A stretch of DNA of 64,000 nucleotides, from contig MU006099.1 of NCBI GenBank assembly GCA_010093705.1, positions 372,001 through 436,000 on the forward strand. Direction: 5' to 3'. Both the position numbers and the translations under genes were made by a program. Below the pieces are notes generated by a model. The model did no database searches. It was not told the origin of the DNA and was given only the letters and a program-made list of their open reading frames with translations. Within the stretch, counting starts at the first letter, position 1. Each line of letters opens with the position of its first letter. Origin of the DNA: Patellaria atrata CBS 101060. Its lineage: Eukaryota. Shown piece after piece: positions 1 through 64,000 of this stretch.

Positions 1-1813
1 GTGCAAGACATATTATCGTCAAACAAACTGTGTTAAAACGTATTCATTACTTGCTAAGCCTCACCTGCACCAGCGAAAAGCTAGCGAGGGGCGAAAAAGA
101 CAGATAAAGAAAGCCCCCAAACTCCAGCAATCGACGCCTCCCGATGCGTCTATTAATAGACTGGATATAGGAAAATTATTTTCCTTGGTCCCTGAAACCT
201 ACTGAGACTTAAAAGGTCGCTCGATGTCGTCGCCGTTGATTTCAGCCTTGTGAATATTATTCAGTGCGGCAGAGCGCTGCTCTATTGAGCCTAAGGGATG
301 CACCCCACAAGAGTAAAACCGTAACTCCATAGCCAAATCTGAAGCATTCGTTAGCAATCAGAACTTGCATTCGAGACCAGATACTAACTTACCTCATTAA
401 GAATACTAAATGGTGCCAACTTTCCCGTTGAGGTAAGCCTTTGCTAATAACGGCCACCCCAGGAAGAGAGTAATGCATGGGACGAACCTATTACCATCCT
501 GATTAGCTATAGTTCTTCTAAAAGAATAGAAAGAAGTAGGTGTTTACTCACATAGTTGCCGATCTGCCCAAATGATTTGCCACATCTCTGGTCCTGAAAC
601 TGTGGATAGGGGTTGTGGTCGGGTATCTCCCGTACGGATGCGGTTCCTTCAAGTACATGCGAGCGGAGCGGAAGAATGCACGAACTGGTGTTGGGGAAGG
701 CATTTTTTGTTTTGATTACAATGTAACCGGATTGAGTAGCTGATTGGGTTGTAGAGGAGAGATGTAACAGCGAGTATGTTACAAAGAGAGGAGATTGATG
801 TAGAGTATAGACTGATGGTTGAGAGGAGAGTTGCAAGTGCTGTTACAGATGTACTTATCTGAAGCTGCTGATTGGATGCTTTGAGATGCTGTGAAAAGGA
901 GTACCTACTGCAATGTGCGACTTTCGTCTTATATACAAACCGCAGCAGTTTTGATAATGGCTCCTGAATAGGGTTATGGTGAAACGAAGACATCTCCGCT
1001 ATTGATCGTCGCGAAAGGGCCCGAACATCTCAGCCCAATTATCAGGAGATGTATAGACATGACCAGCGGGAGAAATCATGGTAAAGTAGAAATTTACGAG
1101 CATGGTGTGAGATGTTGTTGAAACTCTGACGGAGCGAAAGCGTGGGAAGAGCGTGGTGTGATACAAAAAGCAGAAAAGGTCCGTGCGCACGATCGGGACC
1201 GGTCTAGCGTAAAACAGGCGGACCTCCCTAACTTTTTTCATACAAAGTATAGCATCCGCTCACTCCACCAAAAACTTCTAGAATGTCAAAAGTATGATTG
1301 CACTTCAGGTTGTCATTCAGTACTGTAGCCTGGAAGTACGTGCTATACGCGAGCAACAGATAGCACTCACTACTCCATAGTTCGAACAATCAGACTTCTT
1401 TTACAATCTACTGGACAAAGTAGCATTACTCCTTTTATCATCTCTTTAATGTCATTCCTGACTTATTTGCGACAACTGGCAAGAAGGCGTTTTCCAATGC
1501 GATGTACGATTACCGTATTATATAGTACAACTGTCAAATCCCATAGAAGTCGATTGTGGAGTACACTTTTGTAACAAATACAAAAACCCTAAAATGCCTA
1601 CAAAGGCTCAAAATAGCAACGAAACAAAAAATCCCCTTTCTTGTCTTCCCCATTGTTAAAGTTACTATTTTCATACTTGATCTTTATGTCGCTTCTAAGG
1701 TACACATCGCAATATCATGAGCTGTATAAGATATAGGACCACCCGTTCGAAGCTACCTAAGACAGATCAGAAAACTCCACCTCAAAGATTAACGATACTC
1801 CACCTCAGCAACA

Positions 1814-2200
1814 ATGCGGTCCATTATCTCAATCTCCCTTATCTCCCTCCTCAGCTTGGTATTAGCGATGCCGTCAGACCTCCAATCCAGGGTTAACAGC
1901 AAAGCGGAGTTTGGCTCAAGATGGAACGATGCAGACAAATTCTGGCTCTGCGAAAGTAGAAACTTTGACAACTGCGTCTACTATAACTTCAACGACAGCG
2001 TCTGTATGTCGCTCGGTAACAATCCTCTTAAGCGATTGTCCGTTAAGAGTCCTCCTGGACGCCGATGCTATATCTATTCCTCCACCGACTGTACACAGCA
2101 AGGAATGAACGTGGGTCTAAGGAGCCCGGATCTTAGTGCGGTTGTAATGCCAACGCCGTTGTCGCCTAGCAATATCCGCGCCTTCATGTGCTTTGTATAG
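1814..2200 (+). CDS. Small secreted cysteine-rich protein (128 aa), possibly beta/gamma-crystallin-like fold; effector candidate
   Basis: Intronless ATG ORF with a hydrophobic signal peptide (MRSIISISLISLLSLVLA) and 6 Cys spaced C-x7-C-x9-C-x20-C-x7-C...F-x-C. TATA-like TATAAG lies ~90 bp upstream. The fold is inferred from Cys spacing only. Confidence 0.75.
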   Translation: MRSIISISLISLLSLVLAMPSDLQSRVNSKAEFGSRWNDADKFWLCESRNFDNCVYYNFNDSVCMSLGNNPLKRLSVKSPPGRRCYIYSSTDCTQQGMNVGLRSPDLSAVVMPTPLSPSNIRAFMCFV

Positions 2201-5200
2201 TGGACTTTTCTATGTCAAAATACTTGAAGGAGTCATTTCTATCCTGATAGATGTATAACACCACCCAGCAAGTTACCTTAATTTTTTTAATCAATTTTGA
2301 ACCATTACAATCTCTTGCCTACTGAAAGTAAAATATGAAGGTACGCGTCTTCTTAGTCCTCGCGTGATTCAGAACTGTGCTGGTTTGTCACCATTTATCC
2401 TAAGACCTCTCAAACGTACACGTTGATTAACGGCTCGGACCGATCAAACCGATATTTATTTCTAGCATAATGCTGGATATTATTTCCTAGTGTATATACG
2501 GCACATTCTCATAGTAACCAAGAATGCCCCCGCACAACCCAAATGATAGACAAGTAGACCGATAATATCCCTTTGTTACCTAGCTCGCTATTATTAGATA
2601 TCCTGCCGGTCATACTTTCTTTGTCCTCACATTCGTTTCTACCTTGGCTGTTCATTATTGAGTTCTACTCTGTTGGAACTGAACTCCTGTACTCCGTATA
2701 AAGATCTCTTCTTCAATTCAATCCCCAACTCCCAATTCCCCCGGCGTTGTTCTTTCCTCGGATAAACCGTATTCAAATATATCATTTCCAATCTGTTGGG
2801 TCCAGGATGGTGAGCTCTTTACTCATCATCCGGAATTCCTTCAAGGGATTAGGAAGAGAACACTTGATGGTAGAGCGAGAGCAATGATGGTAACCACCAT
2901 ACCTCTCCAATGATGAGAGATAGCAGCCGCAACTAGCAATGAAGTTCGTCGAGGCGCCGGAATTTTATCTCAACGCCCTACCGGAATTCTATCTTAACGC
3001 CCTGCTGGGATCCCTCTCCACCAATATCCCAACATTTCCCTCTTTCTAAAGCTCCAATTGACTGGACATCTGTTTCATAACGCTAGGTCCTCTCGCTCGA
3101 AGTCTTGGAGCGAAATTTGTTATCCAGCAACCGGTTGATCTCGTCGCATGGAGAAGGGAGAGTGAGGGCGATAGGGAGAAGATTATTTGTATTCCTAGGG
3201 ATAGGTGTCACGGATGTTTCCCGCTGTGCTATGGCTGGCTGAGCCGTTAGTGTGACGTAATAACTCACTGTTGTCTTATGACATGGAAATGAGTCTTGGG
3301 CCTATGACGTCTCCGGAAGTCGGTTCTTGAGGGGTATATCTGCCCGCTATTGCTGCTGCTATCAGTTTGAACCAGTCTTCAGAGCAGGAGGTCTAGCTGG
3401 ACTGGATCCGAAAGCTAGAGAATAAGAATTGGTGGGAAGTCTGTGGGTACCGCTACAACGGGTAAGCGATCTAAAGTCAAGGTAGTTAGGTGGTGTTAGG
3501 CTGATGGTGGCGAGTATCATCACATCCTTCTCATCATAAACATATCAAAACCTCAGCATATTTCTTGCCGAAAATCCTCATCAATGTTTTTGGGATAGTT
3601 CTCCCTTTACGGCCTCGCTAATCTCCCATTTCCCAAAATACATCTTGTACCAGTTTTCGAAAATCCCCCAGAAGAGCATGCATAGAGTACTCATCTCTTT
3701 TTGAGCGAATGAGTCATGACTAATAAACGCTTTTCATACCGATCTTGATCATGCTATGGTGAAAGAAGTTGGGGGGAGGCAGAGAGATTCTTATACCCCT
3801 GAGAATAGGGGTCACGGGGAACCTTCTGCAGGGGGTTCTGAATCTTGGTATGCATGTGATTACTGTGCTGTTCTCGTGTTTATCTCGATTCCATTGTACA
3901 GTACTGTGATTATTTGTGGGCTAGGGTATAAATACTTCTCCCCGACGTCAAATCCTCCACTTCCCTACAAGCAGTTCTTCAGAAGAACTTCTGCTATGTA
4001 CAGCAAAAAAGATGTTGAGCAACTTTGAATTGGGTGCTGCTCACAACATATAACGACAAACATTATGTCCTCGTGGTGGCTTTGAGGAAGTTCTTTGTAT
4101 GGAGGGGGAAGTCAAAGACTTAAACTCATTCTAGCAGCTGGCGGTGATGGTGATAATCGCTGACATCTCTTGATAAGTAGCATCACCACAACCTATCTTA
4201 GGGAGGTGCTTCATGAATAAGATATCGAAAGTTTACTGTTACTGAGTTTCTCTGTCTCGCCTCTCACCTTACCAATGTCTCGTATGTATCCCACTCTTTC
4301 TGCTTTCGATAAGCGCAAACGAAGCAATATCTTTCTCCGCAAAGTATCATTCATCACCACAATCGGAGGCTAGCTTTTCAGTATGAAAATCTGCTCACTG
4401 CAGACCTGGTTGTAGAGTGAGGATGATATATATATACTAGAAGATTGAGTAAGAGGGGTTCCTGATGTCAGCTGCTCTCTCCTGCGTGACATAGGGTCTA
4501 AAGCGGTCAGATCTATGCTCGAGTCTTCGAGAGGTCTGGATATAAACCCTCCCATCTATGGTCCGTTCTCAGAATCGTTTCTGTCTCTGACAGTGCAACA
4601 TTTGGGAAGCCAACTATCTGGTAATGCAGAATTGACCAATCATTGCGTTGGGCAGTTCTGGCCGTCAAGAATTGTGGATCAAGTTAAGATATAGGGAGAT
4701 CGCCACGGAGGAAGAAAATTGACTAATTTAACCTTAAATGATGCTGATTATTACTGAGCATCTGGTTTGATTAGTATAATCGCAGTAATGTATATATCTC
4801 TCGAACCTTTGCGGGTCCGCAGTCAAACGAGGGAATACGCCACGTCCAACAGAACACCAACCCCATTCCACAGATGTCATTTTACGTGACAGAATCAAAT
4901 TGTTGGCAGGAGCTATAGGCCTTGTGTGAACTCTTTTGAGCTCCTATGTGTCGAAGACAAGAAATTAATGAGGAGAGAAGACTTTCTTATATAGCACTCT
5001 CGTTAGCATAAGGCGGTAGTGAGTCAAGATGTTGGAGTTCATGATACTGACGAATGACACTGACATGACGAGAAATATTCTATGAGTTAATACTCACTTG
5101 TTTAATGTAAGACCGTTACCCGTTAGCACGAGACCGGCTTCCGTGAGTATAGGTCTATAAATCCTTCTCTTACCATCATCTTTTTTGATACTCAACATGA

Positions 5201-8200
5201 GGGAAAAGAATGCTTCTAAACTTACTAGATCGCCACGAACAAGGTATTATTTCGTGTGCCAGGACATAAAGACAGCAGACAATGAGATATTGTTTTGCTT
5301 GTTCTCTTCCTTGTGGGACTTCCCTTCAATTCTTGTCCCCGTTGAACACAAAATTTGAAGCTCAAAAGGTCACACGAGATGCACAGGCATCATTACAAAC
5401 CCATAACCATTGACATCAGAACCCTCTAATGAGATCCACCATCATAGATACAGCCAATACTCTTAACTTGATGGCGGGTTTCTTAACTTCGGCAATCTCG
5501 AATCGGAACACAAAGAAAGAACCCCACCCAATAATCTATGAGGTGCCACGCGTTCCCGGACTTTCAGCCTCGACAATCTCTCTCTGCTTCTCCGCTTCCC
5601 CAAGTTCTTGGATTGCGAACTGAAGAGGGAAGCATAAGGAAAGATGGGGCTGAAGATATAGAGAGGAATGCTTCGTCACTAGGGTCACTTGATTCTGAAA
5701 GAGACTGTGTTCGTCATGGAAAGGCTGTAGGGGTAGACCGTATGACATGAGTGTAGAAGCAGCCGTAATGGGGTACATGCGATCTCACCGCCCTCCAGGA
5801 TTCTCATAGCATATATTGAGATACAAATGAGAACAGTAGGGAAGTGGATCTGGCCATCTGCCTTCTTGAACTAAGAACTAGATGTATCATTTTCCTTTCT
5901 GGAATTGTTAGACTGTGGGTCTGCAAAAGAAAGCTTAACGGAAGCGAAGATAACCATGTTGGGGGAGAGGGTTTATTATTTGGACTTAATGAAAGAAATG
6001 CGGCCGATGTGCGCACCAGCATCATGGATTACGGATTACAGGTGATGCTTCATATCAAACCCAGAAGAAGCGTATCATCGTTAATGCCCATGGTTTCCCA
6101 ATTACAATAGCGGACTTTCTCCAGTCCTTTGACAGCTCTTTGCATTGTATGATAAAGCTTGGACAAGGAAAGAGCCACGAATATAGACAGATATGGTTCT
6201 GGATGGTGGAGCCCAATTTCCATTTGCGCCATTTATTCATTCCTTGGACTGTGATTTGATGAAGAGAGTGGGGAGAAGAAGGAACAGAGAGCCTAGATAT
6301 GGAAAAGAATTCTCAGTCAATTGCCCCTGTGGAAGCCCCGCCACCTTAGACACGGGTCACGTGGGCGTAGCAGGGTACCCACGTGGCACCGACTTCCGAA
6401 AAAGGCAATCTCGCGTGGCAAATATCGTCTAACGTCTACGAGAAAAATAATAAAGAACAATGCTCCATTTTTGAGTATATAAAAAATAATGATTTTCGAC
6501 TTCGAAACACTCCTCCGGCTACTGTGTTAGGCAATGATGCTACTCTAGCTTATATCAATGCTAATCCCGCCTTTCTACAAGTGATTTTACAGTCTGTGTG
6601 AAAGAGTCACTCCAACTACCGCTTTGGGAATGATGTTTACCATTTCCGTGATATTGTAAATACGCGCGTGCAAAGAGGGTTAGCAGGAGCGAGTCATAGG
6701 AGATGTCACAAGGGATAATAGATAGGCAGCCGTACAGTACACAGAGGTGATGAGCGGGCATGAGATGGTGGATGAGGTCACGCAACTGCATCTGTAGCTC
6801 ATGACCGCGGTGCTTTAAAATTTAAAAGACACCTCCGTCTTAAAACAAACTCACAAAAAAATCCATTCAAGTTCGCTAAAATAGAGAGAGAAAAGTCTCA
6901 TTTGGTTTCTGTTGATTTTGAGTGAATTAATTGTGCTTTTGTCAATTTCAATCATCCTTCCCACACCCAACTCTTTCCCCGGCACAGAAGGAAGTCATAG
7001 TTGGTCCAGTTTTCCTCAGCCATCCGAGTGATAAAAATCACCACTGTTCCTTTAAGCTGCTGATAATTACCAGTGATCCATTCACTATCATCGACACCAG
7101 AAAATGAATTCTATCACAATACCCCTATTCTTCTCATTCCTTCTTAACCCCTATCTCCTTACCAAGTCTAGTATCCCAAGCTCCCTCCAAGCGCAATTCG
7201 AGGACTGTGTAGTTAAGAGTACGAATCGTACTTGTAATTGTATTGCGCCAGCCACGCAATATCTCTATTAGGTACACCTCAGAACAATTGTCTGTTGGGT
7301 AGTGGGTACGCCCCCGAATCAGTGAGGCCCAACGCGGTACCCATCATTATCTAGGAACGGAGGAGACAATGTGTCTCTGTGTCCTTATAGAACGTCCTAA
7401 AACCTAATCGCTCACTGGTCCCCCCTTTCCGCTGTTGCGGCTGGAACACTTTGCGATAGAATTAAGGAATAAAGGAACTTGAGCGCGAGGAGGGCTCAAA
7501 TAGAAGAGAAAGAGGTCCAGAAAGCTAGACTAAAGAATTGGTGATACGTGTGAGTAGTAAGAATGACTGAGCTATCAGCAGACAGAACAAGGTAAGGGGC
7601 TGCTATCGGACTTATGATCTCAGAGGGGGAGGTATATAAGAACCACTTCTTTTCAAGAATTGCTGCGTATATCCTATCAGCTCGGGAGTTTTGGTTACTC
7701 GAAAGCTTGCATTGTTTGCGGGTGAACATTGTGCATGTAACCTACACGATTCTTGATTTCGTACACAAGAATCATCAAAATGAACGCAATTTCCGCTCCT
7801 GGAGCAAGGCACAGCAGTAACTTGCCCATCCGTAATTACTAGCTATGAAATAACGACAGCCTTCATCATAACTTCGAATTGCTGACAAGTACTAGCAAAT
7901 CGATATCTCTCATTATTCTCAGAAGATGAATATCATCACCATTACTACCGTCCTACCTGTCCGTATTACATCCAGACTCTTCTAGACTTCCCTCCGTCGC
8001 TGAGAATACCTCCCAAAAGTCTTCCAGAAACCAATCGGTCCCATTTCCACCACTTGCTGGAACAAAGCAGACAATATCGATTGCATGATTAAAGCTGCCG
8101 GGACACAATTGAAACCGGAGCCTTAGTTTGACTGCCCGAACCTTCATTTGTGGATATAGAAAAAGGAAGAGCAAGAAAGGAACTAAATACTTCGGAAATA

Positions 8201-11200
8201 ACGTCATACCGCTACTCTGATGTTTAGTGATGCACCTCCAACTTGAGTCGTGTGAGCTTTTGTCAAGATGATTAGGTGATCAACAGGCCGTGAAGGAGGT
8301 TAGGAGCCCAGAAACGGACCCCTGGTTTTGGGGAAGGTATATAAAACACACTTTTTCCCCACAGCAGTCTTTAGGTCCTGCTAACTGCAATTCGGATAGT
8401 CCGAAACGCTGGGTGAGACTTTAGAAAGTATCTTGACATCGTCTTCGGGGTGCGGCAAACATCAGGAAGCACAATGATTCGCGGTTTCCTTTACCAACTT
8501 AAACAATATTTCCACCTCTGCCCCTCTATCTCAAATAACTGTAAAAGTACTTATCGCCGCACCTCAAAGGTGCAAATGAACATCATCACTAGAGGGCGCC
8601 CTTCAACACCCCTTATTCTTCCCCACCCCCCTTAACCTTCCTCCCACTCTCTTAGAGATACTGAAAATACACTCCCCAGGATTCCACCAGGTATATTGAA
8701 ATAGCCTCTGATACGAATCGTACAGAAGCAGCCAGAGTGGAGAGGACAATAACAGGGTTTCCGTGCTCAACCCCAATCGTGCGTACCATCCGTTTCTTCA
8801 GCCTCTTCTACAGCCCTACGGACTGGATCGATCTTTTTGAGTTCGTGAAACAAGAAGCAGGAAAGAGTTTAAATACCTATTAGAGAGAGCCAGACCGCTA
8901 CTTTGACGTACTGGTGCTGCACGTTACGTCGTGTGAGCTGCGTAGTTGTGAGTCCATGATCGGTGACGGAGGTGATGTCCGGGCTGTGTATTGGACATTT
9001 GGACTCATGATCACTGGGGGGAGATATAGGGACTCCCTTTCCAGAGTGTCCGATTACTTCTCCTCAACTGGAATTGAATTGTCTGCAACTCGCAGCAAGT
9101 TCAAGAGAATTCGCAACTATGGAAAGGCACGAACCGATTGGCTTTGGATGATGGTAGAACCCCATTTGTGAGGTTTCCCGAGCCTACATCAATTCGAAAT
9201 TTGCGGTCCGGACGCATTACGAAACTCGAGATATTCTTTGTTCCTAGACAATTTATTCTTTAGCTCAATGTTGCTCCTATCTCGTACCTCCCATCTCCTA
9301 TCTCCTACTGCGTCTACATCTACCCAAGCTAATACTGACCATTACATCTTAACCCTCCTGGCAAGTATTATCAACCCTCCTCCAACTATGCACTCCACCA
9401 TCACCTCCTCCAATCCTTTCTCTCCTTCCCCAGCCCCTCTCACCAACTTCCGATCTCCAATTTCGAACCCATATCCCCTCCCACCACCCAAAATGTCTAG
9501 AAACGTGTAACATAGCCCGTCAATCGCAACAAGTCCCAATGACCGCAGCCGGCCCTGGAATAGATCGTTCCACGAGTAGTAGCGAGACACCGAATAGCCT
9601 GAATCAAGACGAATATGAGACATTTCTAAATGCATATCTCCCCGAAGCCAATGCATCGCTGGATTAACTTTCCTCTGCGACTAACCCGCTTCTCCATAAG
9701 TACTGAATATAACGGAAGAGGAGAGAGGTAAAATTTATATAGGGAAAGAGGAGCTAGATGATCTCTGACGTGTTACTGTGTCATTGCTGCATATCGGGTC
9801 TTATGAATCTTTGGGAGGTTGACGCAGTGTGTGATAGACGGACGGAATTGTGATCATGGACTCCGGGGGTTCGGGAGATAAAGCCCCTTCTTCTCTACCG
9901 ATACTCTTCCTTCTTGAACTCAATAACCGAAGTCAGCTTATCGGCGACCATGGGCAGCAACGCAATAAAACTTAGCCATTCTCCACGGAGATGGAAGGTG
10001 AAGCTTGCAAATGGAGATGTCACGGATTCGTGCCGTGCGATTCGGAACCGGAGTAAAGTTTACCATTCTCTGGACTCAGGATACCAGGTAGCCATAACCA
10101 GTCTCACATTTCCGTGTCGTTTGGGATAATGATATTGACTGAACTGCTGTCTGTTCACGATACTAGTGAGCTGAGCTCCACGATTAATGCTGGATGGAAG
10201 ACTTCATCGCCACATCACTTCACCTCCTCCCTCAACCGTCTCCAATTTCTCCAACATGGTTTCCTTTGAATAGAGATAGTACTGTACCTCCCGTCCACTC
10301 CGTCTCCCAACATGTAGAGTTCTGCAACTCCAGTCCCCTCGTCCGAAATGTCTCATTCCGGATCGTTGTCACAATTGCTTTGGATTCGTTCAGGCCAGAG
10401 GCCCAAATGTTCCCTTTTCTTTTGCTTTTAAACGGAGGGCACGGTTGGACCAGGTATCGATGATCAAGTTCCCGAAACCAATACGTTTTCAGTCCTTCTT
10501 GCTATGCTTCCGCGACTCAACCGCTCTTTCCTACAGTTTGCAAAAACAACAACGAGGAAGTGTTTAGATAGACATGAAAAGAGCTAGATATCTTCTCTGA
10601 CGTGGCTGGATGCAGATTTCAGTCGCGTGAACTGTGTATTGCATAGAGATCTAACCTGAGATCCTCTCATTATGACAGCGGCACAGGCGTTTTCATCCCG
10701 TTCTACAGACTAGAGAGCTTGGCCGCTAGATAGGTAGGATTATATATCTCCCCTCTTCTCCGGACTGTTCCTCTTTCTTTATTAACGACAAGATCGAGCG
10801 AGGGATGAGAAGATCAGAGCGGAAAAGCGCGCATTGTGGTTTGGGGCGATTCATACGTAGAAAAGGTGACATTTGTTTCTCCCTCCCCCTCCTGCTCCTC
10901 CATACTGCGGGTTTCGGGGTAACTCAGGATCTGTGGTCCTCTAACTGAACAGCTCTGGCTGATCCTTGTGTTCGTGATGGGTTTCGTCGTCGTTTGGCGT
11001 TGATGTGCATCGCCGCTATCGTGGATGGTGGTCGCCACCTCGTTACCCAAGTCTTCAGCAACCTGTTAGGCTTAGGCCCAGTGTCTCCTGGTGCTTAGGT
11101 TAGGTTGGATGGTCCAGTGCTCCGCGAATAAGCTAGAGCTATTGTTGGTGACGGACGAGCGAAATAGCTCGATTTCAAAAGGTCTGATCCAGATATTGCA

Positions 11201-11425
11201 GTCTCCATCCATAGAGGTAGAGTTGCTGAAGGGAATCCCTTGGACATCCCAATCTTAGGGGTTTAAAGAAAGAGAGAGAGGGAAGAGGGCGCTATTTATG
11301 CCATGAGAGCTAAGGCCATTGACGCACCTAATCACATAGAGCCGCACATGAACAACCATAAGTCTTGCTCATATTCACATGACCCTATTCATCGACTTGA
11401 TGATGGTATACTACCATCTCATTAG

Positions 11426-13156
11426 TCATCGCTTTCTCTGCCCTAAGACCTTCGTCCTCATCCACTCGCTCGTCCCCTCCGCCAAATTCAGCCCATTCCT
11501 CGCCCACCACCTCCTCACCTCCTCACCCCTCCGTCCCTCAATGCCATCTTCTAGTGCTTCTTCGACATCGCACGTCTTATATTGGACGCGAAGTCCGCTC
11601 CACTTCCACCACTCAAGCACAGCTACATGACCCATCTTCGTAGCGCCGACTAAGACCTGGTTATCGAAAAGCATTTTATCGCCACGATGTTGATGCCAGA
11701 ATTCCAGTAGATGTACGTGCCCGTTATTACTCGCTTGTCGGGCCACTAAGTCCTCATGTGCTAGCGGAATACCGCTTGATGCCCACCAGGCCAGAGTAGG
11801 AAGGGAGCCAGATTGTGCGGCGTAGGCCAGTGATTTTCCAGGCTTGAGACTGAGAGAGAACGAATTTCGGCTATCATCGGCATCTTGCTGGCTATCGGTG
11901 GTACTGGCACGTTTCCACCACTCCAGCACATCGATGTGGCCTTTGATACTTGCTTGTTCTAAAGCAGCGTCGGTATATTTTAGAGGTAGGCCGGAATGCC
12001 GCCACCATTCAAGGACGTGGACGAAACCAGCTCTGCTGGCACCGTCGAGGGCTTCGACGGTGTATTCTTTGGATAGGAAAGCGGCGGAGGTGCGCCAGTA
12101 TTCTAGGATTTCTACACGGCCAAAGACGGAAGAGGCTTTGTCAGGAAGAAAAGCGTGGCCGAAGGTGGACCAGAATAGATCTTTGTGGGAGGTCTCAAGA
12201 TACGAGAGGAGGGGAGTCAGGCCGAATCGCATGATGAGACGGATGCAAAGTTTTGATATCCATCTTGGAGAAGATTCGGATTTGAAGAGGGCATCAACAT
12301 CTTTGACAGTACCTGTAAGGACTATCCATTCTAGCTTGCTCATGAGAGATTGAGGTCCTTCAGCGCTGCTAGTTTGTTGCCATTCAGGGGGAACAGGTAA
12401 AGTGGTATATATATCTAGAGCTTTTGCTAGTTCCCAGTCTCCTGTGAAATCGAATATGATCGACCATAGCTCAGGAGGTAATAGACTGCGATTGTGACTC
12501 GATTGGGAGAAGTTTGGCTTCAGTGCAGGAGAGACTGCAACATGCATGTCATGACCGATTGTTTTTAGATCAACCTGGGTCTGGATAATTTCCATAACCT
12601 CTTCCATACCTTCCCACGATTCGGATCTCTTTCCGTCTTTCTCAAACGACCACAGCATTGGTTGCACCACACGAACCCAATTCCATTTTCTCAGTTTACT
12701 CAATTGCTTTTTCGTCATGGGGTTCTCCCACATCGATGTTGACATGCCCGGAACCAACAATATTTTCTTTGTGACATTCCAGCTCCTGATGATTTCCAAG
12801 ACCAAATTATCTGTCATTCCATGCAGCATCTTCGCCAGATTATCCGCATCTATTGGAGCGAGGATCAGAAAATCGGCCCATTCGACGAGTGCGGCAGCTC
12901 GCCGTTGCATTCGTTGGAGTGATAGTCGAGGATCGCATTGTCTTAGATGTAGATAGTGAGATTCCGCATTCTTCCCTTTTGTGGTAACCTCGACCACTCC
13001 ATCTTCGGTTGACGTGAAGACGACCTGGATCAAAACATTTGGTAGGAGCTGCAATCGTGTCAATGCCTGATCTCGTAATTTGATATCAGCAGCACCAGTG
13101 GATGCAAATACGATATGCAAAGGCTTCGAATTTTCTGGCAATGTGAGTCTCTCCAT
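11426..13156 (-). CDS. Flavoprotein (HFCD/PPCDC-Hal3-like) domain + F-box-like motif + ankyrin-like repeats, 576 aa
   Basis: Single long ORF; the first ATG is at 13156 (the track's 13186 start is TTG). N-terminal motifs HIVFASTGA, EWADFLILAPIDADNLAKMLHGMTDNL and PGMSTSMWENP resemble the HFCD flavoprotein fold. LLPPELWSIIFDF is F-box-like. Repeated units (ALDGASRAGFVHVLEWW, ALEQASIKGHIDVLEWW, ASNNGHVHLLEFW, ATKMGHVAVLEWW) are ankyrin-like. Confidence 0.85.
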   Translation of the reverse strand: MERLTLPENSKPLHIVFASTGAADIKLRDQALTRLQLLPNVLIQVVFTSTEDGVVEVTTKGKNAESHYLHLRQCDPRLSLQRMQRRAAALVEWADFLILAPIDADNLAKMLHGMTDNLVLEIIRSWNVTKKILLVPGMSTSMWENPMTKKQLSKLRKWNWVRVVQPMLWSFEKDGKRSESWEGMEEVMEIIQTQVDLKTIGHDMHVAVSPALKPNFSQSSHNRSLLPPELWSIIFDFTGDWELAKALDIYTTLPVPPEWQQTSSAEGPQSLMSKLEWIVLTGTVKDVDALFKSESSPRWISKLCIRLIMRFGLTPLLSYLETSHKDLFWSTFGHAFLPDKASSVFGRVEILEYWRTSAAFLSKEYTVEALDGASRAGFVHVLEWWRHSGLPLKYTDAALEQASIKGHIDVLEWWKRASTTDSQQDADDSRNSFSLSLKPGKSLAYAAQSGSLPTLAWWASSGIPLAHEDLVARQASNNGHVHLLEFWHQHRGDKMLFDNQVLVGATKMGHVAVLEWWKWSGLRVQYKTCDVEEALEDGIEGRRGEEVRRWWARNGLNLAEGTSEWMRTKVLGQRKR

Positions 13157-15519
13157 TGTGGGTGAAGTTCTACAGACAGATGTCAATACTATGATGAAAG
13201 GACTACGGTATTTGTCTGACGAGCTCTAGTAAAAAAGCTTATTAAAGGGATATCACCGATTCATCGGACGTGGTGGTACGGGCGAAATCTGTCTTACGGG
13301 CTGCCGTAGTGTGGCGGCTTTCGACTCCGCGGGTGGCTTGACATGTGGCCGATGCTGGGGTGGCGGAGAATTCTCCGCGTGCCTCAAAAGGCCTTACCAT
13401 AAAGTTAAGCCCAAGGGACCGTCGAAATACGGGAATTATCCCGGTGTTTGTGTCCGGAGCTCTGCTTTGAGATCTGAAGGTTTTTGAGGTGATATAAGGG
13501 GGGATCATGAACGGATTGTAGCGTATCATCTGTGCACGTCTGTGCCCGCGATAATTCTATAGATTTCTATCTACGAAATCTCCTACTAAACGTCCGATTT
13601 TAAATTTTTAAAGTAGTAGAATTTATTCTTCGCTGTAGAGAATACTATATCTCTTTTTAGATTCTTAAAATTCTGACGTCTAGATAGGTTTTACATGGAG
13701 TTAGTGTTTAGTTTCTGATTAGCAGCGCTACAATCTATTCATGAGTCCCTCTTGTATCAAGCTGCTGGATAAGGTACAGAAGTAGGGAAGGGAATAGAAG
13801 ATGGAAAGCCACTTTCGTCGCTCCCTCTTGACAAGAATCCGAATTACTTCATAGGCGCAGTTGCAAGCCATTTGCATCATTTTAACAAAATTCTAGAAGT
13901 TGAAGAGTTGAAGAAATGGTAATTGAGGTCGAGAAGATAAGTCGTAATCAGGCCACTTCCACCAGCGGACCTTTCTGTAAGGAGAAGCATGACGTCGCAC
14001 TTTGTCAAAAATAGTTGTAAACAATCATTGATGAATACGTCATTCATGGATTCTCCAGATTAGAGGAATTGGCAAGCTGCATATGCCCGTCTTTTCGCAA
14101 CATGGCTCCTCAGCTAAAAGACGTCAGAGGCGCCTCGAGAGACCCGATCTGTGTCGGCCCTGTTGGGAAAAACGGTTAACGGAGCTTGAGGCGCAGTCCG
14201 CGGCTCATTTACTAAGGTAGAGCTAGAAATATTCAGGGTCTCTACCTATCGAATATAAAGAATAATAATGTCATGGAAAAGAGCTGTAACTTTGGTATAT
14301 CTATAGGGCTGAATTTACAGTAACTTATTCAAACTCAATGAGAATATAATGTGGTAAATGAATAAAGTAACTGCCATACCATGAAGTTCTTACAGTATTT
14401 CTCCAAATTTCCCTTTTCCAAGAGACCAAGGTACCTAGAACCTGAGTAAGGGATGGTCAATATCGAAAACTGATGATGGCGGGATGCAGAATCTCAATTG
14501 TCCTCTTGGGCTTGTAAAGTATAGTACGTACCATCAAGTGTGGCTTGACTTTCACACCATTTTTTAAGGTTACAGTAACTTACCGTCCCAGACCATGACC
14601 TAGATCGTTTAATCAGACCATAACCATTTCAATACCATTTTGGATACCCTTAAGAGCGTCATCATACGTCGCAAAATTTGCCCGCAACTCTGATGACCAA
14701 CCCCACCGCCTTACAACTTCCAAGCTTCATCACCGTTCCATCGTACTTACCTTATTCTCTGAAGCGTAAGTTTGGCCTCGCAAATACAGTATTGGATAAG
14801 ACCGGGCTTTGTCAACCAGAAAGATACTCCCTGTCTGGCTTCCCCAGGTCCACCTCACCTTCGTCTAGGCTTGACCTAAAAAGTGATCTTCCTAATTAGG
14901 TCCCTGTGACTCCATGACCGGTGATCCGATACTACTCATATTTGCCTTCCTGCGAGCGACCACCTAACCTTAGAAATTCCTCTTCACTCCCAAAACATCA
15001 ATTTCTACACTCCTTATCCCTTTAGGACTTGCTTGCACATACAACGATTGAATAATTTGCGGGCGTTTCCTTTGATTTCCATAGACATCCGCCACCGAGC
15101 TTTTGCAACACATCAGACCCCCCCTCAGGAACACGAAGCTCCTTTCAAATCACGTCTTCTCATATCGTTTTGTAACCCACGTCTGGATATTTCGAGAAAC
15201 CACACTCAGACCATAGAACACATTTTGGCGCATAGCGCACCAAATATGCATTCAACAGACTAGTTGATTCTCACTATCCCTGGCCTTTGAATTTCCGCTA
15301 CATCACAGAGGGGCTGGTGAAGACTCTGAAGACTCCCCGCATTCGAAAGATACTCCTTCACCGTCTCTCCTCCTCCCATACCTGGTTGCACCGGATACTT
15401 TATATTCTTCTAGAACTTGTGGAGTACTTGACAAAGGTCCTTTAGGCACCGTTCGTGCAATTCCTATCAGGAAGATTCCGGCCGTATCACACAGGAGTCT
15501 GGATCAAGAGGTGGAGAAT

Positions 15520-18500
15520 ATGGTACCACCGGGTCCAAGAGAACAAGGGGAGGGAGGTGGAGGGGAAGAATCACAACAAGAAGCTGAGCAGAGTACTGTT
15601 CCAGGTGCAGGTTTGGAATCTCAAAGCACACCAATGGAGTCAGCAGCGGATTCGATTACACCTACTCCACAATCAGTCGCAGTGAACACCACAAGTACAC
15701 GGCAACGGGGACGGTCAATATCAAGTCCGCCGCCGGAAGAAACTCTGCAACTAAGCCCCTCAGCGACCGATCGGGTATTTCCTATCCGCAGTGTCATAAG
15801 TGTTAACCCTACGCCTACACCATCAATGCCACACCGACGCGACCATTCAGAAGGCTACTTCTATAGGCCTACACGACATTCCTACGGCTCCGATACTTCT
15901 CAGGGACGAGCATCTGCAAAGGGTAGTGTTGGGGCTCAGTCTCAAGGCAGAGGGAAAGGGGACGCACCTAAAAAGCCATCACCTACACTAAGACCAAATG
16001 CACCTAGACTTCCTGCTCAAGTCTTCAGTGATATTGCTTCTAGCAAATCCGCAACAGAAAGTGGGGACCAACCCGGCGACGCTCCTCCTTCGGTTGGGGA
16101 CGCTTCATCAGTGAAGAGCACTTTCAGTACTGGTGATGATGCTGGGGGTCTGTATACTGCGCGATTTAAGCATGTCATAACCGATGGAGGTCACATGGTA
16201 ATCACTGGAAGGGACGGTGATTCTTTACAGCGCTGTGAGGATGAACCAATTCATATACCGGGCGCTGTACAAGGATTCGGGCTTCTCATCGCTCTCAAGG
16301 AGGAGTCCGATGGAAAACTCGTCGTACGAATCGCCAGTGAAAATGCGAAGCGCATCATCGGGTACACGCCAAAGCAACTATTTGCACTGGATAGCTTTAC
16401 GGATATCTTGTCAGAAGAGCAGGCCGATAATCTTCTAGATCACGTTGATTTCATTCGAGAAGACGAGAACGACGTACAAGCAAACGGGCCAGAAATCTTT
16501 ACAATGTCCATTCGTCCTCCTAACCGACGTACCCAGAAACTTTGGTGTGCGATGCACACTAACGATAACAATCCAGATCTCGTAATCTGCGAGTTCGAGC
16601 TTGAAGATGACCCTCTGAATCCATTGGTCCCTTCCGCTGAGAACTCTCCAGAAGTACCGGAGGATACACTCAGTAGTAACCCGACCCAGGAAGAGTTGGC
16701 CGAAAGCACTGAAAACCTCAGTCGCCCATTACGGATACTTCGTAGCGCTAGGAGGCGGAAAGGGGAAGCTGCTGCTATGGAAGTATTCAATATTATGTCT
16801 CAAGTGCAGGAACAACTTGGCTCAGCCCCGAGTCTCGAAAAGTTCCTCAAAATATTAGTGGGTGTGGTCAAGGAGTTGACTGGATTTCATAGGGTTATGA
16901 TATATCAGTTCGATCAATCTTTCAACGGAAAAGTTGTGACTGAGCTCGTGGACCCTCGGGCAACGAAAGATCTTTTCAAAGGTCTCAACTTTCCAGCATC
17001 TGATATACCCAAACAAGCAAGAGAACTGTACAAAATTAATAAAGTCCGCTTGCTCTATGACCGGGATCAGGAGACGGCAAGATTGGTTTGTCGAACAGCT
17101 GAAGACCTGGAAACTCCATTAGATCTTACACATGCTTATCTCCGTGCAATGTCTCCTATTCATCTCAAGTACTTAGCTAATATGCATGTGCGATCATCCA
17201 TGTCTATTTCAGTCAACGCATTCAACGAACTTTGGGGCCTTATAGCATGTCACTCGTACGGACCAAAAGGCAGGCGCGTATCTTTTCCAATACGGAAGAT
17301 GTGTCGTCTAGTGGGTGATTCAGCGTCAAGAAACATTGAGCGGTTATCTTATGCCTCCAGGTTACAAGCTAGAAAACTTATAAACACAGTTCCAACTGAA
17401 GCAAATCCTTCTGGGTACATTATTGCTTCGTCAGAGGATCTTTTGAAGCTATTTAATGCTGATTTCGGCCTTTTATCTATCCGAGACGAGACGAAGATTC
17501 TCGGACATATCGAGCAGTCTCAGGAAGCGTTGGCTATGCTCGAGTACCTACGTATGCGGAAACTGACCTCTGTCGTTAACTCCCATGATATAGCCGGCGA
17601 CTTCCCTGATCTAAAATATCCTCCAGGTTTCAAAGAGATTGCTGGGATGCTTTTCGTTCCTCTCTCCGTAGGTGGTTTAGATTTTATCGTCTTCTTCCGC
17701 AAAGGCCAACTAAAAAAGGTCAAATGGGCCGGTAACCCTTATGAAAAATTTATTAGGGAAGGCACTGAAAGTTATTTGGAACCCAGGAAGAGTTTCAAGA
17801 CTTGGAGTGAGATTGTGGTAGGAAAATCCCGTGAATGGACTGAAGAAGAGATAGAAACAGCTGCTGTACTCTGTCTAGTATATGGCAAGTTCATAGAAGT
17901 CTGGAGACAGAAAGAGGCGGTTATCCAGAGTACAGAGCTTACGAGACTGTTACTTGCGAACTCGGCCCATGAAGTACGAACACCTCTGAATGCAATTATC
18001 AACTACCTAGAAATCGCACTGGAAGGCTCCCTTGACATGGAGACAAGAGAGAACCTTGCCAAGTCGCATTCCGCTTCGAAATCTCTGATATATGTTATCA
18101 ATGATCTTTTGGATCTCACCAAAACGGAAGAAGGGGGAGAACTCGTCAAAGGGGAAGTCTTCGACTTGAGAGCCACACTCAAAGAGGCAACTGATATGTT
18201 CGTCCAGGACGCTAAGCGCAAAGGTATCGAATATTCTGTTAAGGAACACGAAGGACTTCCCCAATCGGTCATTGGCGATCAAAGAAAAGTACGGCAGGCA
18301 ATTTCGAATATTGTGGCAAACGCAATCCAACATACACTTACAGGTTCCGTCGCTGTGGAAATGTACTGCGTTTCTTGGAACGATCGACACGTCGAAGTGG
18401 AGCTCGCCGTGCAAGATACCGGAAAAGGCATGAATACTCGCCAGACCGATTCATTATTCCGAGACCTTGAGCAGGTGCAGTCAGAAGCTAATCTGCTGGA

Positions 18501-20086
18501 TCGATCTGCTCCCAAACCCCTCCCGGAAAAAGGGAAAGAAGCAGGAGCCCGTACCCTGGGCCTTGGTTTGGCAGTTGTGGCTAGGATTGTTCGTAACATG
18601 AATGGACAGTTACGCCTGAAATCCGAGGAAGGAAAAGGTTCTCGCTTCATTATCCAGTTTCCTTTCGATTTACCAGAAGGCGAAGAAGATCGCGAAGGCG
18701 AAACAAGCGTTCCCAGCTCCTCTCATGCCTCGATCGCACCGCAACCACCTGAGGCTGAGGGTGAAGTTACCCTCATAGCTCGGGACGAAGAAAGGAGCAC
18801 GCCTTCAAAACTAACACGGAGAGAAAGCGGCGATAGCCTCGAAAGCAGAAATAGTCTACGAAGTAACAAGAGCAGTGCTGCCGCCAGCGCCCACAGTGCT
18901 AAAAGCGACCTCAATCGCTTGATTGGAGCTATGCAGGAGACTTATGGCTCTGAAGTGAATCTACACCCTTCCCCGCGAAGTAGCTGGAGCGCAAAATCGC
19001 ATAAGCCGAGACTCGAGCGACGGCTTAGCCATGGAGCTGGTCTTCATTCGTCCCCGATACGAACGCGTGCGAGAAGTGTTGGAAATGCCTCCGCGGATCA
19101 ACCGCCATATGAAAGATCGACGAAACCGATGACGCCCGGGTTAGTGGAAATTAACTCTCAGGGCGTACCCCTGACGGCGGTCAAGATGCCGGATGATGGA
19201 TATTTCGAAAGAAAAAAACCCCTCGCAACGAGCTCTTCGGTGTTGGGAGAGGTGGAAGAACGCGCGGACCACATGATCGAAGCGACGAGTTTCGAGCACA
19301 TGCATGTCCTCGTTGCGGAGGACGATCCGGTGAATTCCAGGATCATGAGGAAGAGGCTTGAGAAAGCGGGGCACGAGCCGTACGTTACGAGTAACGGCGA
19401 GGAGTGCGCGACTATATATGCGGAGAAATCGGGGCTGTTTGATGTCGTGTTGATGGATATTCAGGTGAGTTTATCGTCCTGAGGAGGGATAACTCCTTCC
19501 TCTTCCTCTTTCCCTGGATATCAAGCGCGAGAATTGCTTGCTGATGAGGATATATGTACGCCAGATGCCAATCGTAGACGGCCTAACATCCACCCGTATG
19601 ATCCGCACCCTCGAAACCTCAACACCGCCGCCGCGCCTCTCGACGCGCGCTTCGCTCAACGGTCGCGTCCCCATCATCGCTGTCTCCGCCACCCTCGTCG
19701 AAAAAGATAGACAGATGTATATAGACGCCGGCTTCGACGGGTGGATCCTCAAGCCGGTCTCGTTCCCGCGGCTCGCGGAGCTGATGAGGGGGATTGTTGA
19801 TAAAGGGATGAGGGAGGAGAGTGTGTATAGTGGCGGGGATTGGGAGAAAGGGGGATGGTTTCATAGGGGGAAGAAGAGTGGAAGTGACGTTGATACTGGC
19901 CTGGTGGGGGGGATACCGGGTTTGCCCGATCGAGATGATAATGGGCCTTTGGAGGAGGCGAGGAGGGTTGGGGAGATGAGGGAGAGTGTGGATGCCGCGG
20001 AGACGAAGAGGGAGGAGGGTCTGAGGGATGTGGATGATGACGAGGTGGGAGAGAAGACGCCGGTGATGAGTCCGGAGCCGATATGA
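15520..20086 (+). CDS. fphA: Fungal phytochrome (PAS-GAF-PHY-HisKA-HATPase-REC hybrid histidine kinase), ~1488 aa; exons 15520-19464, 19565-20086
   Basis: Bilin-binding Cys context RCEDEPIHIPGAVQ, GAF motifs FPASDIP and LRAMSPIHLKYLANM, PHY tongue LEPRKSF, H-box SAHEVRTPLNAI, N/G boxes (NAIQHT, DTGKG, GLGLAVV). The receiver DVVLMDIQ|MP is joined by a 100-nt GTGAGT..CAG intron. Confidence 0.96.
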
Positions 20087-21802
20087 GGTCCGTCTCTATG
20101 ACGATGGCGCATTTTCACCGTTGCGGTATCCAGTGCTGCATACTCGATACCCCGATACCAGTTTCATGATTTACGACTCCGGTTCACGCGTTCGGCTCAT
20201 GATTACTAGGCGTCTCCCCACAAACTGGAATCGAGCAGTGTTCTTCGCGCAAGAGGATGTTCCATGGCGTTTTCATCATGCATGCGGGGAGAAGAGGATG
20301 ACTTTTATGGCGTTTGCGGTTGGGAGTTTTTGGTTTGGGATGGGGACGGGATCGATATCCTCCTACGCTTTCACGACATTTGCATATCTTTCTTATGGAG
20401 ATGGCATTGTGGGGTTCAAAACCAATCTCACTGTGCATGATTAGATGGAGATGGTGTTTATTGTTGAAGTGAAAGAATAGGAATAGGATAGATGGGATGT
20501 AGAGTCAAATGGCATGTGGGGAGTCAGTAGGAAGACACAGTACCGTAAGCCGATGTCGGTCACGATCGTCTCCCGCTTGTACAGTACATTAGGTTGTACT
20601 ATTTCAAGTTCAAGTCAAGTGAAATGAAGAGAGGAGGGGAGATATCTCCGACCAGCTCAGAGAGAATCTCACAGTAGAGTTTAGAGTAGAAAATCAAAAA
20701 TAAAATACGTTTGTTCTAAGGTACTTTTTTATTATTATTTTTTTTATTCTTTTATTCTTTTATTCATTTATTTTTTTATCTCTTCATTTTTTTCATTTTT
20801 TATTTCTTTTTTTGGGAGCGGGGATGTGTGATCTATGACCGAACTGTCATATCTCGGCGCGGATATAGAACTTTGGTCATAAAATTGCAGAGTAGTGGAA
20901 TTACCTATTATTGAGGTGAGGTCTGGGAATGAGGTTGAGGGTATGGCGATGGCGTCATACCAAGAGGTCGACTCGGAAAATAAGGTATCATTGAAATTAG
21001 CGATCCTCGAATTGGATAGTGATCGGCGGGACGGGCGACGTGGGGATCGTGAACCATAAAACCATCAAATTGGAAATTGAAAATGGAAAATAGGGCATAC
21101 GAAGAAAGGGGGTTTGGTTCAGATGAATGTATACCTATTTGTCTGGTCCTGGAGGGTCAGGGGAGTCTTCCGTGCTGTACAGTACCAGTATAAATATTGG
21201 GTTATTGATGAAGCGGGAGGATCGGTTCTGAGGTGACGATGCTACATGCATAGTTTTACCTCTTCCTCGAGAGGGAAGTTTGGAGTTCGGCTCACGGGAA
21301 TGTAGATTGTTTATTCTTCTTGCAGACGTTCAGTCAAATGAGGAGAGAAATGTTACGAGCTACGGTAACCTTTAGTTCTAATTGAGCCTAGGTAAAATCC
21401 GGACCAGTTCTGAACCCCTTGCCTATCTTCGGAAAATAGTATTCAAATCACGAGGGTGTCAGAATGAGGGTTATGATTGATACTATAGATCTTCATGACA
21501 TCATCGTAGCCGATTTAAAGGCTTGATATCAAGGATGGGCGATACGCCTCGTAAGAGAGGGGTTTATGAATTGCGATGGGGATTAGGTTGGACATTGCGC
21601 TCGCATGATTGGCGTGAGCGGCAGCGGGTTCGGTTGGAGCTAGGCGAGGGCGGGTGGTGCCGGATCCTTTCGGTTATGAGTTGAGATCGGAGTTCGGAAG
21701 GGGCACGGGAGAAATTGATAAGCTGTGCCGTGTTGACGGTAGATTGGAAACGCTATGTTCACTTTCTGGATTTTGGCAGTTACAAGGAAAAGCTGATTGC
21801 TG

Positions 21803-21842
21803 GCTTTGCTTTGCTTTGCTTTGCTTTGCTTTGCTTTGCTTT
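21803..21842 (+). repeat. (GCTTT)8 microsatellite
   Basis: Directly visible perfect pentanucleotide tandem repeat. Confidence 0.95.
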
Positions 21843-22226
21843 TTACCTTTCATAGAGCTGGGAACTGGGAATAAAAGGTAGAGACCAACTGCGAGGCGAC
21901 CGTGTAAGAAGTAGGTGCTAAACGAGTGATTGGATGGACGGCTCGGAGATTTTAGGTGGGGGATCAGAACTTGGAAGAGACGGGTGGGAGGGAGGAAAGA
22001 TTTAACGTATAGAGTGGACGGGAGGTGTGGTAGAAAGACGGGACGGAACGAGGAGAAACGTGATGGGTTGGTTGGTTAGTTGACATCTTGATTCGAAGTT
22101 GGTTAGAAGCAACTGGACAGACCTTGGAAGTTGGAAAAGGGTGGTGGAAATATGATGTTGGACCCATCTGAGACATTCTGAAAAGATGGGACGATTCTTT
22201 GGAGATTGTGGGGAAATACAATCAGC

Positions 22227-22697
22227 TTACTGTTCCTCCTGGTGTTTATTGAGATACAGTAAAATACGCTCCCCTTCCCTGCGAGGGGCTTTCGTTAGGA
22301 CGTTTGAGATGATTTCACTGCGCTGATGCTGTGCTCACTCCTTCTGGTTATCTCCCGTTGTCAGTCGTTTGATGTTGGATAACGAGAGATACTGGCGACA
22401 AGGAGTTGATGTTGCGGTGGCGGCATGTCTAGACGGTCTCCCGCTCCCGATGATGGCTCGCTGCCGTGCGAAATTGGCATAGGGATCGTCATTTGAAACG
22501 GCGCCTTGGAAGCGTTTCCAGGTTGACGGGATTTCGTATCTAAACTCTTTTGTTGTTTTCGACCGTTGGACGGGCGCTTGGAGGAGAGGGGGGATAGGAT
22601 ATACAAGGGTGGGGAGAGAAGGGTGGTGTGGAGATTTTGGGGTAGATGGGAGGGGGGTGGCTGGATGAAGCGTTTTGAATATCTGCTGTACTGCCAT
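22227..22697 (-). CDS. Hypothetical small spliced protein (exons 22697-22339, 22278-22227; may continue via a GTAAGC donor at 22230)
   Basis: The ATG ORF ends at a GTGAGC donor, followed by a CCTAAC branch site and CGCAG acceptor (60-nt intron) that keeps frame (..NQKE|EGERILLYLNKHQEEQ). No recognisable domain. Confidence 0.4.
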
Positions 22698-24184
22698 GAC
22701 TGTAGACTAGAACTATAAGGTGGTAAGTATACAGTCTTGTACCATCAATTGTGACGTTTGAGACTTGATTTGAGCTTCTGTTTCACATTCGTCATGTTAG
22801 ATGTTAGATGTTAGGGAAAGTTTGTAAGACTGTGTTTTCTTTGTCATTTATGTTAACCCTCCTTGGCTGTTGTTGTTCTCTGTCTCGGTTATTCTCGCCT
22901 TTTCGCCTTTGCCGTTTTGCCTTCTGTCTTTCACCAAGGCCACTCTTCCTTTCGTGAGGCATCATCAGGCTCATCCCGTTTCTTCCATTAAATGATGAAG
23001 GATTTGTTCCACCCTATCAGCTTTGTCCAAGTAAAGTGGATTGGCTAGGCGCATTTGCATCTCTTTTAGTACAAATACGGATTTTGATGTTGTAAAGCCG
23101 CCCGTCTTCTGGAAGGGATTTCCATGCGATCTTTAGAAGAAGGGTATGTTCTTTTATGACAATATTGCGTCTACCATCCGAATTTACTTTTTTCTTCCGA
23201 TTGTCAATATTTATTGTTTGCATACGACTACTGCTGCTTGACTAAGGTAGTCGGTGCCCAATGATAGCGAAGGAGAGGCGCGGAGTAGGGCAAAGGAAAG
23301 GGTTTCGAGAAGTTCTAGCGTTACTACCAATCGATCACCAGGTGTTTGGGTTGTTTGTAACATGTTCAATGGTTTGGTAGGCACAGTTCAAATATTATTT
23401 GGATATTAAGTGTTTATATAGACAATCTTTTGATAGAAATAAACGCGCGACAGTTGAAAAAAAAAAATTGAAAAAAATGAAAAAAATGAAAAAAATGAAA
23501 AGCAAGAAAAGGGTTGACAGTAAGGAAGAAGCGGGTTTGGCCCAACTGTGGTGCTGTCAAGTCTCTCTTTGGACGGTGGGTGCATTCGGTGCCCATAGCC
23601 ATACCTAGTTCGCTGTCGCTGGGCTGCCGGATGATCCACACAAATGGCCCGTCAAAGTCCCAAAAGTCACTGCAAGTCCCTCCAAATCCCTCCAAGTGCC
23701 CCAATTCGAATCTGTCACCAAGCGCTGGTCCCAATCTTTCTCCACCATCCAAAGCACCAAGCAACAAGCCGACAACGGTCTGTCTCTCTGTCACCCTCTT
23801 GCTTGATTTCTTATTCCTAAACCTTACCCTTTCCCTGTATACTTCGAACAACCTCTCTTCGAATCAGATTCGATTATCCGCTTGCTGCTTGCTGCCTTGC
23901 TCTCGCTTCAACATAGTAACCCGCCTCTCCGCAAGGTTCACACGTCCCATCCGATTCTGCTCCCTCTTGCAGCTCCCTCTGGACTTGCAGGAAGTACTGA
24001 GTAACGTGGCTGAAGCTGCTTGTTAATTCTTTCGCACCGCTATTCTGGGCCGGCCCGACCTTGAAGGGCTTCGTGTCAAACCAAAGCAGTCAAATCGATC
24101 AAATCAAACAGTCGCGCGCTGCCAAAAGAGGGTCCCGTACGTGGGTTGTCCTCTTTCCAGCGCCTCACCTTCACCATTCAACTC

Positions 24185-27184
<3,000 letters not shown>

Positions 27185-27481
27185 GATGTCTTCTTCAGAG
27201 AAGACATTTTCCGTACATACTACTACACTATGTTGTGACTATCATTGGATAGCCGCATGGCAACTTTTGCCATTTTTCCAGCAGATTAGGGCTTCTGCAG
27301 GATTGGAAAATCCGCTCAAGATAAGTCGCTGGTCCATGTCGATTCGAATTTTACATCCAGTTACCAAAAACGTTTAACCTGCGCGACTCTTATGGCTAGG
27401 CGTCTTTATCAGAATCAGGTTTGGAGTTGCTTTACTCAAATGGTACAATAACCCGGACATTCACAGTCCACAATTATTTCA

Positions 27482-28460
27482 NNNNNNNNNNNNNNNNNNN
27501 NNNNNNNNNNNNNNNNNNNNNNNNNNNNNNNNNNNNNNNNNNNNNNNNNNNNNNNNNNNNNNNNNNNNNNNNNNNNNNNNNNNNNNNNNNNNNNNNNNNN
27601 NNNNNNNNNNNNNNNNNNNNNNNNNNNNNNNNNNNNNNNNNNNNNNNNNNNNNNNNNNNNNNNNNNNNNNNNNNNNNNNNNNNNNNNNNNNNNNNNNNNN
27701 NNNNNNNNNNNNNNNNNNNNNNNNNNNNNNNNNNNNNNNNNNNNNNNNNNNNNNNNNNNNNNNNNNNNNNNNNNNNNNNNNNNNNNNNNNNNNNNNNNNN
27801 NNNNNNNNNNNNNNNNNNNNNNNNNNNNNNNNNNNNNNNNNNNNNNNNNNNNNNNNNNNNNNNNNNNNNNNNNNNNNNNNNNNNNNNNNNNNNNNNNNNN
27901 NNNNNNNNNNNNNNNNNNNNNNNNNNNNNNNNNNNNNNNNNNNNNNNNNNNNNNNNNNNNNNNNNNNNNNNNNNNNNNNNNNNNNNNNNNNNNNNNNNNN
28001 NNNNNNNNNNNNNNNNNNNNNNNNNNNNNNNNNNNNNNNNNNNNNNNNNNNNNNNNNNNNNNNNNNNNNNNNNNNNNNNNNNNNNNNNNNNNNNNNNNNN
28101 NNNNNNNNNNNNNNNNNNNNNNNNNNNNNNNNNNNNNNNNNNNNNNNNNNNNNNNNNNNNNNNNNNNNNNNNNNNNNNNNNNNNNNNNNNNNNNNNNNNN
28201 NNNNNNNNNNNNNNNNNNNNNNNNNNNNNNNNNNNNNNNNNNNNNNNNNNNNNNNNNNNNNNNNNNNNNNNNNNNNNNNNNNNNNNNNNNNNNNNNNNNN
28301 NNNNNNNNNNNNNNNNNNNNNNNNNNNNNNNNNNNNNNNNNNNNNNNNNNNNNNNNNNNNNNNNNNNNNNNNNNNNNNNNNNNNNNNNNNNNNNNNNNNN
28401 NNNNNNNNNNNNNNNNNNNNNNNNNNNNNNNNNNNNNNNNNNNNNNNNNNNNNNNNNNNN
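27482..28460. other. Assembly gap (N run); probably hides the HSE1 promoter and first exon
   Basis: Run of N; HSE1 coding sequence resumes at a splice acceptor just after it. Confidence 0.99.
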
Positions 28461-28567
28461 NATCGAAAGCTATGGAAGTTGTACGCCACCAAGCTTAGGT
28501 CGTCGCCGGAACAAAATGCTCCAAGAAGTTCTTGATGGAGAGTTCTGGACGCTAACTTTTTGAATAG

Positions 28568-30817
<2,250 letters not shown>

Positions 30818-31104
30818 AAGACTAGGGGGGATAGGGGGGAGTGGGAAGGCGGGTTTTTAGTGGAGTGGAAAGGAGGGGTTACGTAGCGTGGTGAGTGAGT
30901 GAAGGGGGAATGGGAAATGGGAAATAAGTCGTCGTTTAGATTGACTGTTGTATGTGCCCTGTATACGGTAGACTGGGGATATATGAATGCGATTCATGTT
31001 GATTGTACGACGTACACACGTATTTGTTGCGTCAGCGGTGAGGAACACCACACCGTCTCTTGCGTCATAGGGGTGGGTATATAACCCTCGCTTTCCCCTG
31101 CCTT

Positions 31105-31105
<1 letters not shown>

Positions 31106-31144
<39 letters not shown>
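31106..31144 (+). repeat. Poly-C homopolymer (~39 nt) followed by AACCCCC units
   Basis: Directly visible. Confidence 0.9.
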
Positions 31145-31146
<2 letters not shown>

Positions 31147-32113
31147 CCCCCAACCCCCCTCAATCGCGTGTCTTTCCGAGACAGTATCTGGAATACGATA
31201 TAGTAATATATAGGACACGTTCACACTCCACAATAATTCGATAAATGCAAGGTGGCACTTCGCTATGGTTCTGGTGGGGAGAGAAAATAGTAGAAGGGGG
31301 AGTGGTTGGTGGTTATATAATCCGGATATCTGGTTTGTTGAAGTGGGCATGTCTGGTGGTCTGGTCATCTGTGGAGTGTGAAGTATAGTATGTGACATGT
31401 GTCAGACCGTTCCGTCGGCCATTGGTTACGTGGTCATATGGTATCGCTCCATGTGGTGGGCAGGTGGTATGGATAGGTGATAGGGTCTGGGATAGGATAG
31501 GGGATAGGGGTATAAGTCCTTCCTCCCCTCTCTTCTCTCTTCTTTCGTTTTCCCTTTGCGCAATGAAAAGATGGTTGACCCTACCTTATTTCTCAGTCGA
31601 CAGAATCGATTTCCTATTGGGAGGGAGGAGTTACACAATGGGGTCCTAGGATTTGTTTAAACGAAGTCATTGTCGGGAGAGTGTGTGGGACGCGCGATAA
31701 TAACACCACTTATTGGAAGAGGGTCGGAAGAGGTTTAGGGGATGAAGTTCGAGGATTGAAACTTGGGAGTTCGCATTTGGGAGTTAGGTGTAGTGTAATA
31801 GTTGTGAACGGCCTCTAGTAATTGTGTTCTAAGTATCTAGTCCAGATGCTATCTACAATCAAGATGAAGAAGAAGAGAAAAGTCTGAGAGGGTAGGTTTG
31901 AGGGAAATATTACTGGCTGATCTTCGGATGCAGGGCATCCCATACCACTAGGCTCTAGCCTGTTACAATAGTCGAGATCATGATGATATTCACCAGCGAG
32001 CTCTAGTGATCATCCCAAGGATCAGGTGAGGATAGTAGGGAGCACTATCATAACTCCTCAATCCTGTCCTGACTTATTGAAGTATGGGTCCTTTGGTGGA
32101 TCTATCAGCTATC

Positions 32114-33915
32114 TGTCAGCTGTCAGCCATGGAGTAGTATGGAGCACTAAAAGTCTATCTTCAAAAGTCATCTGTTTCGTCCTCAACCGACTCCACTATC
32201 TCAACAGATATCTCAAAGACTATTAGCTAATATTGAGATTTGGATATGTGTTCTCGGTAGCTCTTCAATATATATAGACGTTCCTTCCGTAGATAGATAG
32301 AAATCAAGCGATTATCTTGATTTTTCAGTACCCTCACGTCTGAGAGTTATGAGCCCGGTTTGCACTAATGCTTGAAGATACGTATGTCTATTGATCAACT
32401 TTTGAATTTTGATCTCTCTTAGGGCTCCTTTTTAGTGGTGATATAACTTAACCCTATTTGCCCAAATCTTGATCAAATATCTCCTTTCTTTCGATCAGTA
32501 GATGCTCGTTTTAGCCACGACTACTATGGACCAAGATGTCGTCTACACGACGAACAACAAACTACACCCAGGCGATACTAAACACCCACTCAGATTGGCA
32601 TAGGTGGATTGGCGTCATCAGGGGAAAAGCGATTGATGAGGAGATCTGGAACTATATCAACCCGGACAAATCCACCCCAGCTCGTGTACTGATTCCGAAT
32701 ATCGAGGAAGCTAAAAATCCTCTTATTTTGAGGGAGTATTCGGATAAACGACGATTTATGAGAGAAATCAACAATCTAGTCTACGAGACTATTGCCCGTG
32801 CGTTATATCGCCTATATCAGTAACTGTTCTGATCTCCACGATCGTCTCGTCAAGTTGAAAGAGAGACTGAAGCCGAATACTCATGCGACCCATGTGGAAA
32901 TAACGAGCAAATTAAGACAGCTGAAATCGAGTATTGGGAAAAGCAATATCGACAACTGGCTCAACAGCTTTGAGCTCGTTTATATGGAAGCAAAAACGCT
33001 TGAACACTCCTCCCCAGACGCCAGCTTCTTTGAATTCGAATTCTTGAGCTGTCTCAAAGTCAAAGATCCAGCCTGGGTATCGTTCAGAGAAGGCCAACTG
33101 GAACTAGCCATTGAAAACAACGAATTGACTCCAAAGGTGCCTCAATTGATATCAGCTTATGAAAATTATAGACGACATATCGAAGCCACAGGAGGAGATC
33201 CAGATCAGCACCAAGAGACAGCTTTTGCTACGTTTCAGGGGAACTCAAATGAGCCAAAAGCTCAAAATCATGCTTCCCAAAGCTTCTAAAGCTCTTAGTC
33301 GAAATGGAAGGGTGCCAACTGTTTCTGTGGCCAAAAGCACCAGTTCCACACCTACGTATCCATCAATCAAGCTATCAAGAGAGGCTCTGATTCGTCAGAA
33401 GCAAGGCAAAAAGAGGTAGTTAAAGCCATTGAGGAAGCACCAGAAAGGAAGAAAAGGATCATTGAAAATATCCGAGCTAGAGCGAACAAAGACAAGCCTG
33501 AAACGACACCACATACCTCCAAAGGTGGGGACCCTAAAGGAAGAAAAAGGGCTTATTTATGAAGATAGCAGCCGATAAGCCGTTCAAATTCATGAAATCG
33601 TTTATGCTCGACGGAGGCTCTGACGTCCATATTTACAACAATCCCGAGCTTTTTCACGTCGAACGAGTGGAACCAGGCCTGACAGTCGGTGTGGGACTTG
33701 GTACAGCTCCAGTGGATGCTATAGGTAGCTTTGAAGTGCCTATTTCGACACCAAATGGACTAGGAACGTTCATTCTAAGAGATGCCTATCTGGTGCCCAC
33801 CTTTGCGACCTCACTGATATCAGCTTCTAGAGCAGAGGCCAAGGGGTTCTTTCATAACGCTCGAAAACGTGTTATTGAAAATACCGAGGGAGAAAGGGGT
33901 AGCGTGAGGGAGTAG
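32114..33915 (+). mobile_element. Truncated, frameshifted Ty1/copia LTR-retrotransposon relic (probable 5' LTR, PBS, gag, protease; no integrase/RT)
   Basis: GTTATGAGCCC at 32346-32356 resembles the fungal copia primer-binding site. Gag-like N-terminus ILNTHSDWHRWIGVI..IWNYINP, a broken Cys/His knuckle (CFCGQKH ~33317) and an aspartic-protease-like FMLDGGSDVHIYN are split over several frames. The LTR 5' boundary is uncertain. Confidence 0.75.
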
Positions 33916-34456
33916 GGGTATATAACATCGTTTCCCCTTTCCTTCTTCTATTTTCCATCTTCTTCTCTATGTGAGAGTAAGGTAGAGATAATCACATTTG
34001 GACGATATTGATTGATGATGATTGGGAAGGAGTTAGAAAACCTTCCATTTGGGAAACACGGAAGAAGCGTGAAATTGGAGACTTGCGCTTACCCGAATTG
34101 GAAAGGTAAAGAGACAAACTGGTTCAAATGGGGTGTGATCGTAGATTTTAGGTAGCGGCGATGAGGGCGGGTATTGGGGGACGAGAGTAATGCCAAGTAT
34201 CACCGTCGTTATTGACCACTGGTCCTACTCCGGATTCTGTTGTAGTTGAATTTGTTAAGGTGGGAGCCTGAGACCTGAGACCACGAGTCTCCGTCCAAAA
34301 TAAAAGGAACATCTACGTCATATTTCATTCCCAATCTCAGGTTTTGGTTCCTAAAAGTCTCTTTCCTAGCGAACAGATTCTGTCTTCTCGAATATAACCT
34401 ACAACCACCTAAGCATCAAAAATCAGTGCCAGAAAAGAACACAAAGAACAAATGAT

Positions 34457-34592
34457 AAAAAAAAAGTTGCAAAATTAAAAACAGTTCCCCCCGCCGAAGC
34501 GGGCGTACATCTGCCCTCCTCCCGTTGGGGAGGCTCGGTGTTATACATTTAAAGGATGGGACATACGTACATTACTATTCGGTTATGGCCCC
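34457..34592 (-). ncRNA. Candidate Pol III structured RNA / SINE-like element, copy B (degenerate head)
   Basis: Minus strand reads GGGGCCA-TAACCGAATAG (A-box-like, 2 mismatches) ... CCGAGC, a GC hairpin, then GCAGATGTAC-GCCCGC TTCG GCGGGG-GGAACTGTTTTT and a T9 run. A TATA-like TACATATAAG lies ~30 nt upstream. The 3' motif is shared with the element at 39825-39981. Confidence 0.5.
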
Positions 34593-35308
34593 GAGGTGAT
34601 GGATGTTCACGCAGGTGGTGCTTATATGTAAACGCGCCGCTGTCACGTGGGTGCGGGATAAAACTCTTTTATACCTTGATCTAGTTATGCATCACTGTGC
34701 AGACTTGTGCAGTTGATAGGGGATAGGGGAATATATCTTCTCCCGATTTTTCCTCCCGTCGCTTCTTACCCATTTCTTCCTTCTCCTTTAAGATTGGAAA
34801 GCAGGTTGAGTGGGTATATGGTCCGCGGAAGTTTTATCCTTGGAACTGGCCATCACATTTGGAAAACCATTCTCAAGAACTAAGTGCGTTATTCTAGGAA
34901 GGGGAGTTTACAGGGCTTTTTTATGGAATTTCAGACGTAAGAGCATGGTAGTCATAATGATGACGAATATCAAGGGGTTGGGGTGATTAGAGGATTAGGC
35001 AATGGTAATGAAGAGTACTATCTTTGTAATCAGCATCATTTACTCCTATGTCTCCTGCTATAATGATGTGGATAGTAACACTCCAGAGAGGACAAATATT
35101 CCGACCCAATACACCTCCTCCACCATTGCACTTTCTTCTTTCTTATCCTCCCACGCCGCGTATCTCCTCGATAATTCCGCAGTCCCGACTTTAGGTCCTA
35201 GGAGAGGGAAAAGAATATTTCCTACTATTGGAAAGTATGAGTGTGTGAGGTCAAGTGTAGAGTTGATGTATTGTGTGTAGGAGGAACTAGAGGGGACAAG
35301 CATATATA

Positions 35309-37121
35309 ACGTGCCGCATCGGTCAGTGGCCACAATCAGTCAGTGGCCACACCCCACTAAACCAACCGCGCTTTTTAGCTAATAGCGCTATAACAACAAA
35401 ATTGATTAAGCTAGAAATTAAGATAGAGATTCCTTAGATAGTAGTACATTGACGCCTGTTATAACCTTGGATATAGCACTTTGAGCATGTTGGTGGTGCG
35501 CGCTGGCGCGTAGTAGAGCCCTCGCTCGCCACCACCTCTGGTACCACATTATCCAGCTGCTCTACTAGCTGCTAGCCTGCCTGCGCCTGTAAAGCTCCTC
35601 CGCGAGCAATATACCTACGGCGGATATCCTGCTTCTGTCTACGGCGTTAAGATGCAGCTCGTAGCTCAGTAACCTCTCTAGTAAGGAGCGCAGTCTGAGC
35701 TAGTGCCATATGGCAGCTTTTAATAACTTGGTTAACTGCCTAGCTTGTAGGGCTCTGTAAGTTGCGCTGGAGAAGCTACTTAATAAGGTGAGCCTGCTGC
35801 TCAAGCTGAGTAGTAGTATGAGGTGTCTCTGCTGTCCAGGGCTCTCCGTGTGAGGTTGATGGAGGTGATGGAGTCTTTTTAATAACCGTTAGCGATGATA
35901 GTATACGCTGTGGATCAGCTGGCACGAGGCCTATAGCCTGGAAACCACTTCTAATTGTCTGCTCTATGAACACTATAGGCCGTGCCTCTCTATAGAGTAG
36001 TAGGAAGTCGAGCTTGTCAATATAGTGGATACCCTGCCGAGCTAGCTCCTGTACACCCTGTCCATATACTCGCTTGAGAGGAGAGAAGCAGCTGACGTCA
36101 AGCGGCTAGAGAAGGTGTGACGTATATACAGGCATATAAAGGGTAACTATCCTATTCTCTAGATAAAAGGTGTCGAATTCTGGTGTTATATGGCTACTAT
36201 GGCCGTCAACGATAAGTAATCGATAGGTACCGACTATACGCGCCCTTGTAGAGCTATTAAAGTGCTGTAGCCAGGCGAAACCAAGCTGATCAGTCGTCTA
36301 GCCATTATCACTGACTGCTAGCATCCAGTTGGTAGGTAGGTCTTGGTACCAGCTTGCCTGGTGGACCTTGCCTGCGAAGATAATAAAGGGTGGAATCGCC
36401 CATCCAGACGCGTTAATACATTCAATAGCTGTGACCCACTCGCGATTGCCTGGCTGTATAACTGCTCGCCGACCTATTGTATCTGAGCTTGTAATGACTT
36501 TTGATGTTGCTATAACCCCCATCATAAACCCAGTCTCGTCGAAATTGTACGTATCTTCATCAAGAATGCCGTATAATAGGCGCGTTACCTTAACACGCTT
36601 AAACCACGCGTTAATTGTCTCTAGATTCTCGCACCTGGCACGCTATGAGTGGAATCGACGATTCCACTTTGTCTGTAGCTCTGGCTGAGCCTTGATAAAT
36701 CGATTGACCCAGCATTTCCCGACTAGCTGGGGGGGAGTTGTCTGGCCGCGCGCAGCTAGTAGATGATCTGCCATCCGCCGTACGTCGATTATCTATGGTG
36801 GAAATCCGCGTCGGTCGAGTTCTAGTATCCACTGTACTAGAGACTGCTCCTCTAGTTGGTGTAGCTTTCGTTTCTGGGCATTGGTCGTAGCTTAGGGGAG
36901 GATACCATGGACGCGTCGGCGTAGCGTGGTTCGGGGGACGTTATATACTGCTGCAGCCTTTTTATAGCTTAAAATTTGCTTATTCTGAATTGCCTGCTTT
37001 GATAGAGCTAGTCTACCTTCCTTCTGGAGCTGCTGGGCGCTGTGTTGTAGTGGCATCGCGGGTTTGGTGGAAGACGTGTCGCGATTTTGGTGGGGTGTGG
37101 CCACTGACCGATGCGGCACGT
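35309..37121 (-). mobile_element. Fot1/pogo (Tc1-mariner superfamily) DNA transposon, ~1.81 kb, mutated in a RIP-like pattern
   Basis: TIRs ACGTGCCGCATCGGTCAGTGGCCACA at 35309 and the reverse complement ending at 37121. TA target-site duplication on both sides. Internal transposase remnants. Confidence 0.93.
35435..37056 (-). pseudogene. Fot1-type DDE transposase pseudogene
   Basis: MPLQHSAQQLQKEGRL..YNVPRTTLRRR (HTH), NFDETGFMMG, QPGNREWVTAIECI and DGH motifs. Many TAA/TAG stops at positions that look like former CAA/CAG codons. The C-terminal knuckle reads CSKCYIQGY versus CSNCHIQGH in the neighbouring copy. Confidence 0.9.
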
Positions 37122-37237
37122 TACCCGACTGAGTGCTTAGTCAGGTCTGATACCTAACGTGCTTTACCAGTCAGTGGGACACACCAGTCAGTGGGACATC
37201 CCACCAAAACCACCCCACGTCTTCAACAAAATCAACA

Positions 37238-38866
37238 ATGCCACTAACACAGAACCTTCAGAAGCTCCGGCAAGAAGGTAGATTACTTATTGCTACTAAG
37301 TCGCTTCAAGAAAACAGAATTTCAAGTGTCCGGAAGGCCGCCGGATTGTACGATGTTCCAAAGTCTACTCTCCATCGTCGCGTACATGGCATAACACCTC
37401 AGAGCGTGTCTAATTCGCAAAAACAAAAGCTAAAGCTATCTGAGCAGCAGGCGCTCGTAGAATGGGTCCTAGATCTCGACCGACGCGGATTTCCGCCCCA
37501 TATCATCGACGTACGACGAATGGCAGACCATTTACTCGCGGCACGCGGCCAGAATCCTCCTCCCACACCCGTTGGTAAGAACTGGGTATGCCGCTTTATC
37601 AACAACCAGCCAGACCTACAGACAAAATGGAATAGGAAGTTCCATTCTCAACGCGCGAAATGCGAAGATCGAGACATATTTCGCGAGTGGTATGGGCGTG
37701 TAAACGAGACGCGCCAGAAGTATGGCATCCTAGACGAAGATAGCTACAACTTTGACGAGACTGGATTTATGATGGGTGTATCTGCGACATCAAAAGTCGT
37801 TACAAGCTCTGATACTATAGGCCGAGCAATTCTCATACAACCAGGCAATCGCGAATGGTCAACGGTGATTGAATGTATTAATGCCACCGGGTGGGCAATC
37901 CCGCCCTTCGTTATCCTTCCAGGAAAGCTCCACCAGTCAAGCTGGTATCAGGATCTACCCGGTAACTGGATGCTCGCTGTTAGCGATAATGGCTGGACAA
38001 CAAATAAGTTAGGATTCGAATGGATTAAGCACTTTGACAACTGTACAAAGTCTTATACAAAGGGGATCTACCGTCTACTTATACTTGACGGTCATGGTAG
38101 CCACGCAACGCCTGAATTTGACCAATACTGTATGGAAAATAAGATTATTACCCTCTGCATGCCGTCGCATACGTCANNNNNNNNNNNNNNNNNNNNNNNN
38201 NNNNNNNNNNNNNNNNNNNNNNNNNNNNNNNNNNNNNNNNNNNNNNNNNNNNNNNNNNNNNNNNNNNNNNNNNNNNNNNNNNNNNNNNNNNNNNNNNNNN
38301 NNNNNNNNNNNNNNNNNNNNNNNNNNNNNNNNNNNNNNNNNNNNNNNNNNNNNNNNNNNNNNNNNNNNNNNNNNNNNNNNNNNNNNNNNNNNNNNNNNNN
38401 NNNNNNNNNNNNNNNNNNNNNNNNNNNNNNNNNNNNNNNNNNNNNNNNNNNNNNNNNNNNNNNNNNNNNNNNNNNNNNNNNNNNNNNNNNNNNNNNNNNN
38501 NNNNNNNNNNNNNNNNNNNNNNNNNNNNNNNNNNNNNNNNNNNNNNNNNNNNNNNNNNNNNNNNNNNNNNNNNNNNNNNNNNNNNNNNNNNNNNNNNNNN
38601 NNNNNNNNNNNNNNNNNNNNNNNNNNNNNNNNNNNNNNNNNNNNNNNNNNNNNNNNNNNNNNNNNNNNNNNNNNNNNNNNNNNNNNNNNNNNNNNNNNNN
38701 NNNNNNNNNNNNNNNNNNNNNNNNNNNNNNNNNNNNNNNNNNNNNNNNNNNNNNNNACCAGAACTGGGCTGGTCAGACGCGACAGCGAGCAGCACCAACG
38801 TGCTCTAACTGCCATATCCAAGGCCACACAAGGCGTCAATGTACTAGTGTCTCAAGTAGCTCCTAA
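37238..38866 (+). CDS. Fot1-type transposase (HTH-psq, HTH-CENPB, DDE_1, C-terminal CCHC knuckle), interrupted by an assembly gap
   Basis: No stops in the sequenced parts. Motifs YDVPKSTLHRR, GKNWVCRF, YNFDETGF, LLILDGHGSH, CSNCHIQGHTRRQC. Confidence 0.85.
   Translation: MPLTQNLQKLRQEGRLLIATKSLQENRISSVRKAAGLYDVPKSTLHRRVHGITPQSVSNSQKQKLKLSEQQALVEWVLDLDRRGFPPHIIDVRRMADHLLAARGQNPPPTPVGKNWVCRFINNQPDLQTKWNRKFHSQRAKCEDRDIFREWYGRVNETRQKYGILDEDSYNFDETGFMMGVSATSKVVTSSDTIGRAILIQPGNREWSTVIECINATGWAIPPFVILPGKLHQSSWYQDLPGNWMLAVSDNGWTTNKLGFEWIKHFDNCTKSYTKGIYRLLILDGHGSHATPEFDQYCMENKIITLCMPSHTSXXXXXXXXXXXXXXXXXXXXXXXXXXXXXXXXXXXXXXXXXXXXXXXXXXXXXXXXXXXXXXXXXXXXXXXXXXXXXXXXXXXXXXXXXXXXXXXXXXXXXXXXXXXXXXXXXXXXXXXXXXXXXXXXXXXXXXXXXXXXXXXXXXXXXXXXXXXXXXXXXXXXXXXXXXXXXXXXXXXXXXXXXXXXXXXXXXQNWAGQTRQRAAPTCSNCHIQGHTRRQCTSVSSSS
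38177..38756. other. Assembly gap (N run) inside the transposase
   Basis: Run of N. Confidence 0.99.
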
Positions 38867-39824
38867 GTATAATTTTATTTGAATATATTTTGTTGTAGTG
38901 GAGTAATTGTATGAAAACGCTGGTTGATCTTGGTGGGGTGTCCCACTGAGTGGTGTGTCCCACTGACTGGTAAAGCACGTTACCTTTAATTTGATATCCG
39001 CAACTCAAAAACAAAACAGGGGCCATTTTCTTGGTGCCTCCCTTTTGCTTTGTTGCCCAACAGACAATTCTGTGAGAGCTTGGAAAATAACGCGATCAAG
39101 AGCAAGCGGCTTTTATACGGTCCTGGGTTGCGAGACCGGCGGCAATATTCCTTCTGCGGGCAGTGATCGCAGTGATCAAATCTCCATTGGTGTTTTCAAG
39201 GATGTCCTATTATCGTATCCATTTCATCAACAGATTATAGACTGTAGAGTATAAGTTGGACGTTTAAGAATTATGAAAGTTATCTCCTTGAGCGTTTCTC
39301 TACCAGAAAAGTGAGCAGGAGCCTCATCGCGTTATCTCTCCAGCCGTATACATATCGACGGTCTGGGTTTTGACCGTTTGCATCTTAGGGGTTGTTTATA
39401 GCTATCCTGCCGTGGATCCACTTGAATAGGGGAGAAGCGCAGACTGCCAGATCTGGTTTCACCTAATCGTCTCAGCTATTTTGCTAGGTGAATTTCGTTT
39501 CTTATTATTGTTTACTCGTTTTGGGCTATCTCCTTTTTGAACCATGCTGTAAGTTCATGTCTGATCCTTTCTTGACTATAAACTATCCAAATTGCTGGAC
39601 GATGAGGAATAGAGGTCGGTTCATTGCAGAGATCTCGGTTGAAGTAATAGTAATCGGTCGAGAAAGGCGATATTGTCAGGAAATGGCTTGAACATTAGTC
39701 ATGTCCCAAATAGGAGCTTCCACCTAACATTCTTTCAGTCAAACGGGGCAAACAAGGTACATATATCCCGCCCAACCACTTGAAGCTTATCAACAAAAGA
39801 ATCGTCACTGCTTTCCATAACCCA

Positions 39825-39981
39825 GGGCCTGTGGCCTAGTGGTGGGAAAGTCCCCACCACACCGATCAGGCCAAATACGGCAACTGGTCCTGGGGTCGAT
39901 TCCTTCGGGCCCCGAGCTGGGGGCAGCAGATGTACCACGTCCTCTTCGGAGAGCGTGGGAACTGTTTTGCCATTTTTTTTT
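39825..39981 (+). ncRNA. Candidate Pol III structured RNA / tRNA-derived SINE-like element, copy A
   Basis: Perfect A box TGGCCTAGTGG (39832-39842) and near-consensus B box GGGTCGATTCC (39893-39903). Acceptor-like stem GGGCCTG/CGGGCCC and inserted hairpin GTGGTGGG..CCCACCAC. These are followed by GCAGATGTAC-CACGTCCTC TTCG GAGAGCGTG-GGAACTGTTTT and a T9 terminator-like run. It does not fold as a canonical tRNA. Confidence 0.6.
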
Positions 39982-40349
39982 CCCCCCTAATATTAATTCT
40001 TCCTCAATTTAGTTTTCTGATGACTATCTATCTATCTTTTGATTCTTCACTGACTTGAAGGGCGAGGTAGGGTTGTTATTTGTTTGGTATCTCTATATGT
40101 GTATTTCTTGTGAGACCGTTGCGAGAGGATTTCAAAAGTCGTATTGATGGTTTCAAGAAGTTTATTTAAGAGTTTGAAGGGTCCGCTCGGTCCGCTCCCG
40201 GAGATAACTAGAACTAAGCTCCGAAAAGTAACATCAATTGCTAATTTACCATACCAAGCACAATCAAACCCTAAAGATAATTTTCTACACTGTCGAATTA
40301 ATTTCAAAGCATCCAAAACACTAGAACAGGTTGGTCTTTTACTACTAAT

Positions 40350-41466
40350 ATGTCTAACACTGCGGTAATCAAACCAGGCAACACTTCTCTCATCACCGGC
40401 GGAGCGTCAGGGATCGGTCTTGCTGTTGCAACATTATGTCGTAAGCATGGTATGCGCGTTGCTATTGTCGACTATAGCAATGAGTATCTTGCCAAAGCAA
40501 AAGAGATACTTGGAGGGTCAGAAGATGTAGAGACGTATCAAGTTGACGTTAGCGACCTGAATCAATTGCACCGACTCAAGGACAAGGTTCTTGAGAGGTT
40601 TGGTAGCGTAGAGTTTCTGATGCTGAATGCCGGCGTGAGCGCGAAGGGAGGTTGGAATGATGTGGACTACTTCCATAAGGTATGGATAGAACGTTGGGAA
40701 ACTATCCACTAATATGACCTCTAGAGTCCTCGTATTCATTTCAACAGCTAATCAACGTTGCCCACTAGATTCTTGATACGAATCTCTACGGCGTCATAAA
40801 CGGTATTTCTACCTTTATGCCCGTCGTAACATCCGCTAGCGGGCCATCCGCGATTGTTATCACTGGTAGTAAGCAAGGTATCACGAACCCGCCCGGAAAT
40901 CCTGCCTACAATGCCTCCAAAGCAGCTGTGAAGGCACTCGCAGAGCATCTGAGCTACGATCTGAGAGATACGAAGACGAGCGTGCATTTATTGGTACCTG
41001 GATGGACTTTTACTGGTATGGTGAGTAGCTATTTCCTCCCCCTAGGATGATTTCGTCGGTTCACCCTCTCTCTAAGTCGGAAATAACTACCAAAACACAA
41101 TGTTTAATACCGTGCAATTCTGCAATACTGACATATATTTCTCTACATTCTCAGTCCGGAGGAGGCCCTCTCTCCAACACTGAGAAGCCGGCAGGTGCAT
41201 GGTGGCCTGAACAAGTTGCAGATTATCTTTACCAGAAGATGGACGAAGGCAAGTTCTACGCCATATGCCCTGATAATGATGTAACATCGGACATGGATAA
41301 GAAGCGTATGCTTTGGAGTAATGGTGACTTAGTTGATGAACGCCCGGCATTATCGAGGTGGAGGGAGACCTGGCAGGACGACGTGAAAGCGTATATGAAA
41401 AGAGACTTAAATGATTTGATGGGCTCTCCCAATCTGTCACAGATGGGTAATGAAATCGAAGAATGA
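40350..41466 (+). CDS. Short-chain dehydrogenase/reductase (~297 aa); exons 40350-40679, 40769-41020, 41155-41466
   Basis: TGGASGIG Rossmann motif, LNAG, catalytic YNASK; two canonical introns in phase. Confidence 0.92.
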
Positions 41467-41794
41467 ATTGAGTTCAAAGGAAATAAATACTAAAGATCTT
41501 TGAACGGAGTACAGTGTTATGACCATTACCCACCACCAAACCACCCTTTTAAGCTTTGTAAGATTGAGATGATACTCAGCTGTTGTTGTAGACTGGCAAT
41601 ATGATCAATCAAGAGGGGTCCAGCAGAACAATTTCTCAAAGAGACACCGATCCTAAAATGGAATTCGGTCTGTGCGTTAGCTCCCGTCCTGACGTTACGC
41701 GGCAAATGTTGCCTTGCACGGAGAGCTACAAAACCCCCCATCTCACTTCTTCCGAATAATATCGAAAAGGATAGTGTTTACAATTTGATTCAGA

Positions 41795-42521
41795 ATGTCT
41801 GGTTACGAGGGTCAGTCAATCCTTCAACGGTCTGCCTCAAAACTGTGCTAATTCCTTTCTAGTGGAACACAACATCAGACCCGCCCAACAGAGCTCTAAA
41901 CCCTCGCGTCTCCCAGATATGTCAACCTTCTTCACGACTCTAGAGTACGCAGACACAACTGGACCTCGCTCGCCTTCAAACTCGCACTCCATACCTATAC
42001 CCGACGATATAGCCGCGCTACACCGTCTGTTTATCAATGCACTTCAAGTCATCGCTGCGGACCACGAATCGGGAAGTTCAGGTCTTGAATCTTCAGATGA
42101 GACTGGACATAGCGCGTTAATATCACGAATGATTGAAGAGTTGAGAATAGGCGCGGATGAGCCTCCAAGGGAGCTGAAAGGCGTCCCGGACGAGTTTTTA
42201 GCACAACTGGAGAGAGTTCCTAAAGCGAAGTTGGATAAAGATAACGATTGTCCTATTTGCGGGAATCCGTTCTTAGATGGTATAATCTACATACTCGGCT
42301 TATATACCTCAAAATGCTCACACTTGGCTGTAGACCCGTATCCTCTCGTCGTCCGATTACCATGCCACAAGACTCACTTGGTCGATCTCGAATGTATAAC
42401 TCCGTGGCTGAAACTGAATCCCACTTGTCCCATGGACCGGAAAGTAATATACGAAAAGAAGAAACCTCCTCCGCCTGCAGATGATGATGAAGACGGTGAG
42501 TATGATGATATGTACGCTTGA
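41795..42521 (+). CDS. Small RING-finger protein, probable E3 ligase (YBR062C/RNF181-like); exons 41795-41810, 41863-42279, 42334-42521
   Basis: Spliced N-terminus MSGYE|VEHN; RING-like CPIC..DPYPLVVRLPC HKTHLVDLEC ITPWLKLNPTCPMD; acidic tail. Family assignment is from memory of the motif. Confidence 0.85.
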
Positions 42522-43662
42522 TGAACTGGTTACGGCTCCGATACGCGAACTAGAGGTCTCACGTTGACCAAACTAATGCTTACGAGTACAATTATACTTA
42601 TATATGCAATATGTTTCATGGTGAATCCTACCTTCGGACTTTGTAGTAGACATACAACCACCAACAAAGCTCGCTTTCTCCCATCCGTTTGTCAGATGGT
42701 AGACCAGAAGAGCAGTTCCTATTTGGAGCGGTGCCTGCGGTACAGCACAAGAATAAGAAGAACTGGGTAGGTGATTTCACAGAACTCATTTCTCAGATAA
42801 AGCAGGAGGGTACTGGCGGTTTTGCTAGCTGCACCGGAATTTTCTGACCTCACTAAACGATGTCAGCTACAGTCAAAATTTTACTAGCTACAGCTACTTT
42901 TCCCTGGTAACAACTCCTCTATATAAGATAGCTCTGGAAAAGTTGAAGTAATATCTCAATTGCGCGAAAGTTGTCAAAAGTCTCTCAAACACACACTGAA
43001 CTCTATATCAGCCCAATTCTTTATTCTAGCATTGACTAAGCTGCGGTCAGGCCCCAAATCCACTTATTATTCGAACAATACATCCAGCATCCAGCCTTTT
43101 AACTAACCGTCTCAAATGCACGATACCACAACTATGCTTCCTTCCGGAAGCCCCCGGCAACGTGGCATTCGCTGACCGAGCAACCCTAGAACGCCACGAT
43201 CCTTTCCGTGTGCAGAAACAGGTCTAGCGTAAAAAAAAAGTACATTTCCCTAAAGAGGTAAATGCCAGAATCTTTGCCTACTTCCACCCCAAGTTACCGA
43301 CATAACCCATCAGCCGCACACAAGGCGACCATTTCAGGCCCACCAACAAGGTACGAGTTGACGCACCTCCAAATCCTGAGTCAAAGACGCTATAATTAGT
43401 AATCACGAAGTCGATTCGTTGATACCACTCGATGTTGCTTATTCAGCCACGCATATGCGGGTGAAGAAAGATAAAAGTGTTAAATATGAATAGACTATAA
43501 CCCAACCCATAAGTACCGATTCAACCCCCTTCCTCGCTCGTTCTTCTCTCTCTCCTCTTCCCTTCCCATAACACGTATGAAGCCCCACCTCAGCCAGTGA
43601 ATAAAAACCCCCAATTCTTGATTCGCCTAAAAATAAAAAATCCCCCAAACACCACATCCACC

Positions 43663-46600
43663 ATGACCCCCAAAGAGCCCAAATCCCCCATTCCCACCAC
43701 AATCCCTACCCTCCTCCACGCCCGCCTCCTCTCCGCCCCCTCCTCCCCCGCCATCCTCACCCCCACCCTCACCCTCACGACCCACCAGCTCTGGACCATC
43801 TCAACGCACATCCGCACCCGCATCCCCATTACACCAGGCACGGTAGTCGTGCTCTGCATGCGCCGGTCGTGGCGGCTCGTCGCGTGCATGCTTGCGGTCT
43901 TGCGCGCGGGCGCGGCGTATGTGGTTCTTGACCCTGAGGAACCGGCGTTCAGGAATATGGGGGTGGTTGCGGAGTTGGGGGACCGGAGGGGGGTGGTTGT
44001 GGGTGAGAGGGATGTGGGGTATCTTGGGAAGGTGTGGGATGTGGATTGCGTTGTGGGTGTTGGGGGGGAGGTGAGGTGGGCTGGTGAGGTTGAGGAGGAG
44101 AGTGGGGTGAGGAATGGGGTGGAGAATAGGGTGCGAAATGGAGTGCGAAATGGAATGCAAAATGGAGTGGATAATGGAGTGAAGGACGCAGCGGAGCCAA
44201 ATGATCTAGCATATCTAGTTTTCACGTCCGGATCCACGGGACGGCCGAAGGGCGTTATGGTCACCCATACCGCAGCATGTTCTGGTATATCGTATTTCTC
44301 GCTCGCCGGGAAGACACGCTGGTTGCTTTTCTTCAATCCGGGGTCGAGCGCGGCGCAGAGGGCCGTATGGGGGACCCTAATCCACGGAGGGTGTCTCTGC
44401 ATCGCGGGTAAAGAGGATGTCACGGCGTCGTTGGCGAGGACGATATGCGATATGGAAATCGACGGCATCGGGCTTACGCCGTCGGCGCTTTCGTTGATGA
44501 GTCCGGACGAGGTACGCGGCTTGAAGATGATTATCATGGTGGGCGAACGGGTGGATGGGAAGATTGTGGAGACTTGGGCGGGCAGGGTTGAGTTGTGGAA
44601 TTTTTATGGGTTGAGTGAGTGTACGCAGATGAATTTTGGGAAGAGATTGCTACCTGGTGGTGATCCTACATGTGTGGGCCGTCCGTCGGATACAGTGTCG
44701 GTCATGATTGTGGATAGTGACAGTAAGGCGATTGTGTCCAAAGGGAACGTGGGAGAAATATGTCTCACCGGCCCTCAACTATCGAAGGGTTACTGGGGCC
44801 GAGAGAACGAGACGGCGGAAAGATTCGTCAATAACCCTTTCAACGAGGGACAGATGCTGAAAACTGGAGATCTGGGATATGAAGATGAGGATGGGATACA
44901 TGTTGTAGGAAGAGACGACTTTCAGGTGAAAGTAGATGGTCAGAAAGTCGCGCCAGAGGAAGTCTCTGCACAGCTCGCAAACTATCCCGGAATAAAGGCA
45001 TGTTCTGTGTTTGGTTGCCAATTGGGCGGCTGGCCCGCTCTTGTTGCTGCTATTGCGACAGATGATTTTGGGTCCTGGGATAATACGAGCCAAAGGGTCC
45101 AATCAATACGGTCTTTCCTAACTGAGAGGATACCATCTTACATGATGCCGCATTATTGGTTACCGCGACATTCGATGCCCTTCGGACATAATGACAAGAT
45201 CGATATCCAAACCCTTCGCAAAGAAGCTGAACAGCTAGGAGCTGAGGGATTGAGAAAGCTCATACAAGGAGCCGATACCCGATTCGCAGGTTTATCTGAG
45301 ACCGAAGAGGTTATACGAGCCTCTTGGGCCAGTGTACTTGGAATACCAAAGGAATCTATCGGGCCTCAACATTCCTTTTCGCTTCTAGGTGGAACCTCTT
45401 TGCAAGCGTTGAGGGTCATAGGAAAACTACGGACAGAAGGAATTCTCCTCGAGTTACGCGATATATTCTTGACTGGTAATCTTTCTGAGGCAGCTCTAAG
45501 AAGTCGGCGGATTGAAGACACAGCGGACAAGGGAGATGTTGAAGTTGTACCATTCTCCTTGATACCCGAGGAACCTCTTCGTCAAGGACTTCAAAGTCAA
45601 GGGGGTGTAGAAGACGCATTTCCCGCCACACCCGTGCAATTGATGTTACTGATGGCGAGTCTTCGTGGACATAAAGGATACGTCTACCAAAGGAAGTGGG
45701 ATATGACCGGAATAAATCCACAGATGCTTAAAGAAGCGTTTCGAACTGTTTTCCAAGAGAGCCCTACGCTCCGATCGGTATTCATTCCAGGGAAGGCCGG
45801 TTTCACCCAATTGGTACGCACGGATTTGGAGCTCCCCTGGGAAGAAGACAGCTCCAGTACAATCGAGGAATTTGTGAAAAGCGACTTAGAAGAACAAGTC
45901 GTACTTGGAGAGCTTATGTGGAGAGTAACGTACGTGACTAAAGCCAATGTCCTTGTGGTAACAATGCACCACTCTCTTTTCGATTTCTGGTCACATCGAT
46001 TTCTGTACCAAGACGTTGCAAACGCATACTTTGGCTTCTCTCACAACCCACGACCTCCATTCCAAAGGTTCGTACGTTGGTTGCAAGAATTAGAATCCGA
46101 AGAATCAGCGACTTTCTGGGAAGACTACAAAAAAAAGGTCAGACCCACACTGATCAACACAGAAAAGACAGAAGAATACACTCACGTATTCAAACCCGCT
46201 CCCCCCGCCCTTGCTACCTCAATGACAGATATTGGCCTCACGATCGCCTCGGTCGTATACGCAGCTTGGGCGATAACCATGGGCAAAGCAACCGCACAAG
46301 ACGCCGTATGTTTCGGCACGCTGTTCGCATCTCGCGATATCCCAGTCCAAGACATCGCGCGCATGGACGGTCCTGTCTTCACACTCGCCGCTCAGGCGAT
46401 CGAACTACCCGGTAGCAAAACCGTCCGGGAAATAGCAACTTCCATCTATGATGGTCAATGGGACTTGACCGCCCATTCCCAATGGCGGCTGAAACAGTTT
46501 GTCAGGGAAGGCGTACAGCCACCGGTATTTGATACGATGGTTGATATTCTGATCGCTGACCATGGTGAGGAGGATGTCGTGGCGAAGCGGTTGTTCAAGC

Positions 46601-46809
46601 GATTCGGGGCTAGACCGGCGTGGGATACGACGTTTACGGCGCTGTATTTGATGGAAGACGATGGGGAGTTTAGTTTTGCGATTACTTCATTACTGCCGGA
46701 GAGCAAGGTAAGACAGTTGTTGGATACTGTCATTGCAGTCATCCATGCCATTTTGGATGTAGACGACCCTGCTATCCGACTGGAAGATCTCTTGAGCCGT
46801 CTTGATTGA
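43663..46809 (+). CDS. Single-module NRPS (A-T-C), 1048 aa
   Basis: A-domain motifs LAYLVFTSGSTGRPKG, NFYGLSE, GEICLTG, KTGDLG, GRDDFQVKVDG, NDKID; carrier site FSLLGGTSL; condensation motif MHHSLFD. First ATG at 43663. Confidence 0.92.
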   Translation: MTPKEPKSPIPTTIPTLLHARLLSAPSSPAILTPTLTLTTHQLWTISTHIRTRIPITPGTVVVLCMRRSWRLVACMLAVLRAGAAYVVLDPEEPAFRNMGVVAELGDRRGVVVGERDVGYLGKVWDVDCVVGVGGEVRWAGEVEEESGVRNGVENRVRNGVRNGMQNGVDNGVKDAAEPNDLAYLVFTSGSTGRPKGVMVTHTAACSGISYFSLAGKTRWLLFFNPGSSAAQRAVWGTLIHGGCLCIAGKEDVTASLARTICDMEIDGIGLTPSALSLMSPDEVRGLKMIIMVGERVDGKIVETWAGRVELWNFYGLSECTQMNFGKRLLPGGDPTCVGRPSDTVSVMIVDSDSKAIVSKGNVGEICLTGPQLSKGYWGRENETAERFVNNPFNEGQMLKTGDLGYEDEDGIHVVGRDDFQVKVDGQKVAPEEVSAQLANYPGIKACSVFGCQLGGWPALVAAIATDDFGSWDNTSQRVQSIRSFLTERIPSYMMPHYWLPRHSMPFGHNDKIDIQTLRKEAEQLGAEGLRKLIQGADTRFAGLSETEEVIRASWASVLGIPKESIGPQHSFSLLGGTSLQALRVIGKLRTEGILLELRDIFLTGNLSEAALRSRRIEDTADKGDVEVVPFSLIPEEPLRQGLQSQGGVEDAFPATPVQLMLLMASLRGHKGYVYQRKWDMTGINPQMLKEAFRTVFQESPTLRSVFIPGKAGFTQLVRTDLELPWEEDSSSTIEEFVKSDLEEQVVLGELMWRVTYVTKANVLVVTMHHSLFDFWSHRFLYQDVANAYFGFSHNPRPPFQRFVRWLQELESEESATFWEDYKKKVRPTLINTEKTEEYTHVFKPAPPALATSMTDIGLTIASVVYAAWAITMGKATAQDAVCFGTLFASRDIPVQDIARMDGPVFTLAAQAIELPGSKTVREIATSIYDGQWDLTAHSQWRLKQFVREGVQPPVFDTMVDILIADHGEEDVVAKRLFKRFGARPAWDTTFTALYLMEDDGEFSFAITSLLPESKVRQLLDTVIAVIHAILDVDDPAIRLEDLLSRLD

Positions 46810-47557
46810 GATGGCCTATTTCTCCTAGGTAAGCTGCTGTACAGATTGTATATGTCGCAAACAATAGACAATTTTGCGTATTGGTAGTATTTGAGGATGT
46901 AAAAAGACGGTCTACAATAGGCTTTCCATCAATAAACCCTTGTCATGCTGGTTTAAGCTCAATTCAATACATAGTTGCAATGACGTTTTGGAATAAGACT
47001 TCGTTTTAATCGGTTTGGAAATGCCCTCATACCTGGATAAGGAGTAGCTGAACCGGAAAACGACTTACAGGGCCATCAGATCTGTATAACTCATATTCTC
47101 AGGGATGGTAAGACTTGCGAAGGGAATTCACCGCGATCGTATGTCTACGCCTTACAGCAGCGATTGTACCGTCCCAAAAGGACCTTTTCCTATATGAAGT
47201 ACTTGTAAGAAGATTGTACAAGCCGATAATTGTAATTAATCTTTGTTCGTCATGTACTGTAACAGTAAATATCCGAAGTTTGAATTGACCAATAAGCGTG
47301 AAGGCTCTCTGATCAAAGTCACGATATTGAACAATAGCACTCACATGACCGAAAACCCAACTTTAACATTGACAACAGCCATTCCTCGCAATAGCTAATG
47401 GAGTTATTGTCCCTTAAGTGACAAAACTCGACATCGTCCCCGAATATTTTCAATCTCTCTTCTCCAATTACCAACCTTACGCATCTCTTCACACACCAAT
47501 TCACATGCAATTTTTCACTTTTTCAATATTCTCCACACAAATTCACTATCAATCACA

Positions 47558-48049
47558 ATGTGCCGCTACTACAAGATCAGGTACAGCTGCAACCACAGCA
47601 AAACGACCCGTCTCTCCACTTGTCTCGGCCACACGCGTCGGAGCCGCAACCGGGTCGCATGCCGTACCATTGACGTTCCTTTCGAGGAGCGCATGGTCGG
47701 CGTGTGCCCGGGGTGCTATGTCAAGGACCCTAGTTCTGCACGCTCGGATGCGGACTGGGCGATGTGGCACCGGAGGCTCGAAGCGGCCGAGGCAAGTGGA
47801 GGGGAGGATAGTCGTACCAAGATGTTGTTGGCGAAGGTGGCGGAGAGGAAGTGGATGGCAGCACAGAGAACGAGTGAGAATAAGCATTCTCGGCCTGGAA
47901 GTGCGAAGAGGGGTCTTAAGAAGAGCTCGTTGAGCAAAGAAGTGAAGAGGGACAAGCTGCTCTCGCCAGAAAAGTTCAAGAAATACTGGGAGCCGCTGGA
48001 TAGAATTCACGCGTGCAGGGAGACATGTCTGGAGAAGCAAATACAGTAG
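47558..48049 (+). CDS. Hypothetical 163-aa protein with a Cys/His-rich, putative Zn-binding N-terminus
   Basis: ATG ORF MCRYYKIRYSCNHSK..C..C..CPGC, a pattern common in small fungal proteins, followed by a charged helical C-terminus. Confidence 0.6.
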   Translation: MCRYYKIRYSCNHSKTTRLSTCLGHTRRSRNRVACRTIDVPFEERMVGVCPGCYVKDPSSARSDADWAMWHRRLEAAEASGGEDSRTKMLLAKVAERKWMAAQRTSENKHSRPGSAKRGLKKSSLSKEVKRDKLLSPEKFKKYWEPLDRIHACRETCLEKQIQ

Positions 48050-48053
48050 AATC

Positions 48054-49365
48054 TTAGTATTCTATTGTCCTCCGGATACCATCGTAAATCCCTGGAGCGT
48101 GGGTCAGCAGAATTCAAGACGAAGAGGAAAAGCACCTACTAGCGATATCTGGAATGTTGAATTTCTCATGGACGAGGCCCATATGGGTGCTCCATCCAGC
48201 AATCCTCTGTACCGGCGCTTCCAATCTCAGAAAAGCACCCTCCTGAATTGTTGCGGCAACTTCCGCTCCTACACCAGCGTTCACCATCGATTCATGAACT
48301 ACAACCGCACGTCCAGTCTTCTTCACGCTTTCCAGTATCGTCTGCCGATCCCACGGGTACACCGTACGCAAATCTATCAGCTCTGCCTTTATTCCGAAAT
48401 CCTTCTCGGCCGCCTCAATTGCAGACGAGCAGTTATATAGCGGGGTGCCATACGATATTACCGTCACATCCTTACCTTCTTTCAATATTTCAGCTTTATC
48501 CAGTGGAAGAGTATAGCCTTCCACCGGTACTTGTTCAACTGCAGCACGATAGAGAATCTTTGGTTCCATGAATACTACTGGATCATTACACGCAATTGCT
48601 GCCAATAGCAGACCCTTCGCTTGAGACGGAGAACGCGGAATTACCACATGGAGACCAGGAATATGCGTGAAGAGAGCTTCCGGAGATTGCGAATGGTATC
48701 TACACAGCACATAGAACGTCAGCACTACATAGAGATCTCATCGACGAAGTTCGACCAGGAAGTCCTTACATCCCACCATGTCCCACAGCTCCAGACGGCA
48801 TCCTCACAACCAATCCACCGCAATGCATACCAGTACTACCAGTCCTGAACCTCGCCTTTGCCGCCTCATTCACCAATTGGTCAAAAGCCGGATACACATA
48901 GTCCGCAAATTGTATCTCAGCCACCGGCCTCATCCCCTCGAGTGCAAGTCCGATCGCAAATCCCACAATACCCTGCTCAGTCAACGGAGTATTGAACACC
49001 CTCTCAGCACCGAAGTCGCTAGCAAGATTCATGCTACACCGAAAGACACCTCCGAAAGCTACATCTTCCCCGAAGAGCAGGACTCGTTCATCCGAAGCTA
49101 GGGCGTGCCGGAGTGCAGAATTGACAGCTTGAAAGAGGTTTTGGCGCTGAGTTTTGGATTGACGGACATTTTGAGGAAGTTCTGGGTGCGAGAGAGCGGA
49201 CTGAGAGGTGTGATTGAGTAAAGGCGTTGTGGAGTAGTCTATGGGCAGGTTCAGACGGGCATTGGGGGCGTGAGCGGAGTAAGGTCTTGAAATAGTTTTG
49301 CGGTGGCTTTTGACGTTGAAAGATGAGCGAGAAGCTCTAGATAGACATTTCAGAGAAGAATTCAT
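48054..49365 (-). CDS. BCKDHB: Mitochondrial branched-chain alpha-keto acid dehydrogenase E1 beta subunit; exons 49365-48770, 48699-48140, 48091-48054
   Basis: Basic/Ser-rich presequence; [66 protein letters not shown]. Two introns in phase. Confidence 0.95.
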
Positions 49366-50113
49366 TGTGCAGATTCGTATCAGACAAATCTCTTTACCAG
49401 CATCTTGAGAAGTCAGAGTTGTGTTGTGTTTGTAGTGACGACTTGAACGGTTGACGTTTGGAAGCTGCGGTTACTCTCGGCTCTTCCTCCATAAGCCTCA
49501 GGGTCCGAGCTTAGCGGGAAATCTTGGCGTAATTATATCCCGCCCTCTGCAGTTCCGCCCCTCCCCTGCAGCCGCATTCTAATGAAATTAGAACTAGAGG
49601 AGTGTTTAGTGTAGTCTCGTCCAATGAAATCAAAGTGTAAAGCACGTCATGCACTACCGGTTGAACTGTCTAACTGAGCTAGAAATTTGTACAAACTGTG
49701 CCTCTGTCCGGTCTAGTTTCCTGCAGTCGATATCGCGTGTGTAAGGGCAGTTCGAGGTGAAAGTGATATCCCTAAGAAATACAAACACAGCATACGGTCA
49801 AGATAATATTTATTATCCCCTTCACCAGTTTCATCTAAGGTTGTGACGTCTGCGGGAGCTTTGACCATTTTCGAAATTAGCCTAGGTAGAAAATGCAGTT
49901 CTAAAGGGAGAGCGACAACCTTCTCACGCTCCGGCTTCCTCATAGGTCAGAATCTGGTGTACAGAACCCCAAGCCGCTTGCACAAATACACCAACCACCA
50001 CCTCATCTCGACACCTTCTCACCGCACAAGTGTTGAATATCGCAAACACTGTTCGTTAGTGTCAGTTTGCACGAATTGTGCCTGGTCTGGAGACCTCATC
50101 CTTCGTCCTCTCC

Positions 50114-52462
50114 ATGCGTTCCACGGGGATCACATCGTGTTCTGCCCATCATGGTTCTCCCTCCAATATCGGATCGATTCGGCCGGTGCTCTTCGCATTA
50201 ACGAAATGTTGCGTGTTGATGTTCGGGGGTGTAGGCGCATCGCCTCTAAAATACAGATCAATACACACTTCTGAAGAAGACCTTCCTAAGGATCCCGATG
50301 ACCCGAGTCTATGGATATATTTGGGTGTAGCAGGAGCTTTGGTGCTGCTGGGAGGAGCCTTTGCGGGTCTGACCATCGCGTTAGTAACCACACTTATTAA
50401 ATATACCTTGGACTGAACTAGTTTCTAATTGGAGTATATAGATTGATGGGCCAGGACGAAATCTATCTCCAAGTCATCGCAACCTCCGGCGAGAAGGCGG
50501 AGAAAAAGCATGCCAGACGTGTGCTAAACCTCCTAAAGAAAGGCAAGCATTGGGTACTGGTGACACTGTTATTGAGCAATGTTATTACGAACGAGACCCT
50601 TCCAATTGTCCTCGATAGGTCGTTAGGTGGAGGATGGCCTGCTGTTTTGGGCAGTACAGTTCTTATTGGTAAAATGAATAGTTCACTGAGACCGAGCGTG
50701 AGGGCTAATTGTTGTAGTTATTTTCGGTGAAATTGCACCCCAATCTGTCTGTGTACGATATGGTCTACCTATTGGAGCGTGGATGTCACCTTTCGTCCTT
50801 GCCCTAATGTGGATCATGTCCCCCGTGGCCTGGCCTACCGCGAAGCTTCTCGATTGGCTATTGGGAGAGGATCATGGTACAACATACAAAAAGGCGGGTC
50901 TAAAGACACTGGTCACTTTACATAAGACACTTGGACATAGTCCGGATGAACGATTGAATCAGGACGAAGTTACTATTATCAGTGCCGTTTTGGACCTCAA
51001 AGACAAACCCGTTGGTAGCATCATGACGCCAATGAAGGATGTTTTCACGTTATCAGCAAACGCAGTTTTGGATGAGGAGATGATGGACACAATCCTATCT
51101 GCTGGATATTCCAGAATACCCATTCACGCACCGGACAACCCTACGAATTTTGTTGGCATGCTTCTCGTCAAAATGCTAATCACTTATGATCCCGAAGACG
51201 CCATGAAAGTAAGAGAATTCTCTCTAGCAACCCTCCCAGAGACAAGTCCCGAAACTAGTTGTTTGGATATCGTCAACTTCTTCCAAGAGGGCAAATCACA
51301 TATGGTGCTTGTATCTGATCACCCGGGAGATGAATATGGAGCATTAGGCGTAGTGACATTGGAGGATGTCATTGAAGAACTAATAGGAGAGTGAGTGCAC
51401 CCACACATCATCGAACTGACTTTAGCTGATCAATTTCGCAGAGAGATTATTGACGAATCTGATGTTTTCATCGATGTCCACAAAGCAATCAGACGCATGG
51501 CTCCCGCGCCGCGCACGCGAGTACCAAAGGCAAAGGCACCATCAATTCATGGTGACGAAGAAGATGCGCCCCTTTTGTCGAGACGTTCCACCATAGACGA
51601 CAGAGTCAACGCAACCGGTCGAAAATCATCTCTCGATCAAGTCCCTTCAAGCCCAAGGCAAACCACTTTCTTCGTCCGTCGGAGAAGCAGCAGTGGAGCC
51701 GCCGCAATGGAACCAGTCGCCATCCGCAACAATCCCGAACTCCTCCAGCACCTCAAACACCTCGGCCCCTCCAACGCCGCAAACAAACCCAAAACAACTC
51801 GCATCAACACCGTCAAAATCAAACCCGGCACCAACGTCCCGGGTACCGCCGCCTCCGGCACCGCCATCGTCCCGGGCACCATCCCAGAGGACTCAGTCCT
51901 GACCTCCGACCCCCCCGGCTCCCGCGCCTCCATCCACGAAATCCCAACGGCATACCAGGGCGGCGTCGGCGAGGGTCTCGTATCCCCCGGCTTCGAAGCC
52001 CGCGACGCAACGCACGTCCTCTCCCAAGGCTACGGCTCCATCAACGGCCACCAGCGTCCGAGAAGTAAAAGCGAGGCTTCCCAAACCGATCCCATCGACG
52101 ATAGCGCCGGCAAGATCATAGTGGATAATAGACCCCAGCCTGAGCGTCTCGCGTCGCAGAGTACCATCGGCTCGCTCAAAAGTGAGGACCACGAGCCCCC
52201 AAAGAAGAGGGCCACGGCGCGTAGTGGGTCCATCACGGAGAATATCGTCGATATGGGGGGTGTGAGGAAGGTTGTTTTGGAGACGACTAGTAGTTCTGAT
52301 AATGAGGATGCAAGGAGGAATGGGGAGGGGAGTGCAGGACAGTTGCCGAGCGTAGATGGAGCGAAGGAGGGGGAAAAGAAGAAGAGGAGGAAGAAGAGGG
52401 CGAAGAAGAAGAAGGAGGCGAAGGGAGGGGAGAACGAGCCGCTTCTGGGGGGAAAGAGTTAA
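50114..52462 (+). CDS. MAM3: CNNM/DUF21-CBS metal homeostasis protein (Mam3-like); exons 50114-50379, 50442-50668, 50718-51390, 51442-52462
   Basis: [55 protein letters not shown] pair ([37 protein letters not shown]). Confidence 0.93.
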
Positions 52463-52910
52463 CGGCTGGAAAAGCTGACGGATCTTCTTAAACGGGGGCC
52501 GGGAGGCTGAGGGTTTGTGGTTGGGCTGGTGAGGTTACTGGCGATTCGCTGTTCTGAGCACTATTTTGTATCCTGTATCATATTTGGCGCGGGTTTCCGG
52601 TCATGATGCGAGCGGGCGAGCGGCTTTATGTTAGGGGCCACGGGAGGAAGATTCCTCGTTTTAAAAATAACACATATTCTATACTAAGCTTGAAAGTGTT
52701 GAAACCACTATGATGACGTGCCTACAATTCACAATGTGCACGGCAAAATATACCCCCACACCCCTGATCCCGTACCAAACCCTGAAGAAGGTAAGGAGAG
52801 GGATGATGCTATAACCACCTCGAAACCACTCATATGAAACACACTCATCACAGCACAAAACGTGGTTTTCAACTATGATTGCATTGACTACCTACTCGCA
52901 CCAGACTCTT

Positions 52911-52928
52911 GGGGGGGGGGGGGGGGGG
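52911..52928 (+). repeat. Poly-G homopolymer (18 nt)
   Basis: Directly visible. Confidence 0.9.
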
Positions 52929-53399
52929 CGCGGGTTATAGTACAGAACGCAGCAAAAGGGATTATCCGCCATTTCACCCATGTTGATTATTTCCCGCTTC
53001 CACACACGACAGCAAAAGAGCCATCTAGGTGCCGAGGGGATTAGAGTATCGTACAGCATAAATCGGGCAGTTATGGGGGATTTGGTATGATTGTATCCTC
53101 CCACAAGACAGAAAAGCAGGAAAGAGGAAATTGGGGAAGGGGAGGAGTATGCCGTACAATAAACCCAATAGACGACCGAGAGAGAAAGGTAGGAAAGGGG
53201 GGGTTGTTGACTCCGTAGAATAGGGGAAGGTGTGATTATATCCTCCCGTGTAGAAAAGCGCAAAAAGGGGGATCTGGTGTCGAAGGTACAAAAAAGATCG
53301 GGCAAAAGGGGAGTATACAATGACACCAGCACGCAACCCAAGGGAAGAAACAAGATACCACATCCAGCATTTCAGAAACAGCCACTAGAGGTTACCCAT

Positions 53400-55619
53400 C
53401 TACTGCGACTTCGCACGCGCATTCTTGTAGATCTCCCACGCATCTGTAGCCTGATGCTCGCGCGGGGTCTCCTCACCTTCAGACCCATCACGCTCCGCAC
53501 TACCAGCTCCGGCTCCGCCACCAAGAACCAGACGCTCCCTCTCGATCGATGAGCGAATCGCCGACTCCGGATACTGGACCTGAGGCGAAGGCAGGACTCC
53601 CGCATTGCGAAACACAGTCTTCAGATCCGACGGGGCAAGAGCAGCGGTGCTCCTACTAGCTTCAACGGCATGAGCAACGGACGCCACCTCAACAAGGGCA
53701 TTCCAGTAATGGGTGCCGTGGAAATTGCCTGCGGGATCGACGCCGGACATGGCGGCGATGTCGCTGTCGGCTTCGGCGCGTGAGAGCATAGGGGTCGGAT
53801 CGTCGCGGTCCGTGGCCGTGGGTGCCGTGCTGGGGATAATTGGGTTGCCGCCGCGTCGAGGGCGGATTGATAACGCAGTGTTGATGTAGTGATTGGGATC
53901 GGAGAGTGAGCTACCCGAGTTGCGCGTAAGAGGTCCGGGTCTGCTTGTGGTGGGATCGACGCCCTTCCAGTACTTGAACGCTTCAGTTATACGTTGGCCA
54001 TCCCTTCCGTCGTCGGGAGGAGGGTTTCGCCCTGGAATCAGGTTGGCGAGCGCTGCGTCAACCGAGGCGGGATTGAGACCAGACGATTGTTGCGCGCGTC
54101 TAGATCTGATAGTTCTTTCCACCTCAGTGCGTTGTTGTGTGCGTGTAGGATCGTTAGCGGTAACCGTCTCAGTTGTTTGTTGTGGACGAGTAGAGCGTGC
54201 AGAACGGTGGCGACCCCGCGCAGCGCGTTCGGCCCACATGGCGGTGACATACGAGCTATGAGCTGTAAAGAAAGCTGGAGGTGCTCCGGCTGCCGGCGCC
54301 TCCTCGAGCGTACGTTCGGAAGCCTTTCCTTTATCAACCTTGCGCTTTAGGCCGCGGCGAGGTTTGGATTCGGGTTCACTTTCCGGCTCGTTAAGCTTTG
54401 ATATTTTTGATTTACGTCCTGTGGTCGTCGGTTTAGCCGTACCGGTATCAGAATCACTCGGGATAACGATTACTGGTTGACGGCGAGTTTGACGTGCTGC
54501 GGAGGGTTTGATGGCGTCTGATAGCCCCTGTGCCTCAGTATCTTCAGTACTCGATGCAAGCATTGGGTCGGCGAATGGTTGCTTAGAATAGCGAGGGTGA
54601 GCGAAAGACTGAATACTACCAGTCTGTGGTTCATCTTGGAGAGGAGTTGTCGAAAGACGACGCTTGCCTTCATCCTTTGACTTTTTGTTTGAAAATTCCA
54701 ATTGGTTATGTATAGTACTTGACAGTCTTGTGACATTGTAGTTCGGGTTGTTAACAGTGCGGCGAGGACGATCTCCAGCAGCTGTTCCAAAATCTGCGGC
54801 GGTAATATGTCCTTGAATAGAACCCTCTGATATTCGACGAAACCCCGGTTCTTGTTGTGTTTGAGGTACTTGTTCAGTACCTTGTACGGATGAAGGTTGA
54901 AAGATTGCACGTTCCATGCGTTGATATTCTGCTAATATGTTCGTCTCTAGTGACGGGCGAGTTAACCTTGACAGCCGTGCTGCGCGCCTGCTCAACATGG
55001 CATGCTCACCAAAGTCTGCTAAGCGTGTGCGAGAGTTTGTGATTGGCGGTCCTACTTGGGCTATTGGGGATATCTCCAGGTCTTCCTCAGGTTCGTTAAC
55101 AGCATGCGAAGCTACTTCGTTATGAGATGCACGACTTGTAGAATCGGACTGGCCAGATGGACCAGCATGAGTTGACGCCAATGTTCCTCCGCTGGGAGAT
55201 ACTGCCCCAGTACCTTGACTAAGTCCTGTTTCGTGGGTATGGGAGAGCGGACTGCCGTGAGTGACTGCAGGGTCTGACGTAGGGCTCGTTTTCGACAGTC
55301 CAGCACTAGAAGATCCTAATGATGCTGGACTAGGAGACCCAGCTTCAGAACGAGCATATTCTTGGTAACGGCTGGCGGCGCGCGCACTCCCAACTCCTGA
55401 TGGGTGAGTTGAATCTCCATCGTTCCTCTCGAAACACGGAGTGCACATCCTCCACGAACATTTGTCGCAAGTGTATATCGTGGATTTGTTTTTCCTTTCG
55501 CATGTACCACATTTGGCTGTTTTCGTTAGCTTCGGGATGATGTTCCCTGAACAGACATCGATCTCGTCTTCAGTGGGCGTCGAATGGCGTTCATCCTCTC
55601 TGAGTTTAGGGATAGACAT
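53400..55619 (-). CDS. Hypothetical ~739-aa, mostly low-complexity protein with an N-terminal Cys-rich Zn-finger-like motif
   Basis: Long ORF, likely start MSIPKL at 55619. Motif CGTC-x10-CDKC-x4-CTPC..H; basic NLS-like KPRRGLKRK. The 5' and 3' ends are uncertain. Confidence 0.7.
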   Translation of the reverse strand: MSIPKLREDERHSTPTEDEIDVCSGNIIPKLTKTAKCGTCERKNKSTIYTCDKCSWRMCTPCFERNDGDSTHPSGVGSARAASRYQEYARSEAGSPSPASLGSSSAGLSKTSPTSDPAVTHGSPLSHTHETGLSQGTGAVSPSGGTLASTHAGPSGQSDSTSRASHNEVASHAVNEPEEDLEISPIAQVGPPITNSRTRLADFGEHAMLSRRAARLSRLTRPSLETNILAEYQRMERAIFQPSSVQGTEQVPQTQQEPGFRRISEGSIQGHITAADFGTAAGDRPRRTVNNPNYNVTRLSSTIHNQLEFSNKKSKDEGKRRLSTTPLQDEPQTGSIQSFAHPRYSKQPFADPMLASSTEDTEAQGLSDAIKPSAARQTRRQPVIVIPSDSDTGTAKPTTTGRKSKISKLNEPESEPESKPRRGLKRKVDKGKASERTLEEAPAAGAPPAFFTAHSSYVTAMWAERAARGRHRSARSTRPQQTTETVTANDPTRTQQRTEVERTIRSRRAQQSSGLNPASVDAALANLIPGRNPPPDDGRDGQRITEAFKYWKGVDPTTSRPGPLTRNSGSSLSDPNHYINTALSIRPRRGGNPIIPSTAPTATDRDDPTPMLSRAEADSDIAAMSGVDPAGNFHGTHYWNALVEVASVAHAVEASRSTAALAPSDLKTVFRNAGVLPSPQVQYPESAIRSSIERERLVLGGGAGAGSAERDGSEGEETPREHQATDAWEIYKNARAKSQ

Positions 55620-58214
55620 TAGTAAATATTTCGGATAGTAAAGCAGAGGGGAATAAGTTGTTGATGATCTTGATAGATGGTCCAAGTATAGGAACAAAGT
55701 TTGTTGGTTGAAGTTTGTATGTTGGTGGTGGATGAAGCTTGTACATATCAAGCAGCGGCTGAGAGGAGAGTGATAAAAAGAAAGAGTCGAGTGGTGTATG
55801 TGAAAGACTAAGGTAGTAACGGAGAGCCATGTTGTTTGACAATATACATAGCAATGATGAGCTGTCTGTCGGTCACTTGATGACGTGACAGTAAGCTGCT
55901 GTTGCTTGGTCCTTACTTTATTATGGTCGTTGTAGAAAGTACAGTAGTTCTGGAAAATCCCTACGGAACCCGTGTGCTTGGGCCAAGAGTACTGCCATGA
56001 AGAGCCTGAGGATAATGAACTCCAAGAGAACCTCCGCCGCGATCTGGAGATAGGACATGATGTTGTACAACCGATCATGTTATGTGATGTGGTACGAGGC
56101 ACGATCAATCATAACACTTACTGCTGCGCTGGTGTCTCGGCCATGATGGAGAAAGTTAAGTAGATGTGAGGTCAATAGATGAGAAAGAGCGAAACGAAAG
56201 TACCGTTTTTTAAGGTGTAATGAAAAAGAGAATTGCAAGCAAAGCTGCACGAGCTTTGTCCTGTTCTATGTTGTTTTGTTTGTGTTCTGAAGTGCGTGCG
56301 AAGGAAATTAAAGTCATGCGTCAGAGAGTCTCCCTTTTCTTCACCTGGGCTTGGCGCATGCCGCGTCAGTAACCTCAGAGCTTGGCACGAAGTCAACTTC
56401 GCAGCCAATAGGGTAGCGAATAGCCAAACTCGATTTCCGTGGACCTTTGGGTTACCTTATTCCAAGTGCTCGACGGATATCGAAACCAGAAAAGTTTTCG
56501 ATTCCTCTTTTCTATCAGGATAGTTACTCTCACATGAGTAGTGCTCCACTGTCCTAGACCTGTAATAGAACAAATAATTGAATGCGTTATAAACATGGTT
56601 TTAGGCAAAAATGGGTTCAACGGTCCTATGCCGACTTAACGATCTAGCGAGGAAGTTCCTCAGCTCCAATCTTTGATGGTATGAAGGCGATTGTAGTGCC
56701 ACTCAGAGGAACACTTTCGCTTCCCCTTAGATTAACAGTGGCTTTCAGAAACGCCTACTTGATTCTCGCATCGTCAATGAAATAGGCGGTACATACTACT
56801 CCGATCCCTTGATCCACGTTTGAAAGGAAACGCCGACGTTCATCGGACTTACACGACGGACTCCCTAGGAAAGGGCCTTTATATGAGTTGGAATTACAAG
56901 ATATGCAGAATAGATATTGAGTCTATCAACGAGAAAGAGTAGCATCGATTAGTACGACCTCGGACCTATCTTATGATTGTGGCCACCTTTTACGAAGCTG
57001 TTAAAGATATGCAATATTCCACAAGATAAATCAAGATAAATCGCGGCGTGTTTCAAAAATGAGACAATGAGACAAGGGAAAAGCGAGAAGGGAAAACGTA
57101 GAGATATGCAATAATATGCTTGAGCAGGATATTCAAGAAAATGTTGGACTTATTAGACCTAATGTAACAGCATAAGACGCTAGATCAAACTATTTGATCG
57201 CCCGAGAGGAAGATTACATTGAAAAATCAAATAAAGAAGAAAAAAAGAAAGGGGCATAATAGAAGTAAAGTTGGGGCACCGTCCAGTGTGACGTGCAGTA
57301 TTTAAAAAAAGCCGTGTATAGCGGAAAATACACGCCACTATCATGTTATTCTAGCAGGAACAGAGGATACCAGGAAATAACCTAGGATAACAGGTTTAAA
57401 AGTACTTGAAAGAGCACTTTTTCTCCAGCCCACCTACGAATGCTCTGAAAGGAATCCGAGATACCACAGCGGGCCACTCTTATTGCGCTTTGTAAATAAC
57501 AAGAGCATTTAAATCAATCCCACCTCATTGCCTTTAACAATGGGACAAATGCGGCCGATCTGTGTCTGTCGAGGGAAGGACACCCGAGTGAACTTCGACC
57601 GTGTCTGGCATGCTTCGGAAATCACCTAAAACTTCCAACCGAAGGCCAAGTATTCCGGAATATCCAGAAGGGTAGGAGGGATAACATATTCTATGGTGAA
57701 TAATACTCGAGCTGCTCGAGTTATTGCTCATCATGAGCTGATATAAATTTGCAGTGCCAATCTGAGAGTCAGGCATCAGACCGCAAGTATGAGACTTTTC
57801 CGGGGTACTGTACTGTACGGTACAAGATGTATTGCAGCGAAGACAAGAATTTTAGCATCGATGCGCTATAAGATCAAAAGCAATCGGGAGATATTGTACT
57901 CGGTTAAGGTAAGGTATAGAATTGTATATATGTAGTTGGGATGGTAGGTAGTCGGGACGGGAAAATACAAAGACCCGTTCATCCGCGCGAAGCCAAAAGA
58001 GGTATTCGATGCGAGACAGCTGGAGCTCACCCATGGTCGAGATTACCAGTATATCATTGAAAGAGGCCCCTACAGTCACAGAAGGCTACAGTATGCAGTA
58101 TGGGAATGAGTCTTGCTTATATACTACCTCTGCATATCCTAAAACCTCTTCAGCCGCAAACTTGCCCTATCCAACATCATTAGTTCGTTAAGGCCTCCAA
58201 TTGCGTCGTAGATC

Positions 58215-60029
58215 ATGGGAATACCTCATCCACTATTTCTTTTCATTGCTGCTGCTACTTCTAATCTTATACCCCGTCTAACCTCTGTCAAACTTTCTCT
58301 TTGGTCTTATTTTTGGGTTGCAGCCGGTTTCTATTCTATTCAGGTCGTAGTTTTTGGCTTTTACCATGTAATCCTATGGCCTAAGTTCCTCTCTCCACTT
58401 CGTCACATACCTGGTCCGAAGGTAAGCTATCTCCTTGCGTATGGAAAGTCACCATACGCTAAATAATATATCTAGGATGGGAATTTCTTTATGGGTCAAT
58501 TCACGACTATCATCCGTGAACCAAGTGGAGAGCCTTTGCGGCGCTGGACCAGGGAGATCCCTCATGAGGGACTTATCAAGTACACTCATGTGTTCAACTC
58601 GGAACGGGTAGCACCAGTATCCCCAAAAGCGCTGTCTGAAGTGCTCGTCACTAAGAACTATGAATTTGTCAAACCTGAGAGACTACGGAAAGGCCTCGGA
58701 AGGATATTGGGAGTGGGTGTCTTAGTAGCGGAGGGAGACGAACATAAGGTAAATCCAAATTCCCTTCATCTTATTGGGTACAGCAGCAGTTTTTCATTTT
58801 TACTTTTTAATCCTTGAAATTTCCTGTCCGCAAATCACACCACCACTGATGTTCTGTAGCGACAACGCAAATTGCTTGCGCCGGCCTTCGCCTTTCGCCA
58901 CATTAAGAATCTGTACCCACTGTTCTGGCGCAAGACTCAAGAATGTGTTAGGCAGATGCAGTTTGCCCTTCCCTCCGATCGTGTTATTGACATTGGAGAC
59001 TGGGCATCACGCATCACGCTCGACATTATTGGCCTTGCCGGCGTTGGTCAGGATTTCAACTCCATTTCAGACCCTTCAAATGCCCTTAACCAGACCTACC
59101 GTAAAATTTTTGGCCAACCCAGAATGACTCTAGCGTTTCAGCTTGCAGGATTCTTTCTTCCTCAATGGTTTCTCCGAGCACTTCCCGTCCAGCGTAACAG
59201 GGATTTTAAGGAGGCAATCGCCACTATCAAGAAAACCGCCAGGGAACTGATAGCCGCAAGGAGAGACCGTTTCGCGCAGCAGAAAAACGAAAAAGGAAAC
59301 GATCCAGAAGCGGAAAAGGAATTGGACGTCCTCTCAGTCGCTATGAAATCCGGCGGCTTCAGCGACGAAGATCTGGTAAACCAGCTAATGACATTCCTAG
59401 CAGCAGGGCACGAAACCACATCATCAGCCATGCAATGGGCGGTCCATCTCCTCTGCAGGCACCCTAAAATCCAAACCAAACTGCGGGAGGAACTAAGAGC
59501 TGCGCTCCCAGATATAAGAGACCCCAACGCCAGCATCACGAGCACGGACATCGATCGCCTCGCCTATCTTCAAGCCGTCTGCTCGGAAACACTGCGACTG
59601 ATACCACCAGTCGCCGTAACAATCCGCATAGCCGCAAAAGATACCAGCATCGTGGAACAGTTCATACCGAAAGGGACAACGATTGTGCTTTCTCCATGGA
59701 CGGTGAACACCTCTCCTCAATTGTGGGATGATCCGATGACCTTCAAGCCGGAGCGCTGGCTTAGCAGTATGAACCCCACAAAAGCGGCTAATGGAGGAGC
59801 GGATAGCAATTTTGCATTCATGACATTCTTACATGGGCCAAGGAGTTGCATAGGTGGTACATTGGCGAGGAGCGAGTTTGCGGTTATACTTGCTGGATGG
59901 GTGTTGGCTTTTGAGATGGCGTTGGAGAAACCTTGTGAGCCTGATGAGATGGTCGAGATTCAGAGGGGGGCTATAACTGCAAAGCCGAGAGGCGGTTCGA
60001 AAGTGGTATTGACGCCGGTGAAGAGATGA
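58215..60029 (+). CDS. Cytochrome P450 monooxygenase (~549 aa); exons 58215-58421, 58476-58748, 58860-60029
   Basis: N-terminal membrane anchor plus PGP, I-helix AAGHETT, ETLR, PERW, and heme motif FLHGPRSCIG. Confidence 0.95.
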
Positions 60030-60592
60030 ATATGAGAGGAAAGGGAATTCGAAATTTGATAGATGTATACGTTTCTACAGACGAAAAATTTGCATATAGT
60101 TTTGAGTGTTGGTTTTTTGTTTCAAAAATTGATTAGGACTTCATATGTTGACACTTCTGCTGTCAATGTTCACATGTATGGGATGTATAATACACAAGTA
60201 CTACTCATTCGAGCTTGCCCTAATCAATTAAACATTAACGCCTTCCTATGCTCCTATATGCAGAAAATCCGCCGTCATGATCTTGGCCCTACGCCGCGCT
60301 GATGAGTGTGCAACTTAACACAATGGAAAAAGACAAATCCAAAAGGAAGAGGGACAAATGAAATATACAAACCATCCAGTGAGGTATCATGTAGCCGGAA
60401 TAAACGCCAGCTCCATGTTATTAAAAATCCAAAGAAGGTTGCGGGCCAATTGTAGTGCCGACGGGGCGATTATCCGGCCGAACGTAACCGGTGAATAGGA
60501 AATCAGCTCCCTCGTTCCTAGCGGAAAGAAAGTGTGCGACAGCGGTAAATAGGACCTATCGAGATGTGCGGAGCCAGTATGTCACAAGATTT

Positions 60593-61318
60593 TCAGAAAA
60601 CACTATGCTCCCCTTCATAATAACTGACCTGAGGATCATACCCGGCAGGCATGCGCCCATGCAACGCTACATCTTGCGGAGCCTCGGCTAGATCCGGCGA
60701 CGCTGCGTCTCCAAAGTGACGCAATACCAATGGCGAAGAGCCATGCTTGACTTCATCCCAGAGAGGTTTATCGCCACGGGAAATTTTCAAGTTCGCCTCT
60801 ATCCATCTCGCTTCGTCTGCTTCAGGAGTGGTTGACGATCTCAGCGGAGTCGAGCTAGCAGATGAAGGCCGGCTCTTCGAAACGGTTTGTGGGATCGACC
60901 GAGGAGGGAAATGCTCTCGAAATAGCCGTTCGAAATCGTGTATTATTGGGACAATGGCACCGTCTTCCGCAACGGCGGCTTGTGATACGTCAATGAGATT
61001 GCTGGCAAGGAATGGTCGGTCAGCCTTTATCGCTAGTAGATTTGTGCAGTAAAACAGAAAGAAGGGATAACGTACTCAGAGGTTTGCGCGCATATTCGCT
61101 CCAGCGCGTCTCGTTGGCGTCGTATTTCCTCCTGATCCGGCTGTGAGATGGATCGGTCGTTAGATCCGTATTGAGGCTGGTAAGGGTCACTGAGAAGATG
61201 TTGAGTATCAGATGTCTGTGTAACAAAATGTTAGAGGTTAGGTCTAGATCAACTTTCAGAACACACCTACCTCTGGTTCGGAGGACTGCAGCCCCAAGCA
61301 CGAAGCGCAGATACCCAT
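60593..61318 (-). CDS. Ego1/Meh1/LAMTOR1-like lipid-anchored Ragulator/EGO scaffold; exons 61318-61271, 61215-61076, 61001-60593 (possible further intron at 60628)
   Basis: Absent from the ORF track as a unit. Spliced translation MGICASCLGLQSSEPE|TSDTQHLLSDP..ALERICAQTSD|NLIDVS shows Gly2 myristoylation plus Cys palmitoylation sites, a dileucine-like motif and an 'ALxxI..T..LIDV' segment typical of this family. Confidence 0.75.
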
Positions 61319-62340
61319 ACCGAAAGCTGCACCGCGCGAGGCTGTCGGACCGGAATGGTCTGCACTTCGTTTCAGTGGGTTTCGATTTTGGAAGAGTAAG
61401 GTGGAAGCCGAGAGCTGATAATTGTGATGTGGCTGGTTAAGGAATCTAACGGTTCAGTTGAGCCTCTTGGTCCAAGCGTCCTGAGATCATCGCCAGTTTT
61501 GAACGTCACTCATTAGGTTCGAACTATCTTCTGACTGCAACTCTCTTCCCCATGGGGCAATGCAGTGGGATTTCTAAAATGGTAATTACACTAAATATAC
61601 TAGAGGTTCAATTAAGCATTGCTAAACATCCCGTTCATCTATCGTTTTCAATTGTTAGTCAATGTAGCACATCACTCTCATTCTACTGGTGTACCATCTC
61701 GATGTCCACTTATTTGTTGCAAAATCTCTCATCTGTTCCAAAGAGTCAAGTATTCATAGATGCGCCGTCTACTTTGTGTCCCACTCAAGAGTTATTTACA
61801 TGGACTTGTCGGCCTTTCCAAAAACCTGGTGCGCGACTCCTTTTGTACAACTCGTGTATCTACGCGTAAAAGTAATTGGCTACACGTCTACCATCCCTTT
61901 CGAAGCGTGTAAAAACATGAAGAGTCTGGCAAAAATGTATATCGGTTGCTATGGCCGTACTCTTGAGGGACCGATCAAGCAAGGGAGCACGCGTCTAAAC
62001 CAACCCCAGTACCGGGAATGAGCTAATCCGACACAGGGTTCAAATTGACCTTGAAGAAGCCAGTAGTAAAGCAAGGTAATATGTACATCGTTGCTCACCG
62101 TTTCTGTCCGGTGGCGCAACCCCATATTGGAACTGGACTATGGATGAGTTCCATCTGCAAGGTAAGGCTGGATCTTGAACGATCAATATTGGTGGCTATT
62201 CAATAGTAAGCTTGTAATGTCTTAGTATAATCTCTACTTATATATCATGAACTCTTCGTATTTACTGCCTTATTTACTCCTTAGTAAACAATCATTTCCT
62301 AGCGTGCTTGAACTATCATCATTCGTTTGAATGTTCAGCC

Positions 62341-64000
62341 ATGCGTTTCTCTCGTTCATCTCTAATTGCCGCTTCGGCTTTTATTTTATTACTCCCGGTG
62401 GACGCCAGGATTGCGAATCCATTGAATTTGTTCCGCTCGAAACGAGGCCAGCCAGAACAGAACCATAAAAGGGTAGAAAGTGTCGTCTGCGTTGATCATG
62501 ATATATACAGCGACTTTCTCAAAAATATTTCTGAGGCCAATCAATTCTGTGTTGCACATTTGAGAATACCCCCAGCAACAGTCGAGACAACCTACACTCC
62601 AGTAATGTAAGCATTTCGGCCTTCACACAGCTCAGCGTAAACCTTAATGCTTCAGTGCTAATGAACATATAGCACGACCACCGTGGTCACTGCTTTTCGA
62701 GTACGCACTGTAACTTCTAGAAGTCGTCAAACTGCTACAGTGACAGCAACGGCAACTTCAACGATATTCGCGGCGAGGAAGAAGCGAGCACCAGAGCCAA
62801 CGCCAGCTGCTTCATTAGAAGAAGCCGCCTCCTTAGAGGATTTCTACTATGCAGTGCTTGAAAAACGAGATACCACGGGCGAAATTCCAGACGGTGGTGC
62901 GAATTCTTTGGCTTTCTCATTTTCTAGTGCCTGTGAATGCTATGAGCCAACTCCAATTTTGACAAAGACGGTGACATATACAGCAGCTCCTACGGTAAAC
63001 ACTCTTTGTTTTTCTATTGTGAAGGACATTACCACTAATTTACATTGATAGTACTTCACCCAGTTTGGGCATGAGCTTTCCACTACTATTTTCGACACCA
63101 CAGAAGTTATAATCATAACTACAACGGTAACTTTGAATACCACCATCCGTGCAACGTCCACAGGATCTTCTCTTCCAGTGGCAGCTCAGACCATCATTTC
63201 ATCTGTCGTATCCTCATCGGTCCAAGTTTTTAATACTCCAAATGGTGTGACATCAATAAGTAACGCGGTTCCTAGCATTTCGGCAGCCAGCACGGCAGCA
63301 GCTAGTGGAACACCATCAACCCCTCCAGTGGAGGGCTTTCCCATCAACTGTCTAGCAGATAACAACAAGACTGAGAGTGTTATATATAACCAAGTACGCT
63401 ACGACTATCTGATCGTTTGCGGTGCAGAAGCTGCGAATAGCAGTGCGCTTGGAGCTATTCCTGCACGTTCTGCTGAAGAGTGTTTATCGGCCTGCACGAA
63501 AGCGAACAATGGGCTCTCAAACATAGAATGCCACGGAATAACATTCTATTTGGATCCTGTCGTCGGAGGCTCCTGTTACCTACTGACGGAAAATCGAAGC
63601 TACAACAACGCATCAAATGCAATTACTGCTGTGCTGACAGGGGTCTCTACCAATGGCAATTCATCCGTATACCACCTCGATTCGTCTGGTAACATTGTGA
63701 CGGGAACAAGAGCGGCTTCTGCAGCTACATCATCTGTAGTCTCTTCGATTGTTTCTGAGGGTTCCGCATTGATTACCCCTCCACCCAAAGTAACGTACAC
63801 CAATGGTTCATATGTTTGGTCAACAGTTATTTACGCCACATTCACTGCCTCCAACGGTCAGGTAGTTGTATATAGCTCATGGGGTTACGCTTCCGGCACT
63901 ACCTGGTATGCCGTATCAGGGTATACCTGGACAAGCATTTACAGCGCCGTAACCACGATATTCAGTGAATTTTTCGGCTCCGCGGCTGGCTCCGGTGGTG
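62341..64000 (+). CDS. Secreted/cell-surface Ser/Thr-rich protein with a PAN/Apple-like Cys domain, 3' partial; exons 62341-62606, 62673-62994, 63052->64000
   Basis: Signal peptide MRFSRSSLIAASAFILLLPVDA and dibasic KR sites. After splicing the frame stays open to the window end and includes CLADN..YLIVC..EECLSAC..CHGITF..CYL. Confidence 0.75.

Follow-up and report, generated by a model that had tools for sequence, protein, structure and literature searches.

Our results suggest that the element at 34.5 kb on the minus strand (copy B) genuinely belongs, as a damaged copy, to a small dispersed family of Pol III-gene-like elements of ~130-200 nt, a reading to which we give about even confidence. 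The window (the whole 64-kb stretch of Patellaria atrata DNA that was analysed) holds a second, more distant copy at 39.9 kb on the plus strand (copy A). The sequence, fold, copy number and deletion of copy B were observed, and the family is, judging from its letters, a clearly delimited candidate for a Pol III small-RNA or SINE-like family in fungi.

A shared 3' module in two copies

The window has exactly two occurrences of the pattern CAGATGTAC-hairpin-GGAACTGTTTT, at 34478-34513 (minus strand) and 39927-39968 (plus strand), and none of 100 dinucleotide-preserving shuffles carries it. The first-pass annotation had reported identical flanks on the minus strand at 34.5 kb, and we found the letters where it had placed them; the possibility it had raised itself, that the motif occurs at chance frequency, is answered by the same shuffles. 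Each flank alone is not rare in the window once one mismatch is allowed (6 matches vs 2.9 expected for the 5' flank, 4 vs 1.5 for the 3' flank).

We searched the entire window, with filters off and a rough calibration, using a covariance model of copy A only and the structure predicted for this copy. The model retrieved copy B (34515-34472) at 31.0 bits (E 2.3e-6), and its other 10 matches at E<=10 all scored 13.3 bits or less. The covariance search that had been suggested at the outset thus links the two copies and adds nothing above that score in the window. The same copy-A-only model was used for the two-copy alignment, because MAFFT misaligned both modules. When both copies were compared with the window by low-stringency BLAST, only their reciprocal 43-nt match stood out (E 0.015-0.016). 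A relaxed descriptor (flanks with at most one mismatch plus a 5-pair hairpin) was uninformative, with 2 matches vs 1-7 in 30 shuffles, and it missed copy A because of the C.A mismatch of the latter. Neither module was among the predictions of a bacterial-type terminator scan. From the pattern count relative to shuffles and the covariance-model score, we conclude that the 64 kb contain exactly two copies, mutually related. This supports the view that the modules of copies A and B are homologous, with one predicted architecture and different apical helices. Their parts are as follows.

34472..34519, minus strand: copy B 3' module, with basal helix, AUGUA/GAA loop, outer C-G, CCCGC/GCGGG and UUCG loop
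34514-34505, minus strand: copy B 5' flank GCAGATGTAC, conserved, read from the sequence and by pattern matching
Between GCAGATGTAC and GGAACTGTTTT, minus strand: copy B hairpin G-CCCGC-TTCG-GCGGG-GG
34488-34478, minus strand: copy B 3' flank GGAACTGTTTT
34478..34489, minus strand: conserved 3' flank GGGAACTGTTTT, whose T's open the first T-run (T5, 34481-34477)
From GGAACTGTTTT onwards, minus strand: copy B tail, with a T (completing T5), AATTTTGCAAC and T9 (34465-34457)
34457..34465, minus strand: second T-run of copy B (T9), after TTTTGCAAC; copy A has the same arrangement, TTTTGCCA and T9
34518..34533, minus strand: small hairpin CCUCCC-CAAC-GGGAGG directly upstream of the copy B module (fold prediction)
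39921..39975, plus strand: copy A 3' module, of the same architecture, with a 9-pair apical helix including one C.A mismatch and one U.G pair
39926-39935, plus strand: copy A 5' flank GCAGATGTAC
Between flanks GCAGATGTAC and GGAACTGTTTT, plus strand: copy A hairpin CACGTCCTC-TTCG-GAGAGCGTG
39958-39968, plus strand: copy A 3' flank GGAACTGTTTT, followed by GCCA and T9
39973-39981, plus strand: copy A T9, likely terminator

Fold of the module and the question of co-variation

Folded alone, the copy B module (34474-34519, minus strand) reaches -18.6 kcal/mol (z -3.15), which none of 200 shuffles equalled, and the copy A module (39921-39975, plus strand) reaches -22.7 kcal/mol (z -3.20), equalled by 1 of 200. 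In both predictions a purine tract forms the basal helix with CUG and the U's that open the T-run (GAGGGCAG with CUGUUUUU in copy B, GGCAGCAG with CUGU..UGCC in copy A). Above this helix is a 5x3 internal loop with AUGUA in its 5' strand and GAA in its 3' strand, identical in copies A and B. It is followed by a closing C-G pair, a variable apical helix of 5 pairs in copy B and 9 in copy A, and a C(UUCG)G cap. Copy B has 4 G.U pairs in its basal helix, and copy A has U.G and G.U pairs; the structure is specific to the strand of the T-run, because these pairs would be A.C mismatches on the opposite one. The small GC hairpin upstream of the copy B module also has a predicted counterpart in copy A, CCCC-GAGCU-GGGG. 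The C(TTCG)G cap, the upstream CCGAGC and the terminal T run that had been described for copy B are all present. The stem GCCCGC/GCGGGG folds as five pairs and an outer C-G pair, with a G.G mismatch at its base in place of the pair that had been drawn there.

The flanks are identical over 10 and 12 nt, in contrast to the remainder of the two copies, which has diverged beyond alignment. Exact flanks, a replaced helix and the same cap are, on the face of the letters, suggestive of co-variation. In the model-fitted alignment of A and B, 96% of the cells pair, and two pairs changed on both sides (A-U/C-G and U-A/G-C), a number that 128 of 500 shuffles equal. Since so many shuffles match it, and since there are two hairpin types only, there is no statistical evidence of selection on the stem. 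Of the earlier argument that different stems reveal selection on RNA structure, the single fold with different apical helices stands, and the co-variation lacks statistical support.

The AUGUA/GAA loop looks like a loop-E-like platform. Loop E or sarcin-ricin (bulged-G) motifs have the consensus AGUA/GAA, with a bulged G and non-Watson-Crick pairs, and are found in eukaryotic 5S rRNA (the helix V-loop E-helix IV arm) and in 25S/28S rRNA (helix 95). Here too, as far as the letters indicate, GUA would lie opposite GAA between two helices, with a C-G closing the hairpin side, and the letters on either side, GUAC...GGAAC.GUU, are similar to the sarcin-ricin stem of the large subunit. The resemblance to the consensus comes with one letter different and one extra, UGUA plus an A instead of AGUA, and where the known motifs have the GAGA loop or the 5S helix IV, there is an extended helix with a UUCG cap.

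Heads of the two copies and the damage to copy B

Upstream of the module the two copies differ in their promoter-like parts, which are listed here for copy A and then for copy B.

39825..39913, plus strand: copy A tRNA-like head, with a 7-bp acceptor-like stem, an A box and a B-box-like motif
39832-39842, plus strand: A box TGGCCTAGTGG, perfect to consensus
39893-39903, plus strand: B-box-like GGGTCGATTCC, one change from consensus, 50 nt from the A box
34639..34678, minus strand: upstream block CAAGGTA..TATCCCGC..CCAC of copy B, weakly common with copy A 39751-39787 (score 26)
34629-34621, minus strand: TATA-like ACATATAAG, kept in one relative, next to an insertion of 3 nt and one change
34587..34596, minus strand: putative 5' end CCUCGGGGCC, placed by its position ~30 nt past the TATA-like box
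34592-34587, minus strand: GGGGCC, ~30 nt after the TATA-like ACATATAAG, with a pairing partner only in the relatives
34538-34533, minus strand: CCGAGC
34533..34534, minus strand: deletion point of copy B, where relatives carry 14 nt, or 17 nt spread over 34537-34543

With consensus A and B boxes and a spacing of 30-60 nt as the criterion for a Pol III type 2 promoter, the box pair of copy A is the only match in the window, vs none in 100 shuffles; the A box alone is expected 0.84 times by chance. Over its full length, copy A is unusually stable (z -2.97), and it has no TATA at -30. Together, the box pair, the 7-bp acceptor-like stem and the T9 would add up to a coherent Pol III unit. This head is no tRNA gene: ARAGORN found no tRNA in the 64 kb, also with introns allowed, and the Rfam tRNA model matched neither copy at E<=10. 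ARAGORN draws copy A as a tRNA only at the 80% threshold, which yields 99 such predictions in the window.

Copy B has no A box/B box pair, and B-box-like letters occur only in its relatives. Two of these have an extra 14 nt after 34533, in RNA sense GCCCCGAGTTCGAG or GCCCCGGGTTTGAG. The extra piece contains a B-box-like GTTCGAGCC and GGCCCC(GAG), able to pair with the 5' (CUC)GGGGCC, and its GGCCCCGAG recurs at the end of the copy A head. Because all three reconstructable relatives carry 14-17 nt that are absent from copy B, we regard the latter as a deletion-damaged member of the family; to judge from the letters, the piece was apparently lost through slippage between two CCGAG repeats. Copy B had been described as having a decayed tRNA-like head, with a TATA-like box ~30 nt upstream. 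The box is there, and the head is indeed damaged, but neither ARAGORN nor Rfam recognises it as a tRNA. The entire copy B is no more stable than its shuffles (z -0.34).

Outside the module, the similarity of A and B is not significant, the scores being reached by 241 of 300 shuffles for the body and 209 of 300 for the downstream part. The colinear upstream block does better (26 of 300 shuffles, or 18 of 300 under another scoring), which is not significant alone. At the 3' end, copy B has T5 and then T9, copy A T4 and then T9, and runs of T4-T5 may be insufficient as stops for fungal Pol III. The T9 of copy B may lie outside the unit, because the relatives share sequence only to ~34471.

Relatives elsewhere in the genome

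Contigs of two sequencing runs of one sample, DNA-like (X1 and X2), were compared with positions 34000-38176 at 80% likeness. Between 2 (X1) and 5 (X2) further loci are at least 80% like copy B over ~34470-34660, and position 34503 is overlapped by 2 other contigs in X1 and 5 in X2, each at about single-copy depth. Word depth is raised precisely across the element. Both flanks of copy B are single-copy, with depths of 320 (X1) and 487 (X2); depth rises to 1106 and 1995 over 34420-34559 and to 630 and 1273 over 34560-34699, and is single-copy again from 34700. The pogo elements of the same stretch served as positive control, with depths of 1000-16000. Contigs of the window itself are interrupted at 34473-34499, which would be expected if another locus carried exactly this stretch. 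The genome of P. atrata thus contains a dispersed low-copy family made of the copy B locus and 2-5 relatives, newly found here, in line with the suggestion that the elements define a family.

Three relatives can be traced by depth and are roughly 94-95% like copy B, by our own count from the listed differences. At least 19 positions differ between 34503 and 34629, counting the best-supported ones, with 36 substitutions and 6 indels beyond those; since the list covers the best-supported differences only, we do not claim that the module is invariant in the relatives. Among the listed differences, three hairpin variants were found: C34503->U (opposite G), G34504->C (turning the G.G mismatch into a pair) and C34505->U (opposite G). 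All three are pairing-compatible on the RNA strand, although they are few events. In one relative, the similarity to copy B is about the same within the element as ahead of its presumed start (34597-34659). At the level of letters, this is equally compatible with simple DNA duplication, a start lying more upstream, and promoter conservation. One relative is joined to a pogo end at 34659/34660, a TA. That copy A belongs to the same family, which would then have two head types, we only infer, because outside the module the bodies of A and B cannot be aligned.

Other identities tested and rejected

At the gathering threshold, Rfam 15 has no match in the 64-kb window. At E<=10, over 6 kb and two 200-nt stretches, there was no tRNA, 5S, SRP, snRNA, RNase P/MRP or ribozyme, and the unrelated weak matches that appeared, at 4.8-20 bits (mir-654, CLRN1-AS1, SNORA63, istR, rsmX, tmRNA, mir-345, SAM-III, rli59, Acido-1 and RF_site9), were rejected as far below gathering. 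U6, U4, SRP Alu, RNase P/MRP CR-I and hammerhead were set aside, as Rfam gave no match and the defining letters are absent; in the case of CR-I, the GGGAAAGUCCCC of copy A is the mere loop of a perfect 8-bp hairpin. Copy B is not a RIP-mutated version of A, the hairpin differences not being transitions. The two copies are not terminal inverted repeats of one large transposon, as two complete pogo elements with their own ends lie between them. Nor do they represent a Helitron 3' end, which has a GC hairpin ~10 nt ahead of a terminal CTRR where the homology stops: the letters here are CTGT, and the relatives are identical to ~34471, 12 nt past the CTG.

A scan of metagenome contigs with the exact-flank pattern returned 41 loci, which we take as chance or unrelated matches because none of the 41 has the full UUCG-type-capped hairpin between the flanks. 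A full-text literature search for the motif strings gave no fungal match among the papers listed, and those listed are unrelated. The motifs are also absent from the main text of two fungal small-RNA catalogues and from 4 supplements of PMC3890542. These searches found no description of such an element, though one may be in print.

Proposed mechanism

We propose that the family comprises the copy B locus, its 2-5 close relatives and the more distant copy A. Transcription, the polymerase, processing and protein binding are all conjectural here. The transcript would start near GGGGCC, ~30 nt past the TATA-like box, and end in the T-run. Its last 45-55 nt would fold into a rod made of the basal helix, the 5x3 loop, a helix of free sequence and length, and the cap. 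Loop and U-tail would most likely act as a module that binds protein and protects the 3' end, for example with La on the U-tail and a loop-specific protein, and the apical helix would be a stable spacer only. Transcription of copy A would be driven by the A and B boxes of its tRNA-like head, and cleavage by RNase P or RNase Z at this head could free the module as a ~65-nt RNA. Copy B has lost 14 nt that include the B-box-like motif and the strand closing the 5' domain, and because of these losses it is probably weakly transcribed or dead.

A bolder version, which we put forward tentatively and consider doubtful as a whole, is that the elements form an undescribed family of structured Pol III RNAs of filamentous fungi. 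A terminator-linked, loop-E-like rod binding a dedicated protein would be mounted on tRNA-like heads or on heads with TATA and B box, and the tRNA-headed form would be freed by tRNA-processing enzymes as a ~65-nt RNP component or small-RNA precursor.

Comparison with known systems

To our knowledge, very few Pol III transcripts of filamentous fungi are known beyond tRNA, 5S, U6, SRP and RNase P/MRP RNAs, and almost none of these others has a defined structure, the Neurospora milRNAs excepted. PMC3547838 describes milR-1 to milR-4 of Neurospora crassa as hairpin small RNAs made by Pol III, with a T cluster and TATA-like or A/B boxes, milR-4 being freed from a tRNA precursor by RNase Z; it also describes tRNA-miRNA units in murine gammaherpesvirus 68. 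These loci and units would share with ours a short hairpin followed by a T cluster and a TATA-like or A/B-box promoter. Copy A would further resemble the tRNA-miRNA type in having a tRNA-shaped head directly upstream, so that 3' processing would free the hairpin. The differences are that the hairpin is short here (arms ~20 nt) and keeps an internal loop rather than a 20-nt mature strand, that the head of copy A is not a real tRNA, and that our elements are known from sequence alone.

PMC5063351 presents AfuSINE2 and AfuSINE3 of Aspergillus fumigatus as SINE-like elements of 140-493 bp, in 1-5 copies, related to tRNA or 5S. They would be like ours in their filamentous fungal host, low copy number, Pol III boxes in a small-RNA-like head, unrelated 3' part and degradation of some copies. 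By eye, our elements have no sequence likeness to the 13 elements printed in PMC5063351. They also seem to end in a terminator-linked hairpin, not in a repeat or LINE-like tail as in Aspergillus. By analogy, the Neurospora Pol III milRNA loci would be the closest working analogues, followed by the Aspergillus fumigatus SINE-like elements.

RPR1 and SNR52 of yeasts carry a tRNA-like A/B-box leader. Dicistrons of tRNA and 5S rRNA have been described in Yarrowia lipolytica (PMC2566860). All of these appear to use a tRNA or tRNA-like unit as internal promoter for a downstream RNA ended by a T-run, as would copy A. The downstream RNA would differ, being here a ~65-nt hairpin instead of RNase P RNA, snoRNA or 5S, and copy B has no tRNA-like head.

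If expressed, the element would be a compact, easily testable new RNA, with a conserved loop to be used as protein bait and two natural promoter designs, and it would be a case of one RNA module on heads of different origin. If SINE-like, it would bring a tail type that ends in a terminator to the few SINEs catalogued in fungi.

Genomic setting and alternative explanations

Both copies lie in a transposon-rich island with these elements.

32.5-33.9 kb: copia-like fragment
35307-37123: degenerate pogo/Tc5-type transposon, with its own inverted ends
37155-38982: pogo/Tc5-type transposon with DDE_1, HTH_Tnp_Tc5 and HTH_psq, with its own inverted ends, part masked as N

Minus the two pogo/Tc5-type transposons, copies A and B would be divergent neighbours ~1.5 kb apart. 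A short-chain dehydrogenase gene begins ~350 nt past copy A and is followed by an NRPS-like gene.

The elements might be selfish, SINE-like retroposons, with heads of separate origins (a tRNA-like one in A and one like another small RNA in B) and a shared 3' tail from a partner LINE whose reverse transcriptase recognises the hairpin and the conserved loop. We consider this unlikely, even if it would account for unlike heads on one common tail, for dispersed low-copy relatives that are ~94-95% alike, for the damage to copy B and for the place of both window copies within the island; the low-copy tRNA-/5S-related elements described in A. fumigatus (PMC5063351) provide a precedent. Flanking repeats can be read both ways. 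Copy B is bordered by a weak, T-rich 7-nt direct repeat, TTTTATC (34663-34657 and 34460-34454), but this overlaps the block common with copy A, and the only direct repeat of the latter is ATTCTT, far from the element ends. Further, the elements end in a Pol III terminator instead of poly(A) or a simple repeat, and the window contains neither a LINE reverse transcriptase (none among the 27 ORFs scanned) nor a third copy of the tail. Finally, in one relative the similarity reaches 65 nt beyond the presumed start on the upstream side and takes in the TATA-like box, a stretch that a retrocopy starting at GGGGCC would lack.

Alternatively, the copies could be inert DNA relics, such as an old repeat or transposon end, untranscribed, with a palindrome kept by template switching or gene conversion. 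The transposon-rich setting, the head deletion in B, the lack of statistical covariation and the lack of matches to known RNA families all fit this idea, which we nevertheless find improbable. It leaves unexplained why the flanks are exact over 10 and 12 nt when all else has diverged past alignment. The basal helix, which needs G.U pairs and the T-run, exists on one strand only and as RNA, the parts of copy A form what looks like a coherent Pol III unit, and the identity as a Helitron-type 3' end fails.

Filamentous fungi commonly have dispersed 5S genes and pseudogenes, and B-type copies could be far-diverged derivatives of a 5S rRNA gene, given the TATA-like box at -30, the GGCCATAACC, TCCCATCC and GTATAAC blocks and a loop-E arm that resembles the 5S loop E-helix IV arm. 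The short colinear blocks are like the 5S heads of Table 1 in PMC5063351, by eye only. We judge this derivation very improbable: the Rfam 5S model (RF00001) is unmatched on copy B at gathering and even at E<=10 on 201 nt, and in the relatives an internal GGCCCC is the partner of the 5' GGGGCC, unlike in helix I, where the 3' end has this role. Returning to the reading that we favour, a damaged member of a Pol III-gene-like family, its remaining competitor would be a chance similarity of the two motif occurrences, which could invoke the frequency of each flank with one mismatch but has a negligible probability and is already refuted by the shuffles without the combined pattern, by the covariance-model E-value of ~2e-6 and by the further relatives in the genome.

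A pogo/Tc5-type transposon pair between the two candidate RNA elements

Between copy B (the deletion-damaged candidate hairpin-RNA element at ~34.5 kb, minus strand) and copy A, its more distant relative at ~39.9 kb, lies a pair of neighbouring pogo/Tc5-type DNA transposons that point in opposite directions.

Transposons and runs of N in the window
27482-28461, N run, 980 bases
35307-37123, left pogo/Tc5-type transposon, oriented opposite to its right neighbour, degenerate
37155-38982, right pogo/Tc5-type transposon, oriented opposite to its left neighbour, long DDE_1/HTH_Tnp_Tc5/HTH_psq frame kept
38177-38756, N run, 580 bases, within the right pogo element

Both transposons have terminal inverted repeats with a 17-nt tandem subrepeat inside them, and the apparent drop in GC in the right-hand one is caused by its N run. 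Contig depths suggest that pogo elements are present in several to tens of genomic copies, which differ mainly by transitions (44 of the 55 kinds listed in X1, one of two sequencing runs of the sample).

Contig comparison showed that one relative of copy B, at another locus of this organism, is fused to a pogo end, with 34659 joined to 37152 on opposite strands. A second family member is therefore also directly adjoined by a pogo element. The joint (34659/34660) is a TA, immediately upstream of the shared TATCCCGC block. Immediately downstream of copy B is a copia-like retrotransposon fragment (32515-33915) with a gag-like frame and a Pol_BBD/aspartic-protease-like frame.

The head of copy A

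The tRNA-like head of copy A contains a perfect 8-bp hairpin, GUGGUGGG-AAAGUC-CCCACCAC (39839-39860). Its GGGAAAGUCCCC resembles the CR-I sequence found in RNase P/MRP RNA, a candidate rejected when the RNase P/MRP models gave no match. ARAGORN found no tRNA genes in the entire 64-kb window, with introns allowed or not.

Neighbouring protein genes

A fungal phytochrome-type sensor kinase (15268-20083; PAS_2, GAF, PHY, HisKA, HATPase_c, Response_reg) is apparently split by an intron ahead of its receiver domain. An NRPS-like gene (43513-46809; AMP-binding, PP-binding, Condensation) and, beyond it, a P450 (58860-60026) may constitute a secondary-metabolite region at the edge of the transposon island.

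Follow-up and report, generated by a model that had tools for sequence, protein, structure and literature searches.

Among the described systems closest to the locus treated here are the AfuSINE2 elements of Aspergillus fumigatus, low-copy tRNA-related SINEs of 140–493 bp that lie dispersed in an estimated 1–5 copies (PMC5063351). The unit that concerns us occupies positions 39825–39981, on the + strand, of what we call the window, that is, the whole 64-kb stretch of DNA that was analyzed. AfuSINE2 elements are like it in joining a tRNA-derived head, in which the A and B boxes lie, to a body unrelated to tRNA, and in being few and dispersed; they are unlike it, as the accessible part of that paper describes them, in having target-site duplications (TSDs) of 4–14 bp and, in one case, an (ACT)n tail of LINE-like character, whereas our unit ends in a T run (PMC5063351). 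None of the AfuSINE2 sequences in Table 1 of that paper resembles the unit, the comparison having been made by eye only (PMC5063351).

A more general picture comes from the rules by which SINE-Finder and AnnoSINE look for SINEs: 25–50 nt between the A and B boxes, 20–500 nt from the B box to the tail, and a tail of poly A, poly T, or low-complexity sequence (PMC8825457). To judge from the available portion of that work, the unit is like the plant models in its A–B spacing, in the distance from B box to tail, and in the poly T tail that they allow, but those models belong to plant families that have no sequence relation to it, and the TSDs that define plant SINEs adjoin the tail, where none is seen in the unit (PMC8825457). 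In the portion of the paper on Au SINEs that was accessible (PMC5787218), we found no statement on T tails.

Similar parts can also be put to a very different use. In Neurospora crassa, Pol III transcribes milR-4 together with tRNA-Ala genes, milR-4 needs RNase Z, and TATA-like elements matter for the Pol III transcription of another Neurospora microRNA-like gene, milR-1 (PMC3547838). According to the accessible text, milR-4 and the tRNA-miRNA units of murine gammaherpesvirus 68 resemble our unit in combining Pol III, a tRNA-type structure, and then a hairpin and an oligo-T run, and in them an RNase Z cut behind the tRNA moiety frees the hairpin (PMC3547838). They differ in that a true tRNA, or something that closely mimics one, makes up their tRNA moiety and that their small RNAs have been shown by experiment (PMC3547838), whereas the head of our unit fails the tests for a tRNA. 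MicroRNA-like RNAs of the milR-4 type are marked by co-transcription with a tRNA and by small RNAs that depend on RNase Z and Dicer and are bound by Argonaute. The milR-4-type shape itself, a hairpin with arms of ~23 nt directly behind an acceptor-like stem, is what the predicted fold of the unit would give.

Finally, there are the Helenus TRIMs, reported from basidiomycetes, whose LTRs hold tRNA-like Pol III promoters (PMC10886601). Like our unit, these are short repeats, dispersed and bearing tRNA-like A and B boxes; in fungal genomes they inflate tRNA-like predictions; unlike it, in the part of the source at hand, they have paired LTRs, a PBS and a PPT, and 5-bp duplications, none of which was found at the unit (PMC10886601). 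Of the marks of a Helenus-type TRIM, the window holds no second copy of the unit, and the fitting termini and a 5-bp duplication were unseen at its borders.

In this report we have tried to focus on one question: is this unit a new and unique RNA gene, or is it one copy of a mobile element that merely happens to carry the dress of a gene? The preliminary description of the unit left both possibilities standing, having named it either a functional noncoding RNA or a tRNA-derived SINE. Most likely, we will argue, it is the second of these, a mobile element of the familiar SINE type.

Anatomy and folding of the unit

The preliminary description had claimed for this stretch an acceptor-like strand of 7 nt, an A box that fits its consensus perfectly, a B box that departs from its own at one position, and the complementary acceptor strand, as well as an extra 8-bp hairpin in the D-loop position, a UUCG-capped 3' hairpin, and a T9 run. 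Every one of these parts is present and in its place, and the type-2 Pol III architecture that the same description saw in them (A box, B box, closed acceptor-like stem, and oligo-T) is there in full. The parts are listed below, along with the leader and the candidate duplication on the 5' side.

39799–39810, no strand assigned: candidate 5' copy of a TSD, matching 40041–40052 at 10 of 12 positions and abutting the start of homology at 39811
39811–39824, + strand: leader of 14 nt common to other copies, starting ~21 nt upstream of the A box
39825–39831, + strand: acceptor-like 5' strand GGGCCTG, pairing with 39906–39912
39832–39842, + strand: A box TGGCCTAGTGG, an exact fit to the consensus TRGCNNAGTGG
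39839–39860, + strand: hairpin of 8 bp, GTGGTGGG/CCCACCAC, with the loop AAAGTC, in the D-loop position
39864–39889, + strand: second predicted hairpin (GAUCAG GCC ... GGC .. CUGGUC), in the position of the anticodon or variable arm
39893–39903, + strand: B box GGGTCGATTCC, with one mismatch to the consensus GGTTCGANTCC
39906–39912, + strand: acceptor-like 3' strand CGGGCCC, forming seven pairs with the 5' strand, one of them G.U
39913, + strand: discriminator-like C after the acceptor-like 3' strand
39922–39971, + strand: 3' hairpin by fold prediction, with arms of ~23 nt and a C(UUCG)G loop (UUCG at 39945–39948)
39930–39934 and 39959–39961, + strand: AUGUA/GAA internal loop of the 3' hairpin
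39965–39968 and 39973–39981, + strand: T4 and T9 runs, read as a Pol III terminator, a T-rich tail, or both

Between the end of the A box and the start of the B box lie 50 nt. In yeast tRNA genes the start site of Pol III is expected ~20 nt upstream of the A box, and the start of the leader, at 39811, would fall at about that position.

Could parts as short as these have come together by accident? The A box at 39832 is the sole A box on either strand of the 64-kb window, the B box at 39893–39903 is the only one in the window (at one mismatch or fewer) that lies 25–75 nt behind an A box, and the T9 run is the only run of at least nine T on the + strand of the 64 kb. In 100 random windows drawn from a Markov-1 model, there were on average 0.73 A boxes and 0 pairs of A and B boxes. 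The A box, the B box, and the T run together exceed chance.

The folds predicted for the unit are also better than one would expect of its composition. The head (39825–39913) folds at -44.2 kcal/mol, with a z of -2.73 and with 1 of 200 dinucleotide shuffles folding as well; for the 3' hairpin (39921–39971) the values are -21.3 kcal/mol, a z of -2.76, and 2 of 200 shuffles, and for the full unit of 157 nt, the z is -2.34. The free minimum-energy fold (MFE) does without the acceptor stem, and a fold in which that stem is closed costs just 0.2 kcal/mol more. The T arm of the head is weak, with 3–4 pairs, and the 3' hairpin includes a U.G pair at 39940.

That hairpin carries one further resemblance. 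The consensus of the sarcin-ricin/5S loop-E (bulged-G) motif is AGUA/GAA. The unit is like it in setting GUA opposite GAA between two helices and unlike it in reading AUGUA/GAA, so that a U stands before the G where the consensus has A; the loop-E that had been proposed for this hairpin thus keeps its GUA/GAA letters and loses the base in front of them, and it remains a resemblance. A 5S-derived tail, an idea prompted by the same GUA/GAA loop, was rejected on the absence of a 5S match in Rfam.

The head is not a tRNA, for all that it begins and ends like one. With default settings, ARAGORN reports 0 tRNA genes in the window, and with -ps and -ps90 it likewise reports nothing; only when the threshold is lowered to 80% does it offer a weak 89-nt "tRNA-Trp," whose variable arm is long and whose anticodon stem contains two C.C mismatches. 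The tRNA model of Rfam finds no match in 39700–40100, even at E values up to 10. A canonical tRNA gene was accordingly rejected, on its poor cloverleaf and on the negative results of ARAGORN and of the Rfam tRNA model, in agreement with the earlier view that the unit has no proper anticodon arm and is no tRNA.

Nor is it any other RNA that Rfam knows. Rfam 15 gives 0 matches at gathering score in the whole 64-kb window, and among its known Pol III and small RNAs (5S, U6, SRP, RNase P/MRP, 7SK, Y, vault, and snoRNAs), there is no match; the earlier failure to place the unit with U1–U6, 5S, SRP, or RNase P/MRP has now been run as an Rfam check and holds. When 39700–40100 was scanned at E values up to 10, the only matches were mir-345, STnc320, and ceN111, at chance-level E values of 0.83–8.8 and with scores far below gathering. 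Since Rfam has no match and ARAGORN no proper tRNA, we take the head to be tRNA-derived at its ends and yet no tRNA.

There is also no sign of a protein. The minus-strand open reading frame at 39735–39986, which runs across the unit, belongs to no Pfam family, and a minus-strand frame of 59 aa, compared with 1.84 billion protein representatives, has no real relatives, and so there is no evidence that the frame at 39735–39986 codes. The three protein matches that the 59-aa frame did bring up were set aside as irrelevant, all of them being tandem-repeat proteins that match in many short stretches at 35–59% identity.

The unit is thus a real element of Pol III type, and probably a transcribable one. 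Is it, however, the only one of its kind?

A dispersed, diverged repeat family

It is not. The unit is a member of a dispersed and diverged repeat family. The evidence comes from public sequencing runs that hold the locus, of which there are two (here X1 and X2), both from one sample and both probably of DNA, with no RNA run found; the sample may itself be the source of the window's assembly. Contigs of the two runs were aligned to 38900–41600 at a likeness of at least 80%, and their depth was summed. This sum runs over contigs and, as the tool itself warns, is not a copy number: in the flanks it is flat, at 329 (X1) and 493 (X2); over 39810–39900 it climbs to 2655 and 3708, ~8x the flank; over 39901–39991 it reaches 4374 and 6294; and beyond the unit it is back at 319 and 467. 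At single positions, the depth is ~10x that of the flank at 39827, 17x at 39940, and 20–23x at 39954, and no part of the unit is repeated more than the 3' hairpin, at 13–23x.

The contigs themselves tell the same story. At 39940, C instead of T is found in 10 distinct contigs of X1 and 14 of X2. The contigs of the locus proper break within the head, where pieces of 891 nt and 3432 nt overlap at 39819–39845, as assemblers do at repeats. Among the 16 aligned pieces listed, of 203, are long contigs (4.6–30 kb) with pieces 84–92% like this copy, and behind 39981, the flanks of the copies agree at only 0.54–0.56, which suggests that they sit at different loci. Within the 64-kb window there is no second copy, the unit sharing with the rest of it only words of 13 nt or fewer. 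The preliminary description had wanted the genomic copies counted, and the contigs of X1 and X2 answer with a family on the order of 10–20 copies, a figure that is rough because it rests on depth sums that are not copy numbers and on one sample. Of the two possibilities that the description had left standing, contig depth and the diverged copies favor the repeat, or SINE, over the functional noncoding RNA.

Where does the repeated unit begin, and where does it end? In several copies homology starts at 39811. From there the acceptor strand is 14 nt away and the A box 21 nt; one copy aligns already from 39784. The copies end at 39968 or at 39981 and then pass into T-rich stretches of other, longer lengths. 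A start near 39811 and a T-rich end make the repeated unit about the same as the predicted transcript. Between these ends the family is uneven: the middle, from ~39873 to 39905–39920 and including the region of the B box, aligns poorly between copies, and some contigs show pieces of head and tail only. Tails outnumber heads (~17–23x against ~10x), which fits 5' truncation.

Single copies differ from this one at 8–16% of positions, and yet only three substitution sites in the unit (39827, 39830, and 39940) reach the listing threshold of at least 10%. Few common sites in spite of so much divergence imply that most differences are private and that this copy is near the family consensus, and the pattern would fit a star-like decay from a source close to it. 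Most copies have C at 39940, which turns the U.G pair into C-G, and the T-to-C differences at 39830 and 39940 both change a G.U into a G-C in predicted stems. Such changes would fit pairing that has been kept, and a C-to-T decay in this copy would fit them equally well.

Upstream of 39811 matters are different again. There, 3–4 copies are like one another (agreement 0.74–0.78) and unlike this copy, and they carry a TATA-like ATAAATA; the shared sequence looks more like a DNA-level duplication, or a conserved upstream promoter, than like the mark of independent insertion, and it counts against a SINE.

Relatives beyond this genome were also sought. A 21-mer taken from the 3' hairpin and run against metagenomes brought up two loci with no similarity beyond the 21-mer, and both were rejected as chance matches in GC-rich, unrelated DNA. 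The same 21-mer has no match in the full text of papers, and a full-text search of the literature found no tRNA-derived SINE-like element described in Dothideomycetes.

What kind of element?

The reading we prefer, and one that we would believe and doubt in about equal measure, takes the unit for a SINE-like element: a near-consensus copy of a dispersed repeat of Pol III type that is tRNA-derived and low in copy number. A SINE2 has an internal type-2 promoter within a tRNA-related head, and here the perfect A box, the B box with its single mismatch, and the complementary acceptor strands supply one. A SINE2 also has dispersed copies at unrelated loci, and such copies are present in the contigs of the one sample. 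The tail, too, varies in length, from the T9 seen here to T-rich runs of other lengths in other copies, but a T run may be a tail and is also a terminator, and so it cannot separate SINEs from genes. Taken together, a start near the predicted start site, a T-rich end, a tRNA-derived head, an unrelated body, dispersal, and an excess of tails over heads amount to the anatomy of a tRNA-derived SINE.

How might such an element work? The tRNA-like head with its A and B boxes, the family-specific body (the UUCG-capped hairpin), and the T-rich end would form one Pol III unit. TFIIIC would occupy the A and B boxes inside the unit. Transcription by Pol III would begin near 39811, ~20 nt ahead of the A box, and terminate in the T run, to give an RNA of ~160 nt. 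From time to time a reverse transcriptase acting in trans would have returned such RNAs to the genome as DNA. A SINE2 moves through RNA with the help of a partner LINE, which often has the same 3' end; in the window, among the 15 open reading frames of at least 200 aa that were scanned, there is no LINE or reverse-transcriptase frame. Transcription, its start and stop points, and retroposition are all steps that we infer.

A SINE2 is also flanked by TSDs, for which the preliminary description had asked; around this copy there is no convincing one. The best candidates are the 10/12 repeat, whose score 101 of 300 shuffles also reach and which is therefore not significant, and an exact 8-mer (39778–39785 and 40053–40060), of which we estimate that ~0.4 would be expected by chance. 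The 3' partners of both sit 60–70 nt beyond the T9 run. The 20 nt at 40041–40060 thereby match two separate upstream stretches (the 8-mer and the 10/12 12-mer) in swapped order, neither match being significant on its own. Between the T9 run and these downstream direct repeats lies, at 40020–40040, a short (CTAT)n-like simple repeat with AT-rich, low-complexity DNA, and other copies likewise run into AT- or T-rich sequence behind the unit.

If the unit is SINE-like, as is most likely, the family would be a new one of an ordinary kind. It would then add an undescribed tRNA-derived repeat to the Dothideomycetes. It would also serve as a caution to annotators that a tRNA-like Pol III unit in the intergenic DNA of a fungus can be a repeat and need not be a unique RNA gene.

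One could, however, read the same copies as genes. On this account, which we think unlikely but worth a hearing, the family consists of functional multi-copy Pol III small-RNA genes, and the degenerate tRNA-like head drives transcription and also offers a handle for processing. Cuts by RNase P and RNase Z at the acceptor-like stem would set free a 3' hairpin of ~60 nt, whose role would be that of a stable structured RNA or of a substrate for Dicer (a microRNA-like RNA). Much of the anatomy would suit such genes, since the A box, the B box, the 7-bp acceptor-like stem, and the discriminator-like C are intact, the terminator is strong, and the hairpin has arms of ~23 nt and a folding z of -2.76. 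N. crassa milR-4 is a fungal precedent, and the TATA-like motif upstream of some copies recalls elements that matter for Neurospora milR-1 (both in the accessible part of PMC3547838). Even the commonest T-to-C differences, at 39830 and 39940, make G-C out of G.U and so keep the pairing, but C-to-T decay in this copy explains both sites just as well. The copies, moreover, are only 84–92% like this one, with a B-box region that cannot be aligned in several of them, which looks like neutral decay. The handle itself is shaky, the T arm having only 3–4 pairs and the free MFE lacking the acceptor stem (though the closed fold is just 0.2 kcal/mol worse), and neither the metagenome 21-mer scan nor the protein search found a relative in another species.

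A bolder version can be built by analogy, and we regard it as distinctly unlikely. These Pol III genes would use their degenerate tRNA-like promoter as an RNase P/RNase Z handle to free a UUCG hairpin of ~60 nt with a loop-E-like bend; the hairpin would be a protein-binding RNA or a Dicer substrate, with decayed sister copies as possible targets, and the whole would be a counterpart of milR-4 and of the herpesvirus tRNA-miRNA units that has been amplified in a Dothideomycete. Were the tRNA handle true, it would be a second fungal example of small-RNA production driven by such a handle, and it would offer a compact natural Pol III cassette made of a tRNA-like promoter, a hairpin, and a terminator.

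Might the unit instead be a broken piece of something larger? A solo LTR, or some other fragment of a mobile element whose Pol III promoter is tRNA-like (a Helenus-type TRIM, for instance), or else the conserved ends of a small DNA transposon whose middle varies, would account for the pattern of conservation, in which the ends are kept (39811–39848/39873 and 39905/39940–39968) and the middle differs or is absent in some contigs; the joints of head and tail in those contigs have short sides of only 21–30 nt, however, and may be artefacts of alignment. Fungal TRIMs with A and B boxes in their LTRs do exist, often as solo LTRs of 120–320 bp, but in the accessible part of the source, the reports of fungal Helenus are confined to Pucciniales and a few Agaricomycetes and include no ascomycetes (PMC10886601). 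Here, the lack of a second copy in the 64-kb window means that there is no LTR pair, the borders of the unit are without TG..CA and a 5-bp duplication, and no terminal inverted repeats were seen by eye. We consider this origin very unlikely.

It is just as hard to credit, and in our view highly improbable, that the copies are no more than decayed tRNA pseudogenes, spread by segmental duplication with neither transcription nor mobility, their hairpins being incidental. Such an origin would sit well with a head that is tRNA-like only at its ends, with upstream sequence that some copies have in common, and with the want of a convincing TSD at this copy. It sits badly with the fact that most copies share only ~160–170 nt, whose limits fall close to the predicted start site and the T run, and no long flanks; with the perfect A box and strong terminator; and with the tRNA-unrelated 3' hairpin, which surpasses the rest of the unit both in conservation and in the number of its repeats. 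A Helitron (TC...hairpin...CTRR between A and T), a MITE (terminal inverted repeats), and an LTR (TG..CA with a 5-bp duplication) were each rejected by eye because their termini do not fit.

The neighborhood

A short-chain dehydrogenase gene starts ~370 bp downstream of the unit, and one of its exons is 99% identical to a protein of the Dothideomycete Patellaria atrata CBS 101060 (NCBI), the next best match being 68%; the window is fungal. With the unit ~370 bp upstream of that gene, a bound complex of TFIIIC and Pol III could affect its neighbor.

On the other side, upstream, lie two frames of Tc5/pogo-type DDE transposases, arranged head to head at 35776–36940 (- strand) and 37151–38866 (+ strand). 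The + copy has DDE_1, HTH_Tnp_Tc5, and HTH_psq domains and is interrupted by a masked N run at 38177–38756; the - copy is broken into several frames. Between these copies and the unit there are ~830 bp of single-copy DNA. At 38900–38990, just behind the + copy, the depth in X1 and X2 is ~43x that of the flank, which indicates that this Tc5/pogo-type transposon family is abundant in the genome.

Farther off, there is a second masked N run, of 980 bases, at 27482–28461. One open frame of 1098 aa, at 43513–46809 (+ strand), has AMP-binding, PP-binding, and Condensation domains and looks like a non-ribosomal peptide synthetase module, and a cytochrome P450 lies at 58860–60029; the two may belong to a secondary-metabolite cluster. 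Finally, a frame of 1404 aa at 15268–19482 (+ strand), with PAS_2, GAF, PHY, HisKA, and HATPase_c domains and the start of a receiver domain, has the make-up of a fungal phytochrome-type histidine kinase.
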